A stretch of DNA of 63,862 bases, filler included, from an uncultured Methanosarcinales archaeon (GTDB lineage Archaea > Nanobdellota > Nanobdellia > Woesearchaeales > CAZXZL01): assembly GCA_964645415.1 (NCBI GenBank). It is 4 parts of 4 records of this genome, joined end to end, with 100 filler letters (N's around TTAATTAATTAA, not from the genome) between each part and the next. Parts side by side here need not be neighbours in the genome. Positions count along the whole stretch, not along the records: positions 34,883 to 61,131 come from CAZXZL010000009.1; 3 more parts are not named here. One strand, written 5' to 3'. Shown here one piece after another: positions 1 to 63,862 of this stretch (positions within the stretch are counted from its first letter, which is position 1; each line of letters starts with the position of its first letter). The notes beneath the pieces were generated by a model. That model did not search any database, was not told the origin of the DNA, and saw only the letters and a program-made list of their open reading frames with translations. A program made the position numbers and the translations under genes.

Positions 1-25
1 TATTATTATTATTATTATTATTATT
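1..25. repeat. (TAT)n/(AAT)n trinucleotide microsatellite at window/contig start
   Basis: tattattattattattattattatt read directly. Confidence 0.9.
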
Positions 26-61
26 ATATTATTGTTTTTATCTTTATTAGGTGTTTATATA

Positions 62-1363
62 ATGAAAGACGATTTTATTTCTATTAAGGATTCTTTTGAA
101 AAAGTTGGTGAATCCGCTCAAATTAGAGGTTGGGTTTATCGTGAAAGAGGTTCTAATAAGTTTAAATTTATTGTATTACGTGATTCTTCAGGTATAATTC
201 AATGTGTGATTTCTAGAGACCATATTGGTGATGAAGCTTTTGAAAAAGTTTCAAATGTAAAAGTTGAAGCTAGTATAAAGATTAAAGGTGAAGTTAAGGA
301 AGATGATAGGGCTCCAAGCGGATATGAAATATTTGTTGATGAGTTTGAAATTATTGGAGAAAGTCCTAATTTTCCTCTTGGTAAAGATCAATCCCGTGAA
401 TTTTTAGATAATAATAGACATTTAAAGTTAAGAACTTCTAAAATGATAAATGTTTTAAAAGTTAGAAGTTCTTTTATCCAAGCAAGAGATAAATTTTATC
501 GAGATAAAGGATTCTTTAGATTTGATGCACCAATTTTTCAACCAAGTCAATGTGAAGGAGGAAGTACTTTATTTGAAGTTAATTATTATGATGATAAAAC
601 TTATCTTTCTCAATCTTGGCAACTTTATGGTGAAGCAGGAATTTTTAGTTTAGAAAAAATATACAATTTAGGTCCTACTTTCCGTGCTGAAAAATCTAAT
701 ACTTCAAGACATCTTTCTGAATTTTGGATGGCTGAAATGGAATCTGCTTGGATGGACTTAGATGAAGTTACAAGTTTTGCAAAAGAAGAATTAAAATATT
801 GTATTGAATATGTTGCAAAAGAAAGAGATAAAGAATTAAAATCTTTAGGACAAGATCCAAAAAAATTAATTGAAATGGTAAATAAAGATTGGCCTAATAT
901 AAAATATAGAAAAGCTTTAAAAATATTAAAAGAAAAAGAGAATATGGATATTGAGTTTGGAAAAGATCTTAGGACTATTGAAGAAAAAAAATTAATGAAA
1001 CATTTTGATGTTCCTGTTGTTGTAACTCATTATCCTAAAGAGACTATGGCTTTTTATAAACCAAAAGATGAAGATAATCCTGATGAAGCTTTATGTTTTG
1101 ATATGCTTGCTCCTTCAGGTTATGGTGAAATTGTAGGTGGGAGTGAAAGGAGTTTAGATGTTGAAGATATGAAAAAAAGATTAAAAGAAGATGGGGAAGA
1201 TATTTCTAATTATGATTGGTATTTTGATACAAGAAAATATGGAAGTGTTCCTCATTCAGGATATGGTGTTGGTGTTGAAAGAGTTGTTAGTTGGATTTGT
1301 GGATTAGATAATATAAAAGATGCAATTCCTTTTCCAAGAACACCAACCAGATATAAACCTTAA
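62..1363 (+). CDS. asnS: Asparagine--tRNA ligase
   Basis: OB-fold start (IRGWV..FIVLRDSSG), EGGSTLF, YLSQSWQLY, motif 2 FRAEKSNTSRHLSEFW, motif 3 GYGVGVER; ATG at 62 preceded by AGGTG. Confidence 0.92.
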   Translation: MKDDFISIKDSFEKVGESAQIRGWVYRERGSNKFKFIVLRDSSGIIQCVISRDHIGDEAFEKVSNVKVEASIKIKGEVKEDDRAPSGYEIFVDEFEIIGESPNFPLGKDQSREFLDNNRHLKLRTSKMINVLKVRSSFIQARDKFYRDKGFFRFDAPIFQPSQCEGGSTLFEVNYYDDKTYLSQSWQLYGEAGIFSLEKIYNLGPTFRAEKSNTSRHLSEFWMAEMESAWMDLDEVTSFAKEELKYCIEYVAKERDKELKSLGQDPKKLIEMVNKDWPNIKYRKALKILKEKENMDIEFGKDLRTIEEKKLMKHFDVPVVVTHYPKETMAFYKPKDEDNPDEALCFDMLAPSGYGEIVGGSERSLDVEDMKKRLKEDGEDISNYDWYFDTRKYGSVPHSGYGVGVERVVSWICGLDNIKDAIPFPRTPTRYKP

Positions 1364-1385
1364 ATGTGAAATAGATTTATCTTTA

Positions 1386-1418
1386 TAGAATTAAAGAGGT
1401 TTTTTCCTCTTAATTCTA
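1386..1418 (+). terminator. Stem-loop downstream of asnS, possible terminator
   Basis: TAGAATTA-A-AGAGG / CCTCT-TAATTCTA inverted repeat with T6 loop, about 20 nt after the stop. Confidence 0.45.
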
Positions 1419-1592
1419 GATTTTATTAATAAAAATAAATTTGATGTTGATTTAGAAAATTTATTAATGTCTAATTATTTTTTATTCTACTACTCATAAC
1501 TTCTTTAAATATATTATATTCTAAAATATTATCACATTAAAAGATTCATATTAACAAAATATAAATATCTATCATTCTATTATGTAATATTA

Positions 1593-3263
1593 GTGATATT
1601 TATGGAATTATATCATCGTTTAAAAGATAAAGATGAAAGATTATTTTCTTATTTTACAATGGAAATAGGTTTGAAACCTGAAATTAAAACTTATAGTGGT
1701 GGACTTGGTGTTTTAGCAGGAGATACTGTAAAGTCCTTTGCAGATAAATCTGTACCTATGGTTTGTGTTACATTATTAAACGAAGATGGTTACTTTAAGC
1801 AAGTAATTGATGATGAAGGTAATCAAATAGAAAAAGAAGATGCTTGGAATAAAGAAGAACAACTTGCAAAAATAGATACTCAAGTAGAAGTAAAAATAGA
1901 AGATAGAACAATAAAAGTAGGTGCTTGGGAGTATCAAGTGAAATCAAAAGATGGTTATATAGTTCCAGTTTATTTCTTAGACACTGATATCGAGGGAAAT
2001 AGTGATTATGATAGAACGTTAACTAAAAAACTTTATGGTGGTGATAATTATTATCGCTTATGTCAGGAAATTGTATTAGGTGTTGGTGGAGTAAGATTTC
2101 TAAAGAAGAGAGGTTACAATAATCTTTTAAGATATCATATGAATGAAGGTCATGCTTCTTTTTTAACATTAGAACTTCTCAAAGAACTTAAAGATAGAGA
2201 TGAAGTAAAAAAGAAATGTGTTTTTACAACACATACTCCTGTTTCTGCAGGTCATGATAAATTTCCACAAAATATGGTAGAAATAGCTTTAGGTGATTTT
2301 GTACCAGATGATATGTATCAAGATGGTACTCTTTCTATGACTTATTTAGGTTTTAAATTAAGCAATTATGTAAATGGTGTTGCTAAAAAACATCAGGAAG
2401 TAACTCATAAAATGTTTCCTGATTTTAAAGTGGATTACATTACTAATGGAGTTCATTCTAAGACTTGGACATGTGATCATTTTAAAAAATTATATGATGA
2501 AAAAATACCTACTTGGAGAGAAGACCCATTTGCATTAAGGTATGCTATTCAACTTAATTCGATTGATCTTTGGAATGCTCATATAAATGCAAAAAAAGAT
2601 CTAATTAATTTAATTAAAGATAGACAAGACCTTGAATTTGATGAGGAAGTATTTACTATTGGTTTTGCAAGAAGAGCTACTTCTTATAAAAGAATGGATC
2701 TATTATTCCAACATATTGAAAGATTAAACAAAATTGCAGAAAAACATGGTGAATTACAAATTATTTTTTCTGGAAAAGCTCATCCTCGTGATATTGAAGG
2801 AAAAAATTTGATTAGAAAAATAATAAACACTAAAGAAAAATTAAATGATAAAATCAAACTTGTTTTTTTAGAAAATTACAATATGAAGTTAGCTAAAAAG
2901 TTAATTTCAGGTGTTGATCTTTGGTTAAATACTCCTAAAAAACCACTAGAAGCATCTGGGACTAGTGGAATGAAAGCTGCATTAAATGGAATTCCTTCTT
3001 TATCTGTTCTTGATGGTTGGTGGATTGAAGGACATATGGAAGATTTTACCGGATGGTCTATAGGATATGATGATGAAGAAAGTGAGAATGAAAAAGATGC
3101 AGAAGATATATATTTTAAACTTGAAAAATTAATACTCCCTAAGTTCTATAATAATCGTGATGAATATATTGAAGTGATGAAAAAATCAATTGCTTTTAAT
3201 GCATCTTTTTTTAATACAAATAGAATGGTATCTCAATACATATTAAATGCATATCTTAATTGA
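1593..3263 (+). CDS. glgP: Alpha-glucan (glycogen/maltodextrin) phosphorylase, GT35
   Basis: YSGGLGVLAGD, HMNEGH, FTTHTP, GFARR, PLP-lysine motif EASGTSGMKAA; true start may be ATG 1602. Confidence 0.95.
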   Translation: MIFMELYHRLKDKDERLFSYFTMEIGLKPEIKTYSGGLGVLAGDTVKSFADKSVPMVCVTLLNEDGYFKQVIDDEGNQIEKEDAWNKEEQLAKIDTQVEVKIEDRTIKVGAWEYQVKSKDGYIVPVYFLDTDIEGNSDYDRTLTKKLYGGDNYYRLCQEIVLGVGGVRFLKKRGYNNLLRYHMNEGHASFLTLELLKELKDRDEVKKKCVFTTHTPVSAGHDKFPQNMVEIALGDFVPDDMYQDGTLSMTYLGFKLSNYVNGVAKKHQEVTHKMFPDFKVDYITNGVHSKTWTCDHFKKLYDEKIPTWREDPFALRYAIQLNSIDLWNAHINAKKDLINLIKDRQDLEFDEEVFTIGFARRATSYKRMDLLFQHIERLNKIAEKHGELQIIFSGKAHPRDIEGKNLIRKIINTKEKLNDKIKLVFLENYNMKLAKKLISGVDLWLNTPKKPLEASGTSGMKAALNGIPSLSVLDGWWIEGHMEDFTGWSIGYDDEESENEKDAEDIYFKLEKLILPKFYNNRDEYIEVMKKSIAFNASFFNTNRMVSQYILNAYLN

Positions 3264-3346
3264 TTAATTAAGTGATATTATTTTTCTTTTTCTTATTTTT
3301 ATTTTTTAGTAGATTTCTTTTTATTTATTGAAATCTTTTTATAGAA

Positions 3347-4023
3347 ATGATTCTAATTTGTTATATGTTTATTCCTAAAGTTAATTTTAGGACTTCAAAT
3401 ATTGATAAGATTTTTCCTTTTATTCATGAAATGTTAAATATGAATGAAAGTAATTGGGATTGGTCTAATGTTTTTTTTAAAAATTATCCTAAGTTAAAAA
3501 GTAAACTTAGTAATGAAAATAACATAAAAAAGAGGAAAAAAATTGAATATAATTTCTTTAAAAAATATTTTGAAAAAAACAAAGAACAGTTTTTAATGAT
3601 TCAAAGAAAGTTTCAAAAAAACTGGAATGAAATAAATGATGATGTGATGATAGCTTTATCAGACATTATTGAGACATCATGGTCAAAAGAAGATAAACCA
3701 ATTTATGCATATATTTCTTTAAGTCCAATATGTCCTAGAGATATTATTAAAAGAGAATTTTTTGTTTTTTACAATATTAATGTTAAAAAAATGAAATCTA
3801 TTACAATTCATGAGTTACTTCATTTTATTTATTTTAAAAAATGGTTAAGTATTTTTCCTAGTACAAAAATTGAACATTTAGATTACCCTTATTTAGTTTG
3901 GCATTTAAGTGAAATACTTACTGAAGTTATATTAAATGATCAAAGAATTCAAAATGTTTTTAGATATAATTTTAAAACATATGATGAGTATAGAAAAATA
4001 AAGATTAATAATAATAATAATAA
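3347..4023 (+). CDS. Putative zincin-like metalloprotein, 3' end cut by contig end
   Basis: IHELLHF (HExxH) plus a downstream Glu (HLSE); runs into (AAT)n and the linker. Confidence 0.5.
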
Positions 4024-4123
4024 NNNNNNNNNNNNNNNNNNNNNNNNNNNNNNNNNNNNNNNNNNNNTTAATTAATTAANNNNNNNNNNNNNNNNNNNNN
4101 NNNNNNNNNNNNNNNNNNNNNNN
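4024..4123. other. Artificial contig linker
   Basis: N44-TTAATTAATTAA-N44, stop codons in all six frames. Confidence 0.97.
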
Positions 4124-4174
4124 TAGGGCAAAATCATCTAATTCAAAATGTCGAATTTTCTGTAAGAAAATTCT
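4124..4174 (+). repeat. Dispersed intergenic repeat fragment (AAAATCATCTAA module plus hairpin)
   Basis: CAAAATCATCTAA as at 17010, 34985, 60950(rc); hairpin GAATTTTC-tgtaa-GAAAATTC. Confidence 0.65.
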
Positions 4175-4198
4175 CTTAAATAATAAAAAAGAAAAAAA

Positions 4199-6646
4199 TT
4201 ACTCATAATCAGGATCAATATCAACATTTCTCAATCTTAATGAGTTAAAAATCACATTCAAAGAACTAAAAGACATAGCAGCAGCACCAATTAAAGGATG
4301 TAATAAACCAATCATAGCAATAGGTATTGCAATAGCATTATAAAACCACGCCCAAAAATAGTTCTCTTTAATCTTTTTAAAAATAGCATTAGATAAATTA
4401 AAACCTGAAACTAAAGATGATAAATTACCAGAAACCAAAGTCATATCAGAAGACTCAATTGCGATATCAGTTCCAGTACCAATAGCAACTCCAACATTTG
4501 CTTGTTTTAAAGCAGGAGCGTCATTAATCCCATCACCAACCATAGCAACCAAACCAAACTTATCTTGTAATTTTTTAATTTCATTAACTTTTTCATCAGG
4601 TAAAACTTCAGAAACAACCTCATCAACACCAACAATATCAGCAATAGCATTAGCAGTTCTTTTATTATCACCAGTAATCATAATAGTTTTAATTCCAAGT
4701 TTTTTAAACTCTTTAATAGCATTAATCGAATCTTCTTTAATAGGATCACTAATAGTAATTATTCCAACTAACCTTTTATTTACACTTACTAAAACAGTTG
4801 TTTTTGCCTCTTTTTCATAATTATGAATTTTATCTAAATAATCAGAATAATCAACATCTAAATCATCCATAAATTTAGGTGAACCAATAATTACTTCTTT
4901 ATTATCAACAATTCCTTTAACACCTTTTCCAGAAATTGATTTAAAATTAGACACATCAAATAAATTTAAATCCTCTTCTTTTGCTTTAGAGACTACAGCT
5001 TTTCCTAAAGGATGTTGAGAAGCATTTTCCAATGATGCAGCTAATTTAAGCATCCTTAAATTAGAGAAACTACCAACACCATCAACATCAATTACTTCAG
5101 GTTTACCCTTAGTAATAGTTCCAGTTTTATCATATGCAATAGCTTTAACATCCTTAATAGTTTGAACAACTTCACCATTTTTAATTAAAATACCTTTTTT
5201 AGCACCAATACCACTTCCAACCATTAAAGCAGTAGGAGTACCTAAACCTAAAGCACAAGGACAAGCAATAACTAATACAGCAGTAGCAGTAATAAAAGCT
5301 AAAGTTAATGGAGGTAAATTTGGATTAACCCAAGGTAAAAACTGAGAACCCCACTCTAAAATAGAGATATGAAAGCTACTAAAAATAATAAAAGAAAAAA
5401 ATGTAAGAACAGATAAAACTAAAATAATAGGAACAAAATAACCAGTTACTTTATCAGCAAACTCTTGAATAGGAACTTTACTTCCTTGACACTCTTCAAC
5501 TAAATCAATAATTTGTGATAAAAAAGTTTCTTTACCTAATTTAGTAACTTTTACCTTAATCATTCCATCTTCAATAATAGTAGCACCAATTACTTCATCA
5601 TTAACAGATTTTTCAACAGGAACAGATTCACCAGTAGCCATAGATTCATCAATTAAAGCACTTCCTTCAATAATTACACCATCAGTAGGAACTTTCTCCC
5701 CTGGGCGAACAATCATAATATCTTCTTTTTCTAATTCCTCTACAGGAACTTCTTTTTCATCACCATCAATAATTACATTTGCAGTTTTAGCTCCCATCTC
5801 AATTAATTTTTTAATTGCTTTTGAAGCTTTACCCTTAGCTTTATCTTCAAGATATTTACCAATTAGATGGAAAGTCATAATCATAGCAGACATACCAATA
5901 AAAGATTGTATATCAAAAAAGAAAGAAAGTAGTCCAATTAAATAAGGTGGAATCGTACCCATAGAAACTAAAACATCCATATTAGGACTCTTATTTAAAA
6001 TAGATTTAAAACTTCCTTTATGAACATGAAAACCAATTATGAAAACAACAGGAAATCCTAAAATAGCAGAAATTTCTAAAAAGAAAGGAACAGTAAATAA
6101 AAACATATCAATAATCATCAAAGTCATAATAGTTCCAGCTAAAATTGAAGAATAAATTAATCTTTTTTTAGATTTATTAGCAACCTCATCATCTTCTGAT
6201 TTATCAGAACCTTCTAATTCAATAGTGTAACCAATCATATTAACACGATCAATTATATCACTAACAGAAACCATTGATTTATCAAACTCAACATTTAATT
6301 TTTCAGTTGCAAAATTAATAGAAGCAAAAATAATACCATCATAATCAGATAAATTATCTTCAATTGCTTTAGCACAACTTGAACAAGACATATCTTTTAC
6401 ATTAAAACGAACCTTTTTAACATTATCACCATCAAGTTTAACATCATATCCCAAAGAATTTATCTCTTCAATAATATTATCAATATTAATGATTTCTTGA
6501 TCGTAATCAATCAAAGCTTTCTCTGTAGCTAAATTAACATTAATCTCATCAATTCCTTTTAAAGAACCAATATTATTTTCTATTGATGAAACACAACTTG
6601 CACAATGCATCCCTAATATTTTTAATTTTATCTTAGTCATTTTCAT
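4199..6646 (-). CDS. copA: Cu(+)-exporting P1B-type ATPase
   Basis: Two HMA domains (GMHCASC, DMSCSSC), TGES, CPC, DKTGT, HP, GDGINDAP, YN and MxxSS. Confidence 0.93.
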   Translation of the reverse strand: MKMTKIKLKILGMHCASCVSSIENNIGSLKGIDEINVNLATEKALIDYDQEIINIDNIIEEINSLGYDVKLDGDNVKKVRFNVKDMSCSSCAKAIEDNLSDYDGIIFASINFATEKLNVEFDKSMVSVSDIIDRVNMIGYTIELEGSDKSEDDEVANKSKKRLIYSSILAGTIMTLMIIDMFLFTVPFFLEISAILGFPVVFIIGFHVHKGSFKSILNKSPNMDVLVSMGTIPPYLIGLLSFFFDIQSFIGMSAMIMTFHLIGKYLEDKAKGKASKAIKKLIEMGAKTANVIIDGDEKEVPVEELEKEDIMIVRPGEKVPTDGVIIEGSALIDESMATGESVPVEKSVNDEVIGATIIEDGMIKVKVTKLGKETFLSQIIDLVEECQGSKVPIQEFADKVTGYFVPIILVLSVLTFFSFIIFSSFHISILEWGSQFLPWVNPNLPPLTLAFITATAVLVIACPCALGLGTPTALMVGSGIGAKKGILIKNGEVVQTIKDVKAIAYDKTGTITKGKPEVIDVDGVGSFSNLRMLKLAASLENASQHPLGKAVVSKAKEEDLNLFDVSNFKSISGKGVKGIVDNKEVIIGSPKFMDDLDVDYSDYLDKIHNYEKEAKTTVLVSVNKRLVGIITISDPIKEDSINAIKEFKKLGIKTIMITGDNKRTANAIADIVGVDEVVSEVLPDEKVNEIKKLQDKFGLVAMVGDGINDAPALKQANVGVAIGTGTDIAIESSDMTLVSGNLSSLVSGFNLSNAIFKKIKENYFWAWFYNAIAIPIAMIGLLHPLIGAAAMSFSSLNVIFNSLRLRNVDIDPDYE

Positions 6647-6660
6647 AGAAAAATAAATTA

Positions 6661-7623
6661 TTAAACACCACAACTAGGTGTTCCACAAGAACCACATCCA
6701 CCACAACCTGAGATACAACTATTAGAATTAGTATTTGTATTTTCAACATTATTATCTTGCTCTGAAAAAACATCAACAGATTCTTCTTTTATAGAATTTT
6801 GACTTAAAACAGTTGCAGGGTACTGACTAAAAACATCTAAAGAAAGTATCTCATCAGAATTAGTAACACTTTCATCATAATAAACATCAAAGTTTTCAGG
6901 ACTTGAATAGCCAACATCAACAACACCTTCTATATTTTCAAGCTCATAAGTAATTAATGGTGCATGACCTGGACAAGGAATATCAACATCCATGTTTAAC
7001 ATAGAATATTGTTCATTTAAACCATCTAAGCTTCCAGGAGATGATGTTGCAACAGCAGGAAATATTACAAAAAATAATAATAAATTAATACCAACAGTTA
7101 AACCATACATAGTAGAAAGGTACTTCCACTTTTTCTTAATTCCTTTCCAACTTAAAAAATTATTTTTCTTAAGATAAACAAAAGAAGATATTGTTGCAAA
7201 GCCAATAGATATAGCAATTAAAGCATGAAAAATATACCTATTCATTAAAAGAGGTCTAAAAAGGTTCATTAAAAAAGTAGCACCTAAGATTGATCCAATA
7301 ATAAAAGCAATACAACCAGTATGAGGTAATAATCCATAGATTAAACCTTCTTTAATACCACCTGATTTTGTTTCACCAAGATCACTAATACCATTAATAG
7401 AATAACCTAATTCAATTATTTCAGCTTGGATATCTTCAAGAGATATTTTTTTAGGATCAAATTCTACAAAAACAGAATCATTTTCTAAATCTACTTTAAC
7501 TTTCTTTACTGAATTAAAAGAAAAAAGTTTCTTTTTTATTTTTTTTACACAACTTGAACAACTCATTCCTTCCACATTAAAAGCAGAGGACTCAAAAACA
7601 CCTTCTTTTTTATCATTAGACAT
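6661..7623 (-). CDS. Heavy-metal-associated membrane protein (HMA + 3 TM + second HMA-like domain + Cys-rich tail)
   Basis: GMSCSSC; PHTGC in first TM; IPCPGH; C-terminal SCISGCGGCGSCGTPSCGV; GGTG RBS before ATG 7623. Confidence 0.8.
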   Translation of the reverse strand: MSNDKKEGVFESSAFNVEGMSCSSCVKKIKKKLFSFNSVKKVKVDLENDSVFVEFDPKKISLEDIQAEIIELGYSINGISDLGETKSGGIKEGLIYGLLPHTGCIAFIIGSILGATFLMNLFRPLLMNRYIFHALIAISIGFATISSFVYLKKNNFLSWKGIKKKWKYLSTMYGLTVGINLLLFFVIFPAVATSSPGSLDGLNEQYSMLNMDVDIPCPGHAPLITYELENIEGVVDVGYSSPENFDVYYDESVTNSDEILSLDVFSQYPATVLSQNSIKEESVDVFSEQDNNVENTNTNSNSCISGCGGCGSCGTPSCGV

Positions 7624-7800
7624 TGTTAACACCAAATAAAAGAAAGAAGCCACTTATTAAAAAATAAGCAATGGAAACAATTAACAAATGGCTTCAATTT
7701 AACTATTGTTAATTATATTAAAATAAACCTGAAAATGATTTATAAAAGTTATTAAAGATACTTCTATAATTAGAAAAAAATCATACTTTTTTAAAATAGT

Positions 7801-7892
7801 CAGATTTCTCTTCTTCGAAAATTGTAGGGTAGAGTCATCTTCGATGGCATAGAAATCAAAAACATCTAAGGAAAAAAGAAGTTTATAAAAAA
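7801..7892 (+). repeat. Dispersed intergenic repeat copy
   Basis: TCTTCTTCGAAAAT, ATCTTCGAT, TAGAAATCAAAAACATCTAAGGAAAA, AGAAGTTTATAAAAA modules shared with 16932-17109, 34883-35113 and 60811-61131. Confidence 0.75.
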
Positions 7893-7908
7893 AAGAATAA
7901 AAATTGAA

Positions 7909-9807
7909 TTAAATATCAAGATTTTCAACATTATCAGAATTATCCATAATGAATTCCCTTCTTGGTTTTACATCTTTTCCCATAAGAATACTAAAAGTCT
8001 GATCTGCATCAATAGCATCTTCAATTGTTGCTTTTTTTAGTTTCCTATTATCAGGATTCATTGTAGTTTCCCAAAGTTGTTTAGGATTCATCTCACCAAG
8101 ACCTTTATATCTTTGAACACTAACAGATTTTCCTTCAGACTCATATTTTTTAACAAGTTTCTCTTTTTCTTGATCACTATAAACATACATTTTCTTTCTA
8201 CCTTTTTTAACTTGATATAAAGGAGGCATTGCAATATAGATATTTCCTTCTTCAATTAGTTCTCTCATATATCTAAAAAAGAAAGTTAATAATAAACAAC
8301 TAATGTGAGCACCATCAACATCAGCATCAGCCATAATTACAATTTTACCATACCTAAGATCACTAATATCAAATTCATTTCCAATACCAGCACCAATAGC
8401 AGTAATTATTGAACTAATCTCATCATTAGACAGCATTTTATTTAATCTTGATTTTTCAACATTCAATATTTTTCCCTTTAAAGGAAGAATAGCTTGGAAA
8501 TCTCTATCTCTAGCTTGTTTAGCACTTCCTCCTGCACTATCTCCTTCAACTAAAAACAACTCAGTTTTTGTAACATCTTCAATACTACAATCAGAAAGTT
8601 TACCAGGTAAAGACATATTAACAAGTTTATTTTTTCTCCTTGCTAATTTCTTTGCTTTCTTTGCTGCTTGCCTTGCTTTAGCAGCACTAATTGCTTTATT
8701 AATAATAGGACTAGCAATATCAGGATTTGCATCTAAAAACTCAGTAAAATTCTTTTTAAAAGAATCATAAATAATAGATCTTACATCAGAATTACCTAAT
8801 TTTGATTTAGTTTGACCTTCAAACTCAGGATTAGGATGTCGAACAGAAATAACTGCATTAATTCCTTCGAGTGCATCATCAACTCTAATTTTTGGAATAT
8901 TTTTATCAAATTCTTCAACTTTATCTCTAATTACTTTAGAAACAGCAGATCTAAAACCATGAACATGAGTTCCTCCTTCAATTGTTTTAATATTATTTAC
9001 AAAAGAGAATATTTCGGTATTAAAAGTATCAGAATACTTTAAAGCAATATCATATTCTACTTTAGATTCTTCATCATGATCAGAAAATCCTAAAACAGGT
9101 GAAACTTTATCTTTATTTTTTGTTAACTCCTCTATAAATTCTTTGATACCATCTTCAAAATAGAACTCATCAGATTGACCAGTTCTTGCATCTTTTATAG
9201 TTATTTTTAATTTAGGCATTAAAAAAGCAAGTTCTCTCATCCTTGATCTTAATACAGAATATTCAAAATTAATATCTGAAAAAATCTTAGAATCAGGTTT
9301 AAATTTAATAATAGTCCCTGTTTTATCAGTATCACCAATAGAACTAAATTCTTTAGTAATTTTTCCGCCATTTTCAAATTTAATATTCCATATTTTTCCA
9401 TTTCTATGAACCCAAGCTTCAAAATATTTTGATAAAGCATTTACAACACTAATACCAACACCATGAAGCCCACCAGAAACCTTATATGTCTTTTCATCAA
9501 ATTTTCCTCCAGCATGAAGTTTAGTTAAAACTAACTCCAATGCAGATTTATTAGAATTATTATGTTTATCAACAGGGATTCCTCTCCCATCATCAACTAA
9601 AGTAACAGAATTATCTTCATGAATAGTAACATTTATTTCATTACAATATCCAGCTAAAGCTTCATCAACACTATTGTCTACTACTTCATATACCAAATGA
9701 TGTAGACCTGATTTACCAGTAGAACCAATATACATACCAGGTACTTTCCTAACAGCCTTTAGTCCTTCAAGAACTTTAATATTATCAGCATTATAATCTT
9801 TAGACAT
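7909..9807 (-). CDS. gyrB: DNA gyrase subunit B (short form)
   Basis: PGMYIG, EVVDNSVDE, DDGRGIP, LHAGGKF, TOPRIM VEGDSAGG / PLKGKILN / DADVDG, QRYKGLGEMN, C-terminal NLDI. Confidence 0.93.
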   Translation of the reverse strand: MSKDYNADNIKVLEGLKAVRKVPGMYIGSTGKSGLHHLVYEVVDNSVDEALAGYCNEINVTIHEDNSVTLVDDGRGIPVDKHNNSNKSALELVLTKLHAGGKFDEKTYKVSGGLHGVGISVVNALSKYFEAWVHRNGKIWNIKFENGGKITKEFSSIGDTDKTGTIIKFKPDSKIFSDINFEYSVLRSRMRELAFLMPKLKITIKDARTGQSDEFYFEDGIKEFIEELTKNKDKVSPVLGFSDHDEESKVEYDIALKYSDTFNTEIFSFVNNIKTIEGGTHVHGFRSAVSKVIRDKVEEFDKNIPKIRVDDALEGINAVISVRHPNPEFEGQTKSKLGNSDVRSIIYDSFKKNFTEFLDANPDIASPIINKAISAAKARQAAKKAKKLARRKNKLVNMSLPGKLSDCSIEDVTKTELFLVEGDSAGGSAKQARDRDFQAILPLKGKILNVEKSRLNKMLSNDEISSIITAIGAGIGNEFDISDLRYGKIVIMADADVDGAHISCLLLTFFFRYMRELIEEGNIYIAMPPLYQVKKGRKKMYVYSDQEKEKLVKKYESEGKSVSVQRYKGLGEMNPKQLWETTMNPDNRKLKKATIEDAIDADQTFSILMGKDVKPRREFIMDNSDNVENLDI

Positions 9808-9845
9808 TTAAAATTCACCTAAAAAAATAAGATTAATATAAAAAA

Positions 9846-11393
9846 TTAAGCAACATATTCAAGATATTTAGCATAAGCTGGTCTTGTAACAAAAACACCA
9901 ACAGTTACACCTACAATAGTAGTAAATGCAAAACCTCTTAATAAACCAACTCCAGCCCAAAGTAATGGTAGCATAGCCACAACAGTAGTTGAATATGTAC
10001 CAAAAATAATGAAAAAAGCTCTTTTAATTTTTTGTTTTAAAGATCTTCTAGCTCTTTTCTCATCACTACCAATCACTTGATCAGTAATAACAATCTGATC
10101 ATCTACACCAGTACCTACTGCAATAATAACACCAGCAATAGCAATTAAATCTAAATTCCAACCAGTAAATGCAGCAAAACCAAGTAAAATGATTAGTTCA
10201 GATAACATAGTCATGAAAATACCTACAGAAACAAATGGATTTTTATATCTTATTAAAAGTACTAAAGCAACAGCTAAAATAGCTAAAAGACCTACAAGAA
10301 CAGCATTATTTAAAAACTCTGTTCCAAAAACAGGTGAAACCTCATCAATTCTACTAATTGATAATTCAACAGGTAAAGAACCAACTGTTAAAACAGTTTG
10401 TAACCTCCTCATTTCATTTCTTGCAGCATCTCTAGCTTCACTTTCAGAAGGACCTACTTCTGAACCAGAAATACTAACCTCTCTTTCAGCTCTTCCTCTT
10501 AGATCAGTACTAATTTGTAATTCACTATATACATTTCCATCTAAGTAAAAGATAATTGGTTTTTCTAAATAACTTGAATCATTAACATTAACACCTAAAT
10601 CTTGTGTTGCATCTGCAAACCTTTGAGCAGCTTCATCACTTATAGTAAGAGAAAAACTAAATTGACATAAATCTTCTCCTCTTTCAGTATAACAAGAAAT
10701 TCTCATACAATCAGCACTTCTACAAACATGATTAATATCGTCTCCACCTTCAAATACTGTTTTATTACCAATCATTGCTTCAAATTTACCTTGGCTTTCT
10801 ACTAAATCAGTAACTTCTTGTCTTGTAGCACCAGCAATTTCTAAAACAATATATTGGTTTCCATCAAGATCAGTTGCAGATCTAATATCAACATCTGCAA
10901 TCCCATAAATATCAAGTCTAGCTTCTAAAATATTAATTAAATTATCTATTCCTTCTTCATCAAGAGCTGTTTCAGGTCTTAAAATTGCTCTTGTTCCACC
11001 ACTAATATCAAGACCAAATTGTAAATTTGAACTTGGTACATCAGATACATCAATACCTAAAGAATCATTAATCATTCTAATAGAATAGAATCTATGATTT
11101 GAACGTAAACTTACAGTTTGATTGAAACTAAGATCATAACTAGCTTCATTAAAATCTGAAATAGAATTAATTGTAGCACCATTCATCTCAAGAATTCTTT
11201 CCCATTGCATAGGATAAGGAGTAGTTGGACTACGTAATCCAGCTTGGTAAGCCGAACTATTTTCTTCAACATGTCTTATTGAAACACCACTTTGAGGAAA
11301 TGGTCTAATAGCAATTAAAGCTAAAACTAAAAATATAATAAGAACTATAATTCGTGGTTCCTTAAAAAAATCAATAATATCACTTTTATTCAT
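9846..11393 (-). CDS. secD: Protein translocase subunit SecD
   Basis: GLDISGGT, large extracytoplasmic domain, GTGVDDQIVI, LRGFAFTT, TRPAY. Confidence 0.92.
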   Translation of the reverse strand: MNKSDIIDFFKEPRIIVLIIFLVLALIAIRPFPQSGVSIRHVEENSSAYQAGLRSPTTPYPMQWERILEMNGATINSISDFNEASYDLSFNQTVSLRSNHRFYSIRMINDSLGIDVSDVPSSNLQFGLDISGGTRAILRPETALDEEGIDNLINILEARLDIYGIADVDIRSATDLDGNQYIVLEIAGATRQEVTDLVESQGKFEAMIGNKTVFEGGDDINHVCRSADCMRISCYTERGEDLCQFSFSLTISDEAAQRFADATQDLGVNVNDSSYLEKPIIFYLDGNVYSELQISTDLRGRAEREVSISGSEVGPSESEARDAARNEMRRLQTVLTVGSLPVELSISRIDEVSPVFGTEFLNNAVLVGLLAILAVALVLLIRYKNPFVSVGIFMTMLSELIILLGFAAFTGWNLDLIAIAGVIIAVGTGVDDQIVITDQVIGSDEKRARRSLKQKIKRAFFIIFGTYSTTVVAMLPLLWAGVGLLRGFAFTTIVGVTVGVFVTRPAYAKYLEYVA

Positions 11394-11404
11394 ATTTGTT
11401 CACC

Positions 11405-12328
11405 TTAAGCTTTTTTCTTTTTTAATAAATAGTACCTCAAAAATGAAGTATTAACAAACCAAGTATTCATCATATCAATAATAAGTCCAATCATTAAAAC
11501 TAAAAATATTTGTTCTAAAACAGCAGATGTTGCAACAAAATAACCAACAGTAACTGCAACTAATGTAGTAAAAGCCATTACAAAACCAGTTCTCATCGCT
11601 GAAAAGACATTTTCAAAAAAATCATCAGACTCATTTTTTAATACATTTGTTGAAAGTAAAATATCTGTATCTACAGAATAACCAATAAGCATTAATAAAG
11701 CAGCAATACCAGCTGAACTCATGCTAACACCTATCAAATTTAGGATAGCAACAGTCAAAGCGATATCTGCAAATGCAGAATAAACAATTGCTACTGAAGG
11801 AATAAATTCTCTAAAATAAATAATAACAACAACAGACATAAAAAGGAAAGCAAATAATAAAGCTAAAGAGATTTGAGCAAAAAAGTCCTCTCCTAAAGTA
11901 GGATCAGTAGATTCCATTGAAATTTCATCAGAGATAGTATATTTATCTAAAAAATCTAAAACAGAGTCTATTTCATCAGTATCAGTTGTTGATATTTCAA
12001 GAATCATAGAATCAGTTCCACGGAGTTCTCTAAATACATTTTCAATATCAAAAAGTTCATTAAACTCATTTTCAATATCAATTATATTAGAATCACTTTC
12101 AAAAGAAATTGAAGTTCCTCCTCTTAAATCAATACCTCTATTAACAATCTCACCAGTATTAATATAATTAAAAGCTACAAAACCTAAACCTAATACAAAT
12201 AGAACTAATGAAATAATAAATAGTAATTTTAGGTTTTCTTTATAGAAATTTTTTAAATTACCTACAGCACTATTTTTAGTTTTTTTTGTAGATTTATTTG
12301 ATTTCTTATTTGATTTTTTCTTTGACAT
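11405..12328 (-). CDS. secF: Protein translocase subunit SecF
   Basis: GIDLRGGT, IGYSVDTDILL, DMMNTW; directly upstream of secD. Confidence 0.92.
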   Translation of the reverse strand: MSKKKSNKKSNKSTKKTKNSAVGNLKNFYKENLKLLFIISLVLFVLGLGFVAFNYINTGEIVNRGIDLRGGTSISFESDSNIIDIENEFNELFDIENVFRELRGTDSMILEISTTDTDEIDSVLDFLDKYTISDEISMESTDPTLGEDFFAQISLALLFAFLFMSVVVIIYFREFIPSVAIVYSAFADIALTVAILNLIGVSMSSAGIAALLMLIGYSVDTDILLSTNVLKNESDDFFENVFSAMRTGFVMAFTTLVAVTVGYFVATSAVLEQIFLVLMIGLIIDMMNTWFVNTSFLRYYLLKKKKA

Positions 12329-12389
12329 TTATACTTCACCAAGTACCAACATATCTATAAAAAAGTATGTTCTTTATAAATTTTATTAG

Positions 12390-13463
12390 TTAGTTTTTTT
12401 CAATAATTACTTCTCCTTTTTTAACTTTAATAATTACTTCATCGTAACTTTTAAGATTTGATATATTAGTTACAAATTCAGGTAATAAAATTCTATTACC
12501 TCTTAAATCAGGATTCATTAATACACCACTACCAAAATCATCATCACTTGAATTAATTAATTCATCTACTTCATCAATTTCTTCTTGCCTTTTTAATTGT
12601 AAATAATTTTTAGTCTCCTCAGCAAGATATTTAGCAATTGGTTTTGCGACATTTTTATCTGTTGCCTTAGTAATTCCTTGTAATCCAGGAGAAATATTTG
12701 CCTCAATAACCTTTGCACCAGTTGCTGTTTTTAATAAATCAACTCCAACAACATTTGAGTTTAATACTCTTGCAACTTTAACAGCTATTTTTTTGATTTT
12801 TTCACTAGGACTATATAATTCACCTGTTCCACCAGCATGAATATTACTTCTTTTCTCTCCTTCAGCAGCAACTCTGTTCATTGCAGCAACTACTTTTTCA
12901 CCTGCAACAATCAATCTACTATCTCTACCATCATTTTCAACGAATTCTTGAATTAAAAAAGGTTCATTAAAATCCATTGCATCAACAGTAGAACTTGCAC
13001 TTGCAAAAGAATCTGCAACCATTACACCTTTTCCTTGAGTCCCACTTGGAATTTTAATAATAATAGGATATCTAACTTTTTTTAATATTTTTTTTGATTT
13101 TTTAACACTTGGAGCAATAAATGTATCCGGCATAGGGATATCATGTTTAGCTAAAGTAAGATGAGTATATAATTTATTATGAACTAAATCAAAAGAATCT
13201 GGAGAAATAGGCATATAAGCTTTATCTTGATAATATTTCGCAATAGCTTTAAGAAACATTCTATAACGATAAGATCCTCTAATATAAACACAATCTAATG
13301 GAGGAAGTGAATTATTAAAATAAGTAATATCAATACCAGAGGTAGTAACTTTAATATCTAATTTTTTTAAATTGATATGATATGAGTGATCAAAATATTT
13401 CCTACTTTCTTCTACAATCCAACGTGAAGACCGACTATAAGAACTAAAAACACCTAAATTCAT
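12390..13463 (-). CDS. rimK: RimK-family ATP-grasp alpha-L-glutamate ligase with C-terminal AbrB/SpoVT-like domain
   Basis: NKLYT, IPMPDT, PIIIK..GTQGKGV, IQEFV, RSNIHAGG, GVDLL, EANISPG; about 75 aa extension ending GNRILLPEFVTNISNLKSYDEVIIKVKKGEVIIEK. Confidence 0.85.
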   Translation of the reverse strand: MNLGVFSSYSRSSRWIVEESRKYFDHSYHINLKKLDIKVTTSGIDITYFNNSLPPLDCVYIRGSYRYRMFLKAIAKYYQDKAYMPISPDSFDLVHNKLYTHLTLAKHDIPMPDTFIAPSVKKSKKILKKVRYPIIIKIPSGTQGKGVMVADSFASASSTVDAMDFNEPFLIQEFVENDGRDSRLIVAGEKVVAAMNRVAAEGEKRSNIHAGGTGELYSPSEKIKKIAVKVARVLNSNVVGVDLLKTATGAKVIEANISPGLQGITKATDKNVAKPIAKYLAEETKNYLQLKRQEEIDEVDELINSSDDDFGSGVLMNPDLRGNRILLPEFVTNISNLKSYDEVIIKVKKGEVIIEKN

Positions 13464-13475
13464 AAAATAACACCT

Positions 13476-13838
13476 TTAGTCTTTTAAAGGATCAATTAAA
13501 AAACTTCCTTTTTTTAGAATATTCTGTCCAACTAACATTTTATAACTCATATTTGAACGATCACTAAGATTTACTTTCTCAACCATTTCTTTTCCATCAA
13601 TAACAATTTTTAAGTGAACGATTGGTCTTTTTTTTGTACCATTAGCACTCCTAATTACTTTTGTAGATACTATAGGTCCTAATTTTAGTTCAGACGCTAA
13701 AGATATATCCAAAGAAGATGTAGTAGCACCAGTATCAATCCTTGCAGTAATTTCTCTTTTATCATCACCAATTAATGTCACTTTTTCATGTAATCCAAGC
13801 ACTGACCTTTTTGAATTATTAATTTTCATTTTCTCCAA
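13476..13838 (-). CDS. RimB-like retropepsin-fold protease (RimK-associated family)
   Basis: ARIDTGATTSSL, IRSANG..KRP, LSDRSNMSYKMLVG; immediately upstream of rimK. Confidence 0.85.
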   Translation of the reverse strand: MEKMKINNSKRSVLGLHEKVTLIGDDKREITARIDTGATTSSLDISLASELKLGPIVSTKVIRSANGTKKRPIVHLKIVIDGKEMVEKVNLSDRSNMSYKMLVGQNILKKGSFLIDPLKD

Positions 13839-13883
13839 CTATATAAAATTATAAGTTTATTTAAATTTTGTTATACAAAAAAA

Positions 13884-16856
13884 TTAAACTTTTGTTAAAA
13901 TATTTAAAATGTTTTCATAAATTTTAGGATAACTATTTGGATTTAAAAAATCTAAATGAAGTAATTCAGTAGCACTACAGGAACCATTAATATAATAGTT
14001 CTTTCCAAAATCAATTTCTGCACTATCATAAGTTACAATGCCATCACCATTAAAACCAAACACATTACAACCACTTCCAACAAAGTTATGATAATTAATA
14101 TTTTTAGGAATATTATCTTTACGATTCAAATCTTGTATAAAAGTACTTTTTTCATACATATCATTACAAGCATTTTTAGAACCAAAAATCAAACAGCTTC
14201 TCCTAACTGCAGTTATTATTCCTTCATTAGGTGTTCCTAACATAATGAGATTATTAATATTGTGATCTGAAAAGATTGAAGAGTACTTCCTTGTAACAAG
14301 ACCTCCCATAGAATGAGCAACAATACTTAAATTATGAGATGCAGTCTTAATTAATAAACCATCAATTATTTCTTTTAATCTTAAAGAATATGTATCAATA
14401 CTATCTGATTTTTGTGGAATTAAAAAATCAATCTCACCATCATGAACAATATCATAATAGTAAGTTGTTCTAAAAGATATATCAAAATCAAAATCTAATA
14501 CTGGACTATCTTGGTAATAACCATCAAATAAAGTTACTGCACCACCATCAATAATCCCATCATTGTCTAATTTTCTTTGTATATCTGAAAAAGCATTTAG
14601 TGAAAATTCAGGAGAATTTCTTTCAATCATAGAATGACCATGAAGAAAAAGAACGATTTCCCTATCAGACTGACGAGTATTGATACTATCATCTAAAATA
14701 TCTATATATTTAAAGTCCTCAGGAAAATAATCTTTTGCAATTTTATCTTGTATTAAACATTTCTTACACTCATTTTCAAAACAACAATACTTGTTAAATG
14801 ATGACAAAACATCCATACAACCTACACAATTAAAAAAAGTTGTTTTATTATAATTAAAAGAAATATCTTTATTTAGTTTATCTAAAAAGTTCTTTGTTTT
14901 ATTTTTTAAATCAGTTAAATTAAATTCATTTAAAGAAAATTTTTCTTTTTTTGAATTATGTTTATTAATGACATTTGAATAATTAAAAAATGAATAAGAA
15001 AAAAGTTTATCATTTATTGATAAATTACTAAATAAATCAGAAACCGTGAAATTAATATTATCTTCAAAAAAGTAATTAGTAAACTGTTGATAAAATACAT
15101 TATTGTAATCAATATCTTTTGATTTTAAGTTAGAATAATTGATATATGTTTTATTCAATTTTTTTTCAAAATAGTTTGTTAAATTATTTGTATTATTTAA
15201 ATCACTAAAATAAGTTATATTTGTTATAAGTAAAAAATCATTTTCAATATCTTTTGAAAAATTAAAATTATTAAATTTAAATAACATTTCTTCAAAATCA
15301 TTTATTTTACTAAAAACATCTTGATTGTTAATAGTAATGTTTAACTTAGAAACATAATAAAAAGTATCATTATTTTCTTCAGATTCATCAAAACTTAAAT
15401 TTGATAAAAACAAATTAAATTCATTGAAATACTCATAAAAACTATTATAATTACTCTTAAAACAAGTTTCATATAATAGATAATTACTTTTGAAGATATC
15501 AAAGACCTTCAAAGAATTATTTAAATTTTTATTATAAAAGCTAATGTTATTTAATAAATCATTTTCTGAGCTAATATTCTCATAATTTGAATCAAGATTG
15601 ACATTATTTTTTAAAAAATCATTAATTAAAATATCTTCTTTTGAGGTTAAATTAGAGTTTATAATAGATTCATTATATAAAGAACATAAATTATTCACTT
15701 TTTCTATTTTTAAATAATGAGTTTCATTAGAAATGTTATTAACTTCATCAAGAGTTTCAAAAAGAAGATTACTAAAATTATTATATTTTTTTAAATAATT
15801 TGATCTTTTTGAACTTAAATCATCAACATTTTTATTCATTAATGAAATAGTTTTATCAAAATCATAAATAGAAATATTTTCTGAAATAGAACCATAATAT
15901 AAATAATTCATATTATCAGAGAGATTATTCCATAAAGTGTGAAAAGAAATATTTTTAGTATAACGATTAACAAAGCCAATTTTATTAAGGTCATCAGTAC
16001 TTAAATTTTGATAATTTGAAGATACTTGTTGGAAATTATTAAATTTATTCTCTTTACTCTCTCTTTCACTAACTAATCTATTATAATCTTCATGAAGTGA
16101 TTTATTTAACTCATCAGTTCCATTAGATAACTGATAAACATCAGAAAGATTAGCATAATCAAAAGGATCATCAATAGAATTCACACTATCATTAAAAAGA
16201 TAAGAAATTACTTCAAAATCATTTTTATGTTGATTAAATAACTTTTCAAAATTATTAGAATAAGGAAAAAAGAAATTATTATTTTTAAAATTAAAAAGAC
16301 TTAGTTTTTCATCAACATCATTTAAAATAAAATAATTTGAAATTAAATTTTTTCTTTTACTTATAATATCACTCATAGAATCATTAGAAGGTTCATGTTC
16401 AACTAAAATAAAAGAACTAGACTTTTTATGAGAATCGACTCTACAAAAAGGATTTTTCACTGTCTCACAACTGATATCAAAATTATAAATTTTTTTACCA
16501 AAACCAGTTGCATTTAAATCGAAATCAAGACCTATTTGTCTTGAGATACTAGGAGATAAATGAACAGAACCATTTAAAACAGAGTTATTATAAGAACGGT
16601 CAGATAAAGTATACTTGCAATCAAGACCACATAAAGCATTAAAACTAGTTTTTAAATTTAGACTAAGATTTAAAGGATCATCATTATAAGAATCCACATT
16701 AATTCTTCTTGGTTCAACGAGTAAAAATAAATTCTCACCAACAAAAACGTCAAGATTAAAATATACTAAAATAGAAAGATAAACAAAAAGAGCAATAGAT
16801 ACAAGTAAAAACCATCTACGATTTTCTTTTATAAATGAAAAAATATTATCAATCAT
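13884..16856 (-). CDS. Membrane-anchored protein with C-terminal alpha/beta hydrolase (lipase/PGAP1-like)
   Basis: N-terminal TM, Asn-rich stalk, Cys cluster, then LFLHG, IVAHSMGG nucleophile elbow, LGTPNEG, GDGIV. Confidence 0.75.
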   Translation of the reverse strand: MIDNIFSFIKENRRWFLLVSIALFVYLSILVYFNLDVFVGENLFLLVEPRRINVDSYNDDPLNLSLNLKTSFNALCGLDCKYTLSDRSYNNSVLNGSVHLSPSISRQIGLDFDLNATGFGKKIYNFDISCETVKNPFCRVDSHKKSSSFILVEHEPSNDSMSDIISKRKNLISNYFILNDVDEKLSLFNFKNNNFFFPYSNNFEKLFNQHKNDFEVISYLFNDSVNSIDDPFDYANLSDVYQLSNGTDELNKSLHEDYNRLVSERESKENKFNNFQQVSSNYQNLSTDDLNKIGFVNRYTKNISFHTLWNNLSDNMNYLYYGSISENISIYDFDKTISLMNKNVDDLSSKRSNYLKKYNNFSNLLFETLDEVNNISNETHYLKIEKVNNLCSLYNESIINSNLTSKEDILINDFLKNNVNLDSNYENISSENDLLNNISFYNKNLNNSLKVFDIFKSNYLLYETCFKSNYNSFYEYFNEFNLFLSNLSFDESEENNDTFYYVSKLNITINNQDVFSKINDFEEMLFKFNNFNFSKDIENDFLLITNITYFSDLNNTNNLTNYFEKKLNKTYINYSNLKSKDIDYNNVFYQQFTNYFFEDNINFTVSDLFSNLSINDKLFSYSFFNYSNVINKHNSKKEKFSLNEFNLTDLKNKTKNFLDKLNKDISFNYNKTTFFNCVGCMDVLSSFNKYCCFENECKKCLIQDKIAKDYFPEDFKYIDILDDSINTRQSDREIVLFLHGHSMIERNSPEFSLNAFSDIQRKLDNDGIIDGGAVTLFDGYYQDSPVLDFDFDISFRTTYYYDIVHDGEIDFLIPQKSDSIDTYSLRLKEIIDGLLIKTASHNLSIVAHSMGGLVTRKYSSIFSDHNINNLIMLGTPNEGIITAVRRSCLIFGSKNACNDMYEKSTFIQDLNRKDNIPKNINYHNFVGSGCNVFGFNGDGIVTYDSAEIDFGKNYYINGSCSATELLHLDFLNPNSYPKIYENILNILTKV

Positions 16857-16931
16857 ATAATAAAAAGATTAGTTTAATTTTTAAAGTTTTTTAAATTAAA
16901 TAGAAGACATATTCTAAATAAATTAGTAAAT

Positions 16932-17109
16932 TAAAATCATCTCCGATAATTGTCTTCGTCTTATGCTAAAGAAATAATCTACATTCTTTCTTCTTCGAAA
17001 ATACTCCATCAAAATCATCTAAGGAAAAGGAACCTAAAAGAATGAAACAAGGATAAATATAATCTAGTGAGAACTACTGTGTCATAAAAAATATGATGCT
17101 ATTCTGGTT
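16932..17109 (+). repeat. Dispersed intergenic repeat copy with diverged hairpin
   Basis: AAAATCATCT twice, TCTTCTTCGAAAAT, GCTAAAG; GTGAGAACTACT-GTGTCATA-aaaaa-TATGATGC-TATTCTGGT at 17067-17108. Confidence 0.75.
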
Positions 17110-17110
17110 A

Positions 17111-18616
17111 TTAATCATCTTTACTATCTGTTTCTTTTTTTCCATCACTATTTTTTGAACTATCTGAATCATCAGAATTATCTTTTGACTTATCACTTTT
17201 ATCTTTAGAGTTATCTTTTTTAGACTTTTCTTTCATTTTATTAATTCTTGAGACTTTTTTAGCCTTAATAAAAGCATAATTTACAGGATTTTTAATATTT
17301 TTACACAACCCATCAGGATCACAGACTTTTAAATCCTGATAATACTCTCTTTTCTCACAATTAGGAGGCATAATTTCTTTTGAGAAATTATTTTCTAAAT
17401 AATTCATTTGGGAAGCAATATAATTTTCTTTTAAACTTTCAGGATTATTCTTATTCCAATCATAAATAAACTCCTCAATCTCTTCATAAGACCAACCCAA
17501 CATTTGAAGATATCTTGTTAAAATAAAAACTGCTCTTTTTCTACCATCTTGTATTCCATTTAGAATACTTTTAATACAATTTGGAGCAGTTTTCTCAAAA
17601 GCTTCTTTTCCAATTTCAATATTTTCAAAAGTTTTATTCTTTCTACTCTTAAAATTAGATTTGAATTTTTCTTTCTCAATTTTTTTAAGCTTAGATGTCG
17701 TAAAATAAAAATCAAAAGCTGTCCTAACCATCTTTATAATATTTTTATCTTTTTTAACATCCCTATTTAAAAAATCAACACTTTCAAAATAATCTAAATT
17801 ATCCAAAACATAATCAACAGTATAGTCATCCCTATTAAAATCATTAAGATCTTCAATATTAATGGGAGTACTAACTAAATTTGACTTTTCATGAATACTA
17901 TAAGGAGCTCTAAATAAGTGTCTTTTAGAGATTAAAATAGTATCAATTTCAACAATTTGATAAGGATCTAAAATAACCCCTCTATTATCATCCTTCATAG
18001 TTATTTCATCAAAAGAACTATCAGATTGATCTAATAACTCTTGAATTGAATATCTTTCCATAAGTTTTTTTCTGAGAAAGTCCTTCGTTCGATAAGATAT
18101 ATAAAGAGAAACAATTTTAGGACCATCTGGAAATAATTTTCTAAGACTCTTTTTTTCACCATCAAAAGGAACAACATCAGGCATAACTTCAAAAGGGATA
18201 GCAATATGAAATCCTTTATTTCCTGAAAATTTAATGGAAATAGTCTCTTTTTTAATACCTTTTGAAAGCAAGAATTCAACAATAATTTTAGATGCAATAT
18301 GACTTACCTCAAAATTAATTCCATCAATATCTAAGATTAAATCCCAACCTATCCTACTCTCATCAGCATTAAAATCATCATCATTTAACTCTAATGGATT
18401 TTTCCAAGTTTCTTCAGAAATATGTATTGATAAACCAGATTTTTTAGATTGTTGAATAATATCAGAAGGATACTGAAAAATCATAGGTCTTTTTCCAAAA
18501 CCATAAGTATACTTTAAAGCAACCTCTTTATTTTTTGAAGACTCATAAATTAACTCTTGAATCTTTTTATTAGAGTAAAGTTTTAAAGCACTTTTAAGAA
18601 TAGTAAGATTATCCAT
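17111..18616 (-). CDS. Fused DNA primase, small + large subunit (DPANN type)
   Basis: PriS motifs WDLILDID, FSGNKGFHI, RAPYSIHEK; PriL-like C-terminal domain with PNCI..GRKR..PPNC..C..C..KNP. Confidence 0.88.
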   Translation of the reverse strand: MDNLTILKSALKLYSNKKIQELIYESSKNKEVALKYTYGFGKRPMIFQYPSDIIQQSKKSGLSIHISEETWKNPLELNDDDFNADESRIGWDLILDIDGINFEVSHIASKIIVEFLLSKGIKKETISIKFSGNKGFHIAIPFEVMPDVVPFDGEKKSLRKLFPDGPKIVSLYISYRTKDFLRKKLMERYSIQELLDQSDSSFDEITMKDDNRGVILDPYQIVEIDTILISKRHLFRAPYSIHEKSNLVSTPINIEDLNDFNRDDYTVDYVLDNLDYFESVDFLNRDVKKDKNIIKMVRTAFDFYFTTSKLKKIEKEKFKSNFKSRKNKTFENIEIGKEAFEKTAPNCIKSILNGIQDGRKRAVFILTRYLQMLGWSYEEIEEFIYDWNKNNPESLKENYIASQMNYLENNFSKEIMPPNCEKREYYQDLKVCDPDGLCKNIKNPVNYAFIKAKKVSRINKMKEKSKKDNSKDKSDKSKDNSDDSDSSKNSDGKKETDSKDD

Positions 18617-18659
18617 ATATTAAATAAAAGGAAATATTAGTTAAAAATATTTCGAAGAG

Positions 18660-19085
18660 TTAAGAAAAATGTTGATTTAACAATCTTTTTGCATCTTTTT
18701 TACTCTTTTTTAAATTTTTAATATTATTACTATTATTTTTATAAGATCTCTTTTTTTTATTTACCTGTTTTTTAATTTCTTTCTTACTTTTTTCTAAATT
18801 ATTTAATTGTTTTTCTATTTCAGGATATATATCTCTCTTCAATTCACTTCTAATTTCATCAACAATCTCTTTTTTTATTTTTTTTAAATCGATTTCATCA
18901 TTAATATTATTATTATCAGAATTAGAATCATTAGAAACTAAAGCATTATATAGATCTCTATTAATTTCAGATTGTGTTTTCAGAGAATCATTAATATTAG
19001 TTATTCTTTCATCAAGATTATTTAACCAATTTTTAATATCCTCAATCTCATCTTTTAAATCAACCATAATATAATAATTATTCAA
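18660..19085 (-). CDS. Hypothetical coiled-coil protein
   Basis: Heptad-like helical composition; start probably the ATG of MVDLKD. Confidence 0.55.
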   Translation of the reverse strand: MNNYYIMVDLKDEIEDIKNWLNNLDERITNINDSLKTQSEINRDLYNALVSNDSNSDNNNINDEIDLKKIKKEIVDEIRSELKRDIYPEIEKQLNNLEKSKKEIKKQVNKKKRSYKNNSNNIKNLKKSKKDAKRLLNQHFS

Positions 19086-19170
19086 ATTATATTATTTATA
19101 TCTTTTTAATTTACCAAAAAACACAAACATAAAATTTAAATAGAGTGTTTTATTTCTATGAATAGTTATT

Positions 19171-19243
19171 GGGTCCATTGTCTAGTGGCTATGACGTCTG
19201 CTTGACTTGCAGGAGGTCCCCGGTTCAAGTCCGGGTGGACCCA
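19171..19243 (+). tRNA. tRNA-Val(GAC)
   Basis: Acceptor GGGTCCA/TGGACCC, anticodon stem TCTGC/GCAGG with loop TT-GAC-TT, T arm CCCGG-TTCAAGT-CCGGG; no encoded CCA. Confidence 0.92.
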
Positions 19244-19252
19244 TTGATACAT

Positions 19253-19323
19253 GCGGCGATAGTTTAGTGGTATAATACGACCCTGCCACGGTTGTGACCC
19301 GGGTTCAAATCCCGGTCGCCGCA
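19253..19323 (+). tRNA. tRNA-Gly(GCC)
   Basis: Acceptor GCGGCGA/TCGCCGC, anticodon arm CGACC-CTGCCAC-GGTTG, T arm CCGGG-TTCAAAT-CCCGG; 9 nt from tRNA-Val. Confidence 0.95.
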
Positions 19324-19458
19324 TTTTATTTATCTAATTATTTGATTTTCTATTAAATTTAATTAAGATTCTAGAAATAAACAAAAAAATCAAAACTAAA
19401 TACAAATTTCGATCAAGTTAATAATAAAATTTATAATTCTAAAAAATAATATATAAAT

Positions 19459-19599
19459 ATGGTAAAAGAAGCAAAAAATAAAGATAAAAATAAAAAAGAT
19501 TTATCTGAACTTTTCAAAAATCCAGATTCAAAAGATATTATTGCATATTCTTTATTAGGATTAGCAATTATATTAATGATAATATCTTTTATAATCTAA
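19459..19599 (+). CDS. Small tail-anchored membrane protein, 46 aa (not in ORF track)
   Basis: MVKEAKNKDKNKKDLSELFKNPDSKDIIAYSLLGLAIILMIISFII*; TTTATAA box about 30 nt upstream. Confidence 0.65.
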   Translation: MVKEAKNKDKNKKDLSELFKNPDSKDIIAYSLLGLAIILMIISFII

Positions 19600-19721
19600 A
19601 ATATTATTAAATAGAAAATAAAGTAAGAATAAGAATAATAATAATAATAATAGTAATTAGTTAATATTTAATTAATAAAATAATTAACTAAATGATATTA
19701 GAAAAAAACAATAAAAAAGAA

Positions 19722-19880
19722 TTAATTTTTCTTAAATTCAGTATAGCCACATTTACCACAACATAATCTATTATCATGATGAGCCATAAATACACCAGGA
19801 CCACACTTTGGACAATACTTCTTTTTATTGTCTAATTTATCTCCACTAACTTCATAACATTCCCATTTTTTACTCGTCAT
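19722..19880 (-). CDS. rps27ae: 30S ribosomal protein S27ae (eS31)
   Basis: CPKCGPGVFMAHHDNRLCCGKCGYT zinc finger; ATG overlaps the end of rps24e. Confidence 0.95.
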   Translation of the reverse strand: MTSKKWECYEVSGDKLDNKKKYCPKCGPGVFMAHHDNRLCCGKCGYTEFKKN

Positions 19881-20172
19881 TATCATCACCGTCTTTTTCA
19901 AAAGTATTTCTGTTAACATAATGTTTTAATTCAATCCTTTTTAAGTCTTTAACTTTATTATAAATTAAAAACTCAACTTTAGCTTTTTTTAATCCATAAT
20001 CAGTATTAATATTTCTAATAATGATTTTATCTTTTTTTGCAGAGTACTTTGCAGCAATCATATTAGTTAATTCCTCTCTTGAAGGAGTTTGAGTATCAAA
20101 TTCAACTCCAATAACATAACGTTTACGATCATATAGTTCTTCATCTTTTTTTAAAATTTCATTAATTTTCAT
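19870..20172 (-). CDS. rps24e: 30S ribosomal protein S24e
   Basis: TPSREEL, INTDYG; position between spt4 and rps27ae. Confidence 0.88.
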   Translation of the reverse strand: MKINEILKKDEELYDRKRYVIGVEFDTQTPSREELTNMIAAKYSAKKDKIIIRNINTDYGLKKAKVEFLIYNKVKDLKRIELKHYVNRNTFEKDGDDNDE

Positions 20173-20195
20173 ATTTAATCACCATTAAAACATAA

Positions 20196-20384
20196 TTATT
20201 GAGTTCTAATTGCATACTTCCCTTTCATATTTAAATTTAATTCTTTAGCTACATTAGACCTTTTAGGATCTAATATATACATTACACCTTTATAATTAGA
20301 TGTGAAATTAGAATTATTACAGATAGGACATTCAGAACCTTTCACAAAAATCCTACAAGTAGAACAAACTTTATCTTTACTCAT
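20196..20384 (-). CDS. spt4: Transcription elongation factor Spt4 (RpoE'')
   Basis: CSTC..CPIC, ILDPKRSNVAK..GKYAIR; overlaps the rpoE' stop. Confidence 0.92.
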   Translation of the reverse strand: MSKDKVCSTCRIFVKGSECPICNNSNFTSNYKGVMYILDPKRSNVAKELNLNMKGKYAIRTQ

Positions 20385-20967
20385 CAGAATCACCTTTATC
20401 ATCAACTTCTTTATTTTTTGATTTAGTATTATCATCACTATCTTCTTTAAACCATTCTAAATTACCTAATCCTTCTTGTCTCATAACAAGACCAATTCTT
20501 GGATTATCAATATCTTTGTAACTAATAGCGATAGTTCTAGCTTTACATAAATCACCAACTTTTAATGATTTTTTAGTTTCTTTTCCTTGAAGTACTTTAT
20601 CTTTATTAAAACTTACATAATCGTCCATCGTTTGTGAAATATGAACCATTCCATCAACAGGACCAATGTTTAAGAAAAGACCAAAATCAGTAATTTCTCT
20701 AACTCCTCCATAAACAAGTTCATGCATTTCAGGTTTAAAACTAAGAACTTTAAATGTAGCAGGATAATAAACTCCTCCATTTTCAGGTAAGACAGTTCCT
20801 TCACCAATCTTCACAACATCTATTACTTCAATTAAAAAACCTAAATCTTTCGAAATGAAACCTTTGAACTTTTCCCTTAATTGCTCATGAATAACTCCTT
20901 TTACTTCTTCAGTTAACTCTCTAGGAGGTATCCTCACAAAATCTTTTACTTCAACGACATAGTACAT
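20377..20967 (-). CDS. rpoE1: DNA-directed RNA polymerase subunit E' (Rpo7)
   Basis: VRIPP, FGLFLNIGPVDGMVHISQ S1 domain, RQEGLG. Confidence 0.95.
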   Translation of the reverse strand: MYYVVEVKDFVRIPPRELTEEVKGVIHEQLREKFKGFISKDLGFLIEVIDVVKIGEGTVLPENGGVYYPATFKVLSFKPEMHELVYGGVREITDFGLFLNIGPVDGMVHISQTMDDYVSFNKDKVLQGKETKKSLKVGDLCKARTIAISYKDIDNPRIGLVMRQEGLGNLEWFKEDSDDNTKSKNKEVDDKGDSDE

Positions 20968-21291
20968 ATTCTCACACCTTATTGATAGACATAATAATAG
21001 AAACTATACATTTGTAAATAAAATCTCTTTTTAAATTTTTCTACTATATATAAAAATAACTTAATAAAAGTATAATATTATTACAATAAATTACAATAAA
21101 ACAACATAAAATAAACTAATTTATAAATTAATCAAAAATTATAAAAGATATACTTATTATAAAAGCATAAGAATTTAAAATTATTACTATAAGAATATAA
21201 AAAGTAAGAATAAAATTTATAAATGCTTTATTTTTCCAAAATAATGTATGTTTGTTTGAATTATCATATTCTAAATATAAGGTGAAAAATA

Positions 21292-21729
21292 ATGGGTAAT
21301 AAACCTAACGGATTGTTCACAGCTAGGAAGCTAGAAAAAAGAAGGAAAAGATTTCAAGAATGTAGTAAATCTTATGTAAGAAAGAAGTACGGAATTAAAA
21401 AGAAATATGATCCATTATCTGGGTCTCCTCAAGGAAGAGGAATTGTACTTGAAAAAGTTCAAATTGAAGCAAAACAACCTAACTCCGCACTTAGAAAATG
21501 TGTAAAAGTTCAACTTATTAAAAATGGAAGACAAATTACATCATTTCTTCCAGGAGATGATGCTAGTAAATTTATTGAAGAGCATGACGAAGTTACTATT
21601 CAGCCAATTGGTGGAAGACAAGGACGTTCTAAAGGAGATATCCCAGGAGTTAGATGGGAAGTTATCAAAGTTAATGGTCAATCACTTGATGCATTACTAA
21701 AAGGAAAAATCGAAAAAGCGAGGAGATAA
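21292..21729 (+). CDS. rps12: 30S ribosomal protein S12 (uS12)
   Basis: [30 protein letters not shown]. Confidence 0.97.
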
Positions 21730-21731
21730 AA

Positions 21732-22325
21732 ATGTATAAGTTATTCAATAAATGGTCATTTGAAGGAATTAATGTGGGAGATCCTGGTCTTACAAAATAT
21801 ATTAATTTAGATCCAGTTATTATTCCACTTAGTGGAGGAAGACATGCTGATACTCAATTTCATAAATCCAATGTCTCAATTGTAGAAAGATTAATGAACA
21901 AAATTGTTGTATCCGGTCATAATAGAAAAAAACATAAAAGAACATCTGGTCATATGACAGGAAAAAAACAAAAAGCTATGAACTTATTAAAAGAATCTTT
22001 TAAGATTATTGAAGAAAAATTAGATGAGAATCCAATTAAAGTTCTTACAAAAGCTGTTGAGAAAAGTGCTCCACGAGAAGAGATTATTACAATTGAATAT
22101 GGTGGTGCAAGATATCCTCAAGCAGTAGAATGTTCTCCACAAAGAAGAATTGATTTAGCTTTGAGATGGATTGCTCAAGGAAGTTATTCAGATTCTTTTA
22201 AATCAAATAATGATTATGAAAAATGTTTAGCAAAAGAAATAATTGCAGCTTATAATGAAGATCGAAATTCAAATGCAATTTCAAAAAAGTTTAATCTTGA
22301 AAGACAAGCTGATTCTGCTAGATAG
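21732..22325 (+). CDS. rps7: 30S ribosomal protein S7 (uS7)
   Basis: KLFNKW..V.DPGL, IVERLMNK, APREE, SPQRRIDLALR, ERQADSAR. Confidence 0.97.
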   Translation: MYKLFNKWSFEGINVGDPGLTKYINLDPVIIPLSGGRHADTQFHKSNVSIVERLMNKIVVSGHNRKKHKRTSGHMTGKKQKAMNLLKESFKIIEEKLDENPIKVLTKAVEKSAPREEIITIEYGGARYPQAVECSPQRRIDLALRWIAQGSYSDSFKSNNDYEKCLAKEIIAAYNEDRNSNAISKKFNLERQADSAR

Positions 22326-22402
22326 ATATTATTAATTTTTTCTTTTTTTCTTTTTAATATTTTTTCTAATTAAAATTAAACTAAAATAATCAATTTTTAT
22401 TT

Positions 22403-23119
22403 TTATTCACTCAATAATTCAATTAATTTTTGCTTTAATAGATTCATATCTTGAATTATATGAAAAGGATGATCTAGTTTAGGATTATTTAATTTATAAT
22501 CTCCATTTTTATCAAAAAGAATAGAATCAATTCCTAAAGAAGTTGCACCTTTAATATCTTTTTCAAGATTATCTCCAACCATTAAAGCTTCATTTGTTTT
22601 CACATTTAATACATGTAATGTTTTTAAGAATATTGAAGAATGAGGTTTTTCTCTTAATGCTTCCTCTGATGTAATTACTGCATCTAAATATTTTGAAATA
22701 TTTAAGTGTTCTATTTTTTTTAATTGAATCATTGAGTTTAAATTAGTTGTTATTGCAATTTTTAGATTATTAGAAGACAAATACTCAAAAACTTCTTCAA
22801 TACCATTAAATAACTCCATTTGATTAAAAAAACCATCATAATATGAATTATATAAACTAATTATAAATTCAGAGTCAAAATTAGAACTAAGTTTCATAAA
22901 TAGTTTTTTAAAATAAATAATTCTATTATGAGAGGAAGAAACACCGCTAAGTTCTTTATGAGTTTCTTTTCGAACCTTATTATACAATTGAATATAATCT
23001 TCAAAACTAACATTATATTTTTCTTTTAAATACTTATAACTAAATTCAAGACCATTCTTATGACATAAATCATAATCATAAAGTGTATTATCTAAATCAA
23101 AAATTATTGCTTTTTTCAT
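22403..23119 (-). CDS. HAD-superfamily hydrolase (subfamily IA, YjjG-like)
   Basis: FDLDNTL, ITTN, EKP, MVGDNLEKDIKGA. Confidence 0.9.
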   Translation of the reverse strand: MKKAIIFDLDNTLYDYDLCHKNGLEFSYKYLKEKYNVSFEDYIQLYNKVRKETHKELSGVSSSHNRIIYFKKLFMKLSSNFDSEFIISLYNSYYDGFFNQMELFNGIEEVFEYLSSNNLKIAITTNLNSMIQLKKIEHLNISKYLDAVITSEEALREKPHSSIFLKTLHVLNVKTNEALMVGDNLEKDIKGATSLGIDSILFDKNGDYKLNNPKLDHPFHIIQDMNLLKQKLIELLSE

Positions 23120-23169
23120 TCTATCACAATAGATAAATAATTTAAATCATTAAATATTTTTTGAATAAA

Positions 23170-23739
23170 ATGGAAGATGGATATATAAAATTCAAAATTG
23201 AAAGAATTGATAAAAAAATCATAAATGATTCAGATATTAAAGAATTAAATATATTTAGGAAAAAACTAAAAGATATGAATTTGGTAGGTATGAAAGATAA
23301 TGGTGTAGGATTTGGAAATATTAGTATAAGATATAAAAAAGGATTTATAATCACAGCATCAGCAACCGGTGGAATAAAAGAACTTACCTCAAATGATTAT
23401 TCTTATGTATACAAACATAATCTAAATGAGAATAAAATATTTTGTAAAGGATTAAAAAATGCTTCATCAGAATCCTTATCTCATGCAGTAATTTATGAAA
23501 AGAATAAAAATATTAATTCAGTAATTCACATACATTCAAAAAAATTATGGGATAAGTATTATAATAAATTACCTACGACTGATCCAAAAGCAAGTTATGG
23601 GACAGTAGAAATAGCAAAAGATATTAAAAATAAAATAGAAGGCGATGAAGGAATTATAGTAATGGGTGGACATGAGGAAGGAATAATAAGTTATTCTAAA
23701 AATCTTTCCAATGCTTTTAAAAAAATAAAAAAATTATAA
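23170..23739 (+). CDS. Class II aldolase/adducin family protein
   Basis: GNISIR, ITASAT, ASSESLSHAVIY, VIHIH, MGGHEEG. Confidence 0.85.
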   Translation: MEDGYIKFKIERIDKKIINDSDIKELNIFRKKLKDMNLVGMKDNGVGFGNISIRYKKGFIITASATGGIKELTSNDYSYVYKHNLNENKIFCKGLKNASSESLSHAVIYEKNKNINSVIHIHSKKLWDKYYNKLPTTDPKASYGTVEIAKDIKNKIEGDEGIIVMGGHEEGIISYSKNLSNAFKKIKKL

Positions 23740-23755
23740 AAAATGAAAATGGAGT

Positions 23756-24229
23756 TTAAAAAACTCCACTTTCAATTAAATTTCCATTTGACAAAAAATT
23801 TTGTTTTTCAATTTCTTCTAGTGTATAATGATGTTTTATATTACTACAAAATTTCTTTAAGTCTCTTTCAAACTTTTCAGATTCTACTAGACTTTTAAAA
23901 AAACAATCAAAAAGAAAATCAAATTGATTGTTAATCCTTAATAAACTATTTAAGTGTCCAGATTTTTTTAAAAAATCTTTCAAATCTTCTTCTTTATCTT
24001 CAGATACCCTTACAAGAAAGAAAGTTCTCATTTTATAACCAATCTCTTTAAAATCAAGTAAAATTGTTGGTTTTAGTTTTATTCTATTTTTATATCTCTT
24101 TAATTTCTCATAACTTGTACTTACAGGGATACCTGTTTTTTTAGAAAGATCTGTCAAAGTCATTCTTCCATCTTCTCTTAAATGAGATAAGAGAAGTATT
24201 TCCTTTTCTTTTAAGTTTTTAAATTCCAT
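23756..24229 (-). CDS. Lrp/AsnC family transcriptional regulator
   Basis: LREDGRMTLTDLSKKTGIPVST HTH, LDFKEIGY linker, RAM-like C-terminus. Confidence 0.88.
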   Translation of the reverse strand: MEFKNLKEKEILLLSHLREDGRMTLTDLSKKTGIPVSTSYEKLKRYKNRIKLKPTILLDFKEIGYKMRTFFLVRVSEDKEEDLKDFLKKSGHLNSLLRINNQFDFLFDCFFKSLVESEKFERDLKKFCSNIKHHYTLEEIEKQNFLSNGNLIESGVF

Positions 24230-24390
24230 TTTAAAATTGAAAAATTGGTTTTTATAATAATCTTGATATATATTTTACATGAAAAAATATAACAACTTTT
24301 AAATAGTCAATAAAATAATTTACTGAAGAGTAACTACAAAAACAAAATATTTATAAATAAGTTTTTTACTAAAAAAATAGGGGTTTGGAA

Positions 24391-25248
24391 ATGGAAAAAG
24401 TAGATGAAAGTATAAAAAAATCACTAAAAGTCTTAAATCTTACAGATTATGAAACTAAAATATGGATTACTATTCTTTCAAAAGGGATTGCTGATCCAAA
24501 AGAAATATCCAATATTACTTCAATTCCAAGATCAAGAACATATGAAGTTTTAGATAGTTTAGAAAAAAAAGGATTTATAATGTTAAAATTAGGGAAACCT
24601 AAAAAATATATTTCTATATCTCCTAAAAAGATTATTCAATTAGCAAAAAATAAAGAAAAGACTTCAATGGAAAAAGAGATTAATAGAATAGAAAAAGTAG
24701 AAGAGGAAATTATTGGTAAATTAGATAATATCTATAATAGAAATAAGAAAGAAGATATTTCAACAGAAAATATAATAAGTATTACAAATGGAAAATCAAA
24801 ACAACTTGAAAATATTAAAATGCTTATTAAAAGTACAGAAAAACAAATTAAAATTTTTACAGAAGTTGAGTTATTAGAAGATATTATTTTATTATTTAAA
24901 AAAGACTTAAATGATTTGATTAATAGAAACGTTGATGTGAAGATAATCACAAAAATAAATTCGAAAAAGAAAAAAGAATTAATAAGGGAAGAAATAAACT
25001 TTATAAAAATCAAAGAGATAGAACAAGATATAAAGAAAGGATTTATTATTGTAGATGGAAAAGAGATAAACTTTACTTCATTAAAAGATGATAATAATAA
25101 AAAGCAATCTTTTTGGGTAAATACAAGTTTTTTTGGAAAAGCATTATCAAAAATGTTTGATATAGCATGGAAAAATGGAGAATTAATTACAGGAGCTAGT
25201 AAAAAAAATAAAGTAGAGACGAAAAAAAGAAAAAAAATTAAAATTTGA
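24391..25248 (+). CDS. TrmB family transcriptional regulator
   Basis: LNLTDYETKIW..IPRSRTYEVLDSLEKKGF..KPKKY; C-terminal IIVDGKE domain. Confidence 0.9.
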   Translation: MEKVDESIKKSLKVLNLTDYETKIWITILSKGIADPKEISNITSIPRSRTYEVLDSLEKKGFIMLKLGKPKKYISISPKKIIQLAKNKEKTSMEKEINRIEKVEEEIIGKLDNIYNRNKKEDISTENIISITNGKSKQLENIKMLIKSTEKQIKIFTEVELLEDIILLFKKDLNDLINRNVDVKIITKINSKKKKELIREEINFIKIKEIEQDIKKGFIIVDGKEINFTSLKDDNNKKQSFWVNTSFFGKALSKMFDIAWKNGELITGASKKNKVETKKRKKIKI

Positions 25249-25253
25249 TTAAA

Positions 25254-26876
25254 TTAATTTGTAATATAATTATAAATATAAGGAATTAATTCTCTTTTTC
25301 TTGACATAAAAGGAACTATATTAAATCCATTTTTTTCATCAAAATTATTAAAACCATTAAAGTAAGGTTTAGATAAAATATAAGATTTTTTTTCAACAAC
25401 ATCAGTCAACATTAGAATAAAATAGTCAAAATCTTTATTCTTCTTTAAATTATTCATCTCTTTAATAAATTCATTTTTTCGATTGATTAAATTCTCAATA
25501 TTAACAACTTGTAATTGAGAAATAAAAAAAGAATTATCGTTAAAATCATATGTCTTTTTATCTAATAATAATAAAGTTTTTACTTCTTTATTAAAAAGAG
25601 AATTATTTGATTCAAATATTTTTTTCCCTAGTTTTTTATAACTCATATCAAGATTTTTAGATAATGAATTCACTGCTTTTTTATCTCTATTAGTTGTTGT
25701 TGGAGAAGTTAAAATAATAGTATCAGATAAAATAGCGGATAATAATAAAATACCAATATTATAAGGGATATCAACTTTATTTTCAATAAATTTTTCATAA
25801 ATTAATGTAGCTGTGGAACCAACTGGATCAATTTCAATATTAACAGGTTTTATTGTTCTAATATCCCCTAGTTTATGATGATCAATTATTTCAACAATAT
25901 TTGCATTTTCATCAAGACCATCAATTCCTAAACTATATTGATTATGATCAACTAAAACAACATTTTTTTCTTTATGTTTTAATACCTCTTTTTTTCCAAC
26001 TACACCTAAAAGATTTTTTTCTTGATTTAATATAGGTATAGAATAATCTTTGTTTAAAATTTCTTCTCGGCTTTCATCAATATGATCATCTGGAAGGAAG
26101 TATGAAAAATCTTCTTTCATGAAATTATCAATTGATTGAGAATAAAATAAGAATTGAATAATAGAGGCCATATCTAAAGAAGATAAAATAATATTATAAT
26201 CAATAGATAAATAATTCTTTTCAAAATAAGATTTAAACTTATTTTTTGTTTCTTCATTAGAGTTTACAACAATTAAAGAATTTAAGTCATAATCTTTATT
26301 AAAAAAAGATTCATATGAAATATTTTTAGAAGAAATAATTAAAACATCATTAGAAGATAATTTTTCTAATTCACAATCACTAAAAAATTTGATTTCACCT
26401 TCTAAAAAGTTACCATTTTTATATTTAAAAATAGAATCAGATTTTTTACTTAACCAATCAACATGAACGGAGATATTATTTTTTGTTTTTGTAATCATAT
26501 TCCTAATAAGTGCTCTTGATAAGTAATCTATAGTTACAATCCCTTCAACTTTTCTATTTTCATCAATAACGACCAATGTATCAACAGAATACTCAATCAT
26601 TTTAATAATACAATCATAAATAGTATCTGTTTTAAAACAAGAAATAGGATACTTCATGACATCAGACATCCTTGTTTTTAAATCATTCAAAAATAGTGGC
26701 TTTTCAATATTAAATTCATCTAAGATATACTTTGTTTCCTCATTTAAACTACCACAAAATGCAGGAATGTAATTTGTATCTTTGTCAAGTCTATTCTTTA
26801 AAAAAGAATAACTAATAGAACTTGCAATAGAATCAAGGTCGGGGCTTTTATGTCCAATAACATACACTTCTTTCAT
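25254..26876 (-). CDS. ppaC: Mn-dependent inorganic pyrophosphatase, family II, with CBS insert
   Basis: GHKSPDLDSI, CBS pair insert, VDHN, IIDHH, GSTATL, ILSDT, SRK. Confidence 0.9.
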   Translation of the reverse strand: MKEVYVIGHKSPDLDSIASSISYSFLKNRLDKDTNYIPAFCGSLNEETKYILDEFNIEKPLFLNDLKTRMSDVMKYPISCFKTDTIYDCIIKMIEYSVDTLVVIDENRKVEGIVTIDYLSRALIRNMITKTKNNISVHVDWLSKKSDSIFKYKNGNFLEGEIKFFSDCELEKLSSNDVLIISSKNISYESFFNKDYDLNSLIVVNSNEETKNKFKSYFEKNYLSIDYNIILSSLDMASIIQFLFYSQSIDNFMKEDFSYFLPDDHIDESREEILNKDYSIPILNQEKNLLGVVGKKEVLKHKEKNVVLVDHNQYSLGIDGLDENANIVEIIDHHKLGDIRTIKPVNIEIDPVGSTATLIYEKFIENKVDIPYNIGILLLSAILSDTIILTSPTTTNRDKKAVNSLSKNLDMSYKKLGKKIFESNNSLFNKEVKTLLLLDKKTYDFNDNSFFISQLQVVNIENLINRKNEFIKEMNNLKKNKDFDYFILMLTDVVEKKSYILSKPYFNGFNNFDEKNGFNIVPFMSRKRELIPYIYNYITN

Positions 26877-26922
26877 ACAAACCAATAAGAAAAAGAATGT
26901 TTTTAAAATTTTCTGTTAAAAA

Positions 26923-28612
<1,690 letters not shown>

Positions 28613-28613
28613 T

Positions 28614-29087
28614 TTACTCAAAATGAATTTTTTTATTTTGTCTAATTGAAATTATATTAATTACATCCCGAACATTTCTTTTTAGACCACTGTCTGTTGT
28701 AAATAAATAAGATTTACTAAAATCAAAATTAGTTTCTGAAAATAATTTTATAAAGAGATCATCAGCAATTTTATCTCCATAATTATAATCTGTTTCTATT
28801 AAAAGAAACTTTGATTTATATAAGTTAAGTAAAGGTAAAAATAAATTTGTATTATTCTTTTTAGATTGGCTAATAGTAATTATTGATTCTAATTCTTCAA
28901 CAACAAAGTTAAATAAAACAAAAATACAGTTACCTAATTCTGCTTTTATATCACCAAGAAAATCAAAATTAGAATTATAAGGTACAAAGAAAGCATTTGT
29001 ATCTAAAAAAACTAATTTTTCATTATTTAATTTATGTAATTTTTCAAAATTACTCTTATTCAACTCATATAAATTTTCAGTTATCAT
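28614..29087 (-). CDS. PIN-domain protein (Fcf1/Utp24-like)
   Basis: LVFLDTN, VVEEL, ADD, TTDSGLK acidic pattern, IRQNKK end. Confidence 0.75.
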   Translation of the reverse strand: MITENLYELNKSNFEKLHKLNNEKLVFLDTNAFFVPYNSNFDFLGDIKAELGNCIFVLFNFVVEELESIITISQSKKNNTNLFLPLLNLYKSKFLLIETDYNYGDKIADDLFIKLFSETNFDFSKSYLFTTDSGLKRNVRDVINIISIRQNKKIHFE

Positions 29088-29379
29088 TTTTTGAAGAAGG
29101 ATTAAGTACTTTTTTACTAATTTGTTCTGAAACTTTTCTAGAAGATTCGTTATGATAAGAAGAGATAATCATAAATAAGCTTACGATAATTAAAGAGAAT
29201 CCAATGATTAAAGACCTAATAACTGCAAACATCTCACCTTGTAAAACATAAGATAAAAAACCACTAACTACAAATACAAAACCTAATATTAAGAATAGAA
29301 TGATAAAAATCTTTTTTTCTGTTTTTTTAGATTTTTTTTTCAACTTTTTCATATATTTTGAGTTCATAAATGTTAACAA
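29077..29379 (-). CDS. Small 2-TM membrane protein
   Basis: Basic N-terminus and two hydrophobic helices; overlaps start of PIN gene. Confidence 0.6.
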   Translation of the reverse strand: MLTFMNSKYMKKLKKKSKKTEKKIFIILFLILGFVFVVSGFLSYVLQGEMFAVIRSLIIGFSLIIVSLFMIISSYHNESSRKVSEQISKKVLNPSSKNDN

Positions 29380-29408
29380 GAAAACTATTATAAAAATTTT
29401 AAGTAAAA

Positions 29409-32400
29409 TTATTTAGTTAAATCAAAAAACATATCAGAAACTTCTTTTTTATTTAATATACCTTTTTCATTTAATTTCAATAAAATTTGGTGAACATCAT
29501 TTTTATTAATTTTATTTGTTGATAGAAGTGTAGAAAGTACTGTTTTGAAAACATTATCTCCTCCTTTTGTTTTTGATTTTTTCATATTAATTACTGAATT
29601 AACTAGTGAGTCTAAAGAATCATCTTCTTTTTCATTATCTTCTTTTTCTTCTGAATTACTATCTTCTTCATCATCATTACCTTCATTTAATTTTTCATCA
29701 ATATCATTAGTGATTTGTGAAATTTCTGGGGGTAATTGAAGTTCTAAATTAGAAGTATTATCATCATTGATTATATTATTTTTTATCTCATTATCATCTT
29801 CGATATGATTTTCAATATCTCCTTTTCTTCCATTATTATTTCCTAAATCATCATTAATATTATTAATATCATCAATTGAGTTTATTTCATTAAGTAAAAA
29901 ATTCAAATTATCTGTGTCATCACCACCAAGTTCCTTTATTATACTATCAATATCATCAGTTTTTATATCAGAATCATCATTTTCAGAATCTATTTCTTTA
30001 TTAGAATGTTCTCTTTTTAATTCATCTAATTCTTTAAATAAATTTGAAGTATTTTTTTTAGATTCTAAATCTCTAGAAAAATCATATTCTTTCTCATTCT
30101 CTTTAGAATCTTCTTCTTTTTCTTTTTTATTAGATTCTTCTTTATTTTTATTAAAAAATATCTTTTGGGGTCTATCTTCACTTCTTTCTATATTGTACTT
30201 CTCTCTAAACTCATCGATAGATAAATCTTCATTTCCTTCACCTTTCTTTTTTAGTTTCTGTATTTCTGATTTATCAAGTTCATTATTTTTATTTATCTCT
30301 TTACCGGTCTCAAAAGAATCTAATATTTTATCTTTTTTATTACCAAGTATCTTATTTTTACTTTTCTTTAAATGTTTAAGCATCATTGCTTGCATTAGTT
30401 GATCTTTATTTGAATTTTCACTTTTTGATTCTTGAATATTTTTATTATTTGAATTAAAAAGAGAAGAATCAGAATTATTTTTATCAGAGTTATTTTTATT
30501 AAAAATTGAACTCTTTTTGTTTTTTTCTATAGACTTTGAATTTTTAGAATTTGAACTTAATGAATTATCAAAGAAATCTTTGTGATTTAAGAAAAATAAA
30601 ACAAGTGATGAAATGAAAAATAAAAAAGATAAAATCCTTAATATTAAAACTAAAATGTTAAAATCCTCATCAGTATGATCAGGAGGTGTTTCATCAACTT
30701 CTTTTTCAGATAAAAATATGTTCTCAGTAAAATTTTTTTGATTTTCATCTAAACTTATTTCAATTGAGTATGGATCAAAATCAGAATGAGATGTTTCTAA
30801 ATTTTTATTAATCTCTTCACTTTCTGAAGATTTAAAAGAATAATTAAAAAATCCATCAAAATCAGTTTCACCTATAAAATCACCATTAAGCATTATTTCA
30901 ACATAACTTATTGGAAATTCTTTTTCATCATAAATTTCAGTATCAACCTCTTCATAAATATAAATTTGAATGTTATAATAGATTATTTTATCTAAGTTAT
31001 CAATTGCATCTTTTAATTCGTTATAAGAATTATCTATTTCATCAGAAGTACTATCATTATTATGATAAGTTTCATTTGCTAACTGAAAAGAATCATATAA
31101 ATCATTCCAAGAATCATTTGTATAATTATTAGATAAGTTTTCAATTGAAAAAAAATCATCTTTTACTTCTTCAATAATTATTTTGAGTTCATCTCTAGTT
31201 ACCAAATCTTCTTTATCATCATCAACATCATCAATATCAGATTTGATCTCATCATAATCAATTTCAAATGTGGAACTTCTAGGAATTCCTTCATTACTTT
31301 CAACTCTATAACAACCCCAACCTGATTCATTAATTAAAAAAGGATTAATGTAAGAAATATTTGTATTACAATCTGCTTCTTGATTAGATAAACCATATTC
31401 AAAAGAATTTAAATCACATCCAACATCTCCTGCAGTACAATTCAACTCAAGATAAATTTCATCATCTATTAATGTATAATTTTTATAAATTTCAGGTAAA
31501 TCAATATATTCTGCACATTCTTCTTCATCAAAATCAATTGAAAAACTTTGACTATGATAATCAGACCAACCATTATATCCATCACTTACTCTTAAATTAA
31601 TGTAAAAAGTTTCATCTAATTCTTCATCTATAATAAAAGCATGACCTTCATATGTAAATGAATCACTAGATGCAGTAGAGAATTCATATTTATCATAACC
31701 TTCATCATCGTAAGGAGAAGATCCAATATAATATTCAACTTCATTAACTCCGATATAATCATCTGAATCAATATCAACATCAATTTTTCTTTCACAATCA
31801 TCAGGAGTTACATCAATAGAATTAATTGTAGGTGGTGAGGAATCAATTATTAACTCGATAGAATCAGTAACATAATCACCAAGGTCATGTATATAACATT
31901 CAGCAGTAATATTATATCTACCTTCATTCAAATCAGTATGGATTTCAGTTCTATGACGATGATTATCTCTAGAACCATCTATTGATCTTACATCATCATT
32001 ATCAAAGATATAACCACAATCTGCACTTCCTGATGTTTCAATTAAAATATCTGGTCTAATATCATTTAGTATTTTATTTGAACGTGGGGGGTTAGTTTCA
32101 AAATATGTAATTTCATATCCTACAGAAGTGTCTACATTAACACTGGAAGTTTTCTTAGTTTTTAAACCTGCAGGATTTTTACAAACTACATTAAAATCAT
32201 AACTGTCATCAGAATATGAAGGTAGCGTAAAATCATTTTGATGTTCTTCTTCGTATTCACTTGATATATTATACTCCATTTCTGAAAATTCATCGGTTTC
32301 AAAATCCAATTTACAAAAAGATTCTTCATTTGTTGTAATTGTAACTTGAAATGGGTCATTTTCATTAGTTATTACTCTTGGAAAAAAATCAAAATCAATA

Positions 32401-33161
32401 AAATTAGGTGGATCTGCATTGTAATAGATAGTATGTAAAAAATGATCACTCTGTCTATCAAACTCATCCATACAAACAATATAAAAAAGATATTTATTAT
32501 CTCCACCATAATGATTTTCAAAATCTATTGTATGAATTATCCCATCATCTGTATCAAATTCTAAGACGCTTCTTATTTCATCATAATCATTTTGTTGAGC
32601 AGAATATTTACAATTTGATTTAATATTTGTTTCAATTTCAAGTTCAAACATTTCTCTATCAATATGTCCTATATTATCACTTACAACAGGTTCAGGTGTT
32701 TTAAGAGTTACATTTAGATCATCAACAGATACAATAAATGAATAATTTAAAAGAACTTTTTCAAGAAAAGTATTACCATCACCGTCAATTGATTCTCTGT
32801 CAGAAAGAATTCTCAAATTATGTCTTCCTGCTTTTAGGTTTTCAGTAAAGTTTATTTCAGTTTCAGTAAATATTTGTTCGGTATCTGATTCAAAATGACT
32901 CTTATTAAAATCTAATAATCCCTTATCAATTGAGTCATTCTCATAGTAAAGTCCATCAATAGACATATTAGTAAAATTTCCTTCCCAAAGAATTCTGAAA
33001 TTCGGTCTAAGATCATTATAGTAATCCCATTCAACAACATCTTCATCATCTCTAGAAGGTTGATTAATAACATGATCTAAATCATATGAATAAATAGAAA
33101 AAGAAAATAAGAAAAATAAGAGTACAAAAAATATCCATAAATATTTTACTCTTTTGAACAT
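29409..33161 (-). CDS. Large acidic cell-surface protein (Ig-like repeats, FIVAR-like helical domain, TM, long cytoplasmic tail)
   Basis: Signal peptide; repeated ET..S.C.Y / Y.V.C Ig-like units; NYTNDSWNDL..A....STSDEIDNSYNELKDAIDNL; TM ILVLILRILSFLFF. Confidence 0.75.
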   Translation of the reverse strand: MFKRVKYLWIFFVLLFFLFSFSIYSYDLDHVINQPSRDDEDVVEWDYYNDLRPNFRILWEGNFTNMSIDGLYYENDSIDKGLLDFNKSHFESDTEQIFTETEINFTENLKAGRHNLRILSDRESIDGDGNTFLEKVLLNYSFIVSVDDLNVTLKTPEPVVSDNIGHIDREMFELEIETNIKSNCKYSAQQNDYDEIRSVLEFDTDDGIIHTIDFENHYGGDNKYLFYIVCMDEFDRQSDHFLHTIYYNADPPNFIDFDFFPRVITNENDPFQVTITTNEESFCKLDFETDEFSEMEYNISSEYEEEHQNDFTLPSYSDDSYDFNVVCKNPAGLKTKKTSSVNVDTSVGYEITYFETNPPRSNKILNDIRPDILIETSGSADCGYIFDNDDVRSIDGSRDNHRHRTEIHTDLNEGRYNITAECYIHDLGDYVTDSIELIIDSSPPTINSIDVTPDDCERKIDVDIDSDDYIGVNEVEYYIGSSPYDDEGYDKYEFSTASSDSFTYEGHAFIIDEELDETFYINLRVSDGYNGWSDYHSQSFSIDFDEEECAEYIDLPEIYKNYTLIDDEIYLELNCTAGDVGCDLNSFEYGLSNQEADCNTNISYINPFLINESGWGCYRVESNEGIPRSSTFEIDYDEIKSDIDDVDDDKEDLVTRDELKIIIEEVKDDFFSIENLSNNYTNDSWNDLYDSFQLANETYHNNDSTSDEIDNSYNELKDAIDNLDKIIYYNIQIYIYEEVDTEIYDEKEFPISYVEIMLNGDFIGETDFDGFFNYSFKSSESEEINKNLETSHSDFDPYSIEISLDENQKNFTENIFLSEKEVDETPPDHTDEDFNILVLILRILSFLFFISSLVLFFLNHKDFFDNSLSSNSKNSKSIEKNKKSSIFNKNNSDKNNSDSSLFNSNNKNIQESKSENSNKDQLMQAMMLKHLKKSKNKILGNKKDKILDSFETGKEINKNNELDKSEIQKLKKKGEGNEDLSIDEFREKYNIERSEDRPQKIFFNKNKEESNKKEKEEDSKENEKEYDFSRDLESKKNTSNLFKELDELKREHSNKEIDSENDDSDIKTDDIDSIIKELGGDDTDNLNFLLNEINSIDDINNINDDLGNNNGRKGDIENHIEDDNEIKNNIINDDNTSNLELQLPPEISQITNDIDEKLNEGNDDEEDSNSEEKEDNEKEDDSLDSLVNSVINMKKSKTKGGDNVFKTVLSTLLSTNKINKNDVHQILLKLNEKGILNKKEVSDMFFDLTK

Positions 33162-33216
33162 ATAAAAAAATGTTCTAAAACCTATTTAAAAGTATGTTAC
33201 TCTTAAATAATTACAA

Positions 33217-33741
33217 TTATAAGTTTTCCCTTGAAACTACTCTATAAGTTCCAGGTAATTTATGAACTGCTTTTGAGAGTAATTTTTTTGCTAATTTTTT
33301 ATTCTTTTTATCAACATGTAAAGAGAATAATTCTTTTCCTTTATTAGCTCTTACAGCACGTCCGATTGGTTTTCCAAAAGATCTTTTCATACCAGTACTT
33401 AGACGATCTGCACCTGCACAAGTAGCAAGAGGATTTTCTCTTAAAATTTGATGAGGATAAACTTTTAACTTCATAAAATAATTTTCTAATGATAAAGCCT
33501 CTTTTAGTTCACTGTTTACAACCTTTCTTGCAGATTCAAGAGCATTGTCTCGAATTTGATGGTCTACTTTGGAAACTAAAACAATTTCTTCATCAAATTT
33601 TCTTGATCTATTCCCCATATCAAACTGAGCAATTCTTGTATGTAAGGATGCTTTAACATAAGCTTTTGATCCATATTTTGAAGTTCTAGTATAAGCTCTT
33701 TCAATATTTCGATAACTAACAAATTTTCTTAATCTTGCCAT
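33217..33741 (-). CDS. rpl10e: 50S ribosomal protein L10e (uL16)
   Basis: QIRDNALESAR, YPHQILREN, AGADRLSTGMKRSFGKP, KLP; AGGTG RBS. Confidence 0.96.
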   Translation of the reverse strand: MARLRKFVSYRNIERAYTRTSKYGSKAYVKASLHTRIAQFDMGNRSRKFDEEIVLVSKVDHQIRDNALESARKVVNSELKEALSLENYFMKLKVYPHQILRENPLATCAGADRLSTGMKRSFGKPIGRAVRANKGKELFSLHVDKKNKKLAKKLLSKAVHKLPGTYRVVSRENL

Positions 33742-33842
33742 TATTAACACCTATTATAACCTATTAATATCAAAGATTGAAATTAAAATATGTTTTTAAA
33801 TGTTTCTATAAATTAGTTATATAACATTATTAAATCCTTAAA

Positions 33843-34355
33843 TTACTCAAGGAATTTCTTTTGATTTTGTGCTAAGTCTATATATACATCACTTGCTTCA
33901 ATTAATTCAGATGCTGTTGATTTTTTAAAAGACATTACTTCAACTTGAACTCCTTTAGCTTTTATATGATTAACTAATGAAGTAAAATCACCATCTCCTG
34001 TTACTAATACTGCAACGTCAATTTTTTCTGATAGTTCAATTGCATCAATTGCAATTCCCATATCCCAGTCTCCTTTTTTAGCACCACCATGAAATTTCTT
34101 TAAGTCTTTTCTTTTTACAAAAAAACCCATATCTTCTAGTGCATCAAAGAAATTATCTTCGTTTTTTGTACTTGCTTTTATTACATAAGCTAATGCTCTT
34201 ATAAGTTTTCTTTTGTCTTGAGCTGCTTTTAATATATTTCTATAGTTTACTTTTCCATCATACATATTTTTTGCAGAGTAGTACATATTTTGAATATCAA
34301 CAAATAGTGCAACTCTTTGGTTTTTAAATGATTTATTTCTTATTCTAATCACCAT
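33843..34355 (-). CDS. NYN domain protein (LabA/DUF88)
   Basis: LFVDIQN, KGDWDMGIAID, TGDGDF, ELIEASD. Confidence 0.92.
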   Translation of the reverse strand: MVIRIRNKSFKNQRVALFVDIQNMYYSAKNMYDGKVNYRNILKAAQDKRKLIRALAYVIKASTKNEDNFFDALEDMGFFVKRKDLKKFHGGAKKGDWDMGIAIDAIELSEKIDVAVLVTGDGDFTSLVNHIKAKGVQVEVMSFKKSTASELIEASDVYIDLAQNQKKFLE

Positions 34356-34535
34356 TAACTAATTTTATTTATATTATATATTTCTTTTGAATTAATTTCT
34401 TTTATTTTAATTAACAGATAAAGTTTTATTTTTATTATCATAATCAATATTATTATTTCATATGAAGAATAAATATATTAATTAAATTTTATAGTAGTCA
34501 AAGGTTTAAATAAAATTATTCTTATAAAATTCAAG

Positions 34536-34782
34536 TGAGTTATCTGCTGATAATGAACGTTCATTTATTCTGAATCAAACAAAAAGATGAAAAGCGAATA
34601 CACATTCTTTAGCTGAAACACGAATAAAACATTACGAAGATCATAAATTTTCTAACTATTGAAACATAGTTTTCAAAGCGAAGAAAAACAAAGAGTTTTT
34701 TATGTTGTTTAAATCAAAGATTTAAAAGGTTAGTGAAATCAAAAGATTTCTCACCTTGAAAAAAACAAAGTTTTTTTCTAAG
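34536..34782 (+). repeat. Non-coding array of short hairpins plus repeat modules, at contig end
   Basis: AATGAACGTTCATT; TTTAAATC-aaa-GATTTAAA; AAGGT..GAAATC-aaaa-GATTTC..ACCTT; GAAAAAAAC-aaa-GTTTTTTTC; CGAATACA/CTTTAGCT modules. Confidence 0.6.
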
Positions 34783-34882
34783 NNNNNNNNNNNNNNNNNN
34801 NNNNNNNNNNNNNNNNNNNNNNNNNNTTAATTAATTAANNNNNNNNNNNNNNNNNNNNNNNNNNNNNNNNNNNNNNNNNNNN
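34783..34882. other. Artificial contig linker
   Basis: N44-TTAATTAATTAA-N44. Confidence 0.97.
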
Positions 34883-35113
34883 TAAATTTCTAATTTAATA
34901 AGTTCTAAACTTTAGTTTAGTAATATGTATTCGTATTTAGCTAAAGGTTGTAGAAATCTTTTTTATCTTCGATAATGTAGAAGTCAAAATCATCTAAGTA
35001 AAAAAATAATAGAAGTTTATAAAAACAAAAACAAAAATACATAGGAAGTTATGGGAACTACCGTGCCATACAGAGTATGGTACTATCCTAGTCAATTTTG
35101 ATAAAAATTGAGA
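34883..35113 (+). repeat. Dispersed repeat, full copy with TATA-like box and double hairpin
   Basis: Closely similar to the reverse complement of 60834-61085; hairpins at 35063-35083 and 35093-35110. Confidence 0.85.
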
Positions 35114-35126
35114 TCAATTTATTAGA

Positions 35127-35549
35127 TTATATTAAATAAATGAAATAGTTATTAATAACAATAAAAAAATAGGAAAAATTAACAAAACCCAATACTAAAA
35201 CTACAAAATACTTTAAAAACCAAGTAAAGTGATGAATTGCATGATCTAAAAAGTGTCCGTGTGTATCATTAAGATAAATTATTGAATCAATAGATAATAC
35301 AAAAATAATTAAACTAATAAGCATGGTGAAAATATCTATTACTTTATCCCTTATTGCTCTACCATACTCCCCTTGATTCACCTCAGGATAATACGGATTT
35401 AATTCAACACCACTCCCTGAAGAAATAACTAAATATGTTGAATGAACATCTAAAACATTTAGAAAAATTAATAAAAAAAACAACATAAATACTAAAATAT
35501 TGAAATGGCTATGAAATAATTCGAAAAGATTAAAAAAATGCTTGCCCAT
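35127..35549 (-). CDS. DUF5658-like membrane protein
   Basis: LDVHSTYLVI..GVELNP motif, three TM helices, terminal NN. Confidence 0.65.
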   Translation of the reverse strand: MGKHFFNLFELFHSHFNILVFMLFFLLIFLNVLDVHSTYLVISSGSGVELNPYYPEVNQGEYGRAIRDKVIDIFTMLISLIIFVLSIDSIIYLNDTHGHFLDHAIHHFTWFLKYFVVLVLGFVNFSYFFIVINNYFIYLI

Positions 35550-35582
35550 ATAAAATAATAAAAATGAATATTTAAAAGGTTT

Positions 35583-35975
35583 ATGAAAATGAAAAAGATA
35601 AAGATTAAAACAAAAAAAAGAAAAGAAATTATAGATATTACTGAAAAAGTTTCAAATAAAATTCAAATTAATGAAGGAATAGTTTCTTTAAAATCTATGC
35701 ATACAACAGCAGGAATTTTTGTCAATGAAGGATATGATGAAGATTTAAAAGAAGATTTTATCAATTACTTTGAAAGCCTACCAAATATTAATTTTAAACA
35801 CATGGAAGGAAATTCTAAAGCACATATTTTTTCAACATTCATTGGAAACCATATTACAATCCCTGTTGAAAACAAAAAAATGATTTTAGGAAGATGGCAA
35901 AAAATATTATTTTTTGAATTTGATGGGCCAAGAAATAGAAAAATTGTAATTAAAGAAATTGAAAATAAAAATTAA
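35583..35975 (+). CDS. yjbQ: YjbQ/UPF0047 family protein
   Basis: HTTAGIFVNE, HMEGNSKAHI, LGRWQKILFFEFDGPR. Confidence 0.93.
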   Translation: MKMKKIKIKTKKRKEIIDITEKVSNKIQINEGIVSLKSMHTTAGIFVNEGYDEDLKEDFINYFESLPNINFKHMEGNSKAHIFSTFIGNHITIPVENKKMILGRWQKILFFEFDGPRNRKIVIKEIENKN

Positions 35976-38900
35976 AGATAATTTGATTTAATAATCTCAT
36001 TAACATCAAATATCTCAAAAATAGCTTTCCTTGATAAATATTTAACTTCATCACCAACATTATTTTTTTCTAATTCTAAAAGGATGTCATCAATTTTCAT
36101 CCCATTACTTTTAAAGCTCAAAATAGATGTTTTTATATCTTCATACATATTCAATTGGTTTTTATTAAGATTAAAATAAATATCAGAACCAACCTCTTTA
36201 ACAGAATTAATAAAAGAATTATCTAAATCTGATTCAATTAAGTAAGAAATGACTTCTTTTAAATCAATTCCTTTATCTTTATATGAAATTATTATCGAAC
36301 GAACTTCATCATTGGATCTTGAATCAACAGATGAAGAAGAGTCTTTAGAAGAATCTTTAATGTTTGTATCATTATCTTCAATATTATCATCATTAGAATA
36401 AACTACATCATTATTATTATTATCATAACTATCAAAAGAATTTAAAACAAGAGATAATTCACCTTCTAAGCTGTTTGAATTTAAAATACTTGATACATTA
36501 AATAGATTAAAAATTGATTTTAGTACAAAATAATAAGTTTCATTAGAAACATCATTTTCTTTAATATTAGATAATATTTCATCAATATTTAAATCATTAT
36601 TTTTCATATCTTTAACATTATTAAATACACTTTGATAAAAATCTTGATCACTTAAATGATTATTACTATCATTATTAAAAATAATTTCAGATAATTCATT
36701 TTGACATTTATTTAAAATTTTTTCATCATTATAGTTTTTATTAAAATTATTTAATATCTGAATAGGATTGAATCCATTTGATATCTGTTTATTAATCTCT
36801 TCTTTAATGTTAATTTTATTATCATGAGCAATCTGATTAATATTATTATTATTATTAATATCATTATTATCTTTACTATCTTTATTTTGAACATCATTTC
36901 CATCTAGATTAAAATCTAAATCATCAAGAGAATCAGATTCATCGTTAGAATCACTGCCATCATGAGAGTTTTTTATAAACTTATTTTTAAAATCATTAAA
37001 ATGTTCATTAAGTGAAAAAGAAGATTTTTTTACAAAAACAAATGATAAAAATATTGCAAAGATTAATATTACTACAAAAACGAAAATACTATTTAAAAAA
37101 TTATCATCGGAATCAGCATCATCTTCATCTTCTAATTCATCTTCTTCTAATCCTTCATCCTCTTCGTAATCTTTATCATCTTCATCAACCTCATCTTCCA
37201 CTTCTTCAGTATCCTCATCATCTTCATCATCNNNNNNNNNNNNNNNNNNNNNNNNNNNNNNNNNNNNNNNNNNNNNNNNNNNNNNNNNNNNNNNNNNNNN
37301 NNNNNNNNNNNNNNNNNNNNNNNNNNNNNNNATCATCTTCATCATCCTCATCATCTACTTCTTCAAAATAAAATAAACTTAAATTAGCATGAGATTGATT
37401 TAGAATATCTTTTAAATGAAATTTAATCCCATAAAATTCAAGATCTAATGAGTCATAAGTTACCTCTTCATTAACAGACATTGAACTATTTTTTAAAAAC
37501 GAATAGTTAATATAGTTCTCACTAATAGAGAAAACACTAAAATTAAAAGAAGTACTATTTATTTCAAAATTAAATCTTTGATTTTCTTCAACATTAAACG
37601 TTTTTTCATCACCTAAACTAAATCTACCTAAATCAATTTCTTCTTTATCCTCAGTATCTGGTTCTGTTGAGGGAAAACCACCTGGTGCTCCACCAACATC
37701 ACCAGAGTCATCATCATCAGAATCATCAGAATCATCATCACTAGTCTCTTCAACTAATTCATAAGCAATAAAATTAGAAAAGTGATGAGTAAAAATAAAT
37801 AAATCATCATCTTCTTTAAAGAAACATTGATTATTTGGACCAGAAAGAAATATATTTTTTGGTCTTGAGTAATTATCACAAGTTATATTAATCTCATAAA
37901 GTTCATCACCATCAACAAATCCTGCTTTGTAATTAGACATATTTGGTAACTTAATTTTTACTGGTTTATCAAAAGAAACTCTTGAATTAGAAACTCCTAT
38001 CTCCATTGCCATTTTAACATCAATACCAGAGAGATCTAAATCAATTTCTTGTATAAAATCAAAGTTCCCATCCCACTCATCTTTTTCAACATTCATATTA
38101 GTATCTTCTAAAAAAGAAGTAATAATTGAACGATCATTATTGATTTCCCTCTCAAAAGAAGTATCTGAAAAGAAGTTAACTGAATTATCAGATTTTTCAT
38201 TAAAATATAAATTGATATCAGAAGTTACATTATAAGGAATAGATATATCTCTAATATCTTTATTGTTTTCAAAAATAATATCATTGATATTAGAAGATAC
38301 TTCAATAAAAGACTCATTAACTAATTTTTGATTCTCTGTTATATTTTCTACCACCGAAAAAGAAGAAACACTTGAAATATTACTTTTAATACCATGTGAT
38401 GAATTAGCCCAAAAGAAATATTTATAGTTTTCTGGAGATAAATTTAATTTTGAAAAACTCCAAATAACATCTCCATCATTGTTCATATCATAAACAGAAT
38501 AATTTTCTGAAGAAGAATTCTTTAAAAATAATTTAACATTCTCAGAATCAGAATAATCATCAATAGTTACGTTAAATTGATAAATATTAGAATCATTATA
38601 TATATAAGGTAATTTTGTATTTATTTTATCATACGTTACAGGTGCAGTAACATTAAAGGAAATACTAGAAGAATTAACATTACCTGCAGAATCATTAACC
38701 CAAACATTTAATTCATTTTCACCATCATAAAATCTCTCTTTAAAAGGGAAATAATAAGATCTATCTTTTCCTTCAAAATTATACCATATACTATCTATTC
38801 CTGACAATTCATCATGTGTAGAAAAGTTTAAAAGAATATCTCTTGATTTAGTATAGTTTTGAGATAAAGGGGAGATTATATCTAAATGAGGATTTTTTGT

Positions 38901-41900
38901 ATCAACAATGAAATTTATCTTTTTTTCTGCAACATTTCCCGCAGAATCATTTGAAAAGAAAGAAATATTATGTTTGCCATTTTCTAATTCGATATTATCT
39001 TCGTCTTCAAAAACAATTTCATCATCATTAACTTGATACCAATTCTCATCAATATCATTTTTATCTGTAGAATCAAATTCAATTAAAAGATTAGATGAAT
39101 TGTAATAAGAATTATTTAACGGAGAAACAACATGGATTTCAGGAAGAATTGTATCAACAATAAAAGAAATTGTTTTATTAGCAACATTACCTAAAGAATC
39201 ATTTGACCAAAATGTAATATTGTTTTCACCTTCATCAAACTGAAAAGATTCAAATTCATTATATTCAAATTTAGAATTATTATATTCAAACCAATTTTTA
39301 TCAATTTCAGATAACTCATCTTGAGACATAAATTCAACATCGATTAAGTCTTTACTATAATAAGAATTATTTATTGGAGATACAACTTCAATATTAGGTG
39401 GTTTAGTATCTATAACAAAGTCAATTTCTTTTGATTTTTTATTACCTGCATAATCTTTAACACCAACAATAAGATTATTATCTCCTTGTTCAAAAAGAAC
39501 ATTTTCTGGTTGAGAGTAGGAATTATTTGAGTTATTAAAATAATACCATACTTCTGAGATACCAAAATTATTTTGTGTAGATATATTAAGTAAAACATCA
39601 AGAGAATTATAATACTCTCCTTCAATAGGACTAATAATATTTAATTCAGGCAATTCAGTATCAATTGTAAAGTTGATAATTTCAGAATTGTGATTAACTA
39701 ATTCTTCACCATCATAATCATAAGCACTCACATTAAATTCATATTCACCATCATCTAAAATTATATCAAGTGAACAATTATAAAGAAATGTATCATCAAA
39801 CCTCTCACAATCAACTTCATCACTACCTTCAATATCATATATATATTCACTACCATCAACATTAAAGACAACTTCACCAATTTCAATCCCAGTTCCATTT
39901 ACTTCAACAATTAAGGATTTTTCACCATAATTAAAAAAATCTCCGTTTTTTGGAGATTTAAATTCAATTTCAGGATCAAGACTATACTCAAATAATGCAA
40001 ATGAAGAAGCACTATCAAAAGTCCCTCTTACATATCTTTCTTCAGAATTTGATGAAATATCATCAATAATTTCCCAATCATCAGTTTCACAACTTGATAT
40101 ATCATAATATGGACATCTAAAGATTAAAATATCTTCCCAATTTATAGAATCAGAAAAAGTTGGTTCAGAATTAATAAAATCATATAAATTACTATAATTA
40201 AACAAAATTTCTAAATAATTAAAAGAATCAAAATTTTGGTCAATAGATATACCTCCAAAACTAAAATCAGTAAAACCTTGAGGGATTGATGCATCTTCTG
40301 GAGAATTTAAAGAATCTAATTCAAATGTAGAAAATTCTAAAGGATCTTCAAAGATAATATCATCATTTTCTTCTTTAAAGTCAACATTTGCAGATAAAAT
40401 ATCTAATTCAATATGATAAGGAATACTCTCTTCAATATTATTAAAATCCTTCATAACATCTAAATTCAAATTCCAATCATAAAAAATATCATATAATTCG
40501 ATTTCAAAACTTTCGGTCCCTAAAACAGAATCAATCATTGGTTGAGGGATAATATCAGAATCAAATTTTAAAATTGGATCTATAAAGTAATCAATATCTA
40601 TCTCAGAATCATCTTTCACAAACTCAGTATTTATAGTTGAATAGTTACTTAAAAAAAACGATTTAGTTAGAAAATTAAAATTAGATGAATCATCAACCGA
40701 AGTTGCCATTCCAACATGTTCTCCATTTAGAGGTAAATCACTCATTTCAAGTTGATAATTTTGGTCAAAAGAATCATAAACATAATCTTCAACAGTGATA
40801 AGTTCAAACTCAGAAATGTCAAAAGAACCTTCACTATCTCCTTTAAATTTTATACTTAAGTCTTCTTCTTCAAGTGTTGGATTAAAATAATCTATACTTA
40901 TATTCTCTTTATGTCTTATAATAAGGTCATTTAAAGATAAAGATCCCGGAGATTCATAATCTAAGAAAAAAGGAACTTGACAAAAGACATCAAGATTCTC
41001 ATCAACATAAAGTTTATTACTTAAATCGTTTATATTATCATAATAATCTCGATAATTAAAAAAAGAAATTTTTTCTTTCTTACAAAGGTCTAAATATTCA
41101 TTAATCGATTTTGTTAAATCAGAATTCGATATAAATTTGCTATCTTTAAGTTCTCCTTCAATAAAATACTCAATATCATCATTATTAGAAATATCTAAAC
41201 TTAAATCTTCAGGATAGAAATTACCTATTTCAGATATTCCCTCAATTTGATTCCAAACCATATCCTCCTCTCCATCACCATCTAAATCATATTCAATATT
41301 AAATAATCTTACTTTATTATTTCCATAATCGGCAATGGATAAATAAAAAGTGGCAATCATACTTGAAATTCCATCATACTTCACAGATAAATCAGTTGGA
41401 TTATTTATTCTTTCATCATCAGGTAATTGTTCATTACTTATAGAATCAAGGTGATCATAGTTTTCAAGATCACTCATTTGGTCTAAAACAAGGTCATCAC
41501 CATCATGATCAATACTAATCATATGAATCATATTATTATCTTGGTCTAAAACAAAAACAAATTCAATCATGAACCAAAAGTCCATACCCATATATTCTAC
41601 AGTATCATCAATTAAAACAGTATCAATTGCTTCAATTGAATTCATATCATTTATATTATCATAATCATTAATATTTTTATTAAAATCAAAATCAATTATA
41701 TTTGAATCAGAATCATAACTTCCAAAAAAGATATTATCTTGAGATGTTGTTACGATATTATTATTTACAGAATCGATTTCAGTAAAAGACTCACCTTCAT
41801 AAACAATTGAATCAAAAGTTAATTCACCATCATCTAAATAGATTAAACTAATTTTTTCATCATAAGGATGAGTTGAAAAGACTTTATTATTGATATTTGT

Positions 41901-43634
41901 TACTTCAGATGGTCTTGATAGAGAATGTTCTGAAAAATTTAATTTAGAAACTAAATAATATTCATCATCTTCATTAGTTCCATATAATCTTAAAACATTA
42001 CTTAAGTCAACAACATACAAATAATCTTTAAGTTGACCTAACCTTCTTGGTCTAAATATTTCATCACTCATATACCTTGAGCTAAAACCACCATCTTTAT
42101 AAGAATAAATTCTATTATGATAACCATCAGAAATAGACAAATCAAAATTATTACCACCTTTTGATAAACTTACACTCCTAGGACTTTTAAAAACTTCATA
42201 ATCAGAGTCAGTATCTATATTAAAACCAAAATCTGTGACAACTGAATTAACAGGTAATAGTAATGAAGATTTTGTTGGTTCATTTAAATATAATGATTTC
42301 ACATTTTTTTCACTAAATCTATTAACTAATCCTAAATAATCTCTTGAAAAAATATTTTTCTCATTAAATAGAATATTAAAATTTTTTATATGATTATAAT
42401 TATCAGGGTTTTGAGATATTTCTTTTAAATCATCTTGAGTTGAAATAGGTTGGTATTTTAAGTTAAATGAAGAATCAAAAATTAAGTCAGAGTATAGAGA
42501 AAAACTTTCTTCATAATTATAATCATTACTAGAAGATAATTCAACATCAAAGAAATCAATTTTGAAATCTAAAACATCATCTTCACTAAATAAAAAAAGA
42601 CCTGATTCTATTACAATAGAATTATCTTCAACTGAAATAGAAAAACTTCTAGAAGAGATATCATCTTTATGAATGTTAAAATCAGAAATTTTAGGTTCTA
42701 AAAAATCTTTTAAGAAAATACTTTCTTCAGATATTTGTAAAACGTTTCCCACTGAATTTCGATGTATATCATATCTTAACCTATCAATTTCAATAAATGT
42801 TAATAAAGAAAGACTATCAGGATTATAAGGGATTAGAGGTAGACTACAATTAATTATACCCTCACCTGAGTGATGTTTGTCATAATCATAATCTGTGATA
42901 AAACATTCAAAAAAATTACCTTCATTTAATTTATTTTCAGCTTGATAGATAGAGAGGTCTTTACTAATATCTTTATCTGAGAGAAAAACTCTTTTTTGTA
43001 AAGAATCTATATCTCTATATGAATCAAATTCATAATGAATCTCAATATTATCTCCAGGGGAAATATCTTCAATTGGTGAATCAAAAGTTGGCTGGTTAAA
43101 ACGATAAGAGAAATACCCTGTTTCTAAATTAATTGGAACAATAAAAACTTCATCATTATTAGTTTTATTTAAAATTAAATGAGCAGAAATACTTTCAATA
43201 GTTTCTATTTCATTAAAAGAAAGAATTTCATCAACCATGTCTACAGAAAAGTTATAATATAAATTAATTGTTTTATCACTTAAACCATCTATTGAAATAA
43301 CTTTATTATTACTAAAATCAGAGAATTCATTTTCAATAAAACTAAAAAAATTCAAATCAGATAAAGCTTCATTATCAATATTTTCATCATTAATATCATC
43401 GAGTTCTATACTAACATCAATATCATATGGTGAATTAATTTTATTAAATACAATTAACTCGTCTAATCTTCCAGTTGTATTAAAAAGTAAATCACCTGAA
43501 ACTTCAACATCATCTATTCTAAATAAATCAGTGATTTCAACATCATATGAATTTGAAAATGAAGACAATAAAAGGACATTTGTAAATATTAAAAGAATAA
43601 AAACAATTAATTTTCTATTAATTAAATAATCCAT
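35972..43634 (-). CDS. Giant (about 2500 aa) acidic cell-surface protein spanning a scaffold gap
   Basis: Signal peptide, NHL/beta-propeller-like region (IADYGNNKVR), tandem Ig-like DT..P.I.I.SP repeats, D/E tract on both sides of the 37232-37331 gap, then TM and cytoplasmic repeats. Confidence 0.75.
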
Positions 43635-43919
43635 ACAAGAACACCATAAAAAAATATTTTAGTAAGCAGGGTAGTTAAAAATCACAATAATTATATTTAA
43701 ATGTTGTTACTATATCTCTAAATTTGAAAAAATTAAAAGAACTATAAGTGTAAGAAAAAGAACATATAGTTAAAGAAAAATAATAATAGTAGTTAATCAT
43801 AATGAAATTTTAAAAAAATATATCTAAAAAAAGTGATACAAAAAGTAGTTAAATTGAATTTAATAAATCAAAAGTTAAAAAAATAAAAAAGATAGTTAGA
43901 AGGTTTATTTTTAACATCA

Positions 43920-44192
43920 TTATTTTTTGTTAATAACTTCTTTAACAGCATTTTGAACATCATTTGGTGAGAAACCAATAATAGTTATTTTATTTTTTTC
44001 TAAGTAACTTTCTAAAATATTAGAAATTTCAAAGTATTTCTTTCCCACTAAAATCGATTCAATATTATCTATTTCATTCTCAGGGTATATAAAAAAATCA
44101 CCAGATAATTTAAAATCAGTTATTTTATTATCATTTATATTAAAATTAATTCTTAATAATTTGCCTCCTTTTACTTTATAATCTATTTTCAT
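43920..44192 (-). CDS. Lipoate-protein ligase C-terminal/accessory subunit (LplB-like)
   Basis: KVKGGKLLRI..I..FKLSGDFFIYPE..IE..L.G. Confidence 0.85.
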   Translation of the reverse strand: MKIDYKVKGGKLLRINFNINDNKITDFKLSGDFFIYPENEIDNIESILVGKKYFEISNILESYLEKNKITIIGFSPNDVQNAVKEVINKK

Positions 44193-44198
44193 TGAAAA

Positions 44199-44996
44199 TT
44201 ACCTCTTAAAAATCCAATCATTTGTAGAATATTTATTATGTTTTAACTTTTTAGCTTTATTAAGTTCTTTATTTGTAATTTTTCCTTTGATAAAATCAAC
44301 ATTAAAAACTTCTTTAAAACCTTTTACTAAATGTTTTTGAACAGAATCTAAGCCTAAATTAAATCCTAGCTCTGAATTAAGTGATGTAACTCGATCTTTA
44401 ACATTTGAAATCATTTTATCCTTTATTTTTTCATTAGGTACTTTTAATACATTAAACATCTCATCAATATTATTTTCTAAAATTAAAGTGCCGTGTTGAA
44501 TAATTACATTATCTAATCTAGTTTGAGCACTTCCAGATATTTTTTTTCCATTAACAATAATGTCATTTATTGATTTAAATTTAGCATTTAATCCAATATT
44601 CTTTAATCCTTTAACTAAAGAAGAACATATTTTTTCATAAGATTTTTTTATATCAGAAGATAAGATATCTTTTGAAACAATTAAAGAATAAGTTATTTCT
44701 GATTTATGATAAACAGCCCCTCCTCCTGTCAATCTTCTAATTACATCTATTCCTTTTTTCTTTGCATAATCTAAATCTACTTCAGATTCTATCTCTTGAA
44801 AATAACCTATTGAAACACAAGGAGGATTCCAATTGTAAAACCTTAATGTATTTTTTGAAAAACCTTTTGAAACAAATTCTGAAATGGATTCATCTAATGC
44901 CATATTCATGTCTCCACTATAAGTATTTAAATTGATTAATCTCCAATTATTAGAATAATTATTATTATCGTTAGTTACTATTTTCAAACACCTCAA
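44199..44996 (-). CDS. lplA: Lipoate/octanoate-protein ligase catalytic subunit (LplA/LipM family)
   Basis: WRLI, NMALDE, LRFYNW..SIGYFQ, RRLTGGGAVYH, ND..GKKISGSAQ, QHGT; no ATG near the GAGGTG RBS, so start is uncertain. Confidence 0.9.
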   Translation of the reverse strand: MRCLKIVTNDNNNYSNNWRLINLNTYSGDMNMALDESISEFVSKGFSKNTLRFYNWNPPCVSIGYFQEIESEVDLDYAKKKGIDVIRRLTGGGAVYHKSEITYSLIVSKDILSSDIKKSYEKICSSLVKGLKNIGLNAKFKSINDIIVNGKKISGSAQTRLDNVIIQHGTLILENNIDEMFNVLKVPNEKIKDKMISNVKDRVTSLNSELGFNLGLDSVQKHLVKGFKEVFNVDFIKGKITNKELNKAKKLKHNKYSTNDWIFKR

Positions 44997-45837
44997 AAGC
45001 TTTATAAGAACTTCTTACAAAAGGATTAGAAAAAACATAATTAATCCCTAAATTTTTTGCATAAGATTTAATTTTATTAAATTCAGATTCAGAATAAAAT
45101 TTTTTAACAGGATAATGATTTTTTGAAGGAGGTATATATTGGCCAACAGTCAAGATATCTATTCTAGATTCATGTAGGTCATTAATTGTTTCTTTAATTT
45201 GATTAAAGGTTTCACCAAATCCTACCATAAATCCAGACTTAGTAATAATACTATTACTTTTAGCATCAATCTTTTTTAAAAGATTAAGTGAATGATTATA
45301 ATCTCCTTTAGGTCTTAAATGATTAAATAAGTTAAAAGTTGTTTCAATATTATGATTTATAACATCAGGATTTGACTCGATTAATTTATCAATTAGTTGA
45401 AGATTATCTATGAAATCAGGTATTAAAATTTCAATCTTACAATTAGGTTTGATTTTTTTTATATTATTAATTACATCAATAAAATGAGATATCCCTTGAT
45501 CAAAAAGATCATCACGAGTAACAGATGTAATTACAACATAATTGAGATTTAGTTTTTTTACTGTTTCTGCAATCATTTTTGGTTCATTTTTGTTTAAGTT
45601 AGTCGGTTCTCCTGATGAGATATCACAATACAAACAATTACGAGTACATATTTCACCCATTATTAAAAATGTAGCAGTTTTCTTAGAAAAGCATTCATAA
45701 CGATTGGGACAATTTGCAGATTCACACACAGTATTAATTTTATTATTTTTTATTAGGTTTTTTGTATCTAAGTAATCATATCTATTAAAATCTGAAATTT
45801 GATAGTTTTTAGGTAGATTTAACTTATTAAAGTCCAT
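44971..45837 (-). CDS. lipA: Lipoyl synthase (radical SAM)
   Basis: CESANCPNRYEC (CX4CX5C), CTRNCLYC, VTRDDL, NHNIET, KSGFMVG.GE, RSSY. Confidence 0.95.
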   Translation of the reverse strand: MDFNKLNLPKNYQISDFNRYDYLDTKNLIKNNKINTVCESANCPNRYECFSKKTATFLIMGEICTRNCLYCDISSGEPTNLNKNEPKMIAETVKKLNLNYVVITSVTRDDLFDQGISHFIDVINNIKKIKPNCKIEILIPDFIDNLQLIDKLIESNPDVINHNIETTFNLFNHLRPKGDYNHSLNLLKKIDAKSNSIITKSGFMVGFGETFNQIKETINDLHESRIDILTVGQYIPPSKNHYPVKKFYSESEFNKIKSYAKNLGINYVFSNPFVRSSYKAFEVFENSN

Positions 45838-47149
45838 TTTTGTTAAGGTATCTAATTTTTTTTGATAGAATTTCTGAAGTATTAATCATAGGATCAAAAA
45901 TAGGAGCAGAACCTGGGTTATAACAAGTTTCAACATTTGAAAGTGAATTGACAGACATATTATTTTTAATAGCAACACTGATTGTATTAATTCTACCAGA
46001 AACATTAACATCACTAAAAACTTGACAACCAATTAATTTTCCAGACTTATTTGCAACCATATTATATTTAATTTTATCATTAGATTTAAAATATTCTGAG
46101 GAAACTTTACTTTCAAAAGTAGCAGAAATAGGGTTTATCCCATGAATTTTTGATTTCCTTGAATTAAAACCAACTGCTCCTAAATATTTATCACCTATTT
46201 TAGTGATTGTTGAATTTAAGAAAGGATTGTATTTTTTATCACAAGATAAGATATTTTCTGCAATAGTTTTTGCACATCTAACTGCTTTTGTCCCAAGCAT
46301 AGATACCTCAAATTCATTATTAATCCCATTTTTAGTTAAAGCACAATCACCACCAGAAAATATATTCGGATCAGAAGTTTTTAAATAATCATCTACTATA
46401 ATTCCTCTTTTAACATTTAATCCTATCTTTTTAGCTAGAGAAATATTTGGTTTAAGACCAGTACAAGAAAAAATAAGACCAGAAGGTAAATCTTTTTCAT
46501 CTAAAATCACTTTATCTTTTTTGATTTCTTTAACATTAGAGTTAAAAAATAAATTAATTCCTAATGATTTTAAATATTTTTCAACATCTTTAGATAGATT
46601 TGAATCAATTATCGAAGGTAATAAATAATCTTCAGATTCAATTAAATTTACATTAATACCAATTTTATTTAAAGAAACAGCTAACTCAACACCAATTAAA
46701 CCTGACCCAATCACTGAGATATTTTTTATCTTTCTGTTTTTTAAATTCTGATTTAAAAGATGATAATCTTCTATAGAATTAAAAGATAAAGTATTTTCAA
46801 CCCCTTTAATATTTGGAAATTTTTGTTTACTCCCAGTACAAAGAACAACATAATCATAACTATATTTATTTGAGTCAGTTATTACTAATTTATTACTTCG
46901 ATCTATATTTTTAACTTCAGATCCTAAAACAATCTCAATATTATTTCTTTTAAAGTCTGATTTACTAAAAGGAAAAATTTCTTTTTCAGAAACTACTTCA
47001 TCAGAGATTAAATAAGGAAGAGAACATTGAGAATAATCTAAATTATTAGTTTTCTCTAAAATAGTTATATCTATTTTTTTATTTAACTTTCTTAAATGAA
47101 AAGCACAACTTGTTCCTAAAGTTCCTCCACCGATAATAATTACTTTCAT
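45827..47149 (-). CDS. FAD/NAD(P)H oxidoreductase, CoA-disulfide reductase/NADH oxidase family (single redox Cys)
   Basis: IIGGGTLG, YSQCSLPY, IGSGLIGVE, FSGGDC, C-terminal CYNP..AP..DP. Confidence 0.85.
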   Translation of the reverse strand: MKVIIIGGGTLGTSCAFHLRKLNKKIDITILEKTNNLDYSQCSLPYLISDEVVSEKEIFPFSKSDFKRNNIEIVLGSEVKNIDRSNKLVITDSNKYSYDYVVLCTGSKQKFPNIKGVENTLSFNSIEDYHLLNQNLKNRKIKNISVIGSGLIGVELAVSLNKIGINVNLIESEDYLLPSIIDSNLSKDVEKYLKSLGINLFFNSNVKEIKKDKVILDEKDLPSGLIFSCTGLKPNISLAKKIGLNVKRGIIVDDYLKTSDPNIFSGGDCALTKNGINNEFEVSMLGTKAVRCAKTIAENILSCDKKYNPFLNSTITKIGDKYLGAVGFNSRKSKIHGINPISATFESKVSSEYFKSNDKIKYNMVANKSGKLIGCQVFSDVNVSGRINTISVAIKNNMSVNSLSNVETCYNPGSAPIFDPMINTSEILSKKIRYLNKNGL

Positions 47150-47186
47150 ATATTATAAACCCCAAAAAATTCATTTTAAGATAAAA

Positions 47187-47579
47187 TTAATCAATTTTAT
47201 CACTATAAAATTTTTTAGCTTCTAAACTATCCATTAAATTTTCAATTTCAGACACATCTTTAATCTTAACTTTCATTATCCATTCTTCATAAGGATTCTT
47301 ATTTAATTTAGAAGGATTATTAAACAAATCTTTATTAACATCAATGATTTCACCAGAAACAGGAGAAGAAAGATGACCAGACCATTTTATTGCCTCTAAA
47401 GAAACATAAGTCTCTCCTTTCTTAATATTATTTCCTCTCTTAGGAAGGTCAATAAAAACAAACTCTTTAACTTGAGTTGAAGCAAGAAAGTTTACTCCTA
47501 TTTTTACAACATTATCATCTAAACTTACCCAAGAAAAATCTTTATCATAAAGTAATTTTTCAGGAAATTTATCCTTCAT
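47187..47579 (-). CDS. gcvH: Glycine-cleavage H-like lipoyl carrier protein
   Basis: LLY..SWV..KIGV..VFIDLP..G..LEAIKWSGHLSSPVSGEIIDVN..P..LN.NPY..W; ATG overlaps the upstream gene, AGGTGA RBS. Confidence 0.88.
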   Translation of the reverse strand: MKDKFPEKLLYDKDFSWVSLDDNVVKIGVNFLASTQVKEFVFIDLPKRGNNIKKGETYVSLEAIKWSGHLSSPVSGEIIDVNKDLFNNPSKLNKNPYEEWIMKVKIKDVSEIENLMDSLEAKKFYSDKID

Positions 47580-48936
47580 CTTTATCACCTTCTAAATCAT
47601 CAAAACTAGATCCGATTTTAATACCAAATTTAGGTAGTATTTTTTGATGTAAAAACATAATAACAAAAGACAAAATAAATGCAAATCCAAATACATATAG
47701 AGAACCAACAATTGTTCTCATAAGATCATCTCTAAAAATTAAAACCCATGCTAAAGCAAGCATTAAAACTCCTCCAATTAATTTTAAAATACGTCCATGC
47801 TTCTTCTGGAATTTTTTTGATTTTAATGTAAATACTGCAGAAAAAAAGATAACTAGCTCTATTATAAGATATATCAAGATATATAAAATTAATAAAGAGT
47901 AAAAAGAAACACCAAATATACCTTGATCAGACATAAAACCAGACCAAATCATAGGAAAACCTGAAGTACAAGGAAGCTCAATTAAAGTAACTCCTAAAGC
48001 CATAACTGCAGTAGCAATGAGCATAGAAGGAAGAGATTTATCAGGATCCATAATGTTTCTCATCTTTTTAAATAACTTTGGTTTAAATTTATCAGGTATA
48101 GTAAACGATATCCCTTTTTTATACCAAAAATAATCCTTAATATTAACAACTGCAAAAATAAAAGCAAGTAAACCTACAATTAATTTAATCCAAAAACTGT
48201 AACCAATATATGTAAATACATTTAATAATCCAACAATAAATAGACCATAAACTGTAGCAGTAACAGTTAAAAAAGTTATTCCAACAAGAGCTATTTTCTT
48301 TCTTGAACCAGTATATAAAACAATTCCTAAAAGAAAAGTTAAAACCCATAAAGAACAAGGATTAAATCCATCAACAAAAGCAATCATACTAGTAAATAAC
48401 ACTGCAGGCATATCTGAAGCATCAATTTTGCCAATAAACGGAACATCAATTTTTTCAACAGACTCTCCAACATAATCACTATCATCAGGGATACCAGGAG
48501 TAATACCATCTATCTGTTCTATAGGACAATCACAACCATATAATTCACATTCAATTAATTCATTTTCTAAATAATTTTCAATCTCAGAAATCCCTAAAAG
48601 ATAGTTATCTCCGATAAAAACAATTGGAAAACCTGCCGTTTCTAAATTATATTTCTCTTTAAATTCATTATATAGTTCTAAATTTTCTTTTTCTGATACA
48701 TTATAGATATGAAGTTCTGAATCAGATAAATTTTCATTAATGAAATTTAAAACTTTTTGACATTGAGGACACTCATAATCAACAAATAAATGTATGCATT
48801 GATTAGATAAATCAAATTCTTCAGTAGATGTTATCTCATGTTGTGAGTGAATACCAAAGCTCAAGAGAAAAAGGAAAAAAATAATCACTGAAAAAAACTT
48901 TAAGTAATTAATATTTTGAAATTTTCTAATAATCAT
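47569..48936 (-). CDS. Thioredoxin/glutaredoxin-fold domain fused to CcdA/DsbD-type membrane domain
   Basis: N-terminal signal/TM, CPQC and cis-Pro GFPIVFIG, CxxxxCxC linker, TM region with DGFNPCS and IELPCTSG. Confidence 0.85.
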   Translation of the reverse strand: MIIRKFQNINYLKFFSVIIFFLFLLSFGIHSQHEITSTEEFDLSNQCIHLFVDYECPQCQKVLNFINENLSDSELHIYNVSEKENLELYNEFKEKYNLETAGFPIVFIGDNYLLGISEIENYLENELIECELYGCDCPIEQIDGITPGIPDDSDYVGESVEKIDVPFIGKIDASDMPAVLFTSMIAFVDGFNPCSLWVLTFLLGIVLYTGSRKKIALVGITFLTVTATVYGLFIVGLLNVFTYIGYSFWIKLIVGLLAFIFAVVNIKDYFWYKKGISFTIPDKFKPKLFKKMRNIMDPDKSLPSMLIATAVMALGVTLIELPCTSGFPMIWSGFMSDQGIFGVSFYSLLILYILIYLIIELVIFFSAVFTLKSKKFQKKHGRILKLIGGVLMLALAWVLIFRDDLMRTIVGSLYVFGFAFILSFVIMFLHQKILPKFGIKIGSSFDDLEGDKDEG

Positions 48937-48984
48937 TTAAGTCACCTATTATAAATAAATGTTGAAAAGCTATTTAAACATTTG

Positions 48985-49024
48985 TTTCAAAAATTGAAAT
49001 AAACTCTTTTTTCATAATATGAAA
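48985..49024. promoter_or_regulatory. Two TTTCA-N5-TGAAA palindromes just upstream of the operon TATA box
   Basis: TTTCAaaaatTGAAA (48985-48999) and TTTCAtaataTGAAA (49010-49024); TTTAAATA on minus strand at 48971-48978. Confidence 0.5.
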
Positions 49025-49027
49025 TAA

Positions 49028-49516
49028 TTAATTAGATAAAAAAATATCAAAATAATCTTCTTTTAAAGAAATTTTATTAGTCATTCCATTTTTTTCTTTA
49101 TTAATTATTTTTTTTGACTCTAATTTGGAGATTTTTCTAGATATCTTTACTGGTGAAAGATTAGTTATTTTTTTAATTCTACTTTGACTAATAGAACCTC
49201 CTTCATTGATCAATAGTTTCACAATCTCTTTTTCAGAACCTTCAAAAAAATTTAAAGTCTTATCAACTTTATTATTAAAGTTATTAACTTTGTCTGAAAA
49301 GTTTTTTCTTAAAATATAGTAAACAAATGTACCTACAAAAATACCTAAAATTGACATTAAAATCATTAAAGAAGGAATAGTAATACTACAACCACACATT
49401 TCTTGAACACTATATCTTTCTCTGATAAAAATTGAAGTAAAAAAAACTAAAAATAGAAATCCAGAAATAATAGAAACAGCTAAAGCTATTTCTTTAAAGC
49501 TATTTTTTTCATTCAT
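49028..49516 (-). CDS. Membrane-anchored winged-helix (MarR-like) transcriptional regulator
   Basis: Two TM helices with an EMCGCS loop, then EKEIVKLL..GGSISQSRI..LSPVKISRKISKLESKKII.KEKNGMTN. Confidence 0.8.
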   Translation of the reverse strand: MNEKNSFKEIALAVSIISGFLFLVFFTSIFIRERYSVQEMCGCSITIPSLMILMSILGIFVGTFVYYILRKNFSDKVNNFNNKVDKTLNFFEGSEKEIVKLLINEGGSISQSRIKKITNLSPVKISRKISKLESKKIINKEKNGMTNKISLKEDYFDIFLSN

Positions 49517-49624
49517 ATTATTTAAATAATTACGTTCTTAATAATAGTTTCTATTTTTTGTTAGTATTTATTAGTAGCAAAAGGTTTAAATAAAAATAGT
49601 AGTTTAAAATTAATCCTAAGAAAA

Positions 49625-50038
49625 ATGAATCTTGAAAAAAAATTATCACTAAGTAAAAAAGAAGTTAAAGTAATAGAAGAGAAAATTAATAATATTAATC
49701 TCAAAAATGCTGTGAATGAAACTGAAAAATATATTACCGCTTTAAAGAAAAAAGAATTTACAAAAAAAGAAAAGAACTACATTAGAATAAAAATTATAGA
49801 TAATCTAGAGATGAATTCAACATTTGATTTTATATTATTCTTTTTAGAAAGTAAGTTACTATTAACATTAAATCTAAAACCAAAACTGAAAGAAGAGCTG
49901 ATTAAAGTAAAAAATAGAAATGAAGAAAAGTATTTAAAAGAAAAACCAATCATTTCAAGGATAATTGGTTATACTTTTGGAATATTTATAGGATTTAACT
50001 TAATAACAAAAAAATCTTCTCTTTATAAAATTAAATAA
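49625..50038 (+). CDS. Hypothetical protein
   Basis: ORF preceded by AAAAGGTTTAAATA BRE/TATA; short C-terminal hydrophobic segment. Confidence 0.55.
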   Translation: MNLEKKLSLSKKEVKVIEEKINNINLKNAVNETEKYITALKKKEFTKKEKNYIRIKIIDNLEMNSTFDFILFFLESKLLLTLNLKPKLKEELIKVKNRNEEKYLKEKPIISRIIGYTFGIFIGFNLITKKSSLYKIK

Positions 50039-50057
50039 TCTCTCTATGGACTTCACT

Positions 50058-50094
<37 letters not shown>

Positions 50095-50121
50095 GGAGAT
50101 AAAATAGATTAAAGAAAAAAA

Positions 50122-50472
50122 TTAAACAGGTTCTAGTTCATCTAAATTTTCAATTTCTTCTTCAGTTAATGGTTCACACCATATCAAACTACCCATACAA
50201 TCTAATACTCCAGGTCCATAACCATTAGGACAACCATAACCATCATCAGGAAGTAAAGCATAATCATTTTCTCTCATATATTCAACAGAATCCCTACAAC
50301 AATCAACATTTTGACTATCTAAACAATCATTATATAATTGGTCATAATCAGGTTCTTCAAGTTCAAACTCACCAGGTGCATCCATTAAAAAAATATCTGC
50401 TGCTAAAAATCCAATCGAGAAAGCAATAATCACTAAAAGTCCAATTCCTATAAACATTCCTTTATTTTTCAT
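50122..50472 (-). CDS. Small membrane-anchored Cys-rich protein
   Basis: N-terminal TM; six Cys (C..CC..CP..C..C), acidic. Confidence 0.65.
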   Translation of the reverse strand: MKNKGMFIGIGLLVIIAFSIGFLAADIFLMDAPGEFELEEPDYDQLYNDCLDSQNVDCCRDSVEYMRENDYALLPDDGYGCPNGYGPGVLDCMGSLIWCEPLTEEEIENLDELEPV

Positions 50473-50528
50473 AGATATCTATTAATATTTAAAAATAAAC
50501 ATATAAAAAATTATCTTTTTTATAATAA

Positions 50529-53500
50529 TTAATTTAATTCAGATTCATCAGATAATTCAGTTAATTCAATATTTTCAGGATAAAATCCTTGATTTTCATC
50601 AGTATTAATATAAAATTGATCAGTATCTTCAGTTTTTAATTTGTATATTTTATATAACATCAAATAAATAAAAATAAGTAGGATTAAAAAGATAATATCA
50701 AATACTCTTCTTGATAAAATACTTCTTGAATCAAAATTATCATTTTCATACATATCAACCATTTCATCATATATGACTCCAGAATGATTTATATTAGAAG
50801 AAGTAGTGTTTTGAAATATTTTTATACGGTTATCATAAATTTTATCTTTTTTACTATCAGTAACATCTTTTTCTTTTAAAATTATTTGATAATAACCAAA
50901 ATGGGGTAAACTTTCGTGAAAGTATATATAATGATCATCTTTAAATAAATAATCCATTTTGTATTTATCCATCATATTATCTTCTGAAAATTCTTTCAAA
51001 TAAACATTAAAATTATTTTCTTTATTATCAATATCTAATTTCAATTTTATATTAATTCCACTTTTAATATAATCTGAATAATTAGAAGTTAAATGAAAAT
51101 AAAAAGGACTATTATATTTACTCTTATTATTACTTTCATAATCAATAATCTTAAGTGGTTTTTCTTTAAATTCATGTAATTCAAAGTAAAAATCATCAAT
51201 ATTTGAACTAGAGTTAAATTCTACTTTTTGGATAATGAAATCATCTAACATCTCTAAACTATTTTTACCTTTTACTAAACTAGTAGTTCTTATATCACTT
51301 CTAATTGGAGAAGAATAATATTCTAATTCATCATCTTCATCTTCATTGCCATCATCAGATTCTTCATATAATTCACTTTCATCAGGAACACTGCTACTTC
51401 CTAAATCAGATTCTCCATCATCAGAAACATCATCACTTTCTTCATCTGATTCAGGTTCTTTTTCTCTACTAACACTACATTTTGATGTTTCACCACCATA
51501 CTCTCCAATACACTCCCATGTAACAGAATCTCCTTTATCTGGAAAGGAAGGATAAACAGGATCTAATTCACCAGAATCACAAAAATCATTTTCATCCCAC
51601 TCATCAACATCATAACCATATTGAAGACCATCTTTATCACTACATTTACCATCGATAACCTCATTATATGAAAAAAAGGTACTAAAACGATAAGTCCAAA
51701 GAATTAAATCATTTCCATCATCAAAAAAACAAGTCTTATTAGTTTTATAATTAATATTTGATGGATCATTTATATCTTTACAACTTTTATTTATATTAAC
51801 TACCTTTGAATTATTATTTTTCAAAGCAACATTCTTTTCAGATTCACCTGATAAATTAATTCTGACTGGTTTATCAAATTGAACTCCTGATAAATTAGAA
51901 CCAATAAAAATATTTTCTCCTATCTTCTTTCCTTGATGTTCAAAATCTTTATCAGAATAAGGAAGATAAAAATTACCATCAAAATGATCATTAAAAGTTA
52001 AAGTTAAGTTTTCTGGGAAGAAGATGGAATGATTATCTTTATGATTCATTATCATTTCATTTTTTAAATAAAGTTCATTATTAACAAGATTATTTAATAT
52101 ATTGAATCTAACTTTATTATTACTAGTATTTATCATTTTAATTTTTGAAAGGTCAGTATAAAATAAACTAGATGTTTGGTTAGATACCTTGTATTTACTA
52201 TGATTTATTATATCCTCTCCTTCACTTAAATTTTTTAATATATTAAAATTAGAGATAGAAGTTATCTTTCCTGAATTACCTTTACTATCTTCAGCCCAAA
52301 AATAATATGAATAATTACCATAAGATAAATTTGAAAGGGAGTAGTTAAAAACATTATTTTCTCTATAAAGATTAAAGCTTTTAAATTCATTTGAAGAATG
52401 ATTTTTTAAAAATAATTTTGATTTATTAATACCATTAGGGTCATATAATTTAATTTCAAACGAATAATTATTTGATTTATTATAAATTGTTGGGAGATTA
52501 ACAGAAACATCATTAACTCGAGGAGGTTTTTCATCAATTACTTCAATTGTTTTTGTATCATTAGAAGAATAAAAATTATTACTTCCTGAATAGAATAAAG
52601 TTAAGTTCTTTTTTCCAACATTTGTCAAGTTGAGAGAGTAATTGAAATTCGAATTATTAAAGTTACTTAAAGAAGTATCAAATAATAAAAGTTCCATTGA
52701 ACTAATATCTCCTTTAATAATATTTCCAGATAAATTAATTTTAGAACCATAAGAATAGTTTTTTGAATTATTATAAATGGTTAATTCAACATTACTCTGG
52801 GACTTAGTTATTTTAAAATTAAAAATTGTTGAGTTCTTATTTCCAGAAGAATCATTTACAGAAATATTTAATGAATAATTATCGACATCTAATTTTGTTT
52901 TATTAGTTAATTTACCCTTATCAGAAATTAAAAATCTTTCTGAGTCATTAACTGAAAACTCATCAATTTCAACGTTATCTGTTGCATTAAAATTTATCTC
53001 TGGAAAATCACCACCATAAGTGAGATTAAAACTTTCTGGGATATTTTTGAATTTTGGAGCCTCCTTGTCAAGAACAGATAAATTTAAAGAAACATTTTTT
53101 GATTTATAATTACTAGAATTATAAAAACGTGAAATAATAGATAAATTACCTAAAGTATTATTAAAAGTATAATTATAACTAATATTAGTTGGATTAGATT
53201 GAACTAACTTATCAGAATTATAACTATTATTATAGTCTATCAATAAATCAAAATAACCAAATTCTCCTTTAGATAAGTTACTTTTTATCAAAAAACTATC
53301 TCCGAAATTTACATATTCCCCATTTGAGAAGTTTTTCAAAGATAAATTTATTTTTGGTTTGGATGTTAAAATTTTTAATTCATTAGAAACTAAAATTGAA
53401 GAACTAGAATAATTCTCTCCTCCTGATGTATTCAAGATATATTGATAATTACCTACATCCTTAATATTATCTTCTACACCAACATACTCACCATCTCTCC

Positions 53501-56114
53501 ATAATTTAAAATCAACATCTGAAGAACCAGGATTATTATGAGAAAAATTAATAATTGTTTCTTTATTAGAATAATTAAAATACCAACCTAAAGAACTATT
53601 TAAATTAACAGTAGGTTCTATTTTATTAATAGAAATATTTAGTTTTTCTTTATCAGTATCACAGTAATCTCCTGAATAAGAAAAATTTAAAGAATAATCA
53701 CCAACTGAAAGATTTTCTTTTACGATTAAATAACCTGTTTCATTAATTGAAAAATTTTCATTATTAATTTCCCAATTTTCGATATTACCACAAAAATAAT
53801 CATTCAAATTAATATTACCAGATGAAAGATAAAGAATATCAAAATTATTTATCCCAAATGAAAAATTTCCCTTTTTAACATAATTAATACTATCATTTAA
53901 ATAAAAAATAAGATTGTAAGAACCTGATTCAAATGATGAAGTATTTTTAAAATTAATAGACCAATTGTTTTCAGAGACATTTGGTTTTAGGTAATATTTT
54001 GATTTTATAAAATCAGATCCATTCCAATAATAATTATTTGGTGAGATTAATTTAAGATAAAAAGAATCTAATTCAGTTTTATTTGAAAAGTTACCATAAA
54101 AAGAATTAGGAAAATCATCAACAGAATAAACTGAATTATTAATATATTGATTAAAGTTAAATTCAATTGAAGAATTATAATACATAAAAGAGTGATTTAA
54201 TAATATTTCATCATAACGATCATAAATTTGAAAAGAGTACTTCTCACCTGATTCAAACTTAATATCACTCATATTATATTTCCATAAGTTTTCATTAGTA
54301 TCTAAAGATAAATTTTGTTGATTACTAACCCATTTTGAACTATTCCAATAATTGCTTTGATTATCTCTTAGAGTAATCTTCAAATCTGTTTCTGGATAAA
54401 TATAACCAGATAATAAAAGATCAGAGTAAGGACCAAAACTTTTCTGATCTGTTTCTAATGAAAAATTATAATTCTCTAAAGCTAATAATGTTTTTATATC
54501 TAAAATAGGGTATTCAATATCATTCTCTTCTACGGTATTATTTGTTCTTGAAAAATCATTTAAAAAAGAATCAAAATCATAATTTAGATCATATTCATTA
54601 GTATATTCATAATATAAAGCTAAAGCACCAGCCACATGAGGTGTTGCCATAGATGTTCCACTTGATGTGACAAAGCTATTTTCTGGGAATGTAGAAAGTA
54701 TTCTATGTCCATAAGCCATTGTGTCTAAATATTTATTTCTATTACTTTCAGCTATTTTATTAGATTTATCAACAGACCCTACTGAGAGAACTGAAGGTAA
54801 ACAAGCAGGAGATACTAAAGAAGTATCACTTTCATCATTCCCACTTGCAGCAGTAACAATTATTCCATTTTCCTTAGCATTATTTATAGAACTACTTAAA
54901 TAAAAATCATTACAATCTTCTTCGCTTTCAAAGGTACTATCACTACCTAAACTCATTGAGATAACTTTAATGTTATATTTTTCTGATTTTTCTACACAGT
55001 AATCAATCCCTTTTTTAATATCACCAAAATTCCCCTTTCCTTCATCATCTAAAACTTTTACTGGGATAATATGTGATTCTGGAGCAATACCATAATATTC
55101 TGAACCCTTAGCAGAAACAATCCCTGATACATGAGTACCATGACCATCTTTATCAATAGGATTATTATTACCATCAGCAAAATTCCAACCGCCTAAAATT
55201 TTATCACAAGACTCATAATAATTATAATATGTATATGAAGATAATTTCAAAGACTGGTTATAGTTTTCAAAATCATCAGATCCAATATATATCTCAAGGT
55301 AATCTAAAGAAATATTTCCTGTTGAATAATTTGAAAAAGAATCTATATCTTCTATTAAAAGTTCTTCATTTCCTTCTGAATCATAAATAGATAAATAATC
55401 ATTAGAAGATAAATTAATATTTTTAAAATTTAGAGAGAGATATTTAGATCCAGATTCATTAATTTTGGTGAATTTTTTTTCATTTGATGACTCTTCATCA
55501 CCTTTTTCACTTAAAAAAAACTTATTTGTATTAACATTTGTTTTATTAATACTATAAAGTTCATCACAACCACCAAGATGAGAATGAGTATAATCAACAC
55601 CTGTATCAAGAACACAAACTCCAACATCTTCACCTGTAAAACCCCAATCCCATGCTGTTGAAGCTTTCGTTAAATCAGTAGTTTCATCAATAGCAATTTT
55701 TGCTTTAGGTACAGGCTCTATTTTTTTTACAATATTGAGAGAATTAAGCATATTTCTTTCAGAACTATCAAGTTCAGCTGAAAAAAAGTTCTCTTCAGGA
55801 AATTTATTTTTTACTTCTGAATATTCAAGTTTTTCAATTAAATAATTAAAAGTTCTTCTACGAAGATGATTTACCTCAGATGAATTATAACTTTTTACTT
55901 TTTCAGACCAACTATTAACTTGAGAGGGTTCTTTTAAATAAACAAATTCACGATTATTCTTAATACTTTGTTGATGACTCATAACTGAAAAAGAATCTGA
56001 TACTGATTCAACTTCTAAATCATAACCTGGTAAATTCATTGAATAGATTAATAGAGAATTGAATAATATAATAATTGAGATTAATAAAATAAATTTCAAT
56101 AATTTAGGGGCCAT
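50529..56114 (-). CDS. Large surface S8 subtilase with Ig-like stalk and C-terminal TM
   Basis: VLDTG, HGTHVSG, AASGN, GTSMATPHVAG; signal peptide; C-terminal TM. Confidence 0.9.
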   Translation of the reverse strand: MAPKLLKFILLISIIILFNSLLIYSMNLPGYDLEVESVSDSFSVMSHQQSIKNNREFVYLKEPSQVNSWSEKVKSYNSSEVNHLRRRTFNYLIEKLEYSEVKNKFPEENFFSAELDSSERNMLNSLNIVKKIEPVPKAKIAIDETTDLTKASTAWDWGFTGEDVGVCVLDTGVDYTHSHLGGCDELYSINKTNVNTNKFFLSEKGDEESSNEKKFTKINESGSKYLSLNFKNINLSSNDYLSIYDSEGNEELLIEDIDSFSNYSTGNISLDYLEIYIGSDDFENYNQSLKLSSYTYYNYYESCDKILGGWNFADGNNNPIDKDGHGTHVSGIVSAKGSEYYGIAPESHIIPVKVLDDEGKGNFGDIKKGIDYCVEKSEKYNIKVISMSLGSDSTFESEEDCNDFYLSSSINNAKENGIIVTAASGNDESDTSLVSPACLPSVLSVGSVDKSNKIAESNRNKYLDTMAYGHRILSTFPENSFVTSSGTSMATPHVAGALALYYEYTNEYDLNYDFDSFLNDFSRTNNTVEENDIEYPILDIKTLLALENYNFSLETDQKSFGPYSDLLLSGYIYPETDLKITLRDNQSNYWNSSKWVSNQQNLSLDTNENLWKYNMSDIKFESGEKYSFQIYDRYDEILLNHSFMYYNSSIEFNFNQYINNSVYSVDDFPNSFYGNFSNKTELDSFYLKLISPNNYYWNGSDFIKSKYYLKPNVSENNWSINFKNTSSFESGSYNLIFYLNDSINYVKKGNFSFGINNFDILYLSSGNINLNDYFCGNIENWEINNENFSINETGYLIVKENLSVGDYSLNFSYSGDYCDTDKEKLNISINKIEPTVNLNSSLGWYFNYSNKETIINFSHNNPGSSDVDFKLWRDGEYVGVEDNIKDVGNYQYILNTSGGENYSSSSILVSNELKILTSKPKINLSLKNFSNGEYVNFGDSFLIKSNLSKGEFGYFDLLIDYNNSYNSDKLVQSNPTNISYNYTFNNTLGNLSIISRFYNSSNYKSKNVSLNLSVLDKEAPKFKNIPESFNLTYGGDFPEINFNATDNVEIDEFSVNDSERFLISDKGKLTNKTKLDVDNYSLNISVNDSSGNKNSTIFNFKITKSQSNVELTIYNNSKNYSYGSKINLSGNIIKGDISSMELLLFDTSLSNFNNSNFNYSLNLTNVGKKNLTLFYSGSNNFYSSNDTKTIEVIDEKPPRVNDVSVNLPTIYNKSNNYSFEIKLYDPNGINKSKLFLKNHSSNEFKSFNLYRENNVFNYSLSNLSYGNYSYYFWAEDSKGNSGKITSISNFNILKNLSEGEDIINHSKYKVSNQTSSLFYTDLSKIKMINTSNNKVRFNILNNLVNNELYLKNEMIMNHKDNHSIFFPENLTLTFNDHFDGNFYLPYSDKDFEHQGKKIGENIFIGSNLSGVQFDKPVRINLSGESEKNVALKNNNSKVVNINKSCKDINDPSNINYKTNKTCFFDDGNDLILWTYRFSTFFSYNEVIDGKCSDKDGLQYGYDVDEWDENDFCDSGELDPVYPSFPDKGDSVTWECIGEYGGETSKCSVSREKEPESDEESDDVSDDGESDLGSSSVPDESELYEESDDGNEDEDDELEYYSSPIRSDIRTTSLVKGKNSLEMLDDFIIQKVEFNSSSNIDDFYFELHEFKEKPLKIIDYESNNKSKYNSPFYFHLTSNYSDYIKSGINIKLKLDIDNKENNFNVYLKEFSEDNMMDKYKMDYLFKDDHYIYFHESLPHFGYYQIILKEKDVTDSKKDKIYDNRIKIFQNTTSSNINHSGVIYDEMVDMYENDNFDSRSILSRRVFDIIFLILLIFIYLMLYKIYKLKTEDTDQFYINTDENQGFYPENIELTELSDESELN

Positions 56115-56218
56115 TTTATAATTATTTAAACAAAGAAATAGTTTATAAAACTTTACATATATAGACTAAATAAAAAGATTTAGAAAAATAACAAGAAGTT
56201 AAAAATATTTTTTATCTT

Positions 56219-58147
56219 TTAATGTGGAGTGTAAAAAATTTTCCTTAAAATAATAATAAATAACATTACTGCTAATAAAAACAATAAAAAATCAAGATAA
56301 CTAAATCGACCATCAGTTCTGATTATGACTTCTTGGGCTGTTTTAGGTCGGCCTTGTGAAATATCAAATGGGTCTAAATCAGTAATAAAAGTTGAACTAT
56401 CTAAATGTAAAGTTTCATATGAGTTTAAAATATTATAATTAACTCCTCTCTCATAAATTGATTTTTTCGAGTTAGATAAGGAAGATAAAAATAAGTTCTG
56501 AGTAGAATCAAAACCTAACTGATTTAACCTTTGAGTATATAAAGCAGCAACTGCAGCAACATAAGGAGTAGACATAGAAGTACCTGAATTTATTTCAAAA
56601 GTATCATCAAGACCAGTAGATAAGATATTTCTTCCAGGTGCTAAAATATCAACCATCCAATTTCTATTAGAAAAATCAGAGATAGTATTAATGTTATCAA
56701 ATGAGCCTACAGATATCGTATTAGATAAACAAGCAGGAAAAGAAATTCTATTTAAATTCCCATCGTTACCTGATGCAGACACAACAATCATATTATTAGA
56801 AATTGCTTTATTAATGATATCTTTAAAATACCTATTCACACCTTTATTATCACACCAATTCTCAAATAAATCATCGGTTCCAAGACTCATTGTTATTACT
56901 TCAATGTTATATTCATCACGGTTTTCAATACAATATTTTAAACCAGAATAAATACTTGAAGCATGACCTTGACCATCATCATCTAAAACTTTTACAGGGA
57001 TAATATGTGTCCCTGGAGCAATTCCATCAACAAGACCTACAGCAGAAACAATTCCTGATACATGAGTTCCATGACCATCAAAATCTATTATTTTGTCATT
57101 ATTATCAATAAAGTTCCAACCACCACTTATTTTATTACAGTTATCTTGAAATGAATATAAATTTACTCCAGAAATATCAAAGTTAAAAGAATTTATATCA
57201 GTTAATCCATATAACTTAATTTTAACATTATTAGTATCAATATTCCCTGTTGAAATATTTTTATGATCCTTAGAAATCCCATAAACCTCTTCGTTTTGTT
57301 CATTCCTTATCGAGATATAACCTTCAGATAAATTTAGATTTGAAAAATTAATTGATATAGAATCATAATTAGGAAATTCTAATGAAACTAGTTTCTCACC
57401 ATCTGAAGACAGATTAATTTTTTCAAAAGTTAAATTTAATGACTCATAATCTCTTCTTATAATATCTTCATTAATACATGAACCAAAGCTAGGATGTTTA
57501 TAATTTATACCAGTATCTAAAACACAAACTCCTACTCCTCTACCATCAAAACCTTTCTGTCTTACTGGAGTCAAGTTTATCATATCTTTTGTTCTTAAAA
57601 GTTGTTTAGAAATTTCAAGATCATAATGAATTGAGTCAATTAAATTATATGATTTTAAAAAGAAAATATCTTCATTAGAAAAATTACCTGAGATTAAAAA
57701 TGTATCCTGAATAAAATTATTCTGTTCAATTTCTTCACTAAGAAAATCCCTAGAAAACATTAATATTCTATTCTTTAATTCATTTAAACATTTATTTTCA
57801 GGAATTTCTTGACTATTAAATATATCATCTACTGAATTAATTTCAATCATAAGTTTTTTAGAATCATAATCTTCTTTTATTTCAACTGAATCATTATGTT
57901 CTAATTTTAAATCATATCCGGGTAATTTTAAGTCAGTTAAGTTATTCAGGTTACTATTAAAATCATTACTTTTAAAGTTAAAGTCCTCTTTTAGAGAATT
58001 ATTTTGTAGAGAATTACTTTCATAATGATTTATATTATAATTAGAATTACTTTTAAAATTTGCAAAAGAACTTAAACTAAAAATACTAAATAAGAACAAT
58101 AAAATTAAAATCAAGAATAATTTATTTTTCATCTGTATACTTAGCAC
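56219..58147 (-). CDS. Membrane-anchored S8 subtilase (paralog of 50529-56114)
   Basis: VLDTG, HGTHVSG, SASGN, GTSMSTP; shared LPGYDL segment; C-terminal TM. Confidence 0.9.
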   Translation of the reverse strand: MLSIQMKNKLFLILILLFLFSIFSLSSFANFKSNSNYNINHYESNSLQNNSLKEDFNFKSNDFNSNLNNLTDLKLPGYDLKLEHNDSVEIKEDYDSKKLMIEINSVDDIFNSQEIPENKCLNELKNRILMFSRDFLSEEIEQNNFIQDTFLISGNFSNEDIFFLKSYNLIDSIHYDLEISKQLLRTKDMINLTPVRQKGFDGRGVGVCVLDTGINYKHPSFGSCINEDIIRRDYESLNLTFEKINLSSDGEKLVSLEFPNYDSISINFSNLNLSEGYISIRNEQNEEVYGISKDHKNISTGNIDTNNVKIKLYGLTDINSFNFDISGVNLYSFQDNCNKISGGWNFIDNNDKIIDFDGHGTHVSGIVSAVGLVDGIAPGTHIIPVKVLDDDGQGHASSIYSGLKYCIENRDEYNIEVITMSLGTDDLFENWCDNKGVNRYFKDIINKAISNNMIVVSASGNDGNLNRISFPACLSNTISVGSFDNINTISDFSNRNWMVDILAPGRNILSTGLDDTFEINSGTSMSTPYVAAVAALYTQRLNQLGFDSTQNLFLSSLSNSKKSIYERGVNYNILNSYETLHLDSSTFITDLDPFDISQGRPKTAQEVIIRTDGRFSYLDFLLFLLAVMLFIIILRKIFYTPH

Positions 58148-58381
58148 AAAATGTATTTTTATAAATTTTATTAAAATGAATAATCTAAATAGAATTTTAA
58201 TAAAACTAATATCTCTAACTTAAATTTTAATCATAATAATAATAATGATATAGTTTAATTTTAATAAGAATAAAAGAAATTTGATAGTAACATATTTAAG
58301 AACAGAAGTAATTTATAAAATAAAAATATTTAATAATTAAAGAATAGAGAATTTATTAATAGTATTATAATTGAAATAAAA

Positions 58382-59218
58382 ATGGTATCAAAAAAAAAGA
58401 GAAAAAAAGAAAATTTTGTATTAAATATTTTTATAAGTGTTTTAGTAATTATAGCTATTTTTTTAAGTATGGTTTATTTCTTACAAGATGATGCGATATT
58501 TGTTAAACAACCAATAAGTGACCAAAGAGTTAGAAACTTGAGATTAGATCCAAATGTTGATGAGATAAATATTTCTATTAATGAAAAAACTAATTTACAT
58601 GGATGGTTATTAAATAATTCTGAAACAAAAAGAACTATTATATACTTTGGTGGAAATGCTGAAGAAGTATCCTGGATAATTGACAGAAGAGATGAATTTA
58701 AAAATTGGGATGTTTTAGCTATAAATTATAGAGGTTATGGTCTTAGTAATGGGAATCCAACAGAGAAAAATCTTTATAAAGATTCATTAAAAATTTATGA
58801 TGAAATAATAAAAGATAGAAAAGAAGAAAATGAAGTTATTATAAAAGGTAGAAGTATTGGTACAGGTGTTTCAACTTACTTAGCAGGAAAAAGAGAACAT
58901 GATGGTATTATTTTGGTGTCTCCTTTTGACAATTTACACTCTGTTGTTCAAGAAACTATTCCTGTTCCAAGAATTACAGAACTAATAAGACATAAATTTA
59001 ATTCAATAGATAACTCAAAAAACGTTACTACACCTTTATTAATGATTATTTCAGAAGATGACGAGATAGTACCTAATCATTTATCGAAAAGATTTTATGA
59101 TTCTTGGGAAGGAGAAAGAGAAAAGACAGAAATAAGTGGATTTGATCATAATGAAATGCATTTAGATGATAAATACTGGAACGATATTTCTAATTTTATA
59201 AAAAAAATAATTGAATAA
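58382..59218 (+). CDS. Alpha/beta hydrolase (ABHD13-like), N-terminal TM
   Basis: YFGGNAE, NYRGYGLS.G.P, GRSIG, DEIVP, DHN. Confidence 0.88.
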   Translation: MVSKKKRKKENFVLNIFISVLVIIAIFLSMVYFLQDDAIFVKQPISDQRVRNLRLDPNVDEINISINEKTNLHGWLLNNSETKRTIIYFGGNAEEVSWIIDRRDEFKNWDVLAINYRGYGLSNGNPTEKNLYKDSLKIYDEIIKDRKEENEVIIKGRSIGTGVSTYLAGKREHDGIILVSPFDNLHSVVQETIPVPRITELIRHKFNSIDNSKNVTTPLLMIISEDDEIVPNHLSKRFYDSWEGEREKTEISGFDHNEMHLDDKYWNDISNFIKKIIE

Positions 59219-59335
59219 GTTAAATAAAATACTATTTTAATATAATAGAATATAGAGATTTATCTTTTCAAAAATAAAGAAAGAAGTTAAATAGTTTAAT
59301 ATATTAAAAAATAAAATAAGATAAGTAAGAACTGG

Positions 59336-59767
59336 ATGATAAAGATGGATTACGATGATATCTCTTATAAAGGACTTGTGAAAAGATTAATTAAAAATGA
59401 TAGAAAGTTAGGAATTTATTATAATAATATGTTTAATGCATATTTCAGTAAAGGCTTATCTGATTATTATGAAAATGTGGAAACATTAGATTCAAGTATT
59501 AATAATTTTATTGAGACTGAAACTAAAAATAAATTTCCTAATTTATATAAATCATTAATGAACTTAAAGAAGGACTCTGGAGTAGGTGAATTTTTTAAGG
59601 TTGAGAATTTTTTAATAGAAAATATTATTGATATATGTATGATTTCTTTAGAAAATAATTTACATGAAATATATAAAGAATATAATGGAATAGAAAAAAT
59701 GAGTAATAGAATAAAAAAAGCATATTATAAAAATGAAAAAGTAATTGATTATGATTTATATTCCTAA
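59336..59767 (+). CDS. Hypothetical protein
   Basis: 143-aa ORF with typical composition; no motif recognised. Confidence 0.5.
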   Translation: MIKMDYDDISYKGLVKRLIKNDRKLGIYYNNMFNAYFSKGLSDYYENVETLDSSINNFIETETKNKFPNLYKSLMNLKKDSGVGEFFKVENFLIENIIDICMISLENNLHEIYKEYNGIEKMSNRIKKAYYKNEKVIDYDLYS

Positions 59768-60760
59768 TAAAATATATGCTGATAAGAAATAAACAACTAA
59801 CGCAGTAATATCTTTTACAGTTGTTATTAATGGATCTGATACTGCAGCAGGATCATACCCTAATTTTTTTGCTGCCCAGGGAATAAAAAAACCAACTAAT
59901 GAAGCAATAAAACAAGTAACAGTCATTGAAACAATCAATACGATACTAATAATTGGCTCTGAATGTCTAAAATAAGAAAATATAGCTGATAATAAACCAA
60001 CAATTAATCCAATTATTAAACCAACTGAAGATTCTTTTAATATTCTGAATAATATATTTTTTTCACTTATTTGACCTAATGTGACACCTCTTACAAAAAT
60101 AGTTGAAGATTGAGTTCCAATATTTCCCCCCATATCCATAATTACAGGTATAAAAAAGGCTAGAGCAATTACTGTTTTCAAAGATTCTTCAAATACATGA
60201 ATAACTTCTCCAGCTAATAATCCTCCTATTAAAGCAACAATCAGCCATGGTAATCGAATTTTAATAATATCGAATATTGAAGAGTTTAAAATCATATTAC
60301 TTCTTGAAATTTGATTAGGCGAAATATCAACTTGAAAACCTGCTTTTTTAAATATATCTTCTGATGCTTCATCTTCTAATATTTCTAACATATCATCAAG
60401 ACGAATTATTCCAATCATTTCGTTTTTTGAATCAATAACAGGAAAAGCTTGGTAATCATATTTTGCCATTTTTCTAGCTACTGATTCTATACTCTCATTT
60501 GGTGAAACACTAACTATTTCTTTAGAAGAAAAATCTAATACATCCATTTCGTTTTTTGAAAATAATAAGTCCTTTACAGAAATAATTCCCTCTAGTTTAT
60601 TATTCTCTAAAATATAAACATAATAAATTGATGGTTTATCAGAATATCCTTTAAATTCCTTAAATGCTTCAAATGTTTCTTTAACAGATGATCCTTTTTC
60701 TACCGAAGGAAATTCTTCTTTTAATAAATCACTAACTAATATTTTTTTATTTGATGACAT
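59756..60760 (-). CDS. mgtE: Magnesium transporter MgtE (CBS pair + TM domain, no N domain)
   Basis: CBS pair, RLPWL, FIPVIMDMGGNIGTQ, DPA..S.PLITT..D. Confidence 0.93.
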   Translation of the reverse strand: MSSNKKILVSDLLKEEFPSVEKGSSVKETFEAFKEFKGYSDKPSIYYVYILENNKLEGIISVKDLLFSKNEMDVLDFSSKEIVSVSPNESIESVARKMAKYDYQAFPVIDSKNEMIGIIRLDDMLEILEDEASEDIFKKAGFQVDISPNQISRSNMILNSSIFDIIKIRLPWLIVALIGGLLAGEVIHVFEESLKTVIALAFFIPVIMDMGGNIGTQSSTIFVRGVTLGQISEKNILFRILKESSVGLIIGLIVGLLSAIFSYFRHSEPIISIVLIVSMTVTCFIASLVGFFIPWAAKKLGYDPAAVSDPLITTVKDITALVVYFLSAYILLGI

Positions 60761-60810
60761 CTACATTAAAATTGAAAGTTATAATATTTATTTCTTTTTA
60801 TTTCTATTAG

Positions 60811-61131
60811 CATCTTTTTTTTAGATGATTTGCTCTCAATCTTTATCAAGATTGACCAGGATAGTACCATTCTAACGAATGGCACGTTAGTTCCCATATT
60901 ATTCTATTTGTTTCTATTTTTATTTTTATAAGCTCCTATTTCTTTTTTTTTAGATGATTTTGATTTCTAATTTCTTTAGCTAAAGACGAATACATACTGC
61001 ACACTTAAACGAATACATACACTTTAGCTAAAACGAATAAATATTACTAAACTAAAGTTTAGAACTGTTAAATTAGAAATTTAAAAGTAAATAAAATCAG
61101 AGATTTTAAAACAGTTAAATTGAAAATTTAA
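60811..61131 (-). repeat. Dispersed repeat, full copy (inverted relative to 34883-35113), at contig end
   Basis: rc reads TATGTATTCGTCTTTAGCTAAAG..AAAATCATCTAA..GCTTATAAAAA..ATGGGAACTAAC-GTGCCATTC-gtta-GAATGGTAC-TATCCTGGT-CAATCTT-gata-AAGATTG; ACGAATA(C/A)ATA repeated three times. Confidence 0.85.
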
Positions 61132-61231
61132 NNNNNNNNNNNNNNNNNNNNNNNNNNNNNNNNNNNNNNNNNNNNTTAATTAATTAANNNNNNNNNNNNN
61201 NNNNNNNNNNNNNNNNNNNNNNNNNNNNNNN
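61132..61231. other. Artificial contig linker
   Basis: N44-TTAATTAATTAA-N44. Confidence 0.97.
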
Positions 61232-61290
61232 CTAAAGAGAAAATCTACGTTTAATCTTCTTCGAAGTTAGTCCATCAAAATCATCTTTTG
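61232..61290 (+). repeat. Dispersed repeat fragment at contig start
   Basis: CTAAAG..AATCTAC..TCTTCTTCGAA..TCCATCAAAATCATCT, collinear with 16966-17020. Confidence 0.75.
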
Positions 61291-61545
61291 TTGTTTTGTC
61301 GAAATTTTATAATTTTTTTGTAATTTTTTATAAGTTTTTATTTTATATAGGTAAAAATCCGCAGATTTTTTACTTTGATATGTTTTTAATATAGTATAAA
61401 ATTTCTCTTAGTACTGTATATTATGTTTAAAATTATTTTACTGTAACAAAAAATTTTGAAAAATAGAAAAAAATGTATAATAAAAATCTGTTGTCTTTAC
61501 TAAATTAATATAAAATATTAAAAATAAAAAAAATAAATAATTAAT

Positions 61546-61893
61546 ATGGATTTCAAAAAAATCATGGATGATGTTGCAAAAAGTCAAGATAAAAATGATG
61601 ATTACATCGATGAAGAAGAGTTTAAAAAAATAGTTAAAAAAAGAGAGATGGAAAAGAAGGCTTATAGGTACTTAAATCTTGAACTAAATATACTATATTC
61701 TCTAATCTCTTTACTTGAGGAAAAAGGGATAATCACTGAAGATGAACTTGATGAAAAACTACTTGAATTAGATCCAGAAACCTATGAAAAAGTTCTAAAA
61801 AGAAAAAAATTATTCAAACTTAAAAATAAAAAAAGAAAAACAAAAGAAGAGCCTTCTCATTCTGATAATGATGAAAGTTCAAATAGTGATTAA
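61546..61893 (+). CDS. Hypothetical protein
   Basis: LISLLEEKGIITEDE helical motif; highly charged. Confidence 0.6.
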   Translation: MDFKKIMDDVAKSQDKNDDYIDEEEFKKIVKKREMEKKAYRYLNLELNILYSLISLLEEKGIITEDELDEKLLELDPETYEKVLKRKKLFKLKNKKRKTKEEPSHSDNDESSNSD

Positions 61894-62085
61894 TTATTTA
61901 TTTTGCTTATATTACTTATTTTAATAGTTTTAAGTGTGTTTCAATAAAATGATTGTAAATGTTATGAAAAACATGATTTTTTTTGAATATATTTTGTTGA
62001 CTATAAAAGTTTATATAGTATTTTTTCAATTAATAGTATATAGTTGATTAAGGGGTTTAATTATTTTTAGTCCGGGGGGATTAAT

Positions 62086-62658
62086 TTGACGATATTAAAA
62101 GGAATAGTAAATACAATAAAGGGTTTTTTTGAAAGTGATTGTAGTTCTAATGTTTCAGAACAAAAATTAATTAATTCTTTTGAACAAGTAAAAGACGAGT
62201 TCGAAGAACATTTGTATGCAATTAATGAAAATACTTCTGAAATTCAATATAACTATTCAAGGTTATATGATATTGAAAATAAAATAGAGCATGTTAATGA
62301 AAAAATTGAGTATCTTACAAATTTAATCTTAGAAGGAAATAATAGAAGCTACTATGATAATAATTTTTCTTCACTTACTAAAAATAGTTCTAGTATTGAT
62401 TTAAACCTAAGAGAACAAGAGATATTTGCTTTTTTATATGTTAAAAATGAACCAATTAATATATCTTTAATTTCTGAAAAAACTGGGTTAAGAGATGAAA
62501 TAATTAGAGGTTATATTGACTCAATGCAGAAAAAAGGTGTTAAAATCAATTTTAATCAATCTGAAATTGAAATTGATGATGAATTTAAAAGGATCCATAC
62601 AAAAAATCAAATTGTTAAACTTAGTCCTGAAGTTCTAAATAATACTGCAATGATTTAA
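62086..62658 (+). CDS. Coiled-coil + winged-helix protein
   Basis: TTG start after GGGGGGA RBS; coiled coil, then LNLREQEIFAFL..ISEKTGL..IIRGYIDSMQKKGV. Confidence 0.7.
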   Translation: MTILKGIVNTIKGFFESDCSSNVSEQKLINSFEQVKDEFEEHLYAINENTSEIQYNYSRLYDIENKIEHVNEKIEYLTNLILEGNNRSYYDNNFSSLTKNSSSIDLNLREQEIFAFLYVKNEPINISLISEKTGLRDEIIRGYIDSMQKKGVKINFNQSEIEIDDEFKRIHTKNQIVKLSPEVLNNTAMI

Positions 62659-62724
62659 AATTTTATTTTTTATTTTTTTAATTTTTATTCATTACATTTA
62701 TATATCTAGCTAAAATCAATTATA

Positions 62725-63862
<1,138 letters not shown>

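Follow-up and report, generated by a model that had tools for sequence, protein, structure and literature searches.

What do a lipoyl carrier and a set of lipoylation enzymes serve, encoded beside a thioredoxin (Trx)-membrane protein, in an archaeal genome in which profile searches gave no match to GcvP, GcvT, E1, E2 or Lpd? The window, by which we mean the whole stretch of 63,862 nucleotides analysed, consists of several contigs joined by runs of N; the operon lies entirely within one of them (contig C9, positions 34883-61131), and the genome, of 0.96 Mb, is near-complete and rated 100% complete. A sequence-only reading had described co-oriented Trx-CcdA, H, flavoprotein, lipA, lplA and lplB genes with a regulator upstream, and all seven genes were found on this contig, as minus-strand ORFs read at 43920-49516 (162, 455, 133, 440, 288, 265 and 90 aa). 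The six genes 3′ of the regulator overlap or are spaced by at most 37 bases, and the regulator gene stands 91 bases upstream of this block. The motifs quoted in that reading (YSQCSLPY, DFSW, EAIKW, CPQC, NPC/LPC and CGC) were all read directly from the translations. The features are as follows.

49028-49516, minus strand: membrane-anchored regulator, 162 aa (DUF7343, PF24034)
49010-49024, strandless: putative distal palindromic operator, TTTCA-N5-TGAAA, from conservation
48985-48999, strandless: putative proximal palindromic operator, immediately 5′ of the TATA-like element that precedes the operon
47569-48936, minus strand: Trx-membrane protein, 455 aa (invariant Cys columns, structure models)
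47187-47588, minus strand: stand-alone lipoyl carrier of the H-protein fold, 133 aa (PF01597)
45827-47149, minus strand: CoADR/Nox-superfamily flavoprotein, candidate lipoamide reductase, 440 aa (Pyr_redox_2)
44971-45837, minus strand: lipoyl synthase LipA, classical type, 288 aa (TIGR00510)
44199-44996, minus strand: lipoate-protein ligase large subunit LplA, 265 aa (PF21948)
43920-44192, minus strand: lipoate-protein ligase small subunit LplB, 90 aa (NF053749)

The carrier, the only H-like match in its genome, matched PF01597 (GCV_H) with 108.5 bits and fell below the cut-off of the gcvH equivalog (92.3 vs 115.85). Its lipoyl lysine, Lys68, lies in E-A-x-K-W-S-G-H-L, and E65 and K68 were present in 52/52 rows. 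The HEW motif of glycine-cleavage H proteins (10/10 in relatives) is replaced, and the protein contains no cysteine; any Cys occurred in 7 of 46 module H proteins, which were less acidic than glycine-cleavage H proteins (mean net charge −5.4 vs −10.3). LipA is of the classical type (TIGR00510, 327 against a cut-off of 310; LipS2 profile, only 34.2 against 270), with the motifs CX4CX5C, CX3CX2C and RSSY, and the ligase subunits were recognized by PF21948 (LplA catalytic domain, 191.7 bits) and NF053749 (LplB, 70.9 against a cut-off of 65). Ligases of the LplAB type attach lipoate or octanoate, and LipA inserts the sulfurs.

The absence of glycine-cleavage P/T proteins, E1/E2 and Lpd, previously noted for the window, was found by profile searches to hold for the whole genome, and no glycine-cleavage system or PDH that the H protein might serve was found. 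Our survey covered archaea and bacteria with small genomes, namely 79 related loci, of which 52 bear H, and 50 genomes with the module; GcvP was matched in 0/50 and E2 gave one clear and one weak match. Since a TrxB-like gene was found in 46 of the 50, the missing genes are not just a matter of genome incompleteness. Of the genes proposed for a genome-wide check, gcvP, gcvT and lpd gave no match and a trxB-like gene was present. In addition to TrxB-like and PDO genes, the genome under study has another CcdA-like gene, accompanied by a membrane thioredoxin. Because thioredoxin reductase is kept, the earlier suggestion that a lipoyl protein replaces thioredoxin is not supported.

The carrier was then set against the lipoyl systems already described. 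It shares a fold family and the lipoyl lysine with the glycine-cleavage H protein, but P, T and L are missing here and HEW is replaced. AhpD/CMD is a known lipoyl-dependent dithiol protein, and its presence beside H in 8 related loci speaks for the relay. The Lpd-DlaT/SucB-AhpD-AhpC and Ohr/OsmC systems, as far as the accessible part of PMC8945050 describes them, pass electrons in the order proposed here, from NADH through a flavoprotein and protein-bound lipoyl to a dithiol protein. However, the carrier here is a stand-alone H rather than an E2, the flavoprotein lacks the Lpd CxxxxC, the genome has neither AhpD nor OsmC, and the linked putative acceptor is a membrane protein. The sHdr-LbpA system, in the accessible parts of PMC10332631 and bioRxiv 10.64898/2026.10.01.755906, likewise combines a non-glycine-cleavage, H-like carrier with lipoylation genes of its own and, nearby, LipT, which encodes an FAD oxidoreductase; TusA/DsrE/YeeE neighbours occur in some related loci. 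The present operon differs in having no sHdr (no CCG match in the genome), no LbpA cysteines and a classical LipA instead of LipS1/S2, and the module's flavoprotein is kept in loci without lipA. The GcvH-L/LplA2/SirTM operon, a redox-stress operon according to the accessible part of PMC12440151, also joins an orphan lipoyl carrier to its own ligase, whereas the present operon lacks a sirtuin and has a membrane partner, and its genome has no E2 acceptor. The only SIR2 match in the genome was below cut-off and on another contig, and no macrodomain was found among the seven operon genes. By these comparisons, the operon is a member of none of the described lipoyl systems.

The flavoprotein was closest to CoA-disulfide reductase, far below the family cut-off (TIGR03385, 264.7 vs 578.8), and scored 116.3 against 408.8 bits for Lpd (TIGR01350), with one Cys at the Lpd CxxxxC site. 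Its best solved relative was 6PFZ (named NoxA-3), followed by other CoADR/persulfide reductases, and in the alignment Cys42 coincides with the Cys of both 6PFZ and 3ICR. It resembles the CoADR/Npsr/Nox enzymes (6PFZ, 3ICR, 3KD9; PMC6026696) in this Cys42-type redox centre and in a dimerization domain, but carries C-Y-N-P instead of Y-A-P-P and always accompanied lipoate genes in the loci seen. The description of a single-Cys enzyme was right about YSQCSLPY and the missing CxxxxC, but "single" overlooked a second conserved cysteine, Cys409 (C42 in 28/28, C409 in 27/28 and N411 in 28/28 rows). The module-linked flavoproteins form one clade of 19 rows (SH-aLRT 99). The CYNP motif (C409-Y-N-P) is typical of the clade, N411 occurring in 19/19 in-clade hits vs 0/41 others and C409 in 17/19 vs 3/41; nine divergent module-linked flavoproteins have Ala at the position of Cys409, and that of locus L127 lacks Cys42. 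Of 15 genomes of the same order with GcvP, four have an over-cut-off Lpd and none of these carries a related Y-C-P flavoprotein, which was present in eight of the other 11 (p = 0.026, overstated as kin are non-independent); in six of those eight it lay near lipA. The tree did not resolve the module and glycine-cleavage clades as sisters. As further support, two module genomes (G019 and G146) have Lpd and no flavoprotein. The complementarity argues for lipoamide as the substrate, pointing to a non-Lpd lipoamide reductase, and lends the step from flavoprotein to lipoyl indirect support.

The Trx-membrane protein consists of a signal/anchor helix, a glutaredoxin-like domain with C56-P-Q-C59 (weak profile match), a Cys-bridged linker (C130/C135) and a seven-helix membrane domain. 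The two membrane Pro-Cys cysteines named by the sequence-only reading, C194 (P193-C194) and C323, were confirmed; together with C56 and C59 they are invariant in 71 rows of the family, and C194 and C323 are also invariant in a 59-row alignment. In predicted models the membrane helices are broken at both, and the fused CPQC domain resembles Trx/Grx structures. Lys/Arg-rich loops at 211-214, 267-294 and 373-385 would, by the positive-inside rule, place the Trx domain outside. In CcdA the conserved Pro-Cys cysteines lie in membrane helices 1 and 4, a placement that the pair here shares. Comparison of the model with CcdA 5VKV gave Z 7.9 (rmsd 4.8, 201/224 residues aligned, end to end, rank 7), tied with unrelated LeuT-type folds, and Foldseek gave an E of 2.0; DsbD_TM matched 0/71 family members, DsbD_2 only one of 59, marginally (E 0.093), and ArsG-type CcdA had no profile match to the family. 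The membrane domain is thus CcdA-like and a candidate member of the CcdA family. Like CcdA/DsbD/ScsB (Thermus CcdA 5VKV; Caulobacter ScsB-TlpA-PprX, in the accessible part of PMC5403849), it has membrane helices broken at a pair of invariant Pro-Cys cysteines, a probably exported thioredoxin-fold partner and a similar size. It differs in having no DsbD Pfam match and in carrying its probably exported Trx domain fused at the N-terminus, and the cytoplasmic gene linked to it encodes not a thioredoxin but a lipoyl carrier, for which the operon supplies a dedicated ligase, synthase and flavoprotein. Atlas neighbours of the protein, at 0.86-0.91, carry DsbD_TM or SfLAP in some of their members, which we note as a lead.

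The cluster, whose conservation the earlier reading had left as a point on which it could fail, proved to be conserved: H is the next gene 3′ of the Trx-membrane gene, on the same strand and within 227 bases, in 52/52 H-bearing loci, that is in 52 of all 79, and 41 of the 52 have a further, stand-alone surface thioredoxin behind H. Five weak H matches were examined from a divergent branch (lipoyl domains of 87-105 aa); in four of them H again comes after the membrane gene, and in three flavoprotein and LipA come next. The same membrane family was found without H in 27/79 loci (6 of these with <820 bases downstream), and 111 of 151 order-level genomes had a family match, most without H, so it can work with other donors. 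The slot after H holds the flavoprotein alone in 27 loci, a YeeE set in 8, DUF169 in 5 and mixed genes in 3, with none seen in 9. Neither flavoprotein nor Lpd was matched in 15 of the 50 module genomes, where DUF169 or TusA-YeeE-DsrEFH occupied the slot (the single-contig genome G085 is an example), so NADH input is not universal.

The regulator has a C-terminal winged HTH (PF24034, DUF7343; 43 bits, over cut-off) and two TM helices (windows at 13 and 47) joined by a loop with the CGC motif, in which C41 is kept in 26/27 and C43 in 25/27 aligned rows. The palindrome TTTCA-N5-TGAAA, new here, stood 5′ of the Trx-membrane gene in 21/24 loci with the regulator, 2/53 without it, and 3/878 background upstream windows; by conservation it tracks the regulator, as a putative operator would. 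The TATA-like element before the operon was assigned by eye.

We lean towards the interpretation that electrons pass from NADH through the flavoprotein, lipoyl-H and the membrane Cys pair to surface thioredoxin. An inducible operon would build a private lipoyl redox carrier coupled to a transmembrane dithiol conduit: LplAB would put scavenged lipoate or octanoate on Lys68 and LipA add the sulfurs; the flavoprotein would act as a non-Lpd NADH:lipoamide oxidoreductase; dihydrolipoyl-H, judging from gene linkage, might reduce the Cys194/Cys323 pair, which by analogy to DsbD/CcdA would in turn reduce the CPQC domain on the outside, along with further thioredoxins at the surface. The membrane regulator may read the outside thiol state via its CGC loop and act at the TTTCA-N5-TGAAA operators. 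The lipoyl relay would run beside the TrxB system, and would work like CcdA/DsbD with a different donor arm. Of the relay as first sketched, partner absence and conservation speak for it, and thioredoxin replacement and the Cys-rich surface clients are not supported. The neighbouring surface proteins, of 2135 and 1861 aa, contain 10 and 14 Cys respectively, a lower share than the average of 1.25% for the genome's exported proteins, and they are not conserved. No lipoyl-carrier route of reducing power between cytoplasm and cell surface was found in the literature searched.

The same wiring could run in reverse or reversibly, the membrane protein and H drawing electrons from an outside reductant (sulfide/polysulfide, host thiols) for cytoplasmic consumers in the slot (the flavoprotein, which like Lpd would produce NADH, or AhpD, DUF169 or DsrEFH persulfides). 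We consider this unlikely, although the membrane gene and H are fixed (52/52) and the slot is variable, 15/50 genomes have no recognizable NADH input, and the related flavoprotein in glycine-cleavage genomes would oxidize dihydrolipoyl-H. The DsbD/CcdA/ScsB systems described in the accessible parts of PMC5403849 and PMC8945050 move electrons outward. The genome has PFOR-like genes, and a fermenter usually has electrons to spare, which also counts against reversed flow; DUF169, with four invariant Cys in 8/8 copies, might be an input as well. The lipoyl midpoint potential is about −290 mV.

Handling of sulfane sulfur is about as unlikely: lipoyl-H would carry or reduce persulfide sulfur, with the flavoprotein as a persulfide reductase of the Npsr kind and polysulfide as the target of the surface Trx domains, either as an electron sink or for detoxification. 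The solved flavoprotein relatives are consistent with this, as is TusA-YeeE-DsrEFH in the flavoprotein slot of 9 loci (never together with the flavoprotein in one locus); most of the stretch was found in three runs, soda-lake metagenomes of one study, two of which may be its source, and LbpA is a precedent for lipoate in sulfur metabolism, in the accessible part of bioRxiv 10.64898/2026.10.01.755906. However, no rhodanese domain was found, profile searches of the genome gave no CCG/sHdr, YeeE, TusA or DsrE match, H has no cysteine, CYNP replaces YAPP, the Lpd complementarity favours lipoamide, and the sulfur cassette may merely supply LipA with sulfur.

Arsenic or heavy-metal defence, in which metalloids would be bound or reduced by the lipoyl-H dithiol and the exported CxxC domains, alongside ArsEFG, seems improbable. 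The 52 H loci include an ArsR-type regulator (26), ArsP-like permease (19), ArsE-like thioredoxin (19), ArsG (9) and ArsM-like gene (4; ArsM and ArsP labels partly by eye), and a PstS-like surface protein in 34 (a lead-level score), but none of these stands at the present locus, the genome has no ArsP, ArsE or ArsG match, the operon has its separate CxC regulator and operator, and co-location on stress islands accounts for the link without shared chemistry. We give equally little credence to two unconnected functions in one oxidative-stress operon, with NADH, flavoprotein and lipoyl-H feeding cytoplasmic AhpD-type peroxidases and PDO/TrxB feeding the membrane protein: the membrane family is widespread without H, locus L126 has H-AhpD-flavoprotein without the membrane gene, and TrxB is kept, but the genome has no CMD/AhpD or OsmC match, which leaves H without a known cytoplasmic acceptor, and the gene directly coupled to the membrane gene is always H, even in the divergent branch and where ligases lie elsewhere (L146, L148).

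If the outward relay from NADH to surface thioredoxin is true, lipoate would gain a new role, as donor to a transmembrane thiol conduit, beside those in 2-oxoacid dehydrogenases, glycine cleavage, sulfur oxidation and peroxidase reduction, and a likely non-Lpd lipoamide reductase family would be named that also fills the L-protein slot in Lpd-less glycine-cleavage genomes. It would also explain why genomes of only some 1 Mb maintain a complete set of lipoylation genes although they encode none of the classical lipoyl enzymes. More tentatively, protein-bound lipoate may form the cytoplasmic end of an electron wire across the membrane in genome-reduced archaea and bacteria. The wire would be driven by a new CoADR-derived class of lipoamide reductase, which would take the place of Lpd in some glycine-cleavage systems as well, and controlled by a redox sensor in the membrane that acts at a defined operator. 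It might allow these organisms, without cytochromes or quinones, to unload fermentative electrons onto sulfur compounds outside the cell or onto a host surface, or to take up electrons from either.

The host genome (G000; other G numbers denote related genomes, L numbers fetched loci and C numbers contigs of G000) comprises 961 kb in 79 contigs and is rated 100% complete with 1.46% contamination. Because contigs C3, C8, C9 and C66 were placed end to end in the window, genes facing each other across the N-run joints (4024-4123, 34783-34882 and 61132-61231) are not real neighbours; the whole operon under study lies within C9. Its seven minus-strand genes were found as the sequence-only reading had described them, with every quoted motif present: a DUF7343 winged-HTH regulator, a Trx-membrane protein of 455 aa, an H-fold (lipoyl-carrier) protein, a flavoprotein of 440 aa, LipA, LplA and LplB. 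A separate surface thioredoxin is missing from the operon in the window, and a homolog lies on C17. Two TTTCA-N5-TGAAA palindromes (48985-48999 and 49010-49024) stand before a TATA-like element. Where a regulator lies nearby, 21 of 24 loci carry such a palindrome ahead of the membrane gene, against 2 of 53 loci without a nearby regulator; among other upstream windows, the background, 3 of 878 do. Of the six palindromes that G000 has outside ORFs, only the operon pair has a start within 150 bases. In 25-26 of 27 rows the regulator retains its CxC, which is located in the loop between its two helices. No RNA run was present among the sequencing runs listed as containing the stretch. Elsewhere in the window, a gene at 6661-7653 (minus strand), which adjoins an 824-aa ORF at 4199-6673 (minus strand), encodes a membrane protein whose N terminus carries a CSSC motif of the metal-binding-like kind. 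Similar CxxC heavy-metal-type genes were seen by eye near H-less Trx-membrane genes in L116, L122 and L123.

Using the Trx-membrane protein as query, we obtained 79 loci from the best 80 of 82 stretches. The proposed gene-neighbourhood check bore out the linkage: H was found in 52 of the 79 loci, always on the same strand and at most 227 bases from the membrane gene, and 27 were H-less. By tblastn, the flavoprotein and LplA were each counted in 31 loci, LipA and the regulator in 26 each, and LplB in 23. Record titles named Woesearchaeota, Nanobdellota, Aenigmatarchaeota, Nanohalarchaeota and several CPR groups; many records are labelled otherwise, yet their genomes measure 0.4-1.8 Mb. The membrane family extends beyond the module: 111 of 151 same-order genomes (own included) gave some match to it, and 38 of the 151 had an H match. 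Among 30 loci fetched from this order, H lay beside the membrane gene in 16 (including our own locus and five genomes already among the 79), beside GcvT/GcvP-like ORFs in 11 (GcvT-like ORFs being called by eye), and beside neither in 3. None of the 20 module genomes of the order was among the 16 with GcvP. Of five weak H matches that were fetched, four proved to be short lipoyl domains encoded immediately after a divergent membrane gene; three of these four loci continue with the flavoprotein and lipA, and two have the regulator in front. Judging from a quick tree of the membrane domain, in which the L005 and L034 rows were wrongly labelled H-less, H linkage occurs on several branches. Taken together, the module is real, conserved and regulated.

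Two H-less arrangements were also observed. In L057 and L079 (Iainarchaeota), the membrane family stands behind genes for an IscS-like protein, a small Cys protein and thioredoxin, with PFOR-like genes after it. L118 (5522-7662) and L115 (6194-8238) carry the regulator, the Trx-membrane gene and AhpD (in L115 called by eye, on the opposite strand) with no adjacent H, and the H of the genome belongs to glycine cleavage, an arrangement suggesting that a glycine-cleavage H may feed the same relay.

The lack of lipoyl partners noted for the window held for the whole genome. G000 showed no match to GCV_T, GDC-P or Lpd, and the glycine cleavage reading was rejected for want of P, T and L proteins; with no match to E1_dh or the E2 catalytic domain, a 2-oxoacid dehydrogenase was likewise rejected. 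Profile searches of G000 gave no match to CMD/AhpD, OsmC or CCG. Controls for the partner searches were positive in 10-13 of 14 known genomes. The sHdr-LbpA reading was discarded on the missing CCG match and on negative membership tests, and the GcvH-L reading since the operon has no SirTM sirtuin. In 50 of the 52 H-bearing genomes (L005 and L030 were left out), GcvP was found in none, a clear E2 in one, Lpd over the cut-off in two, a flavoprotein-profile match in 33 and a TrxB-like gene in 46.

The last count bears on the earlier idea that a lipoyl protein replaces thioredoxin, which did not stand. G000 itself keeps a TrxB-like gene (312 bits versus a cut-off of 343) adjoining a PDO gene over its cut-off (L151, G000:C38:1575-3199). 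A membrane thioredoxin adjoins a second CcdA-like gene (DsbD_TM, E 5.5e-5; L150, G000:C15:3978-5383), and a DsbA-like protein, peroxiredoxin, rubrerythrin and desulfoferrodoxin are also encoded. The TrxB-like, PDO and second CcdA-like genes indicate that the lipoyl arm is additional to the thioredoxin system. We also rejected a relay serving the neighbouring surface proteins, which include:

37227-43634, minus strand, large exported protein of 2135 aa, running into an N run
50529-56114, minus strand, large exported protein of 1861 aa with a subtilase-like domain
56219-58147, minus strand, large exported protein of 642 aa with a subtilase-like domain

These three are not kept beside the module elsewhere, and five neighbours matched only subtilase domains, in two of the fetched loci (L112 and L114).

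Among named proteins, the closest to the flavoprotein comes from a Candidatus Woesearchaeota MAG (56%), and the host is accordingly presumed to be a DPANN archaeon. The flavoprotein resembles CoADR/persulfide reductases with a score far under the family cut-off. It reads C409-Y-N-P where those enzymes read Y-A-P-P, in a segment that we take to be the part lining the active site of the other subunit. Of 28 cluster copies, 27 carry Cys409, as do 17 of 19 in-clade matches versus 3 of 41 others; Asn411 is present in 19 of 19 versus 0 of 41. In the CoADR family, the active site is lined by residues that the partner subunit contributes, according to PMC6026696. Divergent module flavoproteins carry Ala409, indicating that Cys409 is not essential to the module, and an essential Cys42/Cys409 disulfide was rejected as not general. 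One module flavoprotein (L127:6225-7565) is without Cys42, and a Cys follows its YNP motif. The module clade (19 rows, SH-aLRT 99) comes entirely from genomes or loci with module-type H. A second clade with a Y-C-P motif (nine rows, support 100; L130-L137 and L139, e.g., L133:5151-6428 and L131:5074-6396) comes from glycine-cleavage genomes, often in flavoprotein-lipA-lplA operons; the tree did not resolve the two clades as sisters. Y-C-P members were found in 8 of 11 GcvP genomes without an over-cut-off Lpd (six of the eight copies near lipA) versus 0 of 4 with one (n = 15, G131 left out; G119 additionally encodes an Lpd-like protein scoring under the cut-off), with a Fisher p of 0.026 that is overstated by kinship. 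Two module genomes, G019 and G146, have Lpd and lack the flavoprotein. The strongest indication that the family turns over lipoamide is this complementarity with Lpd; the flavoproteins are probably a new lipoamide reductase family, and the Y-C-P clade is a candidate non-orthologous L protein in Lpd-less glycine-cleavage genomes. A role as mere electron feeder of LipA (LipT-like) is unlikely, as the flavoprotein is kept in lipA-less loci (L031, L032, L016, L042, L044, L048, L053 and L056) and lipA is kept without the flavoprotein.

In the Trx-membrane protein, C56, C59, C194 and C323 are invariant across 71 aligned rows. Models (pLDDT 76.6 for the whole protein, 82.4 for the membrane part) contain seven membrane helices, two of them broken at Pro-Cys motifs, besides an N-terminal helix and a Trx/Grx domain; from the basic loops, we infer that the Trx domain would lie outside the cell. 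CcdA 5VKV aligned end to end (Z 7.9, rmsd 4.8, 201/224), tied with unrelated transporters. Pfam and profile tests gave no CcdA homology: a Pfam search with five divergent members and a PDB profile search returned 0 matches, hhalign against ArsG did not show such homology, and Foldseek gave nothing at E 0.001. By motif and layout the protein may work like CcdA, as a putative member of that family.

The usual gene order is membrane gene, H, surface thioredoxin, variable slot, lipA, lplA, lplB. The surface thioredoxin, mostly CPHC, follows H in 41 of the 52 loci. The slot holds the flavoprotein alone in 27, TusA-YeeE-DsrE-F-H in 8, DUF169 in 5, mixed content in 3 and nothing visible in 9, mostly cut contigs; AhpD/CMD lies beside H in eight loci. 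DUF169 proteins with four invariant cysteines in the flavoprotein slot (L009, L015, L024, L037, L043, L046, L052 and L128; e.g., L052:9812-10579) are possible Fe-S or dithiol partners of lipoyl-H. F7 is a membrane-anchored family without a Pfam match that resembles phosphate-binding proteins at lead level; it occurs with the module in 34 of 52 loci (e.g., L026:4655-5293) and is missing from G000; a conserved CxxC in F7 was rejected (12 rows with one, 23 without).

We consider most likely a path in which electrons would pass from NADH to the flavoprotein, on to lipoyl-H, then to Cys194/Cys323 of the membrane protein, and finally to the CPQC domain and surface thioredoxins. PMC8945050 and PMC5403849 offer precedents, with lipoyl proteins reducing AhpD, Ohr and OsmC, and DsbD/CcdA moving electrons outward from thioredoxin. 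A simple NADH-first model fails to explain 15 of the 50 module genomes, since neither a flavoprotein nor an Lpd match was found there. Inward or reversible electron flow is unlikely, and sulfane-sulfur handling is a shade less likely still. Arsenic or metal defence is improbable: ars-type genes flank many module loci, but none flank our own. Two unlinked functions in one operon would be an equally improbable account.

In the literature searched (few subscription papers and no supplements, so that the supplementary tables of PMC10332631, which may list lipoate genes of such genomes, fall outside it), we found no paper that ties an H or lipoyl carrier to a protein of the CcdA/DsbD type. According to the consulted portion of PMC3904984, the Nanoarchaeota known at that time had no lipoylation pathway; the consulted portion of PMC8238504 does not mention lipoate. 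The module, of which no published description was found in that literature, is probably a variant of envelope thiol relays.
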